NCBI GenBank assembly: GCA_039932635.1
Contig: JBDTPR010000001.1
Coordinates: forward strand, 1-42,794
Direction of reading: 5' to 3'
Length of the DNA stretch: 42,794 nucleotides
Source: Candidatus Solibacter sp.
GTDB taxonomy: Bacteria > Acidobacteriota > Terriglobia > Bryobacterales > Bryobacteraceae
Shown here piece after piece: positions 1 to 42,794 of this stretch (within the stretch, counting starts at the first letter, position 1; every line of letters starts with the position of its first letter). The translations under genes were made by a program, and so were the position numbers. Below the pieces are notes generated by a model. The model did not search any database. It saw nothing but the letters and a program-made list of their open reading frames with translations, and had not been told where the DNA came from.

Positions 1-710
1 GGGAGATAGACTTCGGTCCAGGCGTGGAGGTCTGTGAAATCTGTGGCTGCGCCGGCCGGTCCCTCGAGCGGTTTCACGTCGGGAACCAATTGAATCAGAT
101 AGCCGGAAACAAAGCGTGCGCCGAGCCCCAGATTGCGTAGAATCTGGACCAGGAGCCAGGCGGAGTCGCGGCATGAACCGGTGCCGAGAGTCAGCGTCTC
201 TTCGCAGCTTTGTACCCCGGGTTCGGTACGGATCACATAGCCGATCTCCTGCTGTAGCCGTTGGTTCAGGCCGATCAGGAAATCAATGGTGCGCGTCTTT
301 TCCCGGGAGACGGTGGAAAGCCACTGTTGGAGCTGCGGCGGGAGGGTTTCGGTTTCCAGATACGGACGGAGGTCGCGGGCGGTTGCCGCGTCGTAGGTGA
401 AAGGGAACGTCTCCGCGTAGGATTCCAGAAAAAAATCGAAGGGATTGAAGATCGCCATTTCGGCAACCAGGTCCACTTCCACGGAGAATTCGGTGGTCGG
501 TTCCGTAAAGACGAGACGCGCCAGATAGTTGGATTGCGGGTCCTGCTGCCAGTTCAGAAAGTGTTTCGCGGGATGAATCTTGAGCGAATAAGACAAGATC
601 GTCGTGCGGCAGTGCGGCGCGGGCCGCAGGCGGACAATTTGAGGTCCGAGCTCCACCAGGCGGTCATACCGATACTGGGTCTTGTGATTGAGTGCGACTT
701 GAATCGCCAT
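1..710 (-). CDS. transglutaminase family protein, large DUF2126-type (N-terminal part only; the gene runs off the left edge)
   Basis: This gene is absent from the ORF track because it has no in-window stop. My manual minus-strand translation from the ATG at 710 reads MAIQVALNHKTQYRYDRLVELGPQIVRLRPAPHCRTTILSYSLKIHPAKHFLNWQQDPQSNYLARLVF...GTGSCRDSAWLLVQILRNLGLGARFVSGYL...DLHAWTEVYL. That is a Bact_transglu_N-like N-terminus followed by the transglutaminase-core Cys and His. It is divergent from the ATP-grasp gene. Confidence 0.85.
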   Translation of the reverse strand, partial: MAIQVALNHKTQYRYDRLVELGPQIVRLRPAPHCRTTILSYSLKIHPAKHFLNWQQDPQSNYLARLVFTEPTTEFSVEVDLVAEMAIFNPFDFFLESYAETFPFTYDAATARDLRPYLETETLPPQLQQWLSTVSREKTRTIDFLIGLNQRLQQEIGYVIRTEPGVQSCEETLTLGTGSCRDSAWLLVQILRNLGLGARFVSGYLIQLVPDVKPLEGPAGAATDFTDLHAWTEVYL

Positions 711-969
711 AGGCGGCGGTAGTTTCCTTGGACTTGCGGGCTTGCGAACCGGCTCGCTACAGGGCGATTCCTGCGACGACATCCTGACTCTGGCGGTGTC
801 TCGTGAGGTCCGTGAAAGTGAGTGTAACACGTTCGTCCGCAAGGCTCCGAACGCTGGTACGAGACGCTGGTACGGCGTGGTGGTATCTTCGACAAACCGC
901 GCATTCAATCGTGTTAAGCTCAGTTCCAAACGTGGGGAGCCGCTTTCTGTGAGCCCTGACCTCCTTCAG

Positions 970-3435
970 ATGCCTTTGCCCGACCCGGCGACGTACAACG
1001 AGTTCGCCCCGGACGGGATTACGCCGCGACCTCACTGGTCTGCCTTCATCGATTCGCTCAAGGATCTCGGACCCGATGAACTGGCGCGCCGCTGGGAGCG
1101 TGCGGAGCGGCGCATTCTGGAGAATGGCGTTACCTACAACGTCTACGGCGACCCGCAGGGCGCCAACCGGCCACTGGCAATCGATCCGATTCCGCTGCTG
1201 ATTCCTCCTCAGGAATGGCGGGCCATCGAGGAGGGCATCATCCAGCGGGCGGAGCTGCTGAATCTGATCCTGGGCGATATCTACGGGCCACGGGACCTCA
1301 TTCGGAACGGCGACCTACCGGCGCCGCTGCTTTTTGCCAACCCCGCGTTCCTGCGCCCGCTGAACGGAGTGGCGGTGTCGGGCCATCTCCACCTGCTCGG
1401 CGTGGACCTGGCGCGCTCGCCCGACGGCCGGTGGTGGGTTCTTGCCGACCGTACCCAATCGCCATCCGGAACCGGCTACGCGCTGCAGAATCGCACCATC
1501 GTGGCGGATGTGGTGCCGGAAGCGTTTCGCATGGCAAATGTTACTCGGCTGGCTTCCTTCTTCCGGACGCAGCGCGAGGTGCTGTTTGCGACGGCGAAGG
1601 CCGATCAGCCGCGCGCCGTCCTGCTGACGCCAGGGCCCTACAACGAGACCTACTTCGAGCATTCGTACCTGGCGCGCTACCTTGGCTTTACGCTGGCCGA
1701 AGGGCCCGACCTGACGGTCCGCGACCGCAAGGTTTACCTAAAGACCGTGGAGGGATTGCAGCAGGTGCATGTCATTCTGCGCCGCGTGGACGATAGTTTC
1801 TGCGATCCGCTGGAGCTGCGCAGCGATTCCTTCCTGGGAATTGCCGGGTTGGTGGACGCGGTCAACGCCGGGAATGTGGTGGTGGCCAACGCCCTGGGCA
1901 GCGGGGTCATTGAAACCGCCGCCATCATGCCGTTTCTACCCGGCCTGTCGAGAAAGTTGTTGGGCGAAAACCTCAAGCTGCCGTCCGTGGCAACGTGGTG
2001 GTGCGGTCAGGATTATGCGCTGGATTGGGTGCTGAACAACCTGGATAGCGTGGTCGTTAAGCCCGCGTTTCCAGCGCGCGGCATGGAGCCTATTTTCGGC
2101 GCGGGACTCTCCGGCGCTGAGAAAAAGCGAGTCGCCGAGGAGATCCGCGCCCGGCCTTATGAATATGTGGCCCAGGAAAAGATCACGCTATCGACAGCGC
2201 CGGTGTGGGACCAGGGACGCATGTATCCGCGCAGCCTGGTGCTGCGCACTTATGTGCTGAATACCGGCTCCGGGTGGATTGCCATGCCCGGCGGCCTGGT
2301 GCGTGTCGCCGAAGCCGACGGCGAGGTGGTCTCCATGCAGCGCGGCGGCCGCACCAAGGACGCCTGGGTTCTGGGGGACAGGCCGGTAGATCCCTTCACC
2401 ATGCTGCGTCCCCGGAACCGCCCGATACAGTTGCAACACACGCCGGCGGATCTGCCTAGCCGCACCGCGGATCACCTTTTCTGGCTTGGCCGTTACGCCG
2501 AGCGGTCGGAATCCCTTGCCCGTCTGCTGCGCTGCCTGATCGGGCGGGTTCGGCGCGCCAACCGCGCCGAGCTGGAGTGCTTGTTTCGTCTGCACGATTG
2601 TTTCGATTCCGCCCATTGCACTCTGCCGGAGGACCGCCCCGCCACGGCGCGCGACCTGGAAGACGAACTCGTATCGTTAATGTGCAGCGTGGAGCGGCCC
2701 GACAGCCTGGCGTCGAATCTCAACGAGGTCCACCGCGTGGGCGGAAATGTTCGCGAACGGCTCTCGGGAGATATGTCGCGGCTGATTGTCGCGCTGGCCG
2801 AATCCGGCCGCACAGAAGATTACATGCTATTCGCGGAGTACCCGGCCGTGCTCAATGGATGTCTCGAACTGCTGTCCGCGTTTTCCGGCATGGAGCGTGA
2901 GAACATAACCCGCGGGCCCGGCTGGCTCTTTATGAGCCTGGGGCGCAGGCTGGAACGGGCGATGAATTCGGTGAGGCGCTTGCGGACCGTGACCGCGGGG
3001 CTGGATGAGGAGAGTTGGCCTCTGTTGGAATATATTCTGGAGGTGGCCGACAGTTCCATGACCTACCGCTCCCGCTACTTCACCACGTTACAACCCATTG
3101 CGGTGCTGGACGTGTTGATGTCGGGTGAGGACAACCCGCGTTCCCTGGTTTTTCAGATGGCGCATCTGACGGAGCTTCACCGCAAACTCCCGCGCTATTC
3201 GGAGGCCGATCAGCAGGCCATTGAAGAGGCGCTGGCCTTGCTGCGAGGCCAGGATCTGGAGACCTTGGAATTCCCGCTGCCCGGCGGCGAACGGCCCAGC
3301 GCCGAGCGCGACGGACAATTACGGCTCGATCATTGTCTCGGCGATATCCAAAAGCTGCTGCCTTCCTGGGCCAACAATATTTCGTTCACGCATTTCGACC
3401 ACGCTCACACGCTGCCAATCAGCATAGGCGGATGA
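970..3435 (+). CDS. circularly permuted type-2 ATP-grasp protein fused to an alpha-E domain
   Basis: ORF 742..3435; I prefer the ATG at 970 (MPLPDPATYNEFAPDG...). The N-terminal ~490 aa look like the CP_ATPgrasp_2 family (RPHWSAFIDSL..., VTYNVYGD..., LLGVDLARSPDGRWWVLADRTQSPSGTGYALQNR). From about nt 2455 comes an alpha-E-type segment (SRTADHLFWLGRYAERSESLARLL...). The stop overlaps the next start (ATGA at 3432-3435). Confidence 0.9.
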   Translation: MPLPDPATYNEFAPDGITPRPHWSAFIDSLKDLGPDELARRWERAERRILENGVTYNVYGDPQGANRPLAIDPIPLLIPPQEWRAIEEGIIQRAELLNLILGDIYGPRDLIRNGDLPAPLLFANPAFLRPLNGVAVSGHLHLLGVDLARSPDGRWWVLADRTQSPSGTGYALQNRTIVADVVPEAFRMANVTRLASFFRTQREVLFATAKADQPRAVLLTPGPYNETYFEHSYLARYLGFTLAEGPDLTVRDRKVYLKTVEGLQQVHVILRRVDDSFCDPLELRSDSFLGIAGLVDAVNAGNVVVANALGSGVIETAAIMPFLPGLSRKLLGENLKLPSVATWWCGQDYALDWVLNNLDSVVVKPAFPARGMEPIFGAGLSGAEKKRVAEEIRARPYEYVAQEKITLSTAPVWDQGRMYPRSLVLRTYVLNTGSGWIAMPGGLVRVAEADGEVVSMQRGGRTKDAWVLGDRPVDPFTMLRPRNRPIQLQHTPADLPSRTADHLFWLGRYAERSESLARLLRCLIGRVRRANRAELECLFRLHDCFDSAHCTLPEDRPATARDLEDELVSLMCSVERPDSLASNLNEVHRVGGNVRERLSGDMSRLIVALAESGRTEDYMLFAEYPAVLNGCLELLSAFSGMERENITRGPGWLFMSLGRRLERAMNSVRRLRTVTAGLDEESWPLLEYILEVADSSMTYRSRYFTTLQPIAVLDVLMSGEDNPRSLVFQMAHLTELHRKLPRYSEADQQAIEEALALLRGQDLETLEFPLPGGERPSAERDGQLRLDHCLGDIQKLLPSWANNISFTHFDHAHTLPISIGG

Positions 3436-4304
3436 CTTACCGAATTGTTCATAAGACGCTGTATAAGTACAAGACACCTGTCTCGGTCGGGAATCATGTC
3501 GCCTGCCTTACCCCCAGGTCTTCGGCCCACTACAGTTGCGAGTCGCATGAGTTGGTGATCACGCCACCGCCTGCCGGAATTACTCATCGTCCGGATTACT
3601 TCGGGAATCTGATTACTTTCTTTACCATCCGTCAGCCGCATCGCGAACTGTGCATAGAAGCGCGTAGCCGCGTGGCGATCGATGACGCCGCCGTGCCCTG
3701 GCCCGAACGCTCGCTGCCCTGGGATGAAGTAGCCCGGCGACTGCGCACCGATCTTACTCTGGAGGGGCTGGACGCCTATCAGTTCGTGTTTGAGTCTACA
3801 CGCGTGAGACCGGGCGACGAGTTCGCGGACTATGCCGCCGAGTCTTTTCCGCCTGGACGTCCGCTTACCGAGGCGTTACTCGACCTGACGGGCCGGATCC
3901 ACACTGACTTCCGCTTCGATGCGAAGGCGACCACCGTGCGGACCACGCCGGAAGAGGTGCTGCGTCTCGGGCGTGGAGTATGTCAGGACTTCGCTCAATT
4001 GCAGATCGCTTGCCTGAGATCGCTAGGCCTGTCTGCCCGCTACGTCAGTGGCTATTTGCGGACGTACCCGCCGCCCGGACGCGAAAGGCTGGTCGGCGCG
4101 GATGTGTCGCACGCCTGGCTGTCCGCGTATTGCCCGGGCGCAGGGTGGCTGGATGTGGATCCGACCAACAACCTGATCCCATCGCAGAGTCATGTCACGC
4201 TGTCCTGGGGCAGGGATTACGGTGACGTGAGCCCGGTCCGCGGCGTCATCCTGGGTGGGCGCGATCACACCATCGACGTCGGTGTGGATATGGAACCCTG
4301 TTAG
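3432..4304 (+). CDS. transglutaminase-like cysteine peptidase family protein (Bact_transglu_N + transglutaminase core)
   Basis: Start MTYRIVHKTLYKYKTPVSVGNH... at 3432, an internal Met of ORF 3333..4304. The Cys-His-Asp triad context is intact: GRGVCQDFAQL, DVSHAWLSAY, WLDVDPTN. It is translationally coupled to the upstream gene. Confidence 0.9.
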   Translation: MTYRIVHKTLYKYKTPVSVGNHVACLTPRSSAHYSCESHELVITPPPAGITHRPDYFGNLITFFTIRQPHRELCIEARSRVAIDDAAVPWPERSLPWDEVARRLRTDLTLEGLDAYQFVFESTRVRPGDEFADYAAESFPPGRPLTEALLDLTGRIHTDFRFDAKATTVRTTPEEVLRLGRGVCQDFAQLQIACLRSLGLSARYVSGYLRTYPPPGRERLVGADVSHAWLSAYCPGAGWLDVDPTNNLIPSQSHVTLSWGRDYGDVSPVRGVILGGRDHTIDVGVDMEPC

Positions 4305-4354
4305 CTAGCGGCCGCCTGATTTCTTGCGGTCCTGACGCAAACGCTCCCTCACGG

Positions 4355-4433
4355 TCGCGGCTCTGATTGGGTCTCGCGGGCCTTAATGGGGCTCGCGGCT
4401 CTGATTGGGTCTCGTGCCTTGATCAGAGCCGCG
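4355..4433. repeat. REP-like intergenic repeat: two perfect 22-nt direct copies plus an inverted partial copy (hairpin-capable)
   Basis: tcgcggctctgattgggtctcg occurs at 4355-4376 and again at 4393-4414. atcagagccgcg at 4422-4433 is the reverse complement of cgcggctctgat at 4395-4406. The element lies in the spacer between two convergent genes. Confidence 0.6.
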
Positions 4434-4461
4434 CGCGTCAGCAATCGGTCACGGCGCTGGC

Positions 4462-5445
4462 CTACCGGCCGCCCCTTTTTGGAATATTGGGATGAGCGGG
4501 CACCGGCTCCGGCTTCCACGCCCAGGTGAAGGGTCCGGAATAAACGCTGCCTGCCACGCCGTTGTAGCTCAGGTAGACCGCGACCTGGATATCGTTGTGA
4601 GACGGGCGAAACTTCAGTAGCGTGATCCATCCCGGGATTCCGCCGGAGGCTCCCAGGTTGCCGGTGACATTTACGGTGTGCCCGTCGTCGGCGGTGAGGC
4701 TGTCCATCGCCACGTACCCGTTGTGACCGTGCACGCCCCAGTGAACTTGGGATTCCTTGGCGTAGAACTTGTCGCGCAGTTCAACCCCGGTCTGGCCGGG
4801 TGCGCCGTACCCGGCGCATTGCGTGTCATTGGAACACCATCCGGCGTTGCCATCCTTGGGAAATACGTACGGGCCCGGCGCCGCGTAGGGCGCAGCCGTC
4901 CCAACGTGCCTCAGAAAGATCCACTGTCGATTGGGCTGGGAGGCCGACATTACGCCATCCGCCCACACTCGGGAAGGCTGCCCTGCGTCCATGTTGTCGC
5001 CAACGCCGACACCGATCAGGCCGAGGCGCACAAGGCCCCTCGGGGTAGTCACGTCGATTTTGGCGCTCTGCAAGGTCGAGGAAAAAGTCGCGGTGTACGG
5101 AGCGCAGATGTCGTGGTTTCCTTGCGGCCAGATGCCAGGGAGCGAGAGTGCGTTAATACGGGTCAGGCCGTCGAGGAAGAGCTTCCAGGATTTATCGTTG
5201 CAGGCCGTCACGTAGTCTCCGACACCTGCAATGGCCTTGATGTTCCAATACCGGGCGGCGGCTATACCGGCTGGTCCGCGGCCATTGGCGCCGACCATCC
5301 AATCCACCGCATTCGTCCACGACAACGGATCGTTGTCCACGTGAATGTCGTTGTAAACTGCAATTGTAAAATCGTCCCCGGTAGCCGGCGGCAGTTGAGC
5401 AAACGCGGTGACGGCAAGAACGAGAAATAGAAAAACAGTCTTCAT
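4462..5445 (-). CDS. secreted metallophosphoesterase (calcineurin-like)
   Basis: Signal peptide MKTVFLFLVLAVTAFAQ. Metallophosphoesterase motifs appear in order: VYNDIHVD (DxH), GVGDYV (GD), QGNHD (GNHD), HWGVHGHNG (GHxH-like). Confidence 0.75.
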   Translation of the reverse strand: MKTVFLFLVLAVTAFAQLPPATGDDFTIAVYNDIHVDNDPLSWTNAVDWMVGANGRGPAGIAAARYWNIKAIAGVGDYVTACNDKSWKLFLDGLTRINALSLPGIWPQGNHDICAPYTATFSSTLQSAKIDVTTPRGLVRLGLIGVGVGDNMDAGQPSRVWADGVMSASQPNRQWIFLRHVGTAAPYAAPGPYVFPKDGNAGWCSNDTQCAGYGAPGQTGVELRDKFYAKESQVHWGVHGHNGYVAMDSLTADDGHTVNVTGNLGASGGIPGWITLLKFRPSHNDIQVAVYLSYNGVAGSVYSGPFTWAWKPEPVPAHPNIPKRGGR

Positions 5446-5529
5446 CCTGTCAAGCCTCTGGAGACAAGTGACCCAGGAACCCGGGGCATCTTGGACGCGC
5501 GTCTTCCTTCAGTCTACACTCCCCATGAC

Positions 5530-6798
5530 TCAGGTGCGCCAGCGGGTGGTCTCGATGCGGCCGACGATAAACGCATAAGACATCGCTCCCACGACGACCA
5601 GGACGGCGACCAAAACGAACGCCCAGTAAAAAGAGTGGGTCTTTTGCACGATGACGCCGGTGATCCACGGCATGGTGACGCCGGCGACGTTGCCGAAGGC
5701 ATTCTGCAATCCGGTCCACTTGCCGGCGGCGGCGGGACCGGCCAGAGTCTGGGTCACGCCCCAGTGATTCGAAGTGGTCATGCCAAAGGTGAAGCAGGCG
5801 AGTGTGAAGAGGCCGATGGACACGCGATCGTCGGTCACGAGGGCGGCCGGCAGCAGCAGGGTGCACATGAGCATGCCGGTGACCAGGAAGGTCTTGCGTA
5901 CCTTGCTCGAATTGGCGCCGCGCGCGATCAACATGTCGGCGATCCAGCCGGAAAGCGTGGTGGAGACGGCGAGCAGCCAGAAGGGCAGGGAGCCGAGGAC
6001 GGCCATGCGGTCCTTGGAAAAGTGACGCTCGTTGATCAGGTAATACGGAAACCAGGTGATCAGGAAATACCAGGCGGAGTTGAGGCAGTAGAGGCCGATG
6101 AAGGTGCCCCACACGGAGCGTTGCCGGAGCAATTCGAGCATGGGGGGAGGCGGTCCAACGGCGACTTTGGCTTGCGCGACGTGGACTCGCGGGCGCCAGC
6201 GGAACCAGAGCGGGATCCAGAGCATGGCGCCGAGGCCGAGGATGACAAAGAGCACGCGCCAATTCGAGTGGGCGACAATCAGGCCGCCAAAGAGCATGGT
6301 CACAGGGGTGGAGATTTTGGTACCGAGATCGATGGCGGCGTTGGCCTTGCCGCGCTGGGCTTCCTGATAATCGCTGGCCAGGATTTTCGAGAATGCCGGA
6401 AATGCGACCGCGGCGCCGATGCCTACGGAGAAGCGGAGGGCAAACAGGGGGGCGAAGCCTTCGACCGATGCTGTGATCGCGGTGGCCAGCGACATGAGAA
6501 AGAAGCCGGCGGCCAGCACATGGTAGACGTCGAAGCGATCCAGCAGCCAGCCGGCGGGAATCTGGCAGACCGAGTAACTCCAGAAGAAGGCCGACAGGAG
6601 CAAGCCGATTTGTTCGGGAGTGAGGCCAAGATCGTGCTTCAGATCCGTCGCGGCTACGGAGAGGTTGGTGCGGTCCATGTAGTTGATCAGGACGCAGACG
6701 ACCAGCATTGCCAGAACGCGCCACTGTTCGAAGGTGGCGCGCGGCGGATTTGAAGTAGGCACCATAAGGAGCCTATTGTGACACGGCGGAAATGGCAT
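5530..6798 (-). CDS. MFS transporter (anion:cation symporter-like)
   Basis: 422-aa ORF with roughly 12 hydrophobic segments and an MFS N-terminal pattern (LINYMDRTNLSVAA...GLLLSAFFWSYSVCQIPAGWLLDRF). An alternative start at 6765 (MVPTSNPP...) is possible. Confidence 0.85.
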   Translation of the reverse strand: MPFPPCHNRLLMVPTSNPPRATFEQWRVLAMLVVCVLINYMDRTNLSVAATDLKHDLGLTPEQIGLLLSAFFWSYSVCQIPAGWLLDRFDVYHVLAAGFFLMSLATAITASVEGFAPLFALRFSVGIGAAVAFPAFSKILASDYQEAQRGKANAAIDLGTKISTPVTMLFGGLIVAHSNWRVLFVILGLGAMLWIPLWFRWRPRVHVAQAKVAVGPPPPMLELLRQRSVWGTFIGLYCLNSAWYFLITWFPYYLINERHFSKDRMAVLGSLPFWLLAVSTTLSGWIADMLIARGANSSKVRKTFLVTGMLMCTLLLPAALVTDDRVSIGLFTLACFTFGMTTSNHWGVTQTLAGPAAAGKWTGLQNAFGNVAGVTMPWITGVIVQKTHSFYWAFVLVAVLVVVGAMSYAFIVGRIETTRWRT

Positions 6799-6919
6799 TC
6801 CGCAAATCGAGCGCCAGGATCTTACGGCTACAGCTTAGGTGGATGGTTTCTGCTTGCGAAGTTCCGAGTAACGGGGAAACCGGTGCCACGACACGGCGAG
6901 CGCCCCGACCACAAGGTAT

Positions 6920-7108
6920 TCAACTTCGTTCGAGTTCAAGCACTCGATAAACTCTCGCGAATCCCTGCTTAAAGGCATCGGGGTGTGCTCGTTCCTGCAA
7001 CTCGAAGAAGATATCGACCCGCTGCTGCGGCGTCATTTGGACTCGGGAAAGCGCATCGGCGGCATCGGCTTCTTCAAAGCTGTCGAAAACGCGGACTACT
7101 TTCTCCAC
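6920..7108 (-). CDS. small hypothetical protein (62 aa)
   Basis: MEKVVRVFDSFEEADAADALSRVQMTPQQRVDIFFELQER... I recall this as a recurrent small conserved ORF type (N-terminal 'V..F.SFEEAD..D' then 'TP.QR'). It is co-directional with the MFS gene. No function is known to me. Confidence 0.5.
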   Translation of the reverse strand: MEKVVRVFDSFEEADAADALSRVQMTPQQRVDIFFELQERAHPDAFKQGFARVYRVLELERS

Positions 7109-7172
7109 GATTCTATTTTACCTCTCACCGGCCACCGCTCCGGCCGAGTGCCGCGATCCGGAGGCCGCCGGG

Positions 7173-7400
7173 TTAGCAGCCGTGTTGATGGCAGTGATCC
7201 AAAAACCGGTTGCGCAGCGTGAAGCAGAAATTACGCGCCATCTCGGCGGCATGCCGCGCTGCCTTCCGCGCGGGCTCCGTATTGGCTGTTTCCCCCTCTT
7301 CCGCCGCGATATTCTTCTCGTTTGCCGCCAGGGCAAAGGCCAGGATGATGTGATCCCTCTCTGTGCATTTCATACTCAAGATGTTGCCGTTGAATGACAT
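7173..7400 (-). CDS. hypothetical small protein with a C-terminal His/Cys cluster (start uncertain)
   Basis: ORF 7173..7538; candidate starts are at 7400 (MSFNGNIL...) and 7373 (MKCTERDH...). It ends ...FLDHCHQHGC*. No family is recognised, so coding status is uncertain. Confidence 0.3.
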   Translation of the reverse strand: MSFNGNILSMKCTERDHIILAFALAANEKNIAAEEGETANTEPARKAARHAAEMARNFCFTLRNRFLDHCHQHGC

Positions 7401-7582
7401 TTGTAGCAAGTTCCCATAAGAGTGGTCGGATTTATCCTGCTTCGACAACGGAGTACTAAATTCGAAGGTTATGAAAGTACTGGGCTTACCGTATACGGCG
7501 TATCCCGGAGTGTCCGAGGACCAAAGCCTGCCCAACAATGACGATATACTCTACTCAGCGATGCGGTCCGAGGAGGGTCGGG

Positions 7583-8059
7583 ATGGCAGCAGTAAAATTC
7601 ACTCTGAATGGCAAAGCGCAGACGGTGGACGTTCCGCCTGCAATGCCGCTTTTATGGGTCCTGCGCGACACGCTCGGCATGACCGGCACGAAATTCGGCT
7701 GCGGGATGTCGCTCTGCGGCGCCTGCACCGTCCACCTCAACGGCCAGCCCGTGCGCTCCTGCGTGACGCCGATCTCCACACTGGCCGGCAAGAGCGTCAC
7801 CACGATCGAGGGCCTGTCGCCCGACCGAACGAACCCAATTCAGCAGGCTTGGATCGCTGAGGACGTGCCGCAATGCGGCTATTGCCAGAGCGGCCAGATC
7901 ATGACGGCCGCCGCGCTGCTGGCCAAAACCGCCAACCCCACCGACGCCGATATCGACGAGGCAATGCGCAATAACATCTGCCGCTGCGGCACCTACCAAT
8001 CGATTCGCCGCGCCGTCCATCTGGCCGCCGAACTCCGTGCCAAGGGAGGTGCGAAGTGA
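7583..8059 (+). CDS. (2Fe-2S)-binding small subunit of a molybdopterin oxidoreductase (IorA / aldehyde-oxidoreductase small-subunit type)
   Basis: The ATG at 7583 is preceded by aggaggg (7571-7577). Two 2Fe-2S cysteine motifs are present: [11 protein letters not shown] and [11 protein letters not shown]...CRCGTY. Confidence 0.9.
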
Positions 8060-10146
8060 GCGCCGTTCCCAACCTCAGCCGCCGCGGCTTCCTGGGCGCC
8101 GCCTCAGGGCTTCTCCTGAGTTTCCGCTTCGCCTCCGAGGCCGAGGCCGCCGTCTCCGGCGCCAACAAGCTCAACGCCTTCGTCCACGTGGGCGCCGACG
8201 ACACCGTGACCCTGTTCATCCACAAGGCGGAAATGGGGCAGGGGACCGTCACCTCGCTCTCCATGCTGCTGGCCGAAGAACTCGAGTGCGATTGGAAGAA
8301 AGTCCGCACCGAATTCCCCGGCGTCAGCCGCGAGTTCGGCCCAATGCAGGGAGTTTTCGGCAGCCAGAGCGTACGCACCTCGTACGATTCCCTGCGCAAG
8401 GCCGGCGCCGCCGCCCGCGAGATGCTGGTGCAGGCTGCCGCCGCTCAGTGGGGCGTCGCGTCCAACGCTTGCCGCGCCGAGAATAACGCCGTTGTCAACA
8501 CCGCCAGCAAGGCGCGCCTGACCTATGGCAGTCTGGCGGATGCCGCTTCCAAACTCACGCCTCCCGCCTCCCCGGCGCTCAAGGATCCCGCGCAGTACCG
8601 CCTGATCGGCAAACCCCTCAAGCGCCTCGACACGCCGGCCAAAGTCGATGGCAGCGCGCAGTTCGGCATGGATGTCCGCCTGCCAGGGATGCTTTACGCG
8701 GTAGTCACCCGCTGTCCCGTTTTTGGCGGCAAGGTCAAGAGTTTCGACTCCTCCAAGGCGAAGGCCGTGGCCGGCGTGAAGGGCGTCGTGCAGATCTCTA
8801 ACGGCATCGCCGTGTACGCCGATAATACCTGGAGTGCGATGCAGGGGCGACGCGTGCTCGACGTCCAGTGGGACGAAGGTCCCGTGGCCGCCATGAGCAC
8901 CCCGGCGCTCACTAAGATCTTCCAGGAGAAGATGCAGCAGCCCGGCGCCGTGGCACGGAAGGATGGCGACGCACCCGCCGCAATCGCCGCCGCCGCGCGC
9001 AAAATCGAAGCCGATTACGAGGTGCCCTTCCTTGCCCACGCTCCCATGGAGCCGCTCAATTGCACCGCCGACGTGAAGCCCGATCACTGCTCCGTCTGGG
9101 CGTCCACCCAGGGACAAAGCGCTGCAGCCGGAATCGCAGCCCAAGTCACGGGACTTCCGCCTGAGAAGATCGACGTCCACACCCTCTACATGGGCGGAGG
9201 CTTCGGCCGCCGCGCCGCCGCCGATTACATCGGCGAAGCCGTGGAAGTCTCCAAGGCTGTTGGGGTCCCGATCAAACTCACCTGGTCGCGCGAGGACGAT
9301 TTGCAGCAGGATCTCTACCGCCCCGCCTCCTACACGCGCTTTGCCGGGGCGCTGGATAGCGATGGCTGGCCGCTCGCCCTCACCAGCCGCATCGCCTGCC
9401 CGCCCTTCGGCGGAGTGCGAAATGGACTTTCCCGCGTCGGCGTGGAAGGGGTCGCCGATGTGGTCTACGAGATGCCCCACATGCTGGTGGATTATCACGC
9501 CATCGAGGCTGGCATCCCGGTCAGCTACTGGCGCAGTGTGGGGTACTCGCAGAACACATTTTTCGCCGAGAGCTTCCTGGACGAAATGGCCGCCGCGGGC
9601 AATAAAGACCCGGTCGAAGTACGACGGCGCCTACTCGCTAAATCGCCGCGCATGCTCGGCGTGCTGGAACTTGTCGCCGAGAAATCGGGCTGGGGCAAGC
9701 CGCTTGCCGCCGGTCGCGCGCGCGGGGTCTCGCTGGTCAACAACATTGGCAGCTTCACCGCGCAGGTGGCCGAAGTTTCTGTGACCGGCGGCAAGCTCAA
9801 GATCCACAAAGTGGTCTGCGCGGTGGATTGCGGCCGCGTCGTCAACCCGGCGATTCTCGAGCAGCAGATGCAGAGCGGCATCGTCTTCGGGCTGGCCGCG
9901 GCGCTGAAGGGCGGCATCACCATCGATAAGGGCCGCGTGCAGCAGAGCAATTTCCACCAGTACGACATGCTTCGCATCGACGAAATGCCCGTGGTGGAAG
10001 TCCATATCGTCAACAGCCAGAGTGCCTCGGGCGGAGTGGGCGAAGCCAGCACGCCCGGCATCGCGCCGGCGGTCTGCAACGCCATCTTCAAGGCGACTGG
10101 TAAACGTATCAGGCGGTTGCCGATACGCCCCGCGGACCTGGCATAA
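8056..10146 (+). CDS. molybdopterin-binding large subunit (IorB / xanthine-dehydrogenase-family), Tat-exported
   Basis: GTG start at 8056 overlaps the upstream stop (GTGA). Twin-arginine signal [17 protein letters not shown]. The 696-aa length and the conserved blocks ([50 protein letters not shown]) fit the family. Confidence 0.9.
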
Positions 10147-10158
10147 GCGCAAAATCAG

Positions 10159-10185
10159 CCAATGCCATCTCCCGGATGGCATTGG
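10159..10185 (+). terminator. perfect 11-bp stem hairpin downstream of the Mo-subunit gene (possible terminator or RNA-stability element)
   Basis: ccaatgccatc (10159-10169), loop tcccg, gatggcattgg (10175-10185). No U-tract follows, so an intrinsic-terminator function is not assured. Confidence 0.4.
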
Positions 10186-10225
10186 ACATGGGTAACCTGC
10201 GGGCGTAGAATAACACCACTATCTT

Positions 10226-13200
10226 ATGAAGTCTCCCCGGATGCGAGAGTTTACAAGAGGGGTCAAAAGGCGCCAGGTTGCGCTTCTGTTGTGTGTCAGC
10301 GCACTTTTCGCCGCCTTCCTCGGCAGCAATCTGCGCGGCGCGGAGGAGCCTCAACCGAACGCGTCAGCCCTGGTCAACAAGTACTGTGTGCAATGCCACG
10401 CCGGTGCGTCGCCCATGGGCGGCGTCAACCTGCAGCAATTGACGGCGCAAGCCTCCGTGGGCGAAAGCTACGCCATCTGGGGTAAGGTCGCGGGGGTGCT
10501 GGAAGAGCGCCGTATGCCGCCCAAGGGCATGCCGCAGCCCGCGGACAACGAGCGGGAGCAGGCCGCCAAGTGGATTCGCACCGAACTCGCCACCTACTTC
10601 AAGAAGCACGATGGCGACCCGGGCCGCGTTACGGTCCGCCGCCTCACCAGTGGGGAGTACGCCTACGCGATTCACGACCTCACCGGGATCGATCCGGATA
10701 CCGGCATCGAGGCCTCCAGCGATTCCGCCGGCGGCGAAGGCTTCACCAATTTCGGCGATGTGCAGTTCATGCAGGACGCCAACCTGGAGCGCTACCTCGC
10801 GGCCGCCAAGAAGATTGCCAATCACGCGGTGATCGGCAGCGGTCCGGTGGAATTCTACGTGGACCCGGGCAAGACGGGCTTCGAAATGTCCGCCATCACG
10901 CGGATCCGCGGCATCTACGCCAAGGAAGGTTTCCGTACCGTGTCGGGCGAAGGCGGCATTCCGTTCGGCCTTGAAAAATATGGCAAGGCTTTCTATGTGG
11001 CATGGCGGTTCAAGCATCGCGCCGCCATGGGAGAACCCAATGCCACGCTCAAAGAACTGGCCGCGCGCGAAGGCGTCGGCCTGAAATTCAGCCAGCACAT
11101 CTGGGACGTGGTCAATCACTCGGGACTCGGCTTCCCCTCTTCGGAAATGGCTGGGCGATGGCGCAAACTGCCGGCGCCGAGCGGCGCCGATCCCAATATC
11201 ACCGCGGCCGCGGCGAGACTCGGCTGCGAAGATATTCAGAAGTACCTCACTACGTGGCCCAGCTGGCTCTTCGGCCGGGGCGACGTGGCTGCCGGCGGCG
11301 CGGGCGATGAAAGTCCGCTGGTCTTCAACGACAAGTCCCTGAAGGCCGAAGCCGTACACCACTTCCTCTTCAATCGCGCCGGTCGCGGAGGCGGCTTTGG
11401 GCGCGGCGCCGCAGTCCAGACCGGGCCGCCGAAGCAGTTCCTCAATGTGGCAGCTCTCAACCCCAGCGCGCCCGGCAAATCCGTGATCGTCTGGCGCAGT
11501 CCGAGCGTGGGCTTCCGCGCTGCCGGTGCTCCTGGCGGTCGCGGAGGACGCAACCCCGGTACGCAGACCGCCGGCGGCGCCGCAGTCCCACCCGCCGCTG
11601 CCGTTCAGGCGAATACTGTTCAGCCCAACAATGGAGCAGGCGCCGGACAGACCGCCGCCGCGCTGCCCGCCGGTGGTGGCCGCGGATTCCAACCGGTCAT
11701 GCCGCGCGTGCCCCTGCGCGCCGCCGTCAGTGAGGAGACCGCCAAGCGCCTCAATTTCGGCCACAGTCCCGATGGCAGCCAGATTGGCCCCGACGATTTC
11801 GCCACCGAGGGCTCCGTGGCCTTCGAACTCGTGGTGCCCGACGGCTCCACGCTCGCCGACTTTATGGTGGACGCCGCCGTGGGCGCCGATCGCGATCAGG
11901 TCTTCCGCATCACGCTGAGCGATCGCGAGGAAGGCCCGCGCGGCATTCCGACGCGCGCCATCGTAGGCGATCCGGATAGCGCCGGCTACCGCAAATTCAA
12001 GGCCGGAGTTTTGGAGTTCGCCAGCATCCTGCCGCCGAATTCCAACAGCGAGCCCACGCCCGCCGACAAGGACCCCGTTCCCGAACCCTTTGACAGCACG
12101 TACAATACTCCCGAGCACGACGCCTTCGTCAACGACGTGAAGTATATTCGCGACGACCGTTTCGTCGTGGAACACATTGTGGATGACGCCACGCGCGCGC
12201 GCCTCAATTTTGCTTGGAATGATCTCAAGTCGTCCTTCTCGTACCACGACAACTACCTGCGCCTGCTCGCCCTGCATTACAACCTGGATCTCAAGGGCAA
12301 ACACATCGCCGATCTCGATAAAGCCACGGTGGATTCGCTTCCGGCGGAACCCCGCCGGTATATTGCGCCGCTGCACGCTGAGTACGTCGCCGTGCGCACC
12401 GCCGAAGCGGCCGCCCGCCCGCGTCACGTCGCCGATTGCCTGCAGTTCGCAGCCAATGCCTGGCGGCACGCGCTCTCCGAAAAGGAGAAGCAGGGCCTGC
12501 GCACTTTCTACGATAAGGCCATCACTACCGAAGGCGATCACGAAAAGGCCATACGCGCCTTGATCACACGCATCCTGGTCTCCCCGGCGTTCCTGTACCG
12601 CGTCGAGCAGCCGGTGGAAACCGCTGCGGCTCGCCCGCTCGGCAACTGGGACATGGCCAGCCGCCTGAGCTTCTTCCTGTGGTCCTCGATTCCCGATTCC
12701 GAACTGCAGCGAGCCGCCGCCGCCGGGGAACTCAGCGACCCGCAGCGACTGCGCGCGCAAGTGAAGCGTATGCTTGCCGACCCCAAAGCTCGCCGCCTCT
12801 CCACCGAATTCTTCGGGCAGTGGCTGGGCTTCTACCACTTCGATCAGTTCCGCGGCGTGGATACCGCGCGCTTCCCCGAGTTCACCGACGAAGTCAAAAG
12901 CTCCATGTACGACGAGGCCGTCTCGTTCTTCGAATACGTGATCCGCAAGGACCGTCCGGTCCGCGATGTCTTGTTCGCCGACTATGGCTTCCTCAATCAG
13001 CCGCTGGCCAAATTCTACGGCGTGAAGAAAGACGTTGCGTCGAAGGGCGCGGTCGAACTCGTGGAGGGTGCCGGACAGTTCCACCGCGGCGGTCTGCTGC
13101 GCCTCGGCGCCATCCTCACCGCCACTTCGGCGCCTCTGCGAACGAGCCCCGTGAAACGCGGCGATTGGGTGCTGCGCCGTGTACTCGGGACTCCCGTGCC

Positions 13201-13741
13201 GCCGCCGCCGGCCAACGTGGGCAAAATTCCGGAAGACGAAAAGGGCTTCGGCGAACTCACGCTGCGTCAGACGCTGGAAGCGCACAAGCGCAATCCCAGT
13301 TGCGCTGGTTGCCACGTGCGCATCGATCCGCTCGGCTTCCCGCTGGAACACTACGATTCCACCGGCCGCTGGCGCCAGACTTATTCCGATGGCAAGCCTA
13401 TCGACGATCAAGGCGTGCTCTCCGATAAGACAGAGATCGCCGGCATCGATGGCCTGCTCGGCTACCTCAAGGGTAAGGAAGATCAACTGCGACGCACCAT
13501 GGCCACCAAGATGGTGGGCTACGCGCTCGGCCGCACGGTGCAGGCCTCCGACCAGTTGCTGATCGACCGTATGGCCGCCACTGGCAACAACGCGACGTTC
13601 TCGCAGTTTGTGGCGGAAATTGTCGCCAGCCGCCAGTTCCGCAATCATGCAGGCCGCGACGACGCCCCGGCGCCATCGCCAGTGAAAACCGCCGCGGTAG
13701 CGGCCGTCAATTCAACCAAATCACAAGCAGGTGCACGATGA
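10226..13741 (+). CDS. DUF1592/DUF1588/DUF1587/DUF1585/DUF1595-type large secreted protein with CxxCH motifs
   Basis: Signal-like N-terminus ([16 protein letters not shown]). N-terminal CVQCH in a planctomycete-cytochrome-like context ([10 protein letters not shown]...GGVNL). C-terminal [16 protein letters not shown] block, typical of DUF1588. It is paired with a DUF1552 gene through an ATGA overlap. Confidence 0.85.
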
Positions 13742-15105
13742 AAAAGAGCCAGAACACTTCGACCGCCGGATCCAGTTCGCGGCGGCATTTCCTGCGCGGC
13801 GCCGGTGTGGCGCTCGCCCTCCCGTGGCTGGAATCGCTGCCCCTGTTCGCCCAGGACGCCGCGCCTGCCGCGGCCGCGGCGGCCAACAAGCCGCCCCTGC
13901 GCTTCGCGTGCATCTACTTCTCCAACGGCGTCGATACCCAAAATTGGTGGGCCAAGGGTAGCGGCGCCGCTATGGAACTGGGACCGGCGGCGGCTCCGCT
14001 TGCACCTATCCGCGAGGACATGGTGTTCATCAAGGGCCTCTACCATCAGACTGCCCTGGTCTCCACCAGTCCTCACCTGGGCCGCATGAACATGCTCTCC
14101 GGCGTGAAGGTGAGCCTGGACCCGAACGACATTCGCGTGGGCGCCACCATGGACCAGGTGATGGCGCAGCACCGGGGCCACGAGACCGTCGTGCCGAGTC
14201 TCGCGCTCGGCATCGAGCCCAATGAACTGCGGCTGGAAGATGGGCTCTCCATGCTGTATGGTTCGGCGATCTCCTGGATGTCGGCGACCAAACCAGCTTC
14301 CAAGGAAATCTACCCGGCGCGAACCTTCGACCAATTGGTGGGCGATGGCAAGGGCCGGAAACTCGACCGCAGCGTGCTCGACGCGGTGCTTCAGGAAACC
14401 CGCGACCTGCAGCCGAAGATCAGTAACGGCGACCGCAGGAAATTGGACGAATATCTGGAATCCGTGCGCGATATCGAAAAGCGCATCGATCGCGCCGGCA
14501 AACAGGAATTGCTCGAAGGGTGGCGTCCCACGCTCCAGCAGCCCAACATGCCGCGACCCTCCGACGAGTTGCCGCAGAATCCGCCCGAGCACATGAAGCT
14601 CATGCTCGACCTGATCGTGCTCGCCTTCCAGATGGACAAGACGCGCATCGTCACCTGCATGTTGAACAATGACCTCTCGCAGATGAATTTCAAGTTCGTC
14701 GACGGCGTGCGCGGCGCGTTGCATCTCGACCTCACACACGGCAAGACGGCCGCTACCAAAGCGATGTACCTGAAGACCAATCAGTTCCACATGCAGCAGC
14801 TCACTTACATCGTGCAGCGCATGAAGCAGATCGATGAAGGCGGCCAGTCGCTGCTGGATAATTCGATGCTGATGTTCGCCTCCAGCCTCTACGATGGCGA
14901 CTTGCACGGCGCCGACCAGATGCCGATCATCATGGCAGGCAAGGCGGGCGGCGCGATGCAGACCGGCCGCGTCCTGGATTACCTCGATAAGGGCAACGAC
15001 AATCGGCGCGCCTGCAGCCTCTATCTTTCGATGATGGATCGCATGGGTGTGAAACTGGATCGCTTCGGAGATACCGACAAGCGTCTCCCTGGCCTGTTTA
15101 CATAA
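13738..15105 (+). CDS. DUF1552 domain-containing protein, Tat-exported
   Basis: [23 protein letters not shown] is the typical N-terminus of this family. The protein is 455 aa and its start overlaps the upstream stop (ATGA at 13738-13741). Confidence 0.85.
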
Positions 15106-15115
15106 CGGAGCAGTC

Positions 15116-15634
15116 ATGAATCGAACACGCCTGATACTCGTGCCGATCGCGGCCGGCCTGCTGGCCTGGGCACAGAACGATGGACCCGGTGCCGGTCAGG
15201 GTTACCTGCCGGAGTTTGGCCACTCCTCACGCCAGATTCTGCAACTGGCCGATGCCACGCCGGCGGAGAAATTCGCGTGGCGTCCCGCGCCCGGTGTGCG
15301 CAGCATCAGCGAAGTCTACATGCATATCGCGGTGGGCAACTACTTTCTGTTGAACCAGGCGGGAGTGAAGCTCGAAAATGCGCCGAAGTTCTCGCAGACC
15401 ACGGAGAAGGATGTGAAGGATAAGGCCGCCGTGGTTGGCTGGCTGAAGGACTCTTTCGACGCCGTCAAAGCTAGCTATCCGAAATCGGAATTCAAGAAGC
15501 CGGTGAAATTTTTCGGCCAGGATTCCAATGTGGAGAATGTGTACCTCCGGGTTCTGGTACACAATCACGAGCACATGGGCCAGTCGATCGCCTACGCCCG
15601 GATGAATGGCATCGTGCCGCCCTGGTCGAAGTAA
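15116..15634 (+). CDS. DinB-family (DinB_2-like) protein with signal peptide
   Basis: Starts 10 nt after the DUF1552 stop, with ggag upstream. Signal peptide MNRTRLILVPIAAGLLAWAQ. His-containing helices YMHIAVGNYF and VLVHNHEHMGQ are typical of the DinB four-helix-bundle metal site. Confidence 0.8.
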   Translation: MNRTRLILVPIAAGLLAWAQNDGPGAGQGYLPEFGHSSRQILQLADATPAEKFAWRPAPGVRSISEVYMHIAVGNYFLLNQAGVKLENAPKFSQTTEKDVKDKAAVVGWLKDSFDAVKASYPKSEFKKPVKFFGQDSNVENVYLRVLVHNHEHMGQSIAYARMNGIVPPWSK

Positions 15635-15747
15635 GACTAGCACAGCCACGCCTTCTTCAGTCGTCAGTCACGCATCACGTCTGTGCCACCAGGCGCCCGA
15701 AATAGTTTCGAGATCCAGGGTGGTCCATACTTAAGAGAGAGGCGCGC

Positions 15748-16614
15748 ATGGACTACTCCAGGCGAAGATTTGCGGGATGGATGATGGCTCTCTTCTTCGG
15801 CCCGCGTCCCGCGGTTGCATCCACTCCATCGGTACTCAAACGCTATCGCGCCGATGCCGTCATCCTGCTGCTCGGCCTCCCCATCTTCAAGCGCCCCGGC
15901 GTCGGCACAGGGCAGGTATCTATCGAAGAGGCCGGCGAGGGCCCGCTGGCAAGTCGCACCCTCTTCTTCGCCGCCGGTTCCGACCCCAAGCGCGCCCACG
16001 GCCTCGCCCGCCTGGGTTGGATGCGTGAGATTTCCCGCGTCGCCGGCGCAGCGCCCACCGAGACCGAGTACTTTGGCGTCATGACATCCTCACCCGAAGA
16101 GAGTCTGGAGAGCGCGCGCAAATCGGTGGACACCTCGCCCGGAGCCCACAGCCTGTTTGCGGCCGTACATGGACGCCATTCCGTTGGGCGAAGCCGCAGC
16201 GCGCTGGCGCACTTCGAATTCCGCTCGGACGCCGCGTGGTCTGACCACGCCCTTATCGAAAAATCTCAGGCAGCGTTCTCCGCCGCCTCCGTGTGGCGCG
16301 AAAACGCCTGGCCCAAGTGGCCGGGGCAGCAGCCGCCCACCTTCCTGTTCCAACTCGAAGCTCTGCTCCAGCAGCGTGCGAAGTGCTCCGGCGCCTACGT
16401 CTACAACGAGCAGGAGTACCTGCTCGAACTCGCCGCGCCGCAGCGGGCAGACCATCTGCTTGCGATCAAGGGCTCAATCCGAAACCAGCGCACTGGCGTC
16501 CGCACCGCGTTCCGTGTGTGGCTGGAAAACACGCCGGGATCCGTGGTCCCGGTGCGCATCGAATTTCAGCCGCGCTCTTTCCTGCGACTCTCCTTCGAAG
16601 CCTTGCCGGACTGA
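15748..16614 (+). CDS. hypothetical protein, possible Tat signal
   Basis: ATG preceded by gagagagg. The N-terminus YSRRRFAGWMMALFFGPRPAVAS resembles a twin-arginine leader. 288 aa; no family recognised. Confidence 0.6.
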   Translation: MDYSRRRFAGWMMALFFGPRPAVASTPSVLKRYRADAVILLLGLPIFKRPGVGTGQVSIEEAGEGPLASRTLFFAAGSDPKRAHGLARLGWMREISRVAGAAPTETEYFGVMTSSPEESLESARKSVDTSPGAHSLFAAVHGRHSVGRSRSALAHFEFRSDAAWSDHALIEKSQAAFSAASVWRENAWPKWPGQQPPTFLFQLEALLQQRAKCSGAYVYNEQEYLLELAAPQRADHLLAIKGSIRNQRTGVRTAFRVWLENTPGSVVPVRIEFQPRSFLRLSFEALPD

Positions 16615-16626
16615 AGCGCCGAGCGC

Positions 16627-17118
16627 TCAGACGTGCTGATCCAGCAGAATCGGATTGCCGTCCGGGTCAACCGCGATCAGGCTCGCCGGGCCCGTTGTGC
16701 TCTCGTCCGCCGCGCTGACCAGCTTCACTCCTTGCGCCTTCAACCGCCGCTGCAGTTCTCGCACGTCGGTAAACGCAGGCAGCTTTTTGGCGTTGCTGTC
16801 CCAGCCCGGATTGAAAGTCAGAATGTTCTTCTCGAACACGCCCTGAAACAAGCCGATGATGGCATCCCCGTTTTTCATGATCAGCCAGTTCTTGGCGGCA
16901 TTGCCGCCGAACTCCTTGAAACCGAGCTGCTCGTAGAACTTTCTCGAAGCTGCCAGGTTTTTGACGGTCAGGCTGATGGAGAAAGCGCCCAATTGCATGG
17001 AAGGCTCTTTGGGCGCGGTTGCGACCGGAGTCTGTACGGTCTGCCCGGCAAGAGCGCTCGTGCCTATTGCCTGCATGGCGGCGCGGCGGGTGAAGCGGGT
17101 CTTCATCGTGCTCCACAT
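16627..17118 (-). CDS. VOC (glyoxalase/bleomycin-resistance fold) protein, exported
   Basis: Tat-like leader TRFTRRAAMQAIGTSALA, followed by a single VOC module (FSISLTVKNLAASRKFYEQLGFKEF...LIAVDPDGNPILLDQH). An alternative start at 17106 is possible. Confidence 0.8.
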   Translation of the reverse strand: MWSTMKTRFTRRAAMQAIGTSALAGQTVQTPVATAPKEPSMQLGAFSISLTVKNLAASRKFYEQLGFKEFGGNAAKNWLIMKNGDAIIGLFQGVFEKNILTFNPGWDSNAKKLPAFTDVRELQRRLKAQGVKLVSAADESTTGPASLIAVDPDGNPILLDQHV

Positions 17119-17214
17119 CGTATCACCGTCTCATGACGTAGACTGTAGGTGTCAAACTCGAAAGCTCGATTTTCTGCGCCCTCGATGTGGGCGGGGGGCG
17201 GTAGCGCGCGGCGC

Positions 17215-18147
17215 CTACGCGGGCTTGCCTGCGCGTGCTACGATGCCATCCACTTCCGTCAACTCGCCTTCCGTGAGCTTCCAATCCGCCGCGCGCGCGT
17301 TGGCCTGCGCCTGTTGCTCGCTCTTCGCGCCGGCGATCACCGACGCCACGGCGGGCCTAGATGCCAGCCATGAAAATGCGAGTTGCAGCAGCGAGTGCCC
17401 GCGGCTCTCCGCGAACTCGCGCAGACGGTCGGCAACGCGGAGGTTTTCTTCCGTGAAGACCTTCGGCCCCCAGCCGGTCTCGCCGCGACTGCCCGCGGGT
17501 AGCGGCTCTCCGGCTCGATATTTGCCGGTCAGTAGCCCGTTGGCCAAGGGGAAGTAGGGGAGAAAGGCCAGGCTGCGGCGGATGCACTCGGGAAGCACCT
17601 CCTTCTCAGCGTCGCGATGCGTCAGGCTGTATTCGTTCTGCACGCTGATGAAGCGGGCCGCGCCGGCTTGCACCGCGTCCTCGGCCTCGCGGACCTGCTC
17701 CACGGAAAAATTCGAGCAACCGATCTCGCGTACTTTTCCCGCCTTCACCAGGCCATCCAGTGCCGCCAATGTTTCGCCGATCGGCGTGGCCGCGTCCGGG
17801 CGATGGAGTTGGTACAGGTCGATGCGATCTGTGCCCAGCCGCCGCAGCGAATCTTCCACCGCGCTGCGCACGTAGTCGGGCTTGGCGCCCTGATGCTGGT
17901 CATCGAGCTTACTGCCGAATTTGGTGGCGAGCACCACGCGGTCCCAACGGCCTTTCAGCGCCTGGCCCAGGAACTCCTCGCTCTGCCTGGGACCGTAGCT
18001 GTCCGCCGTATCCAGAAAGTTGATGCCGGCATCCAAGGCCGCGTCCACCACGCGCGCCGTCGCCGCGGCGTCGATGCGCCAGCCGAAGTTGTTACAGCCC
18101 AGGCCCACCACGGTCACGTCGAGCGAGCCGATTCTGCGCTTTTCCAT
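17215..18147 (-). CDS. aldo/keto reductase
   Basis: Start MEKRRIGSLDVTVVGLGCNNFG at 18147, an internal Met of ORF 17215..18192. AKR motifs INFLDTADSYG and EIGCSNF are present. It lies only 17 nt downstream of the fahA stop. Confidence 0.9.
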   Translation of the reverse strand: MEKRRIGSLDVTVVGLGCNNFGWRIDAAATARVVDAALDAGINFLDTADSYGPRQSEEFLGQALKGRWDRVVLATKFGSKLDDQHQGAKPDYVRSAVEDSLRRLGTDRIDLYQLHRPDAATPIGETLAALDGLVKAGKVREIGCSNFSVEQVREAEDAVQAGAARFISVQNEYSLTHRDAEKEVLPECIRRSLAFLPYFPLANGLLTGKYRAGEPLPAGSRGETGWGPKVFTEENLRVADRLREFAESRGHSLLQLAFSWLASRPAVASVIAGAKSEQQAQANARAADWKLTEGELTEVDGIVARAGKPA

Positions 18148-18164
18148 ATTCCCATTCTCCCTGT

Positions 18165-19397
18165 TTAAGAACCGACCACCAGTCCCGTGCACTCGCCAAT
18201 CCCAAGGCGCGGCAATCCCTCGCGCTCGCAGAAGCCGCGCAGCGTGACCTCGTCGCCATCCTCCAGGAACTTGCGCGTCTCACCGGTCGGCAGCGTCACG
18301 GGTTCCGCCCCGCGCCTGGTGATTTCCAGCAGGCACCCGCGCGCCTCTTTGGCCTCGCCCGACACTGTCCCCGTCGCCAGCAGATCCCCCGGTCGCAGAT
18401 TGCACCCGTTGCTGGTGTGGTGCGCCACCATCTGCGCGATGGTCCAGTAGAGGTCCTTCAGATTGCCATGGCTCAAGCGCATTGGCGGCATGCCCGTGGC
18501 ACGCATCTGCGCGGTGCTCACGTGGACCTCCAGCGTCACGTCGAGCGCGCCGCGTTCCAGGTCGTCCGCGTCCGTGAGGTACGGCAGCGGCACGGGGTCG
18601 CCCGCCTCACGCGCGAAGCGCGGAACGCGGTACGGCGCCAGCGCTTCCATCGGCACCACCCACGGCGAGATGCTGGTCGCGAAGCTCTTCCCCAGGAACG
18701 GCCCCAGCGGCTGGTATTCCCACGCCTGCACGTCCCTCGCCGACCAGTCGTTGAGCAGGCACATGCCGAACACATGGTCCGCGGCGCGCGCCATCTCGAT
18801 AGGCTCGCTCATCGCGTTGCCGGTGCCGATGAAGAAGCCCGCTTCGAGTTCGTAGTCCAATGCCTGCGTGGGTCCGAAGCGTGGAGCCTCCGCGCCCGGC
18901 GTCATCGCCTGACCCTGCGGCCGACGCACCGGCGTGCCGCTCACCACGATCGACGACGCACGCCCGTGATAGCCGATCGGCACGTGCTTGTAATTCGGCA
19001 GCAGCGGATTGTCGGGGCGAAACAGGCTGCCCACATTGCGCGCGTGATATAGCGACGCGTAGAAATCCGTGTAGTCGCCGATCGCCACCGGCATCAGCAT
19101 CGTCACCTCGCGCATCGCGACCATGTTCTGCGCCGCGTCCGCGGAGGCCACCAATTCCGTGAGCCGCGCGCGCAAGGCATGCCAGTGCGCCGGCGTCAGT
19201 GCCATGAGCGCGTTCAGCGTCTCCGTCGCGCAGGCCTCTCGGGTTGCTTTCGGCAAGCCATCGAACAGTCCGGCGCCCGCCGCGGTGCGCAGGTCCAATA
19301 TCCGATCGCCAATCGCGACCCCGATTCTGGCGGCAGCGCCCTCGCGGCGGAAGACTCCGTAGGGCAGGTTTTCGATAGGGAAGTCGGCAGCCGTCAT
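18165..19397 (-). CDS. fahA: fumarylacetoacetase
   Basis: The real N-terminus is M(V)[18 protein letters not shown]...; the ATG at 19397 overlaps the upstream stop (ATGA), and 19403 is an alternative. FAH blocks PIGYHGRASSIVVSGTPVRRP and FGMCLLNDWSARDVQAWEYQPLGPF are present. The 5' part of ORF 18165..19952 is an out-of-gene extension. Confidence 0.9.
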   Translation of the reverse strand: MTAADFPIENLPYGVFRREGAAARIGVAIGDRILDLRTAAGAGLFDGLPKATREACATETLNALMALTPAHWHALRARLTELVASADAAQNMVAMREVTMLMPVAIGDYTDFYASLYHARNVGSLFRPDNPLLPNYKHVPIGYHGRASSIVVSGTPVRRPQGQAMTPGAEAPRFGPTQALDYELEAGFFIGTGNAMSEPIEMARAADHVFGMCLLNDWSARDVQAWEYQPLGPFLGKSFATSISPWVVPMEALAPYRVPRFAREAGDPVPLPYLTDADDLERGALDVTLEVHVSTAQMRATGMPPMRLSHGNLKDLYWTIAQMVAHHTSNGCNLRPGDLLATGTVSGEAKEARGCLLEITRRGAEPVTLPTGETRKFLEDGDEVTLRGFCEREGLPRLGIGECTGLVVGS

Positions 19398-20179
19398 AAC
19401 CATCCGAGTTGCTGCAGGTCGCGCACCGGTTCCTCGAAAGAGCACGAGCCGAAGCTGATGGCGAACTGTTCGCGCGCGGCGCGCAGTTGTTCCACAGTGA
19501 GCCCCTGTCCGTGCCAGGCCACGCCCGCATCGTCCCATGCGAAGGCGCTCGCCGATTGCTCTTCCAAGGTCGCCGCAGCCTCGGCTTCGGTACCGCCGTG
19601 CCACAGGCTCGCTGCCGCCACGAACACATTGACGAAGCCGTGCATCAGGGCCGACGGACTGTCCGCGGCATACGTGCACCGCTGCACGCTGCGCAGAGGA
19701 TGATGCAGTCCCGCCGTCGCCTTGAAGGGAACTTTCGCCGCCGCGCAGCGCGCCATAAAGCCCGCCAGCGCCGCGTCGGACGGGAACGCTGCCGCCGTGA
19801 GGCCGCCGGTACGCACCTTGGCGCGCCCCGTGGCGCCTGCGAGCGGCGCGGGGTCTTCCGTGATGGGCATCTCGTAGTACGCGACCACGCCCGGCATCAC
19901 GCCAGGAAACAGCGCGGGCACGTCGCTCGCGCGGTCCACCTTGATCTCGCACGAGTCCACTACGCGCTTGGGCATGCCGATCACGCTACACTTCCACGCC
20001 GGGTCCACTTCATCGAGCCGCGCTGCCGGCACGACGAAGCGTCCCAGCGCCCAGGCGTGCTCGCCCGCCGCGTACGACACGTAATTTCGTCGCGCCTCCG
20101 CCATCTCCAGCGAAGCGGGCGGGAACAAACCGGCGTAATCGATCAACCCTGCCAGCAGGGTGCGCAAACCTTCCGTCAT
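19394..20179 (-). CDS. conserved hypothetical protein (261 aa) embedded in the homogentisate operon
   Basis: Start [26 protein letters not shown] at 20179 overlaps the hmgA stop (ATGA), and its own stop overlaps the fahA start (ATGA). Notable blocks: [41 protein letters not shown]. No family name is known to me. Confidence 0.75.
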
Positions 20180-21456
20180 GGCTGTTGAAAGCGCTTCTTC
20201 AAGCCCTGCCAGCACTCGAAGTACTCGTGCTGCAGGATGCGGCTCTCCAGTGCGAAGCGCGTGGGTCGCAGCACCAGTTGGGTCTCGAACATGAAGGCCA
20301 GCGTGTCCTTCAGATAGTGCGGCTTCAACTCGGCGATGCACGCGCGCTCATAGGTCTCGGCATCGGGACCGTGTCCCGACATGCAGTTGTGCAGGCTGGC
20401 GCCGCCAGGCAGAAAGCCCTCGGCCTTCGCATCGTACACGCCGAAGATCAGCCCCATGAATTCGTTCATCAGGTTGCGATGGAACCACGGCGGACGGAAC
20501 GTATGTTCCGCCACCAGCCATCGCGGCGGGAAGATCGCGAAGTCCACTCCCGAGGGGGACGTCAACACCGTGTAGATGGAGGGATCGGGGTGGTCGAACG
20601 ACACCGTGTTGATGCAGTTGAAACGTGCCAGGTCGTACTTGTAGGGCGCGTAATTGCCGTGCCACGCGACGACGTCGAGCGGCGAGTGGTCGATCTCCGC
20701 CACCCACAGCTTGCCCAGAAATTTGGCGACGATCGTGCACTCCGCGTCGATATCCTCGAACGCCGCCACTGGCGTCAGAAAATCGCGCGCATTGGCCAAC
20801 CCGTTGGCCCCGATCGCGCCCAACTCGGGCAGGCGGAACGGTGCGCCATAGCACTCGCACACGTAGCCGCGCGATGCGCCCTCCGGCAATTCCACCTTGA
20901 ATTTGATGCCGCGAGGGATCACGCAAATCTCGCCCGGCGCCGCGTCGATTACGCCCAACTCCGTCGCGATGCGTGTCCGCCCCTGCTGCGGCACCAGTAG
21001 CAGTTCGCCATCCGCATTGTAGAAGTAGCGCCCCTGCATACTCGCATTGGCCGCGTACACGTGGACCGCAACACCGGTCTGCGTGGACGGATCGCCGCTG
21101 CCCGCGATCGTCACCAGGCCATCGACGAAATCGGTGGCTGTCTCGGGGATGGGAAACGGGTCCCAGCGCATCTGATTGGGCGGCGTGGGCAGTTCGTCGA
21201 AGGGACCGCCGCGCACCAGTCCGCCAGGGTGCTCGATGAAGGGACGGTGAGTCACGCTGGGGCGTATGCGATAGGTCCAGGTGCGCTTGTTGGCGGCGCG
21301 CGGTGCGGTGAAAGGGCTGCCGCTGAGTTGCTCCGCATACAGGCCCAAGGGCGCCTGCTGCGGCGAGTTCTGTCCCACGGGAAGCGCCCCGGCAACCGCC
21401 TCTGTGGCGAACTCGTTGCCGAAGCCGGATTGGTATCGCAGGTCGCTGGACGGCAT
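20176..21456 (-). CDS. hmgA: homogentisate 1,2-dioxygenase
   Basis: [33 protein letters not shown]... and [40 protein letters not shown] are near-invariant HGD blocks. The 426-aa length fits the family. Confidence 0.95.
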
Positions 21457-21499
21457 GGTCTCCTTGCGCTTGGGTTACGAGATTAGCACACTGGAAGCA

Positions 21500-23419
21500 A
21501 TGAGCATCCGATCTCTATTATCGTTCGTTGCAATCGCGGTGACCGTGATTCCCGGCACACATGCGGCCGGCGCACCCGTCGCCAATCGCGCCCCGCTGCA
21601 GGCGAACGCGTTCAATGCGCTGCCGCTCGGCAGCGTAATGCCCAAGGGCTGGCTGCTCGATCAGTTACGCCTTCAGGCCAAGGGACTCAGCGGCCATCTC
21701 GACGAGTTCTGGCCCGACCTCGGCCCGCAGAGCGCGTGGCTCGGCGGCACTGGCGAAGGCTGGGAGCGCGGCCCCTATTACCTGGATGGCCTGGTGCCGC
21801 TGGCCTACCTCACGCGCGAACCCGCGCTGATTGCGAAGGTCAAAAAGTGGATGGAGTGGACGCTTCAGAACCAGCGTCCCGATGGCGGCATCGGCCCCGT
21901 GAAGAATCTTGACTGGTGGCCTAATTACGTGATGCTCAAGGCGCTTGTCCAATATCAGGAAGCCTCCGGCGATGCGCGCGTGATTCCCCTGATGGAAAAG
22001 TATTTCGCGTACCAGTTGAAGCACATCGACGAGCGCCCACTGAAAGAGTGGGCCATCTTCCGCTGGCACGACGAAGTGCTCAGCGTGCTCTGGCTCTACA
22101 ATCGCAACGGCGACCGCGCGCTGCTCGATCTCGCCCGCAAGTTGCATACCCAGGGCCACGATTGGGAGGCGCAGTTCGCCAACTTCAAGACCACCGAGCG
22201 CGTGCCGCGCGGCGAGACCAACCTCTCCACGCACGGCGTCAACAACGCCATGGCGATGAAGGCCGCCGCCGTGTGGTGGCTGGTCACTGGCGACAAGGGC
22301 GATCGCGCCGGCCTTTACCAGATGCTCGACATGCTGGACCGCCATCACGGCCAGCCCAACGGCATCTTCAGCGCCGACGAGCATTACGCCGGCCGCGACC
22401 CGTCGCAGGGTACCGAGCTTTGCGCCGTGGTGGAAGCCATGTTCTCGCTGGAGACCGATATAGCGATTCTCGGCGACGCTGCGCTCGGCGACCGCCTGGA
22501 GAAGATCGCCTACAACGCGCTGCCCGCCACCCTGAGTCCCGACCTGTGGTCGCATCAATACGATCAGCAGGCCAATCAGGTGATGTGCTCGATCTCCAAT
22601 CGCCGCTGGGCCACCAATGGTCCGGAGAGCAACATCTTCGGACTCGAACCCAACTTCGGCTGCTGTACCGCCAACATGCACCAGGGCTGGCCGAAACTCG
22701 CCGCCAGCCTGTGGATGGCCACACCCGATGACGGCCTCGCCGCGGTAATCTACGGCCCCAGCGAAGTCACCACGACACTCGGCGGCAAGACCGTAACCAT
22801 CGACGAAGTCACCGATTATCCCTTCCGCGAGAGCGTGTCGCTCGCCGTCAAGCTGCAAGGCGCCGCCCGCTTCCCGCTGATGCTGCGCATCCCTGTGTGG
22901 GCGGGTGTGGCGCGCGTCACCGTCAATGGGCAGGCCGTCGCGGGCGTGAAGGCCGGCGAGTTCCTGCGCATCGAGCGCGAATGGAAATCGGGCGACAAGG
23001 TGGAACTTCGCTTTCCGATGGCCGTGCGCACCTCCACCTGGTTCAATAACTCGCTCGCCGTGGAGCGCGGGCCGCTGGTCTACTCGCTCAAGATCGGCGA
23101 GAGCTGGAACAAGATCAAGCAGATTGGGCCCGCCGCCGATTGGGAAGTCTATCCCACTTCGCCCTGGAACTACGCGCTGCTGAAGGACACCTTCAATGTG
23201 ACCGAGAAGCCGATGCAGCAACAGCCGTACACTGCGACCGCTGCACCCGTCGAGATCACGGCGAAGGCTCGCCGCTTGCCGCAGTGGACACTGGTGGACG
23301 ACTCGCCGGGCGCGATTCCGGTGAGCCCCGTGACCACCAAGCGGCCCGAAGAAATCGTGACGCTGGTGCCCTACGGCGCGGCCCGCTTGCGCATCACTGC
23401 ATTTCCGTGGATGCAGTGA
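21500..23419 (+). CDS. glycoside hydrolase family 127-like (DUF1680, beta-L-arabinofuranosidase-type), secreted
   Basis: Start MSIRSLLSFVAIAVTVIPGTHAAG at 21500; the ORF-track start at 21281 would overlap hmgA. Family-typical blocks are PYYLDGLVPLAYL, the (alpha/alpha)6-like region and the Cys pair in EPNFGCCTANMHQGWPK. Confidence 0.85.
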   Translation: MSIRSLLSFVAIAVTVIPGTHAAGAPVANRAPLQANAFNALPLGSVMPKGWLLDQLRLQAKGLSGHLDEFWPDLGPQSAWLGGTGEGWERGPYYLDGLVPLAYLTREPALIAKVKKWMEWTLQNQRPDGGIGPVKNLDWWPNYVMLKALVQYQEASGDARVIPLMEKYFAYQLKHIDERPLKEWAIFRWHDEVLSVLWLYNRNGDRALLDLARKLHTQGHDWEAQFANFKTTERVPRGETNLSTHGVNNAMAMKAAAVWWLVTGDKGDRAGLYQMLDMLDRHHGQPNGIFSADEHYAGRDPSQGTELCAVVEAMFSLETDIAILGDAALGDRLEKIAYNALPATLSPDLWSHQYDQQANQVMCSISNRRWATNGPESNIFGLEPNFGCCTANMHQGWPKLAASLWMATPDDGLAAVIYGPSEVTTTLGGKTVTIDEVTDYPFRESVSLAVKLQGAARFPLMLRIPVWAGVARVTVNGQAVAGVKAGEFLRIEREWKSGDKVELRFPMAVRTSTWFNNSLAVERGPLVYSLKIGESWNKIKQIGPAADWEVYPTSPWNYALLKDTFNVTEKPMQQQPYTATAAPVEITAKARRLPQWTLVDDSPGAIPVSPVTTKRPEEIVTLVPYGAARLRITAFPWMQ

Positions 23420-25397
23420 CCTCTTCGCCCCAGATGTATTTGCTGAACCACTCGTAGTTGTGTTCCATCACGGCGCGCTGTTGCTTGGGCTTGTTGATGG
23501 GGTGTCCGAAACCCTTGTAAAGCACGAGCTTTGCGGGTACCTTGCGATCCTGCAGCGCCTGGAATAGTTCGAAGGCGTTGGGCGGCGGCACGCGCTTGTC
23601 CTGGTCGCCGTGCTGGATCAGCGTCGGCGTCTGCGCGCGGTTCACGTAGGTGATCGGCGAGGTCTTGCGATAGATCTCCGGGTCGTCCCACGGCGTTCCC
23701 TTCAGGTATTGGCGCGTGAATGGGTGTATGTCGGTGTTGACGTAATACGTCATCCAGTCGGAGATGCCCGCGCCCACGCTGACGGCCTTGAAACGGTCGC
23801 TATAGCATGTGATGAACGCGGAGATGTAGCCGCCCTGGCTCCACCCCATGGCGCCGACGCGGTCCTTATCGACCATGCCTTTGGCGATCAGCATGTCGAC
23901 GCCGGTGATCACATCGTCGTAGTCGCCGAGCCCGAGATTGCGCACATTGAGCGCGCGGAACTTTTCGCCGTAGCCCGCGGACCCGCGGTAGTTCGGCCTC
24001 AGGATCACGGCACCCTTGGCGGCGAAGCGCTCCACCGGATAGTAACGGTCGTCCGACATCATGGGCCTGTCCACACCGGTGGGTCCACCGTGGATCACCA
24101 CCAGGAGCGGGTACTTGCGCGTGGCGTCGAAATCGGCTGGCTTGATCAGGATGCCCTCGATGGTGGCTCCGTCCTTCGACTTCCACGACACCACTTCCCG
24201 AGTGGCCAGCTTGTAGTCCTTGTACTGCGCGCTCATGTCCGTAAGGTACTTGGGGGCAAAGTCGCTCACTGGCGAGACGAAGACTTCGGTGAAACGATTA
24301 GGCGACGCGCCGGAAGCCGCGAGGGTGCGGTGGTCCTTCGTGAACGATGCGCCGCCGATTTGATAGGCATCGGGGCCGCTGATGCGACGCACGGCCTTAG
24401 TCGCAGGGTCGATGCGGAAGAGATGCGAGGCGGTCTTCTGCGAGGCTGCGAAATAGATGCCCTCGGGCGCCCACTCAATCAGGCCCGGGTTCTCGTCGAA
24501 TTCCTGAGAGAGGATGCGCGGCTTGCCGCCTTCGGCCGAAATCACCGCAAGGTAGCTATTCGTAAAGAAGAAAAACTCCTGCCCGTTCGATGTCACGTAC
24601 GCGATCTCTTTACCGTCCGGCGACCACTTGGGGCTGCCGTTGGGTCCTGGAGTGTCGAGCAGTTTCTTGACGTGCAGATCGGCCAGGTCGAGCACGTAGA
24701 GCGTCTCGGTCTGGCTCGAACCCAAGTCGGGATCCTTTGCCGCGCTGAACGCGATACGCTTGCTGTCGGGCGACCATGAGAACGAGTTCACGCTATACGT
24801 CTCGCCCTTGGTGAGCGGTTCCGCCTTGGGTAGTTTCTTGCTATCGGCGGGCACGTCGGCCGGGACCTTGACGCGCCACAAGTGATTCATCTGGTAGTCG
24901 CCGCCGATCACGTCGAACTCGCCGTACTTCTCCTTGCGATCTTTGCGCGCCTTCTCTTCCGGGCCTGAGGAAGTGAACGCGATCGCGCTGCCATCGGGCG
25001 CCCAGGCGATGCCGCCGACGCCGTTCTCCTCCGCGGTCAGCACGCGCGCCTCGCCGCCTTGGGGTGAGATCAGATAAATCTGCCGCTTGCCGTCGCGATC
25101 GCTGACGAAGGCCAGTTGCCGCGAATCGGGCGACCACTGCGCGCCGCCTGCCGATTTCTTTCCGCTGGTCAGCTGATAACGCTCGCCGGTAGCAGGCACG
25201 GCGATCCAGATCTGGGTGACGAATTCGTTCTGGTCCCAATTGGCCTGCGTCACGGTGTACGCGACGTAGCGTCCGTCGGGTGAAATCTGAGCGCCGCCCA
25301 CGGACTTCATGCCGAGCGATTCATCGATGGTGGGCACCGTGCCGGCCGTCAGGGCAACAGCGCCCAGCACCAGGGCGAGTGAGAGTTGAATGCGCAT
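23394..25397 (-). CDS. S9 family serine peptidase (prolyl oligopeptidase / acylaminoacyl-peptidase type) with N-terminal beta-propeller
   Basis: Signal peptide MRIQLSLALVLGAVALTA. Repeated '(I/W)SPDG...' propeller blades (e.g. ISPDGRY, WSPDSRQ, WAPDGSA). Catalytic GWSQGGY, with downstream Asp and His (HGDQDKRVP, GFGHPI). The 3' end overlaps the convergent GH127 gene by 26 nt. Confidence 0.9.
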   Translation of the reverse strand: MRIQLSLALVLGAVALTAGTVPTIDESLGMKSVGGAQISPDGRYVAYTVTQANWDQNEFVTQIWIAVPATGERYQLTSGKKSAGGAQWSPDSRQLAFVSDRDGKRQIYLISPQGGEARVLTAEENGVGGIAWAPDGSAIAFTSSGPEEKARKDRKEKYGEFDVIGGDYQMNHLWRVKVPADVPADSKKLPKAEPLTKGETYSVNSFSWSPDSKRIAFSAAKDPDLGSSQTETLYVLDLADLHVKKLLDTPGPNGSPKWSPDGKEIAYVTSNGQEFFFFTNSYLAVISAEGGKPRILSQEFDENPGLIEWAPEGIYFAASQKTASHLFRIDPATKAVRRISGPDAYQIGGASFTKDHRTLAASGASPNRFTEVFVSPVSDFAPKYLTDMSAQYKDYKLATREVVSWKSKDGATIEGILIKPADFDATRKYPLLVVIHGGPTGVDRPMMSDDRYYPVERFAAKGAVILRPNYRGSAGYGEKFRALNVRNLGLGDYDDVITGVDMLIAKGMVDKDRVGAMGWSQGGYISAFITCYSDRFKAVSVGAGISDWMTYYVNTDIHPFTRQYLKGTPWDDPEIYRKTSPITYVNRAQTPTLIQHGDQDKRVPPPNAFELFQALQDRKVPAKLVLYKGFGHPINKPKQQRAVMEHNYEWFSKYIWGEEVTASTEMQ

Positions 25398-25413
25398 TCC
25401 TGAAACTAGCCGA

Positions 25414-25527
25414 TGCGGCGTGTGGTGTCAACGCCCTCCTGCTAGCAATTGTCCGCGGGCAGTTTCCTTGCCGTTGCGGCGGCTGGTGTCAACACCATCC
25501 TGCTTGCAGCAGTCCGCGAGCAGTTCC
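25414..25527. promoter_or_regulatory. two tandem imperfect ~53-nt repeats in a divergent promoter region
   Basis: Unit 1, 25414-25467: tgcggcgtgtggtgtcaacgccctcctgctagcaattgtccgcgggcagtttcc. Unit 2, 25475-25527: tgcggcggctggtgtcaacaccatcctgcttgcagcagtccgcgagcagttcc. Each unit carries GGTGTCAAC(G/A)CC and a TGCTAGCA / TGCTTGCAGCA palindrome-like core. Confidence 0.5.
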
Positions 25528-25653
25528 ATGCCGGGGTGGTGGGACTGCGCGCGATGCTGGAAGCATGCCGGCCGCGCCGACCACAGGCGGTACTGGAACG
25601 TGGGAGTACTGCGAGGGGTTGTATGGCGTCGTGCGGCACCCGGTAATGGGAAC

Positions 25654-26118
25654 GTGCTCTCTCTTCTTTTGTTCTTTGCGGCAGCCGGCAGTGGTGCGCC
25701 CGTGGTTGGCCGGCCGGTCAAGGCGGTCGGCGCTTGCTCCGCGGTGACCGCGGTCGATGTGGAGCGCGCCCTTGGGCGGCGATTTGCGCGCGGCAATGAA
25801 GAGGTGCGCGGGGCGGATTCGACTTGCGACTACGCGTCGGGCACCGGGCAGGTCTCGATCACGCTGCAGAGGCTGCGCGCGCCGGTGAATCTTGCAGTAG
25901 AGATCGCGAGCTTGAAGAAGGAAGTCGAGGACTCGTCGGTGAGGCTGGCTCCAGAATTCGGCGGCTTCTTTTTGGATATCGCGGGCGCCGGCACGCAGTT
26001 GCACGTGATTCGCGAAGATCGCGAGTACGTGATGATTTCGATCCTGGGCTTTGGGGATGCGGCGCAGGTGTCGGCTGCGGCCGAACGCTTGGCGAAAATC
26101 GCGTTGGGACGGTTGTAG
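25654..26118 (+). CDS. hypothetical small exported protein (start uncertain)
   Basis: This is the 3' part of ORF 25390..26118. The in-frame GTG at 25654 gives VLSLLLFFAAAGSGAPVVG..., a hydrophobic N-terminus. No family is recognised. Its stop lies 2 nt from the convergent stop of the next gene. Confidence 0.4.
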   Translation: MLSLLLFFAAAGSGAPVVGRPVKAVGACSAVTAVDVERALGRRFARGNEEVRGADSTCDYASGTGQVSITLQRLRAPVNLAVEIASLKKEVEDSSVRLAPEFGGFFLDIAGAGTQLHVIREDREYVMISILGFGDAAQVSAAAERLAKIALGRL

Positions 26119-26120
26119 CG

Positions 26121-29100
26121 CTACGGAGCGGTCGCCCACAGGCAGAGTGAATCGGTGTAGGCAGCGGAGCCGTCGCGGAGCCAGGCATCCAATTGGGCGG
26201 GCTCTTTTAGTTGCTGGCCTCGCTGGCGAGGGACGCCGATGAAGCGGCAGTCGAGTTCAGGCAACGCGGTCATATCTCCCCACAGCTTCTCGAATTGCGC
26301 TACCGGGAAGACATCCTCCTGGCCCTTGCCCCAGCGCTTCTTCACGTCCTTCAGCGTGATGTAAGTGGGCATGCGAGCGGCCACCACGCGCACCGCGTCG
26401 TTGACCCGCGCGATGTCGGAGAGCATCTCTCGCGTCAACCCGAACACTCCGAGCGTGCGATCGATATCCAGCCAGTACGTGGCGCTGTTGTAGTACGACA
26501 TGCGCGATTCCAACTCGTCGTTGGGCAGCGCCAGGCCTTCCACCAGACGCACGCGATCGTCCACGCGCGCGAGACCTCCGCCGCGATCCTCCAGGTGGCG
26601 CGCGATTACTTCCGTGGTCATTGCGGCGCCGCTCGCGATATGCTGGCCGAGAATCGTGGCATCCACGTCCACCGCGGCAGTGTCGATGTTGTGCACCAAA
26701 AGGTAGTTCAAACGCGGGCGCTGTTCCAGCAGGCGCAGTAGCGTGCCATTGCGCAAGAGATTGGGCACTTCGTACCAATGCCCCACCGGATGCAGGCACT
26801 GCATCGGCAGATTGTCGGTGTAGTTCGAGCCTTCGCCCGCCTGCGTGGCCCACTTAATGAGCGCCGCGCGCAGCCCTTCGCGGACCTTCTGTGCCTGTTC
26901 GTCGAGCATCTGCTGCGCCATTTCCTCCCACGCAAACCGCAGGTCGCGCTCCATGGGGATCATGCGCAGGCCGATGACGCGGCCGGGCGATAGCAGCAGC
27001 GGCCCCGGATAATTGTGGTTGGCTTCGCGTTGCAGGTGCTGCGCGATGGCGTCGTGGGTCAGGTAGCTTGTGGTGACGACGTGCGGCAGCAGCGTGCCGC
27101 ATTCGCGGCCCACGCGCAGGCTCTTGGCGAGATGAGTCTCGATGAAGTTGCGATGGCGGCCGCCGAGTTTGCAGAACGGGTTGAGCGCTTTCACAGCGCC
27201 CGCGCCCTTGGTCCAACGGCTGCCCACCCCGCCGGCCAGGGTGACCACGGCGACGCGCCCTTCGGCCAATGCCTGCGCGCCGAGCGCGCGATGGCGCGGG
27301 TCGAGTACATCAGGTACGGCATCGTCGATCCGGCTGGTGCCCGGCAGGCGATTCTGCGCCAGGCCGATACGTCCGGAGTGCAGCTCGGATTGAATCTGCT
27401 CGTGCTGCATGCGATCGAAGCCATGGGTCTCGAGCAGGGCTTCGAGCGTCTGGGTGCGGTCGGCCTCCTGATTCTGCGCGCGCGGCAGCAGATGGTCGAA
27501 GAGGTTGTGCACCATACCGGAGAAGTCTTCCACGGTACGGCAGGCGGCCGTGAAGCGCTCGAGTTCGGCGCGGCGCCCGGCGGAGAGATTGCGGCTCTCG
27601 GTGCGCAGCAGTGGAGGCACGGCGAGGGTGTAGTAGCCGGCGGGCATCAGCGCGTCTTCACCGCTGAGCAGAACGGCCTGCGTACCGCGCTCGTTGATGG
27701 CGAAATTGTAGACCACGGGCTCCATGGCGAAGGGCACGCTGCGTTCCATGGCGCGCTTGGTTTCGCTCATGATGACCTGCATGCGCTGCTGCGCTTCTTC
27801 CTTGCGCCGCGGGTTGAAGAGGAAGCCCATGCCGCCGCCCGACATCCCGCCGAGCATCCAGAAGCCCCAAAAATCGTCGCCGAATTCGGCGCGCGTGCGA
27901 CGGATCAAGGTGTCTGTGTAAAGGTTGCCGGCCCACGGAATGATGGTCTGAATGGGCCCGTCGAAATTTTTCTGCGTGCACGCGCCCACCGCGTCGATTT
28001 CGCCGCGTTCCAGATGGCCGAGCACTTCGTCGAGAATGCCGATGGCCTGCTTGCGGCCAAGCCATTCGGTTTCGGAGCGCAGCAGGTATTTCTCGGTGAC
28101 CATTTCGAGAATGGGGCCAACGTCCTGCGCCATGCCGCCATGCACCAGCACGAGACTCTCTTGCAATTTCTGGCGCGTGGCGGCAGGCACGCGATCTTCG
28201 CCGAGGATGTCGTGATTGGGCAGCAGGCGTCCGCGGCTGATGCCGAATTCGGGGTCGCCCTCTCCGGCCAGCACGCCGTGAATCACCTTGATGCCGGGCC
28301 ACACGCCGCCGGAATCCTGCCAGCCGCCGCCGCTGCCGCCGAGCCACTCGCCGAGGATCGCCCGGGCGGCCACGAGGCGGCGGTCAGGCTCTTCGAGCGA
28401 CCCCGTGAGCGCGTGAATCTGATTGGTGGCGCGCATGCACACCGAGATCAGGCAGGCCAGCAGATTGGTGGACACGGCGAGCCGCGAACCCTTGGGAATG
28501 TCGTTCACCTTGCTGACGATTTCAATGCCGTGGCCGGGCTTGCCGGTGAGGCGTGCGAGGAGGTCGGCGAGCGGCTGCGTGGCGCCTTCCAGCCCCGGCG
28601 GCACGAGTCCGCTGGCGATCACCGCGGCCTTCAAGAGGCCGAGGTAATCGCGCGCGAAATCGAAGACCTCCGCGATGGATGTGACGTCGGCGGAGGCTTG
28701 CAAATCGACGCTGGTGAGACGCAGGACAGGCTCATCGATCACGCGGAAATAGGCTTCGACCGGCGGCTTGGGCGAGGCATTCTGCGTGTTGCCGCGCACC
28801 GCGAGGTCGATGGAGATATTGAGGACGCGCGCTCCCTCCGGGAAGTCCATGCCGAGGAAAAAGATGTCGCTCCAGCCGCTGTGGGTGAGGTCCATGCGCA
28901 CAGGAGTGGTCTCGCGCAGAATGGGGAACGACGGCGCGCCCTCAAGGAGTTCGGGGCGCAGGCGAAGCGGATAGTCGGCGGGATGCCCGGTGCGGAACAT
29001 CCACTGGTTGCCGCGCACGCTGCGTACGCTGCGGCGCACCTGGTCGGCGAGTGTCTGGAAGGCGACGGATTTGTAGCCCGCGGCGAGCGCGCTGGAGATG

Positions 29101-29429
29101 GCGGCGCTCGGCCCGTGGGCGGCCTGTGCGGCGAGGAAGAGATCAATGGCTTCTTCGAAGCGTCGCTTCAGCAAATTGTTGTAGCCGGCGAAAGGAATCG
29201 CGGCGGGCGCGGCGGCGGCGGGGCGCAGCGGAATGTGGAAGCGGTGGATTGCGTAGAGGAAGAAGAGGGCTCGTACGCGCTCGTAGAGGTTGTCGCTGGC
29301 GCGGCGGAAGCGGTCGAGCGCCTGGCATTCGGCGAGCAGTTCGTCAAGCGAGAGATCGCGGCACAGGGCGTCGAGCGATTGATCGCGTGCCTCGCCCGCG
29401 GCCGTAATCACGTCGGTGAGCAGGCTCAC
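26121..29429 (-). CDS. 1102-aa fusion: unknown N-terminal region + GHMP-kinase (fucokinase-like) module + UDPGP-type nucleotidyltransferase module
   Basis: GTG start overlaps the upstream stop (GTGA at 29426-29429). Residues ~300-580 carry the GHMP order: motif-2 position [15 protein letters not shown] (degenerate versus PxGSGLGSSA), [12 protein letters not shown] (the GGGWQDQ block of fucokinase-type kinases) and [13 protein letters not shown] (motif 3). Residues ~700-1102 carry [22 protein letters not shown], a UDP-sugar pyrophosphorylase L-A-G-G-x-G-[ST]-R signature. Confidence 0.85.
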
Positions 29430-30274
29430 TGGCGGCTTCCTCCCGCTGCGGTGCGCAATTCGCGATCGGCGAGAAGTTCGAGGAGTTGCGAGAGCACCTG
29501 GACGCGGTCCTCGCCGTTGAGTGCGAGTGCGAGTTGGGCGACGAGGAGCCCGTAGCGCGCGCCCAGATCGTACCGCCGGCCTTCGTCTTCAAGGGCGAGG
29601 TACTGCTCGTTGCGCGCTACTTCGGAGAGCGCGGCGGAGAGAGTGGGCACGCCCTGGGCGAGGACCTCCATGACGTGCGGGGTGAGCACATGAATGCCGA
29701 AGTAGCAGAGGTAGTAGCCGGCGCGGATGCCGGAGACCATGAGACGCTGTTCCGCCTCCGTGGGCGTTGGCTTCTCGATGATGGTGTCGATGCGATAGAG
29801 GTCGCTGCGGCCTTCGATGCGTCGGCCGGCGACCGTGCCGAAGCGCGGCAGCAAACTCTCGCGAGTGGGCTGTACGCCGCTGACCGAACACTCGGCGGCT
29901 TCAGCCAGCGCGACCAGGCGGTGCGTGGAGGGCTCGGCGCCGGTGGAGATGTAGAGATGATCGCCGACCATGTGGAGGAAGGGGTCGGCGCCGGTGAAGT
30001 CGCGGGCGCACAGGATGGCGTTGCCGTAGCCCGCGGGCGTGGGTTGGGCGACAAAGCGCACGCTGGAGGCGTGGCGCCCGGCGGCGTCGGCGTAGCGCGC
30101 CTCGTCGCCAGGGAAGACGACGACGCAGATCTCCTCTATGTTGGCGGCGAGGGCCTGCTCGATGAGGATACTGAGGACAGGCTTCTCCTGGCCGTCGCGA
30201 TCGATCAGGGTTTGAAGCGGCAGCGCACGCTGGCTCTGGCCGGCCGCGGTGATGACAGCTTTCTTGATGCGCAA
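29426..30274 (-). CDS. sugar-phosphate nucleotidyltransferase-fold protein (GalU/RmlA-like) with degenerate signature
   Basis: [21 protein letters not shown]... aligns to the K-A-V-I-P-A-A-G-x-G-T-R-x-L-P opening of GalU-type enzymes, but reads G-Q-S-Q-R. The 282-aa length fits the family. It is translationally coupled to the 1102-aa fusion gene. Confidence 0.75.
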
Positions 30275-30358
30275 AGGGGCTCCTGGCGGGCAATCGCTGC
30301 CCAGAAGGTTATTGTAGCGATCACTCGCCCAACTCGCGGAAGATCTAGGAAGGCGATT

Positions 30359-31792
30359 CTATGCCAACATCTTCTGCACGACCTTGCCTTCCACGTCGGT
30401 AAGGCGGAAATCGCGGCCCATGTGGTGCACCGTGAGACGCGTGTGATCCAGCCCCAGGCAGTGGAGCAAGGTAGCCTGGAGGTCGTGGACGTGGACTTTG
30501 TCTTCCACCACATTCATGCAGAGGTCGTCGGTCTTGCCGACTACGGTGCCGCCCTTGATGCCGCCGCCCGCCATGAAGAGGCTGTAGGCGAGCGGATGGT
30601 GGTCGCGGCCCGCATTGTTAGCGTCGCGCGGATTGCGGATCTCGCACATCGGCGTGCGCCCGAATTCGCCGCCCCATACGACCAGCGTATTTTCGAGCAG
30701 GCCGCGCTGCTTGAGATCTTTGATCAGCGCCCCTGTGGGCTTGTCGGCGACATCGCAATGGGTCTTGAGCTTGCGATTGAGATCGGTGTGGTCGTCCCAA
30801 CTCGCATGGTTGAGCATGACGAAGCGCACGCCGCGCTCCACCATGCGGCGGGCCAGCAGGCAATTGGTCGCGAACTGTTTGGTGGGGTCCTCATTGACGC
30901 CGTACATGGCGAGCGTCTCAGGACTTTCCTTCGAAAAATCGAGAAGTTCGGGGGCCGCCATTTGCATGCGGAAGCCGAGCTCGTAGGAGGAGATGCGCGA
31001 GGCGATCTCCATATCGCCGGTGTTGGTGTAGTGCTCCTCGTTGAGATCCTTGAGCACGTCGAGTTCGGCGCGCTGCATCTCGCGGGTCACGCCCGGAGGA
31101 TTCGAGAGGTAGAGCACGGGATCGCCCGCGCTGCGGAAAACCACGCCCTGATAGGTGGATGGCAGATAGCCGCTCGACCAGTTGGAAGTGCCGCCGCTGG
31201 TGCCGACGCCGGAACTCAACACGACGAAGCCGGGCAGGTTCTGCGACTCGCTGCCGAGGCCGTACAGCGTCCACGCGCCCATCGTCGGACGACCCACCTG
31301 TATGCTGCCGCCGAAGAGCATTAACTGGCCGGGATGGTGGTTGAACGCGTCGGTGAACATGGAGCGCACCAGGCAAAGATCGTCGGCGCAGCTTCCGATA
31401 TTGGGGATGAAGTCGGAAAACTCCGTGCCACTCTGGCCGTGCGGCGTGAAGATGCGCGGACTGCCGAGTACGGCGGCGTTGGGCTTGGTAAACGCCAGAC
31501 GCAGGTCTTTGGTGAGTTCGGCGGGCAGCGGCTTACCGTGCCACTTCTGGAGTTCGGGCTTGGGGTCGAAGAGATCGATCTGGCTGGGTCCGCCCTCCAT
31601 GAACATGAAGATGATGTTCTTCGCCTTGGCTGGGAAATGGGCTTTGCGGGGAGCTAGCGGATTCTGTTCGACGGCGGCGGCGCGCGCGTCCTGCTCCAGC
31701 ATCTGCGCGAGGGCGATGGTGCCGATGCCGCCCGCGCAATCGCGGAAGAATTTGCGGCGGGATTGAATCCTGCGGAATTGTTCCAAATCCAT
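30359..31792 (-). CDS. DUF1501 domain-containing protein (sulfatase-fold), Tat-exported
   Basis: Tat leader QSRRKFFRDCAGGIGTIALAQ. Family blocks NIIFMFMEGGPSQIDLFDPKP and GRDHHPLAYSLFMAGGGIKGG. It starts 4 nt after the stop of the PSCyt/DUF1553 gene. Confidence 0.9.
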   Translation of the reverse strand: MDLEQFRRIQSRRKFFRDCAGGIGTIALAQMLEQDARAAAVEQNPLAPRKAHFPAKAKNIIFMFMEGGPSQIDLFDPKPELQKWHGKPLPAELTKDLRLAFTKPNAAVLGSPRIFTPHGQSGTEFSDFIPNIGSCADDLCLVRSMFTDAFNHHPGQLMLFGGSIQVGRPTMGAWTLYGLGSESQNLPGFVVLSSGVGTSGGTSNWSSGYLPSTYQGVVFRSAGDPVLYLSNPPGVTREMQRAELDVLKDLNEEHYTNTGDMEIASRISSYELGFRMQMAAPELLDFSKESPETLAMYGVNEDPTKQFATNCLLARRMVERGVRFVMLNHASWDDHTDLNRKLKTHCDVADKPTGALIKDLKQRGLLENTLVVWGGEFGRTPMCEIRNPRDANNAGRDHHPLAYSLFMAGGGIKGGTVVGKTDDLCMNVVEDKVHVHDLQATLLHCLGLDHTRLTVHHMGRDFRLTDVEGKVVQKMLA

Positions 31793-31796
31793 GGCG

Positions 31797-34355
31797 TTAG
31801 TCCCTTGTGATGAATTCGTCCAGATTGAGGAGGACGCGGCTCAACTCGACCCAGGCCGCGGCTTCGGCCTGCGGCACACCTTCCAACTGGTTGGGGAAGA
31901 GCGCGGGCACGGTCTGCGGATTGGCGGTGAGGCGGCGGCTGGTCTCATCGAAAAACTTGCCCAGACGCTCAGCCTCGCGCTGCGAAGGTTCGCGCGCCAG
32001 CGTGATCGCGAAGGCATGATTGAGACGCTGGCGGAAACCGCCCGACGCCTCGCGCATGATGCGGAAGGCGAGCGCCTGCGAAGCTTCGAAGAAGACCGGG
32101 TCGTTCATCAGGTTGAGCGCTTGCAGCGGAGTGTCCGTGCGCTCGCGGCGCGAGCAGGAGAGGCTGGCGGAGGGCGCATCGAAGCTCATCAACTGCGGAT
32201 AGGGTACGGTGCGCTGGAAAAGAATGTAGAGGCCGCGGCGATAGCGATCGGGGCCGGTGCTCTCTTCCCACTTCACGCTGCCGTTATACGAAAGCTCGGC
32301 GACACCCTTAGGCTGCGGCGGCCTCACGCTACGGCCACCGATGCGCAGATCCAGCAGTCCGGCGGCATAGAGCGATTCGTCGCGGATGAGTTCGGCGGGC
32401 AGGCGCAGGCGCGACTGGCGCGCAAGCAGCAGATTGTCGGGATCCTTCGCGGCGAGCTCGGGGCGGGCCTTCGAGCTCTGGCGATAGGCCGCGGACGTCA
32501 CCATCAGGCGGATCATCTGCTTCGTGCTCCAGCCGCGCTGAATGTACTCGGAGGCCAGCCAGTCGAGCAGTTCGGGATGGGTGGGACGGTCGCCCTGGGT
32601 GCCGAAATCTTCGCTGGTGAAGACGATGCCGCGTCCGAAAACTTCCTGCCACAGGCGGTTGACTGCGACGCGCGAAGTCAGGGGGTGCTCGGGCGAGACC
32701 AGCCAGCGGGCCAGTCCGAGACGGCCGGTTTCGCGGGCGGGCATGGGCGGTAGCACGGCGAGCGTGCCGGGTTGCACTTCGTCGCCGCGCTCGCGCCAAT
32801 CGCCCTTGACGTGAATATAAGTCTTGGGCGGCGTGTCGTTCTCGATCAGCACGGGGGCATAGCTGACGGGCGGCAATTTGGCGTTCAGCTCGCTGAGCTT
32901 GGTGCGCAATTCGGCGATCTTGAGCGCGTCGCAGTACTCCTTCCCATAGAGGTTGCCGCAGGAACCCAGGAAGACATCGAGCATCGCGTTACGCTGCAAT
33001 TCGGTGCGTTTCGCGGGGTCCAGGAAGAGCACCTTGCGAGCGTTATCGACAGTGTGGGTGAACTCGCCGTAGGCGAAATCCCAATCGTCGTGGGTGCCGG
33101 GATGGAGCGCCGAGTCGCGGAGTTTGGCTTCGTAATCCACCAGGTTCTCGGGGATCTTATACTCGGCGAGCAGCGCCTGTTTCTTGAGGTCGAATTCGGG
33201 CTTGGCGGTCAGGTAGGGGCCGAGTTCGCCGGGCAGCGGCGCCTGGACGTTGACCTCTTCCTGGGTGTTGAAGTAGGCGGTGAGTTGATAGAACTCTTTC
33301 TGGCTGATGGGGTCGTATTTATGGTTGTGACACTGCGCGCAGCCCACCGTGAGTCCCATCCAGACGGTGCCGAGAGTGGCCGCGCGGTCGAGCACTTGCT
33401 CGTCGCGGAACTGCTCGGGGTCGGTGCCGCCTTCGCGATTGGTGAGCGTGTTGCGATTGAAACCGGTGGCCACCAGAGTGTCGAGATTGCGTTGCGGCAG
33501 CAGGTCGCCGGCGAGTTGCTGCGTGGTGAACTGGTCGAAGGGCAGGTCGCGATTCAGCGCGTCGATCACCCAGTGGCGGTAGCGCCAGGCCCAGGGACGC
33601 GCGCGATCTTTTTCGTAGCCGTCGCTATCGGCATAGCGCGCGAGGTCCAGCCAGTACCGCGCCCACTTCTCGCCATAGTGCGGCGAATCGAGCAGACGGT
33701 CCACCATGCGCTCGTAAGCGTCGGGCCGGGCATCGCCCATGAAATCGCGGACCTGTTCGGGCGTCGGCGGCAGGCCGGTGATGTCGAGGCTGACGCGGCG
33801 AAGCAAAGTGAGTTTGGGTGCTTCGGGCGAAGGCGCGATGCCTTCCTTGTCGAGGCGCGCGAGGATGAAATTGTCGATGGCGTTGCGCGCCCATTTGGTG
33901 TTGCGGACAGCGGGCGGGGCGGGGCGCTGAATCTTCTGGAAGCTCCAGTGCGGCGCGCGGGCTGTCCACTCGACGCCCTGGTCGATCCACGCGCGCAGCA
34001 GTCCGACTTCAGCGGCAGTCAGGTGCGCGCCCATGGGAGGCATGAATTTGTTGTCCACGCCGGCCACGCGGTGAATCAGGCGGCTATCGGCGCTCTTGCC
34101 GGGGACGATGTCCTTGCCCGCGGCGCCACCCTTGAGCGCGGCGTCGTTTTGATCCAGGCGCAGGCCGCTCATCTGCTGCTGCGGGCCATGGCAGGCGTAG
34201 CAGCGTTTAGCGAGCAGAGGCTCGATATCGCGGGCGAATTCGATCTTGGCGGTGGCGGCAGGCGGCAGCGCGACGTCGGCGGCACGTAGCGGCACAAATG
34301 CCGTCAGGCAGACGAATGTCCCACCCAGTATCCCCAGTCTCAGCATCGCACCCAT
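31797..34355 (-). CDS. PSCyt1/PSCyt2(DUF1549)/PSD1(DUF1553) planctomycete-cytochrome-type large protein
   Basis: Preferred start is MGAMLRLGILGGTFVCLTAF at 34355; the ORF extends to 34463. Blocks: FARDIEPLLAKRCYACHGPQQ (PSCyt1), ARNAIDNFILARL (DUF1549), GCAQCHNHKYDPISQKEFY, and a DUF1553-like C-terminal half. Confidence 0.9.
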   Translation of the reverse strand: MGAMLRLGILGGTFVCLTAFVPLRAADVALPPAATAKIEFARDIEPLLAKRCYACHGPQQQMSGLRLDQNDAALKGGAAGKDIVPGKSADSRLIHRVAGVDNKFMPPMGAHLTAAEVGLLRAWIDQGVEWTARAPHWSFQKIQRPAPPAVRNTKWARNAIDNFILARLDKEGIAPSPEAPKLTLLRRVSLDITGLPPTPEQVRDFMGDARPDAYERMVDRLLDSPHYGEKWARYWLDLARYADSDGYEKDRARPWAWRYRHWVIDALNRDLPFDQFTTQQLAGDLLPQRNLDTLVATGFNRNTLTNREGGTDPEQFRDEQVLDRAATLGTVWMGLTVGCAQCHNHKYDPISQKEFYQLTAYFNTQEEVNVQAPLPGELGPYLTAKPEFDLKKQALLAEYKIPENLVDYEAKLRDSALHPGTHDDWDFAYGEFTHTVDNARKVLFLDPAKRTELQRNAMLDVFLGSCGNLYGKEYCDALKIAELRTKLSELNAKLPPVSYAPVLIENDTPPKTYIHVKGDWRERGDEVQPGTLAVLPPMPARETGRLGLARWLVSPEHPLTSRVAVNRLWQEVFGRGIVFTSEDFGTQGDRPTHPELLDWLASEYIQRGWSTKQMIRLMVTSAAYRQSSKARPELAAKDPDNLLLARQSRLRLPAELIRDESLYAAGLLDLRIGGRSVRPPQPKGVAELSYNGSVKWEESTGPDRYRRGLYILFQRTVPYPQLMSFDAPSASLSCSRRERTDTPLQALNLMNDPVFFEASQALAFRIMREASGGFRQRLNHAFAITLAREPSQREAERLGKFFDETSRRLTANPQTVPALFPNQLEGVPQAEAAAWVELSRVLLNLDEFITRD

Positions 34356-34537
34356 TATATTCCCCGCGGGGCAGGAGTATCCTAACCGCTTTCCCGATCC
34401 GCATCGCTCCCGCAGTGGGTGGTGGCTTGCCGCCCATTTAAAAAGGGCTACGCTGCTTAACAAAGCTTTCCGCCGGCGTCGACATTGTGCGGGCTAAACG
34501 GGCGGCGAAAAGCGGCGTGTGCTGCGTCAGCAATAGT

Positions 34538-34999
34538 ATGAGTCCCACATACGATGCTGTGCTCAACCCACCGTCCCGGCTGCGATCCGGCGACCGCGTT
34601 TCCATTCTGACCGTGCTTTGCGATCCCGGCGAGAGAACCGGCTTTTTGTCCCAACTCTGCCGCCACAAGTGGGATATTCAAAGCGCAACCAGCTTCGAGA
34701 AGGCATTGGCCTACCTGCGCGCTTCAACCGTGGGCGTCGTGGTGGCGCAGTACCAGCCCAGCGGAAGGCTTTCCTGGCGCACGCTGCTCGATGAGTTGCA
34801 CCGCTCGACTCCGGCGCCTCGTTTGATTGTGACTGACCAGCTGGCCGACAAAGCCATGTGGACGGAAGTGATGAACTCGGGCGCGGACGATCTGCTGACG
34901 CAGCCCTTTGCCCGGGATGAAATTTTCCGCGTGCTTGCCCACGCCTGGTGCTCTTGGAAGGCGGAGTGTAATTCCTGGCGCAACCGTGCGCGGAGTTAG
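34538..34999 (+). CDS. stand-alone CheY-like receiver-fold protein lacking the phospho-acceptor Asp (pseudo-receiver)
   Basis: ATG at 34538; a GTG at 34487 is also possible. The receiver topology is readable: VSILTVLCDPGER / VGVVVAQYQPSG / PRLIVTDQ / GADDLLTQPF. The positions equivalent to CheY D57 and K109 are both Gln. Confidence 0.6.
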   Translation: MSPTYDAVLNPPSRLRSGDRVSILTVLCDPGERTGFLSQLCRHKWDIQSATSFEKALAYLRASTVGVVVAQYQPSGRLSWRTLLDELHRSTPAPRLIVTDQLADKAMWTEVMNSGADDLLTQPFARDEIFRVLAHAWCSWKAECNSWRNRARS

Positions 35000-36783
35000 A
35001 CCGCGCACTCGCCCCGGCCCAACTTCAGCGAGTAGGCTTCCGTGTCGCCCCAATCCTGATAAAGTTCGGGGAAGAGATCGGCAGGCTTCGCCAGGTCGGC
35101 GGTCAGCGCGCGGAAGGTCTCGATTTTGAAGCGCAGAACGTAGTCGCGGAAGCTCTCGTTCTCCAGGCGGTTGGCCTGGAAGTGTTCGAGGACACGGCGC
35201 ACGGCCTCTGGCCCGAGCCGCGCGGGGATGGACTGTATGGCCATGCCGAAGCGCATGATGCCCTGCTCGTCCTGTCCGCCGCCGAGCAGCATTTGGTAGT
35301 AGGGAACTTCGCGGCCATCGATCTTGCGAGCGTTGCCGTAGAAGCCCAGGTCGGCGATCCAATGGTGCCCGCAGGCGTTGGGGCAGCCGCTGGCTTTGAT
35401 GGTGAGGCGCTTGATGCGCGGGTCGTCGTATGTGCGGACGGTCTCCTGCAGCGCCGCGCCGAGATTCATCGTCTTGGTGATGCCGAGATTGCAGGTGTAC
35501 GCGCCGGGGCAAGTGAGCACGTCGGCGATTTCGCCCGCGCCCACGCCGCTAGCCAGATCGAGTTCCTTGAGCGCCGCATAGACCTGCGGCAGGCGGGCCA
35601 GCGGGAGGAAGGCCAGCACCACATTCTGATTGATCGCGACGCGCAGGAGTCCGTCGCCGGCGGTGCCGGACAGGCGGGCGAGACCGCGCAACTGATCGCC
35701 TGTGAGATTGCCCTGATCCACAGTGACAGTGACCGAGGCATAGCCGGTCTGCTTCTGCTCGCGCACGTTGCTTTCGAGCCACGCGTCGTACGCGGCGTCG
35801 CCGGAAGCGGGCTGATTCACCACGGGGAGCAGCGCGCCGTTACCGAGCGGCTTGGGATTGGATTCGTAGCCGCCAAAGCCTTCGGGTACAATCTCGGGCC
35901 ACGCGATGCCGCCGTTCTCGCGGATGTCCTCGAAATTCTTCTGAATCTCCTCCTTCATCCACGCGATGCCGCGATTGCGCATCACGAATTTCATGCGCGC
36001 GGTGTTCTTGTTCTCGCGGTTGCCGTACTTGTTGAAGAGGCGGACCACGGCCTCGCACCAGGGGAGCAGTTCTTCCTCGGGAATGAAGTCGTGCAGCAGC
36101 TGCGCTTCGGTGGGCAGGGGGCCGAGACCGCCGCCGATGATCATGCGGAAGCCGCGCTTGCCGTCGCGGATCAGGGCGCGCAGGCCAACGTCGTTGATGG
36201 CGCCCTGGATGCAATCGCGGTTGCGGCAGCCGTCGAACGCGAACTTGAATTTACGTGGCAGATTCTGCGTCAGGTCCTGACGGAGGAACGCGTAGGCGAG
36301 CCGCTGCGCGTAGGGGCGCACATCGAAAACTTCGTCCTGCGCGATGCCCGACCAGGTGCAGGCCGTCACATTGCGGACGGTGTTGTAGCAGGCCTCGCGA
36401 TTGGTGAGCCCAGCGTCGGCCAGGATGGTCATGAGATCGGCCACTTGGTTGAGCGGCACGAAATGATACTGGATGTTCTGGCGGGTGGTGAGGTGTCCGC
36501 GGCCGCCGCCGAACTCGTCGGCGATCTGGGCGAGGGCGTTGATCTGGGCGGTGGTCAGGAGGCCGCTTGGGATCTTGCAGCGCACCATTTGGACGCCGGC
36601 CTGACGCTGCCCGTAGATGCCGTGTTTCAGGCGGTAGGGGCGAAAATCCTTGTCGCTAATCTCGCCTGCCAGGTGGGACAATGCTTTGACCCGGAAAGTT
36701 TCGATTTCTTGCCGGACCGTTGTATCGTATTGATTCTCAAGCTTTTCCCGTTGAGCAAGGGCTTCCGCGGTGGTTGTTGCCAT
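34996..36783 (-). CDS. ferredoxin-dependent sulfite/nitrite reductase hemoprotein (Sir/NirA type)
   Basis: Start MATTTAEALAQREKLENQ at 36783, an internal Met of ORF 34996..36810. Nitrite/sulfite reductase repeats are present, with the siroheme-[4Fe-4S] cysteines TCPGAYTCNLG and SGCPNACGHH. Confidence 0.9.
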   Translation of the reverse strand: MATTTAEALAQREKLENQYDTTVRQEIETFRVKALSHLAGEISDKDFRPYRLKHGIYGQRQAGVQMVRCKIPSGLLTTAQINALAQIADEFGGGRGHLTTRQNIQYHFVPLNQVADLMTILADAGLTNREACYNTVRNVTACTWSGIAQDEVFDVRPYAQRLAYAFLRQDLTQNLPRKFKFAFDGCRNRDCIQGAINDVGLRALIRDGKRGFRMIIGGGLGPLPTEAQLLHDFIPEEELLPWCEAVVRLFNKYGNRENKNTARMKFVMRNRGIAWMKEEIQKNFEDIRENGGIAWPEIVPEGFGGYESNPKPLGNGALLPVVNQPASGDAAYDAWLESNVREQKQTGYASVTVTVDQGNLTGDQLRGLARLSGTAGDGLLRVAINQNVVLAFLPLARLPQVYAALKELDLASGVGAGEIADVLTCPGAYTCNLGITKTMNLGAALQETVRTYDDPRIKRLTIKASGCPNACGHHWIADLGFYGNARKIDGREVPYYQMLLGGGQDEQGIMRFGMAIQSIPARLGPEAVRRVLEHFQANRLENESFRDYVLRFKIETFRALTADLAKPADLFPELYQDWGDTEAYSLKLGRGECAV

Positions 36784-36870
36784 AGGAGACCTAAACCGGA
36801 TGCAGTGCAATCATCCGTATATCTATAGAGATTAGCGTATTTGAAGGTCGGGGGCAAGCGGGGAAGGAGA

Positions 36871-36894
36871 AGGGCGGCCGCGGTGGGCCGCCCT
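36871..36894 (-). terminator. GC-rich hairpin downstream of the 1329-aa gene (candidate intrinsic terminator)
   Basis: agggcggcc (36871-36879), loop gcggtg, ggccgccct (36886-36894). It sits 14 nt after the stop at 36908. On the minus strand the stem is followed by tctccttcc, a weak pyrimidine/U tract. Confidence 0.5.
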
Positions 36895-36907
36895 GATTGG
36901 GTTCGTT

Positions 36908-40893
<3,986 letters not shown>

Positions 40894-40897
<4 letters not shown>

Positions 40898-42794
40898 ACA
40901 GCCGCCTCTTTATCAACCGATAGGTGTTGATTACCCAGTAAGGACTCGGCCAATGCCAGCAACAGCACTGCCAGCATGACATACCACCATAATGACACCG
41001 GTTTCTGTTCCTCGCCGGTGGTGTTGCTCCCCGTGACCGTTCCCTGTGCTGTGTTTTGCCACAAACTCAGGTTGTCGTTCGTGACCGGTGTGAGATCGCT
41101 CTCGTGCCGGTCGGCATTCACGGCCACCAGTTCGTTGCGCCCGTTGGGCCGGCGGATATCGTAGAAACCCGCCATCGTGTACTGAATGTTCTGGGCCTTC
41201 GTAGCCTCTTCCAGGGAAAGTGCGCGTTCGCCCTTGGGGTCCAGCACATCCACGGCGGCGCCCTTTTCCTTGGAATCGCGCAGTTCGCCGAAGCCGCCGA
41301 CCAGCACCATAGCCGGTCCCGCGTCGAGGTGTCCGAGATAACGCGCCGTCTGCTCGATGAATGGGACGAAGGACGGATGAATCGGGAAATCGTTAGCTAC
41401 GTTGTCGAACGTGGAGCCGAAGATCAGCACGTGGCCTTCGCCAAGTTGTTGATCGATCAGAACCGGGGTCTGGTCGCTCAGCTTGGCGACGACCCGTGCG
41501 TTGCCCGGAGCCACGTGGATCGCCTGATAGAACTTGACGCCTTCCCAACGGTCGTCCTTAAGAATCGAAGGGTGCGAAGCATCCAGCCATGCGGCAGTTT
41601 GAAAACGCTCGCCCTCGCGGCCGGCGTAACGGGTTTCCGTAATCGCGTCGCCTGTGACGGGGACTTTACTGCGGCCCACCGAAAGGCTGCCGAGCGAGAT
41701 CAAAACGCTGCCGCCGGCGCGCACGTAATCGCGCAGGGCACTCTCGAAAGTGGGCGGTACGGCGCCGATGTTGCTAAGGACGACGAACGCGTACTTATTG
41801 GGCGCCACGTTGGCCACCTGGTCCACGGTGGCCTGATCGATCTCGAAGGCGGATTGTCCGGCGGCTTCGAGTGCGGCTTTGAAGAAGACGAGTGCGCGGC
41901 TGCCGGTGTTTTCCTGTACGAAGAGCGCGTGGCGGGGATCGCTGCGCTCCACGGAGAAGTAGAAGCTGTCGTCGGCCGGAAGGGGGTCGGCGGTATCGAT
42001 CCGCACTTCGCCCTTATTGCGGCCGTACGGCACGTCGAGAGAGAGGAATTCGACCGTGGCGCGTCCGTTCTCAGGAACTTCGACCTGCTTGGATTCGGTG
42101 ACGCGGCCGTTCAGGCTGAGCGACACGGTGCGCGTGGCCTTTTTGTTGGCAAAGCCGGCCACCGTGACCAGCACACGGGTCTTCTTGGCGTCGTATACGC
42201 GGCGCGGCGCGACCACGTTTTCCACCGTGAAGTTGCCGGTCTCCTTGGCTTCGATCGGGTGTGGATTGAGTTTGATGGCGTTGCTGAGGCGGATGTCGTT
42301 GAAGTTCGCCGGCCAACCGGTCGCCTGCATGTCGGAGTAGAGTTCGACGGCCAGCGGGAGTTTGAGGGACGTGGCGATGGAGCGCACGGAGCGCGAAAGT
42401 TCGCCGTAGGACGTGCGGGCATCGCCGGCCTCGATGGAATCCACCGCGGCGTTGAGCGAATTGTGATCGTCGGTGACCTCGCTGAGGACCGCCACGCGGG
42501 AGCCGAAGGCGAGCACCTGCGCGCGCTGTCCCACGCGCAATCCGCCGATCACGGCTTTGGCCGCCGTCTTGGCCTGCGAGAGGCGAGTGCCGGTGCGCAT
42601 GCTCAGCGAATTATCGATGGCTAGTACGGTGACTTCGCCGCTCCGCTGGGAGGCCACGATATTCTGGCGCACGTAGGGGTGGGCGAAGGCAAGAACGAGG
42701 AGCAATACCAGCAGGGCGCGCGCCGCGAATAGCAGCAGATAGCGCAGGCGGCGGTGCTTGATGGAACTCTGCGTCCGCTTCTCGAAAAACATCA
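40894..42794 (-). CDS. BatA-N/vWA domain protein (5' end truncated by the window edge)
   Basis: The ORF is open to the window end. The first residues, MFFEKRTQSS...RRLRYLLLFAARALLVLLLVLAFAHPY, match the segment after the first TM helix of BatA-N (TIGR02226-type) proteins ('FSSLMF...'), so the true start is probably outside the window. A vWA MIDAS motif is present (VTVLAIDNSLSMRTG), followed by a long C-terminal region and a C-terminal TM helix (WWYVMLAVLLLALAESLL). Confidence 0.85.

Follow-up and report, generated by a model that had tools for sequence, protein, structure and literature searches.

Which protein isomerises maleylacetoacetate at a locus that has no recognisable gene for this step? 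The homogentisate route is the main breakdown pathway for tyrosine and phenylalanine; homogentisate dioxygenase yields 4-maleylacetoacetate, and fumarylacetoacetase acts on the trans isomer. The window analysed here, a 42,794-nt stretch of DNA from Candidatus Solibacter sp. (contig JBDTPR010000001.1), contains the genes for both enzymes with a third gene, here called X, locked between them. An earlier note, made from the sequence alone, had suggested that X may supply maleylacetoacetate isomerisation by a non-GST protein or else some other function that the pathway lacks. This suggestion is supported by the synteny of X, by the lack of any known family or fold and by the absence of GST-zeta from the sampled X loci, and those of the note's computational checks that were run all agree with it. 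We put the probability of X being a non-GST maleylacetoacetate isomerase, which might use Cys246 in place of glutathione, at about 60%.

X is translationally coupled to hmgA and fahA

The three genes are located on the minus strand. The first, hmgA (20176..21456), encodes a 426-residue homogentisate 1,2-dioxygenase that scores 677 bits with TIGR01015 (cutoff 511 bits) and contains the Pfam domains HgmA_N and HgmA_C. X (19394..20179) encodes a 261-residue protein of an unnamed family, a candidate non-GST maleylacetoacetate isomerase from its synteny, residue conservation and predicted structure. The third gene, fahA (18165..19397), encodes a 410-residue fumarylacetoacetase (TIGR01266, 547 bits, cutoff 375 bits; Pfam FAA_hydrolase_N and FAA_hydrolase) and ends with a TAA stop codon at 18167-18165. 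Direct reading of the sequence confirmed the coordinates and the two ATGA overlaps previously described. The hmgA stop codon TGA (20178-20176) and the X start codon ATG (20179-20177) share the ATGA at 20176..20179, and the X stop codon TGA (19396-19394) and the fahA start codon ATG (19397-19395) share the ATGA at 19394..19397. hmgA, X and fahA are translationally coupled. An alternative, longer X reading frame with a GTG start reaches 20341; we took the ATG at 20179 as the start because the homologue alignments begin there.

An aldo/keto reductase gene (17215..18147, minus strand; Pfam Aldo_ket_red, 1.7e-76) follows fahA after a gap of 17 nt, as had been noted, and the gap holds a GGGAG Shine-Dalgarno-like motif ahead of the reductase ATG at 18147. 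The reductase is probably co-transcribed with hmgA-X-fahA in this window, and a promoter and terminator scan found no promoter-like or terminator-like site inside the four-gene unit. One terminator-like site was seen at 16552-16534, and the scan was otherwise uninformative. As a conserved partner of X the reductase was rejected, since AKR-like matches occurred in only 7 of 81 X loci and adjoined X in none of them.

The absence of a GST-zeta maiA/hmgC gene from the window, also claimed from the sequence, held in a search with GSTZ1, a query that we validated as maiA (TIGR01262, 307 bits): tblastn gave no match in the window at E<10, and Pfam scans of 19 further large open reading frames found no GST domain. 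The window does contain a DinB_2-family gene (15116-15634, plus strand) with a signal-like N-terminus, which is not conserved near X at other loci. This gene, a glyoxalase-fold gene and a gene for a 288-residue protein were all rejected as partners of X, having no counterparts in the 81 X loci.

X is paired with fahA across phyla

We collected 81 loci centred on X from Acidobacteriota, Gemmatimonadota, Bacteroidota, Planctomycetota, Cyanobacteriota and Chloroflexota. The association of X homologues with hmgA and fahA, which the note had proposed to check, is evident in this sample: 62 of the 81 loci have fahA no more than 300 nt downstream of X, and 34 have hmgA directly upstream. In 13 further loci fahA is found elsewhere in the locus, in three it is absent, and in three the contig end cuts the region. 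In three loci with a longer X-fahA gap that we inspected, toxin-antitoxin-like or DUF559-like reading frames are inserted between the two genes. The only recurrent neighbour families around X are fahA, hmgA, HPPD and PAH, and in four loci (L001, L003, L007 and L107) the order PAH-HPPD-HGD-X-FAH is the order of the pathway itself. Three loci of the 81, all from Phycisphaerales, have neither fahA nor hmgA within 10 kb; their neighbours (a secreted beta-propeller protein, an SNF2 helicase and GSDH) are unrelated and were rejected as partners.

Distant homologues from cultured organisms, with 26-34% identity to X, are still located beside fahA. The arrangement is hppD-X-fahA-aminotransferase-HGD-permease in Priestia megaterium, whose homologue is WP_223269024.1 and which is the only case in which HPPD adjoins X directly, HGD-X-fahA-CoA transferase A-B in Streptomyces NBC_01213, HGD-like-X-fahA in Rhodococcus rhodochrous and HGD-X-fahA in Pseudonocardia. 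The X-fahA arrangement is likewise kept in the cyanobacterium Kovacikia and in Nonomuraea. In one Streptomyces locus, an MDMPI_N/DinB-type gene is present 3.3 kb upstream of X. Altogether, X remains paired with fahA in at least eight phyla, and because the hmgA-X-fahA arrangement recurs across phyla, it is not due to chance. We also found a fusion protein in which X is joined to FahA by a linker (P0243).

X occupies the operon slot of GST-zeta maiA

To view the same association from the other side, we used a sample of 80 metagenomic loci centred on fahA. X is directly upstream of fahA in 45 of these loci and elsewhere in one, GST-zeta is present in two, and no locus has both; X thus accompanies hmgA and fahA where GST-zeta is absent, as the proposal implied, at the level of the locus (46 with X, two with GST-zeta, none with both). 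In 22 of the 80 loci neither gene is nearby, and 11 of these 22 have hmgA, mostly directly upstream of fahA. No third isomerase candidate emerged among the fahA loci without X and GST-zeta. Conversely, the window and the 81 X loci, 1.4 Mb in total, gave no GST-zeta match at E<10.

In a plasmid collection, X was found in 23 records, all from Actinomycetota, Bacillota or Cyanobacteriota, and the counts of X in Streptomyces (11) and Priestia (6) equal the FahA counts for each genus. GST-zeta maiA was found in 237 plasmid records, in which the commonest genera are all Proteobacteria and the gene often adjoins fahA. X therefore holds the operon slot that maiA occupies in Proteobacteria. Mutual exclusion of X and GST-zeta within the sampled loci is supported, on the basis of only two GST-zeta fahA loci and the genus-level plasmid counts.

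X belongs to an unnamed family with a predicted barrel fold

X matched no family in Pfam or NCBIfam even at E<=1, and searches of PDB sequences, made both with X alone and with a profile, gave no accepted match; the sole profile match, DUF1185 at E=0.5, was judged to be noise. When 70 diverse members of the X family were compared with Pfam at E<=1, 23 families appeared, and these were rejected as noise because each was matched by a single member. TIGR03083, PF11716 and the DinB models matched neither X, nor the 70 members, nor the Gram-positive homologues. X had been described as lacking GST or DinB features, and the Pfam and NCBIfam searches, including that with the 70 members, agree with this description.

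The family is large, with 5,685 clusters at 50% identity. Its conserved residues are D14, E78, E103, K121, R123, K153, T155, H159, H160, N184, R236, C246 and E250. Four of them, K121, R123, K153 and H159, are kept in 122 of 122 homologues, C246 is kept in 121 of 121, and D14 in 119 of 119. The four motif blocks quoted in the earlier note are present in X and coincide with the regions that the family conserves best.

The AlphaFold2 model of X is confident (pLDDT 94). DSSP assigned eight main strands with intervening helices and extra hairpins, beta/alpha alternation extends along the whole chain, and the conserved residues map onto each of the eight main strands. The predicted fold resembles a TIM barrel, though a divergent one, and no solved structure is close to it. 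A Foldseek search of the model against the PDB and BFVD returned nothing at E<=1e-3, so that no significant structural match to an unrelated function was found. The better neighbours are mostly TIM barrels with TM-scores of 0.35-0.41; at the top are DERA (3ndo), a de novo TIM barrel, triose-phosphate isomerase, pyruvate kinase and HpaI, and the best 50 matches listed include no GST and no member of the Asp/Glu racemase superfamily. With its eight main strands that carry conserved residues, the model may resemble class I aldolase/DERA and other (beta/alpha)8 barrels, but at these TM-scores X does not fall into any one barrel superfamily. X contains an FKATAG motif that resembles the Schiff-base-lysine motif of DERA. 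DERA itself, the top match (E=8.5e-3, TM 0.35/0.38, rmsd 10.6), was rejected as a relative, as hhalign against E. coli DeoC gave a probability of 0.4%.

In the model, the invariant or nearly invariant residues D14, E103, K121, R123, K153, H159 and C246 are located at strand ends, with C246 where the last barrel strand finishes. From these strand positions we infer that the invariant residues would cluster in space. A predicted barrel with polar invariant residues at the C-terminal strand ends looks catalytic, suggesting that X is an enzyme.

Proposed reaction and alternative explanations

The proposed assignment of X rests on association and elimination: X is probably the missing isomerase because it stands beside fahA in at least eight phyla. 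X would convert the 4-maleylacetoacetate released by homogentisate dioxygenase into 4-fumarylacetoacetate (EC 5.2.1.2 chemistry), which fumarylacetoacetase would then split into fumarate and acetoacetate. For the chemistry we suggest, tentatively and at clearly less than even odds, a cysteine mechanism with a Lys/Arg/His binding cluster and a possible acidic metal site. The thiolate of the invariant Cys246 would add to C2 of the enone, and this addition would make rotation about C2-C3 possible before elimination. K121, R123, K153, H159 and R236 could bind both carboxylates and polarise the carbonyl at C4, and D14, E78 and E103 might bind a metal. The addition by Cys246 would be comparable to that by glutathione in GST-zeta and by the active-site cysteine in maleate isomerase.

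Non-GST maleylpyruvate isomerases of Gram-positive bacteria depend on a thiol cofactor and a metal, and X might by analogy be an isomerase that needs a low-molecular-weight thiol, a divalent metal or both, with Cys246 in a structural or metal-binding role. The host thiol could be cysteine, bacillithiol, mycothiol or glutathione, as in DinB-type enzymes, and the invariant D14, E78, E103 and H159 could bind the metal. However, the same active-site set is present in mycothiol, bacillithiol and glutathione phyla, which is easier to explain without recognition of a specific thiol and suggests that X is independent of any one of them. A single, absolutely invariant cysteine at a strand end is, moreover, typical of a catalytic nucleophile, and we regard a cofactor-dependent X as unlikely. 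Synteny, on the other hand, proves pathway linkage and not the reaction. X could be a homogentisate-pathway enzyme of another reaction, for example a keto-enol tautomerase of maleyl- or fumarylacetoacetate or a detoxifier of the maleylacetone, fumarylacetone and succinylacetoacetate series, while isomerisation is spontaneous or done elsewhere. Thiols can drive maleylacetoacetate isomerisation without an enzyme, and mice that lack Gstz1 survive, so that there need not logically be a "missing" isomerase at all; the 22 fahA loci with no adjacent isomerase of either kind would fit this explanation. Yet the pathway-ordered operons place X exactly at the isomerase position, no sampled locus has both X and GST-zeta, and no tautomerase-family signature was found. 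A tautomerase or detoxifier should moreover accompany maiA and not take its place, and we consider another reaction quite unlikely.

A non-catalytic role, for example in maturing or stabilising FAH or the iron dioxygenase HGD, has a precedent in fungi. HmgX of Aspergillus fumigatus (AFUA_2G04210), an unannotated protein of ~256 residues with no conserved domain reported, is encoded in the tyrosine-degradation cluster and is needed for the conversion of 4-hydroxyphenylpyruvate to homogentisate (PMC3203155). Compared by description only, HmgX resembles X as an unannotated protein of similar size among tyrosine-degradation genes, and the X-FahA fusion would also suit an accessory protein. In contrast to X, HmgX has its genomic link with hppD and functions at the HppD step, in a cluster that also keeps GST-zeta maiA (PMC3203155), whereas the partner of X is fahA, mostly with no hppD present, and X stands in for maiA, none being found near it. 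Furthermore, Proteobacteria have FahA and HGD of similar sequence that function in the absence of X, and about 12 invariant polar residues at the strand ends of a predicted barrel point to catalysis, which makes a purely accessory X very improbable.

Relation to known isomerases and significance

As a maleylacetoacetate isomerase, X would share with GST-zeta MaiA/HmgC/GSTZ1 (TIGR01262, EC 5.2.1.2) the reaction and the pathway step, in addition to the genomic slot that the two have in common. The sequences are unrelated, X having no GST_N, GST_C or TIGR01262 match, and the architectures differ: a thioredoxin-like N-domain and a helical C-domain in MaiA, a predicted beta/alpha barrel in X. MaiA is glutathione-dependent while X is presumably glutathione-independent, and the taxonomic ranges of the two are complementary in the samples examined. 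DinB-fold maleylpyruvate isomerases are non-GST solutions to cis-trans isomerisation in bacteria without glutathione. MDMPI (TIGR03083) and its cysteine- or bacillithiol-dependent relatives serve the gentisate pathway; they are metalloenzymes with a helical-bundle fold and require a small-molecule thiol. None of their models matches X, in which beta and alpha elements alternate. Maleate cis-trans isomerase, which is cofactor-free and uses an enzyme cysteine that adds to the double bond and permits rotation, is a mechanistic analogue for the chemistry proposed here, in which the one invariant cysteine of X would have a catalytic role. It belongs to the Asp/Glu racemase superfamily, and its sequence, fold and substrate differ from those of X, which has no Pfam match.

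We found no description of the X family or of a non-GST maleylacetoacetate isomerase gene in open-access papers and bioRxiv. Glutathione-independent maleylacetoacetate isomerase activity was reportedly observed in Gram-positive bacteria in the 1980s, and X as an isomerase would give a gene to this orphan activity. A wider reading, to which we assign slightly less than even odds, is that the X family comprises thiol-cofactor-free, TIM-like-barrel isomerases with their own cysteine, is the predominant type outside Proteobacteria and eukaryotes, and accounts for that Gram-positive activity. If the cysteine mechanism is true, the cis-trans isomerisation of enones would gain a new scaffold and a route that needs no cofactor. 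In the X-type operons that we examined, no isomerase is annotated, and automated reconstructions therefore likely leave the step unfilled or "spontaneous". A function for X would annotate several thousand clusters that RefSeq, Pfam and NCBIfam leave as "hypothetical protein" and would fill a gap in the soil-dominant phyla Acidobacteriota, Gemmatimonadota, Actinomycetota and Bacteroidota. Since strains of Priestia megaterium, Streptomyces and Rhodococcus that can be cultivated carry homologues of X on plasmids, the hypothesis is testable at once.

X in the homogentisate operon

In the window, hmgA (20176-21456), the 261-aa ORF X (19394-20179), which is the candidate isomerase gene, and fahA (18165-19397) lie in this order on the minus strand, and their arrangement is as described in the earlier note. 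One ATGA is common to the hmgA stop and the X start, a second is common to the X stop and the fahA start, and a fourth gene on the same strand, an aldo/keto reductase (Pfam Aldo_ket_red) whose start is preceded by a GGGAG motif, follows 17 nt past the fahA stop. The hmgA and fahA products score 677 bits on TIGR01015 and 547 bits on TIGR01266, each above the NCBIfam equivalog cut-off by a wide margin. Homologues of X begin at ATG 20179, although a longer GTG-initiated version exists. Our scan found neither a sigma-70-like promoter nor a terminator-like site within the four genes.

The reported lack of a GST-zeta gene (maiA, the glutathione-dependent maleylacetoacetate isomerase) in the window also held. 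Human GSTZ1, which the maiA model TIGR01262 recognises at 307 bits, gave as a query no tblastn match in the window at E < 10, and Pfam scans revealed no GST domain in the 19 other large ORFs.

Family and predicted fold of X

As had been noted from the sequence, X shows no GST or DinB features; no Pfam or NCBIfam model matched it even at E ≤ 1. Neither the X sequence nor the family profile matched a PDB chain, and 70 diverse family members searched one by one against Pfam yielded only scattered single-member noise. All homologues that we encountered are named 'hypothetical protein' in RefSeq. The family is large: when 1.84 billion cluster representatives were searched with its profile, 5,685 clusters matched at E ≤ 1e-3 and 2,656 of them still at E ≤ 1e-30, and a word-indexed search gave 7,966 matches among 8,000 candidates scored. 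X is present in genomes of Acidobacteriota, Gemmatimonadota, Bacteroidota, Planctomycetota (Phycisphaerae), Cyanobacteriota and Chloroflexota, and plasmids add Actinomycetota (Streptomyces, Pseudonocardia, Rhodococcus, Nonomuraea), Bacillota (Priestia) and the cyanobacterium Kovacikia. In one family protein, P0173, the X domain follows an N-terminus resembling a membrane CPBP protease, though this may reflect faulty gene calling.

The AlphaFold2 model of X, built with 23 homologues as input, is confident (pLDDT 94, pTM 0.92) and contains eight main β strands with helices between them, as well as extra hairpins; the predicted fold is thus TIM-barrel-like. The Foldseek comparison proposed in the earlier note returned no PDB match at E ≤ 1e-3, and the better weak neighbours are mostly TIM barrels (DERA 3ndo, a de novo barrel, triose-phosphate isomerase, pyruvate kinase and HpaI), all with TM ≤ 0.41 on the X query; DERA 3ndo has an E-value of 8.5e-3 and TM values of 0.35/0.38. 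A viral structure library gave nothing. The FKATAG motif of X locally resembles the Schiff-base-lysine motif of DERA, but hhalign lends this resemblance no support (probability 0.4%).

The invariant positions among 70 representatives with ≤ 50% mutual identity are D14, E78, E103, K121, R123, K153, T155, H159, H160 and C246. In a set of 122 homologues (27-63% identity), K121, R123, K153 and H159 are kept in 122/122, C246 in 121/121 and D14 in 119/119, and the conserved set is also retained in Bacillota and Actinomycetota homologues at ~33% identity. Judging from DSSP positions in the model, these residues would map to the eight barrel strands, where the active site of a TIM barrel is classically found.

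Linkage of X to fahA

Of 81 loci centred on X, 62 have the start of a same-strand fahA no more than 300 nt downstream of X. Another 13 contain fahA at some other place in the locus, and three from Phycisphaerales (L055, L071 and L074, which also lack hmgA in that range) have none within 10 kb; in the last three, contig ends prevent a decision. hmgA is directly upstream of X in 34/81 loci, and several loci have the gene order PAH-HPPD-HGD-X-FAH, which mirrors the pathway and puts X in the place of the isomerase. When all neighbouring ORFs were clustered, no other widely conserved partner emerged. In a natural fusion, P0243 (512 aa, contig-truncated), a Pro/Glu/Ala-rich linker connects an X domain (1-295) with the N-terminal part of FahA. 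The genomic linkage shows X to be a partner of fumarylacetoacetase in the breakdown of homogentisate.

The three longer X-fahA gaps that we inspected contain a toxin-antitoxin-like pair or a DUF559-like ORF. These small, mobile-looking inserts sit exactly between the two genes (L014, 2285-2870; L075, 10922-12195; L050, 10882-11514), and by eye their translations resemble toxin-antitoxin pairs made up of a Phd/YefM-like and a RelE/ParE-like member, a nucleotidyltransferase-like ORF and a DUF559-like ORF. In other loci, short HGD-like cupins of 385-400 aa lie directly upstream of X (L024, 8840-9997; L084, 6788-7990; L061, 939-1745); their identity to the window HmgA is ~25%, and at ~60 bits on TIGR01015 they fall far short of the cut-off. 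PGAP labels some of them homogentisate 1,2-dioxygenase. In L079, fahA lies 3.5 kb from X on the opposite strand. The X neighbours in L079 and the three Phycisphaerales loci include a secreted PD40-like β-propeller protein and a small conserved 'LDDLPYT...NLRKAGKLP' protein.

The arrangement is also kept, as annotated by others, around X homologues of 26-34% identity in cultured organisms. A Priestia megaterium plasmid carries hppD-X-fahA-aminotransferase-HGD-amino-acid permease, Streptomyces sp. NBC_01213 has HGD-X-fahA-CoA transferase A-CoA transferase B, and Rhodococcus rhodochrous pNit has HGD-like cupin-X-fahA with a CoA transferase and a thiolase nearby. Pseudonocardia has HGD-X-fahA with overlapping boundaries, Streptomyces NBC_00525 has X-fahA-regulator, and Kovacikia and Nonomuraea share the same core. 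These operons lead from tyrosine/homogentisate to fumarate and acetoacetyl-CoA with all steps annotated except the isomerase, and X occupies that slot.

X and GST-zeta at the isomerase step

We also sampled, independently of X, 80 metagenomic loci through a FahA profile (53-65% identity to the window FahA). X is directly upstream of fahA in 45 and elsewhere in the locus in one; two (L162, L165) have a GST-zeta gene without X, 22 have neither, and 10 contain too little upstream sequence to judge. X and GST-zeta occur together in 0/80, a mutual exclusion that rests on few GST-zeta loci and genus-level counts. In the plasmid collection, FahA is found in 251 records and X in 23, with the FahA and X searches giving equal counts for Streptomyces (11) and Priestia (6). 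GST-zeta maiA is found in 237 plasmid records, whose commonest genera are all Proteobacteria, and maiA abuts fahA in Paracoccus, Acinetobacter and Paraburkholderia examples. While maiA lies beside fahA in these Proteobacteria, X takes over that position and was never met together with maiA.

Homogentisate dioxygenase produces 4-maleylacetoacetate, the cis isomer, and fumarylacetoacetase acts on the trans isomer; therefore, cis-trans isomerisation is the sole step without an enzyme in X-type operons. Since X stands at this step, replaces maiA positionally and was not met with it, we consider X to be probably a non-GST maleylacetoacetate isomerase (probability about 0.6). Counting against this reading are the quarter of sampled fahA loci with neither X nor GST-zeta nearby and the three Phycisphaerales loci with X away from fahA. 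In the 'neither' loci (including L094, L096, L108, L111, L118, L129, L135, L140 and L142), hmgA often abuts fahA directly and no third conserved candidate gene was found; they may have their isomerase elsewhere, have none, or use one of a third, unknown kind. Maleylacetoacetate isomerisation can also run non-enzymatically with thiols. A further caveat is a DinB/MDMPI-like gene 3.3 kb from X on one Streptomyces plasmid. This gene (L083, 3985-4641), annotated as 'maleylpyruvate isomerase N-terminal domain', lies upstream of X-fahA and scores 37 bits on TIGR03083, below the cut-off.

If X is the isomerase, the invariant C246 at a strand end could add to the enone C2 in place of glutathione, for which the active-site cysteine of maleate isomerase, which performs the equivalent addition, may serve as a model. 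The invariant Lys/Arg/His would serve to anchor the carboxylates and to polarise the C4 carbonyl, and a metal might sit at the acidic residues. The same residues are kept in phyla with mycothiol, bacillithiol, glutathione or none of these, which speaks against reliance on a single particular thiol of low mass, while use of any available thiol would be compatible.

Fungal HmgX, an unannotated protein of similar size to X in fungal tyrosine clusters, is needed for HppD activity (PMC3203155). Compared by description, HmgX differs from X in its linkage, which is to hppD with maiA present. Full-text searches of open-access papers and bioRxiv turned up no account of the X family and no gene assigned to a non-GST maleylacetoacetate isomerase. 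The protein family is new, whereas both pathway and reaction are known already. Hagedorn and Chapman reportedly described, in J. Bacteriol. in 1985, a glutathione-independent maleylacetoacetate isomerase activity in Gram-positive bacteria including Bacillus; that this was the activity of X is a lead, not evidence. The hypothesis is immediately testable in cultivable hosts.

Other genes of the window

A DinB_2/DinB-family protein of 172 aa with a signal-like N-terminus is encoded 1.6 kb from the operon (15116-15634, plus strand). Thiol-dependent maleylpyruvate isomerases are among the enzymes with a DinB fold, but this gene has no counterpart near X in the 81 other loci. Downstream of the aldo/keto reductase, on the same strand, lies a gene for a 163-aa glyoxalase/VOC-fold protein with a twin-arginine-like N-terminus (16627-17118), which is not conserved near X elsewhere; the sole terminator-like site of the region (16552-16534) comes after it. 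The window also contains two planctomycete-type gene pairs (10226-15105, plus strand; 30359-34463, minus strand), composed of PSCyt/PSD (DUF1592/1588/1587/1585/1595) with DUF1552, and DUF1549/DUF1553 with DUF1501. At 742-3435 (plus strand), a circularly permuted ATP-grasp domain is fused to an Alpha-E domain (897 aa), and 36908-42792 (minus strand) encodes a protein of 1,329 aa containing collagen triple-helix repeats and, after it in an overlapping frame, a VWA-domain protein.

Follow-up and report, generated by a model that had tools for sequence, protein, structure and literature searches.

The supply of sugar nucleotides sets which glycans a cell can build. The window analysed here, a stretch of 42,794 nucleotides from Candidatus Solibacter sp., carries a gene for a 1102-residue protein that joins a GHMP-kinase fold to a nucleotide-sugar pyrophosphorylase, and the question is which reaction such a fusion catalyses and whether its kinase domain, with a variant phosphate-binding loop, still acts as a kinase. 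In the source annotations, these proteins are only described as 'UTP--glucose-1-phosphate uridylyltransferase' or hypothetical. We found no paper on this architecture when searching the literature. The sequence-only reading had allowed that the protein might belong to an already characterised family with a defined product; we looked for such a family and found none. We put at about one half the probability that the protein is an active anomeric kinase and pyrophosphorylase, acting as the large subunit in a sugar-activation module that is self-contained and consists of two genes. The identity of its product would correct a widespread 'UTP-glucose-1-phosphate uridylyltransferase' misannotation, and could reveal a new activated sugar or a salvage or exchange route in poorly cultured phyla.

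Gene organization

The open reading frame proposed in the sequence-only reading proved correct, and all the strings quoted from its translation are present. That reading nevertheless overlooked a second gene, which lies directly upstream, is translationally coupled to the first and encodes a GalU-like NTP_transferase (Table 1). The start codon of the large gene overlaps the stop codon of its partner by 4 nt (GTGA), an arrangement shared by 26 of 80 genome loci and also seen at loci L001-L005. Promoter and terminator scans gave nothing better than shuffled sequence. PADLOC had no match for either the 1102-aa protein or the partner and the distribution of the family is not sporadic, so a defence-system origin was rejected.

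Table 1. Coordinates of the genes, domains and motifs in the window (residue numbers refer to the 1102-aa protein)
Feature	Position	Strand	Basis
Whole gene, 1102-aa fusion protein	26121..29429	-	ORF; GTG start; stop codon 26121-26123
Partner gene, 282-aa GalU-like NTP_transferase	29426..30274	-	Pfam NTP_transferase; directly upstream
Coupling junction	29426..29443	-	GGAGGA Shine-Dalgarno 29443-29438, 8-nt spacer, GTG 29429-29427, partner TGA 29428-29426 (sequence read directly)
Helical N-domain, residues 1-168	28926..29429	-	Helices only in AF2 model
GHMP-kinase fold, fucokinase/heptokinase subfamily, residues 169-590	27660..28925	-	NCBIfam FKP, PDB FKP, Foldseek
GHMP motif 1, residues 176-188 (R178, W186, D188)	28866..28904	-	Aligns to FKP P590-D601
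Variant phosphate-binding loop (motif 2), residues 312-321	28467..28496	-	Aligns to FKP Gly-rich loop 711-720, PAGSGLGTSS
GGGWQD, residues 367-372, putative general base D372	28314..28331	-	Aligns to FKP G757-D762; E361 just upstream; 80/80 invariant
Helical inter-domain linker, residues 591-704	27318..27659	-	AF2 secondary structure and pLDDT; disordered loop 650-658
UGPase-type (PF01704) nucleotide-sugar pyrophosphorylase module, residues 705-1102	26124..27317	-	Pfam UDPGP, PDB profile, Foldseek
Nucleotide-binding loop, residues 731-747 (R738, K747)	27189..27239	-	Aligns to UGPase LNGGLGTSMG...K
Putative catalytic-Lys motif, residues 1066-1075 (K1075)	26205..26234	-	Spacing as in A. fumigatus UGPase QLETAVGAAI...VPRRRFLPVK

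Distribution and conservation

The taxonomic survey that the sequence-only reading had proposed yielded over 8000 homologues with a length of about 1100 aa, and the family is present in at least 559 species, in phyla that are abundant in soil, freshwater and gut. Its main clade spans at least eight bacterial phyla, including Acidobacteriota, Chloroflexota, Verrucomicrobiota and Planctomycetota, with further occurrences in Sumerlaeota, Omnitrophota and an oxymonad eukaryote. We analysed 80 loci, which are the best 80 of at least 559, so the identities, about 67% between phyla, are biased upward. These identities are phylum-structured, and the sequences do not appear to support an explanation of the high values by recent horizontal spread alone. 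In our judgement, which compares by expectation, conservation at this level would be expected only of core machinery. A divergent sister clade shares the same overall architecture; its motif 2 reads GSGLAVST and keeps the canonical glycine at position 316 (Gly316 clade). Pfam searches with those parts of giant Omnitrophota fusions that lack an assignment, and with the extensions of P0135 and P0148, returned nothing useful.

Domain organization

The AF2 model of the 1102-aa protein, built with a diverse alignment, reached a pLDDT of 91.0 and a pTM of 0.89 (an alignment of 27 close homologues gave a pLDDT of 48.6). Profile and structure searches support both homologies of the proposed fusion, GHMP and UDPGP-type pyrophosphorylase. 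The N-terminal part had been described as a domain of about 300 aa without known motif. An unmatched helical region does exist, but it covers only about 168 aa, and the second string assigned to it is in fact GHMP motif 1 and corresponds in the alignment to PVRIDMAGGWTD...NLAIEL of FKP. Residues 1-168 have no Pfam match at E<=10 and align together with the GHMP module in every relative, giant fusions included. As Foldseek aligns 587 columns with full-length FKP versus 437 with the FKP kinase alone, this N-domain may, going by alignment length alone, be the counterpart of the FKP helical linker. The linker between the two enzymatic modules is the least conserved segment of the protein (55.9% identity to the query).

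The UDPGP-type signature recognised at the C-terminus was confirmed by profile and structure searches: Pfam UDPGP (PF01704) scores 37.4 to 40.9 bits for a cutoff of 22, PDB UGPases are matched at E 1e-5 with the single sequence and at E 2e-23, over two stretches, with the diverse profile, and Foldseek aligns the module to UGPases with a TM of 0.55-0.60 (E ~1e-13). The conserved motifs comprise the nucleotide loop, HPxGH, HNIDT, DRGGG, YYNSxTxW, QFEKLWG and RxRGQQLK (K1075). R738 and K747 are invariant (80/80), as are Q1045/E1047, K1075 is found at 79 of 80 loci, and H884, N914 and D916 are likewise conserved at 79-80 of 80; the alignment of the putative catalytic lysine with the A. fumigatus enzyme was made by eye. 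The C-terminal 400 aa thus share with UGPases (8C0B, 7PPR, 2ICY, 5WEG) the fold and the motifs, catalytic Lys included, but identity is only about 17-19% and about 40 extra residues (~825-870) separate the aligned blocks. In sequence, the module is nearer to UDP-Glc than to UDP-GlcNAc enzymes; we agree with the sequence-only reading that sugar and nucleotide specificity cannot be read from the sequence.

That reading also described the protein as an FKP in reversed order. This description does not hold, nor does that of a permuted FKP, because the C-terminal UGPase/PF01704 module and the N-terminal, beta-helix-bearing guanylyltransferase of FKP belong to different families. Since an NTP_transferase gene lies directly upstream, it is the operon as a whole that follows the order of FKP (nucleotidyltransferase, helical segment, kinase), with a UGPase module added.

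The GHMP kinase module

Only the kinase part of the NCBIfam FKP model (PRK13412; model positions 613-952) is matched, over residues 174-558 (E 1.6e-17; 62.5 bits vs. a cutoff of 721). FKP is also matched in the PDB, at E 1e-7 with the single sequence and at E 1e-16 with the diverse profile. Foldseek on the pLDDT-91 model reveals the two-lobed GHMP fold, the FKP kinase (9iip) being aligned with a TM of 0.83 (E 1e-17) and WcbL (4usk) with a TM of 0.81. Pfam GHMP_kinases_N (PF00288) has no match in the main clade, unlike the Gly316 clade, which it detects weakly.

In FKP, R592, W599 and D601 are catalytic and fucose-contacting residues, and the mutants D762A and E751A are inactive, which makes D372 and E361 residues that a kinase needs. 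In the alignment with FKP that the sequence-only reading had suggested, each catalytic residue that could be mapped is preserved (R178, E361, D372). FKP Arg592, Trp599, Asp601, Glu751, Gly759, Gln761 and Asp762 correspond to R178, W186, D188, E361, G369, Q371 and D372; the six of these that were tabulated, all except Q371, are invariant at the 80 loci. Motif 1 accordingly has the expected form (PVR...GGWxD), and D372 (base), R178 (transition state), E361/S320 (Mg site) and the motif 3 loop G531-G533 are all found without exception (80/80). Six of the seven L-fucose contacts of FKP (R592, W599, D601, T602, G759, Q761, D762) are identical, T602 being replaced by I189; at the level of sequence, this shows a similarity of the pocket and not a proof of specificity.

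Motif 2 is different. Instead of the canonical PxGSGLGSSA, it contains GSRLAVST, in which the central Gly of FKP is replaced by Arg316, the next Gly by Ala318 and Thr by Val319. It had been called degenerate: it does depart from IPAGSGLGTSS of FKP, but it is not decaying, since G314-T321 is invariant in 80/80 species from eight phyla. The GHMP N-lobe, which bears this loop, is moreover the most conserved segment of the protein (78.5% identity to the query over 79 species). As read from the alignment, an invariant loop in the most conserved region indicates selection, not drift, and we regard GSRLAVST in the main clade as a putative functional variant kept by selection rather than an inactivation. 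To our knowledge, hardly any active GHMP kinase lacks the glycine that Arg316 replaces here. In FKP, the backbone of this glycine takes part in binding the phosphates of ATP; the main clade may therefore bind ATP differently or not at all, which counts against an active kinase. This fixed Gly-to-Arg change is a test case of loop remodelling in a GHMP kinase fold while selection on the active site persists.

The GalU-like partner and the neighbourhood

The neighbourhood survey, also suggested by the sequence-only reading, showed that in 71 of the 73 genomes that could be assessed, the partner lies next to the large gene and in the same orientation. Apart from it, no family of neighbouring genes occurs at more than 3 of the 80 main-clade loci, and a pathway signal from conserved neighbours was rejected for this clade on that count. 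The partner resembles GalU most but scores far under the GalU cutoff (TIGR01099 galU: 84.7 bits, E 7.8e-24, cutoff 326.8) and is, unlike GalU, obligatorily paired with an 1100-aa protein. Its profile against the PDB is circular for GalU (E. coli GalU was in the alignment) and served only to obtain the GalU sequence, the E-values being left unused. The canonical GalU loop (GxGTRxLPxTK...PK) is absent; another signature, AAGxxQRxLPLQTLxDRDG, is found in 71 genomes and fixed across phyla. R16, D105, the EKP lysine (Lys168) and D236 are retained. A partner-like domain is absent from the giant protein encoded upstream of P0135 and from all Omnitrophota and Gly316 loci.

A linked GmhA-type isomerase or bisphosphate phosphatase was found neither in the window nor recurrently at the 80 main-clade loci, where phosphatases, isomerases and glycosyltransferases show no consistent linkage; the main clade therefore lacks a pathway context. 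A linked GmhA-type isomerase together with a phosphatase occurs only at the divergent-clade locus L089, where a beta-PGM-family HAD protein accompanies a GmhA-like isomerase. Another Gly316-clade locus (L088) has a ROK kinase, and in P0141 and P0162 of the same clade, ROK and IMPase-family domains are fused to the protein itself. By analogy, these neighbours resemble an NDP-heptose logic.

Proposed function and alternative explanations

The 1102-aa protein probably makes an activated sugar (UDP- or other NDP-sugar), since kinase and pyrophosphorylase are fused, a GalU-like gene is paired with them and the module is widely conserved. In the mechanism that we infer, the GHMP domain would phosphorylate the anomeric hydroxyl of a sugar in a pocket resembling the L-fucose pocket of FKP. 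The sugar-1-phosphate would then be handed, by channelling within the same polypeptide, to the UGPase-type domain, which would condense sugar-1-phosphate and UTP (or a different NTP) into an NDP-sugar, with release of pyrophosphate; the choice of sugar and of nucleotide is as conditional as these steps. The partner would be a second nucleotidyltransferase subunit, catalytic or GalF-like regulatory, most likely assembling with the large protein. The neighbours in the Gly316 clade fit such a kinase-to-pyrophosphorylase pathway, and the WcbL pathway uses the same logic (PMC4691232). Besides the substituted glycine, the lack of a Pfam GHMP_kinases_N match in the main clade and the missing pathway context there weigh against this explanation, as do two further observations: about 67% identity between phyla and two pyrophosphorylases would not be expected of a canonical salvage enzyme, and the loop of the partner is non-canonical, as in inactive regulatory paralogues.

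The sequence-only reading had considered a pyrophosphorylase regulated by a pseudokinase. The GHMP domain would then be a Gal3p-like allosteric sensor of a sugar or sugar-1-phosphate controlling the fused UGPase, with the partner as a GalF- or GMPPA-like non-catalytic subunit. The three substitutions in motif 2 (G to R at the key P-loop glycine, G to A, T to V), all fixed, point in this direction, as do the failure of Pfam GHMP_N on the main clade alone and the loss of the GxGTR...K pattern in the partner too; the very high conservation would fit a tightly packed regulatory complex. Arg316 could even clamp a sugar-1-phosphate ligand, because the FKP loop contacts the fucose-1-P phosphate at this site. 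However, invariance of D372, Arg178 and E361/S320 together would not be required of a domain that only binds a ligand, the variant loop is fixed in the most conserved region, and the partner retains its four conserved residues. The ancestral state was, besides, probably catalytic, given that the sister clade has the canonical Gly in the same architecture. We therefore consider a pseudokinase rather unlikely.

Pyrophosphorylase reactions are freely reversible. A Leloir-like nucleotide exchange can be imagined, in which the kinase would make a sugar-1-P while the GalU-type partner would work in one direction and the UGPase domain in the other, so that UTP and PPi are recycled inside a complex. 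The overall reaction would be UDP-glucose + sugar-1-P -> UDP-sugar + glucose-1-P, in replacement of a GalT-type transferase. This scheme would explain why the kinase always occurs with two different pyrophosphorylases, both nearest to UDP-glucose enzymes, why the partner is needed in the main clade only, and why the operon stands alone, no further pathway genes being required. As to opposite directions, complex and UDP-glucose co-substrate it is nevertheless a purely logical construction, the variant loop of the partner may mean that the latter is non-catalytic, and we hold the exchange, net reaction included, to be improbable. More speculatively, and likewise improbable, the pair could be a new hetero-oligomeric three-site enzyme whose Arg-bearing GHMP loop has a chemistry novel to the superfamily (e.g. 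a non-ATP phosphoryl donor such as pyrophosphate, or a sugar-1-phosphate clamp handing over between opposed pyrophosphorylases), its product being a UDP-sugar or a nucleotide-exchange reaction outside textbook bacterial sugar-nucleotide metabolism.

Finally, an HddA/WcbL-type route in the main clade, in which the GHMP domain would phosphorylate C1 of a sugar-phosphate to a bisphosphate, an unlinked phosphatase would trim it and the UGPase domain would activate the product, is very improbable. In its favour, WcbL is structurally almost as good a match as FKP, the Gly316 clade is associated with a GmhA-like isomerase, HAD/IMPase phosphatases and a ROK 6-kinase, and in S. usitatus a GmhA-like gene is present 1.5 kb downstream. 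In profile searches, however, the main clade matches FKP at 1e-16 and WcbL not at all, the free-fucose contacts of FKP are kept, and no conserved phosphatase or isomerase occurs near the 80 main-clade loci.

Comparison with known systems

The order of domains, kinase at the N-terminus and nucleotidyltransferase at the C-terminus, is the same as in HldE. HldE is bifunctional (PMC4691232), but its domain folds are unrelated to those found here. HddA/WcbL, which acts with GmhA, GmhB/WcbN and HddC/WcbM in the GDP-heptose pathway, belongs to the same subfamily of GHMP anomeric kinases; it shares GmhA-like isomerase and HAD phosphatase neighbours with the divergent Gly316 clade only, the main clade lacking linked isomerase and phosphatase genes. 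Here, in addition, the nucleotidyltransferase is UGPase-type instead of HddC-type. A GHMP sugar-1-kinase followed by a PF01704 pyrophosphorylase is also found in plant and protist salvage (UDP-sugar pyrophosphorylase), as separate proteins there and as one chain here.

The kinase-pyrophosphorylase fusion is an established design, known from FKP (PMC11982464) and zebrafish GKUP (PMC3938481). The zebrafish protein (DrGKUP), a glucuronokinase and putative UDP-GlcA pyrophosphorylase, fuses a GHMP sugar-1-kinase to a nucleotidyltransferase for UDP-sugar salvage, but its pyrophosphorylase, whose activity could not be demonstrated by its authors (PMC3938481), is N-terminal and of the short bacterial NTP_transferase type, and its kinase is glucuronokinase-like. 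Bacteroides fragilis FKP (5YYS, 9IIP, 9IIT; PRK13412), a bifunctional L-fucokinase/GDP-L-fucose pyrophosphorylase with plant FKGP and Leishmania AFKP80 as relatives, is the nearest match of the GHMP domain in both sequence and structure. The two systems combine kinase and pyrophosphorylase and have the catalytic and fucose-contact residues in common, T602 excepted. They differ in motif 2 (Arg/Ala/Val here vs. Gly/Gly/Thr in FKP) and in the N-terminal part, a beta-helix guanylyltransferase in FKP versus 168 all-helical residues here, where a separate GalU-like protein takes the position of the nucleotidyltransferase and the pyrophosphorylase is C-terminal. FKP is already used in one-pot chemo-enzymatic synthesis of nucleotide sugars, for which the present protein, once its product is identified, would offer another naturally fused kinase-pyrophosphorylase.

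Organization of the two-gene unit

The fusion gene and the gene encoding its GalU-like partner form a two-gene unit. From the folds, conserved residues, operon structure and distribution observed, we infer as the likeliest reading, with about even odds (roughly 0.5), that the fusion protein contains an active kinase for the anomeric position of a sugar, with a pocket like that for L-fucose, which would feed a fused UGPase-type pyrophosphorylase yielding some UDP- or NDP-sugar. The partner would be a second nucleotidyltransferase subunit, catalytic or regulatory, in a complex with it. The position of the fusion gene in the sequence-only reading was exact, and all peptide strings quoted there were found in the translation.

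Positions of the genes, domains and neighbouring features (window coordinates unless a locus is named; domains from the AlphaFold model)
Feature	Position	Strand	Description
Fusion gene	26121-29429	-	GTG start, 1102 aa, ORF call
N-domain	residues 1-168		all-helical
GHMP domain	residues 169-590		two-lobed alpha/beta
Linker	residues 591-704		helical, 650-658 disordered
UGPase-type domain	residues 705-1095		alpha/beta
Partner gene	29426-30274	-	282 aa, NTP_transferase, most like GalU
Candidate ORF	25390-26118	+	242 aa, no Pfam match
ATP-grasp operon	742-4304	+	circularly permuted ATP-grasp + Alpha-E protein (897 aa), then transglutaminase-like protein
Two Planctomycete-type gene pairs	10226-15105; 30359-34463	+; -	DUF1592/DUF1588/DUF1587/DUF1585 with DUF1552; DUF1501 with PSCyt1/DUF1549/DUF1553
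Collagen-repeat gene	36908-40897	-	1329 aa, triple-helix repeats
VWA-domain gene	40894-42792	-	upstream of collagen-repeat gene, 4-nt overlap
[NiFe]-hydrogenase genes	L001 11432-15451; L002 5870-9889; L003 11393-12761; L004 4591-5971		directly downstream of two-gene unit
GmhA-like gene	L004 5972-6577		phosphoheptose isomerase (SIS_2)
Large downstream gene	L052 5276-8887		~1160 aa

The GHMP and UDPGP homologies proposed from sequence are both statistically supported by Pfam, NCBIfam and PDB sequence and profile matches. The sole Pfam match of the whole protein is UDPGP (PF01704, 37.4 bits for a gathering score of 22), which rises to 40.9 bits for the C-terminal third alone. In NCBIfam, residues 174-558 match only the kinase part (positions 613-952) of the FKP model PRK13412 (E 1.6e-17), the family cutoff being missed by far (62.5 vs. 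721 bits). Against the PDB, the single sequence matched FKP (E 1e-7) and, less strongly, UGPases (E 1e-5). With a profile built from 12 diverse relatives, the values were 1e-16 for FKP and 2e-23 for the Aspergillus fumigatus UGPase, which matched in two stretches, one over the nucleotide loop and one over the catalytic core.

The AlphaFold model used (36-sequence alignment down to 30% identity) has a pLDDT of 91.0 and a pTM of 0.89; a model from close homologues only (pLDDT 48.6) was not used. Foldseek matched it in the PDB to full-length FKP (E 2e-19 over 587 aligned columns), to the FKP kinase part (TM 0.83), to the Burkholderia heptokinase WcbL (TM 0.81) and to many UGPase and UDP-GlcNAc pyrophosphorylase structures (E ~1e-13, TM 0.55-0.60). 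Because the GHMP domain thus begins at residue 169, the unrecognised N-terminal region is about 168 aa long and not about 300 aa as first thought; a 31-letter string credited to it turns out to be GHMP motif 1, which aligns with FKP PVRIDMAGGWTD...NLAIEL. Since 150 extra columns align to full-length FKP, the helical N-domain may be the counterpart of the FKP three-helix linker, as suggested by alignment length only.

The TGA stop of the partner gene overlaps the GTG start of the fusion gene (GTGA), with GGAGGA 8 nt upstream. The partner scores 84.7 bits as GalU (cutoff 326.8). Its nucleotide loop is a fixed variant, ITAAG-x-x-Q-R-x-LPLQTL-x-DRDG, differing from the GalU loop, and R16, D105, the EKP lysine and D236 are kept. 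Once the partner is counted, the order is that of FKP (nucleotidyltransferase, helical segment, GHMP kinase), followed by an extra UGPase module, so that the earlier description as a reversed FKP is not apt. Two database entries, P0157 (1096 aa) and P0210 (1122 aa), run from a partner-like N-terminus into the large protein; a frameshift or misassembly at the 4-nt overlap is a more probable origin than a true fusion.

Distribution and neighbourhood

Using one genome per GTDB species, we found relatives encoded in at least 559 species. The best 80 of these (63-89% identity, full length) span eight phyla: Acidobacteriota, Chloroflexota, Verrucomicrobiota, Planctomycetota, Armatimonadota, Bacteroidota (Rhodothermales), Myxococcota and that of Moduliflexus. 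MAG taxonomy was taken as labelled, and the "Akkermansia muciniphila" label of one locus looks doubtful. Within these best 80 loci, the ones closest to the query, mean identity of the large protein is 0.70-0.73 within phyla and 0.67 between them (minimum 0.59), and that of the partner 0.63-0.66 and 0.59. An exhaustive representative search gave 2723 clusters at E<=1e-3, of which 677 also passed E<=1e-30. Among the named members are Ca. Sumerlaeaceae (53% identity), Omnitrophota and one eukaryote, the oxymonad Blattamonas nauphoetae (KAK2962578.1). Homologues carry generic names in the databases.

Solibacter usitatus, a Terriglobales-like contig and one genome of Ca. Sumerlaeaceae share this arrangement of the two genes. 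Among the best 80 species, the upstream sequence reaches 900 nt or more at 73 loci; in 71 of them the gene directly upstream on the same strand encodes a partner homologue (at least 287 bits), with the exact 4-nt overlap in 26. It is the only recurrent neighbour: any other gene family occurs at 3 of the 80 loci at most. The other window genes are unrelated (S9 peptidase, GH127, homogentisate pathway genes, aldo-keto reductase, DUF1501/DUF1553 and DUF1592/DUF1552 pairs, sulfite reductase, collagen-repeat protein), which fits a standalone two-gene unit.

Several features of these surroundings were noted in passing. The candidate ORF fills the 723 nt that separate the fusion gene from the S9 peptidase gene; it is convergent with the fusion gene and ends 2 nt from the stop codon of the latter. 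The collagen-repeat gene lies in a region of strongly negative AT skew (-0.29 to -0.37). The DUF1501/DUF1553 pair also adjoins the two-gene unit in S. usitatus (L003). The hydrogenase genes, structural and for maturation (HycI, cytochrome b, large and small subunits, HypC, HypD), are linked to the unit in the Terriglobales-like contig and S. usitatus and are absent from the window; this may be lineage synteny or coincidence. At L004 of S. usitatus, the GmhA-like gene (PRK13936, 151.6 bits, below cutoff) follows HypD at the expected position of a Hyp gene, 1.5 kb downstream of the fusion gene. The ~1160-aa protein is encoded just downstream of the unit at L052 and two other loci; its N-terminus presumably resembles PPi-dependent PEP carboxykinase.

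Kinase and pyrophosphorylase modules

In FKP, Asp762 is the general base, Arg592 and Mg2+ stabilise the transition state, Glu751 is essential, and loop 712-720 binds the triphosphate, with Ser719/Ser720 at the metal site; fucose is contacted by Arg592, Trp599, Asp601, Thr602, Gly759, Gln761 and Asp762 (PMC11982464). In the PDB alignment, Arg592, Trp599, Asp601 and Thr602 correspond to R178, W186, D188 and I189, and Gly759, Gln761, Asp762, Glu751 and Ser719/Ser720 to G369, Q371, D372, E361 and S320/T321. The mapped catalytic residues are therefore kept, the fucose contact Thr602 being replaced. In an alignment of the best 80 of at least 559 species (eight phyla), R178, W186, D188, E361, G369, W370, Q371, D372 and G531-533 are invariant, as is the motif 2 loop G314-S-R-L-A-V-S-T321. 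The GHMP N-lobe, which holds this motif, is the best-conserved segment of the protein: identity to the query is 78.5% there, 68% in the UGPase module and 56% in the linker.

This loop is non-canonical, so the fusion protein lacks the motif 2 that marks GHMP membership; Pfam GHMP_kinases_N has no match in the main clade, in which Arg316 is fixed, and detects the divergent Gly316 clade weakly. The motif had been called degenerate, which holds for its departure from the consensus but not for decay, since the loop is strictly conserved beside a complete catalytic set. The most divergent clade (P0152, P0158 and P0182; 30-35% identity) reads IPKGSGLAVST, which makes Arg316 a derived state that became fixed in the main clade, and "AVST" ancestral to the whole family. 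Strict selection on motif 2 alongside the catalytic set argues that the GHMP module holds a working catalytic or ligand-binding site and is not a relic. A GHMP domain acting as a pseudokinase sensor, together with a partner of the GalF kind, would agree with the unusual loops of both proteins and with a ligand site; with every mapped catalytic residue kept, we consider it unlikely.

In the C-terminal module, LAGGVGSRW...K747, HPVGHW, HNIDT (SNIDNLGA in P0158), EDRGGG and YYNSATYW correspond to LNGGLGTSMG..K, PPGHGD, SNADNLGA, DVKGGT and FNTNNIW of the A. fumigatus UGPase. An 11-letter and a 10-letter motif were paired by eye with its QLETAVGAAI and VPRRRFLPVK, with spacing off by one residue and the HMMER alignment shifted there. 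R738, K747, H884, N914, D916, D948, Q1045 and E1047 are present in 80/80 species and K1075 in 79/80. In the profile search against the PDB, UDP-glucose enzymes score many orders of magnitude above UDP-GlcNAc enzymes. Because these motifs are kept and UDP-glucose enzymes rank first, the module looks catalytically competent and UGPase-like, which does not imply a sugar or nucleotide specificity. Two different pyrophosphorylase-type modules in one unit would also suit a Leloir-like exchange, with the pair working in opposite directions and UTP and PPi being recycled between them; we regard this as improbable. The alternatives overlap with one another.

The fusion protein is of the bifunctional sugar-1-kinase/NDP-sugar pyrophosphorylase type, as judged from its predicted activities, and this class is already known; FKP, FKGP/AFKP80, zebrafish GKUP and HldE differ from it in domain families or order. 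A full-text literature search found no paper on a kinase-UGPase fusion of this architecture, nor an already characterised family with a defined product. Its distinctive traits are breadth, extreme conservation, fixed non-canonical loops in both proteins and an obligatory second nucleotidyltransferase.

Divergent relatives

The core of N-domain, GHMP and UDPGP is joined to ROK sugar-kinase and inositol-monophosphatase-family domains in P0141 (2318 aa) and to a ROK domain in P0162 (2939 aa). Among the Gly316 proteins, P0182 is preceded by genes for a HAD hydrolase of the beta-phosphoglucomutase family and for a GmhA-like SIS isomerase, and P0152 has a ROK kinase and a PPDK-like enzyme downstream. 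P0158 neighbours GT2 and radical-SAM genes and a xylose-isomerase-like TIM barrel, and P0135 (Arg316, Omnitrophota) is coupled to a giant protein whose domains include dehydrogenases of the UDP-glucose/GDP-mannose type. No partner was found at the P0182, P0152, P0158 and P0135 loci. This enzyme set is like that of the GDP-heptose route, in which GmhA is followed by the GHMP kinase WcbL/HddA acting at O1, a phosphatase and a nucleotidyltransferase (PMC4691232), and the resemblance supports the reading of the core as a true catalytic pair in which a kinase supplies a pyrophosphorylase. The main clade lacks the accessory isomerase, phosphatase and ROK genes and has the GalU-like partner instead; an HddA-type bisphosphate route in this clade as well, to which the divergent neighbourhoods would lend themselves, is improbable.

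The Omnitrophota-type giants that embed the core (P0141, P0162/P0271 and P0135, at L006 and L090; 1343-3096 aa) have N-termini resembling signal peptides or membrane anchors, an unexpected feature in nucleotide-sugar enzymes. Locus L006 further encodes a 7976-aa HAD/Glycoamylase protein.
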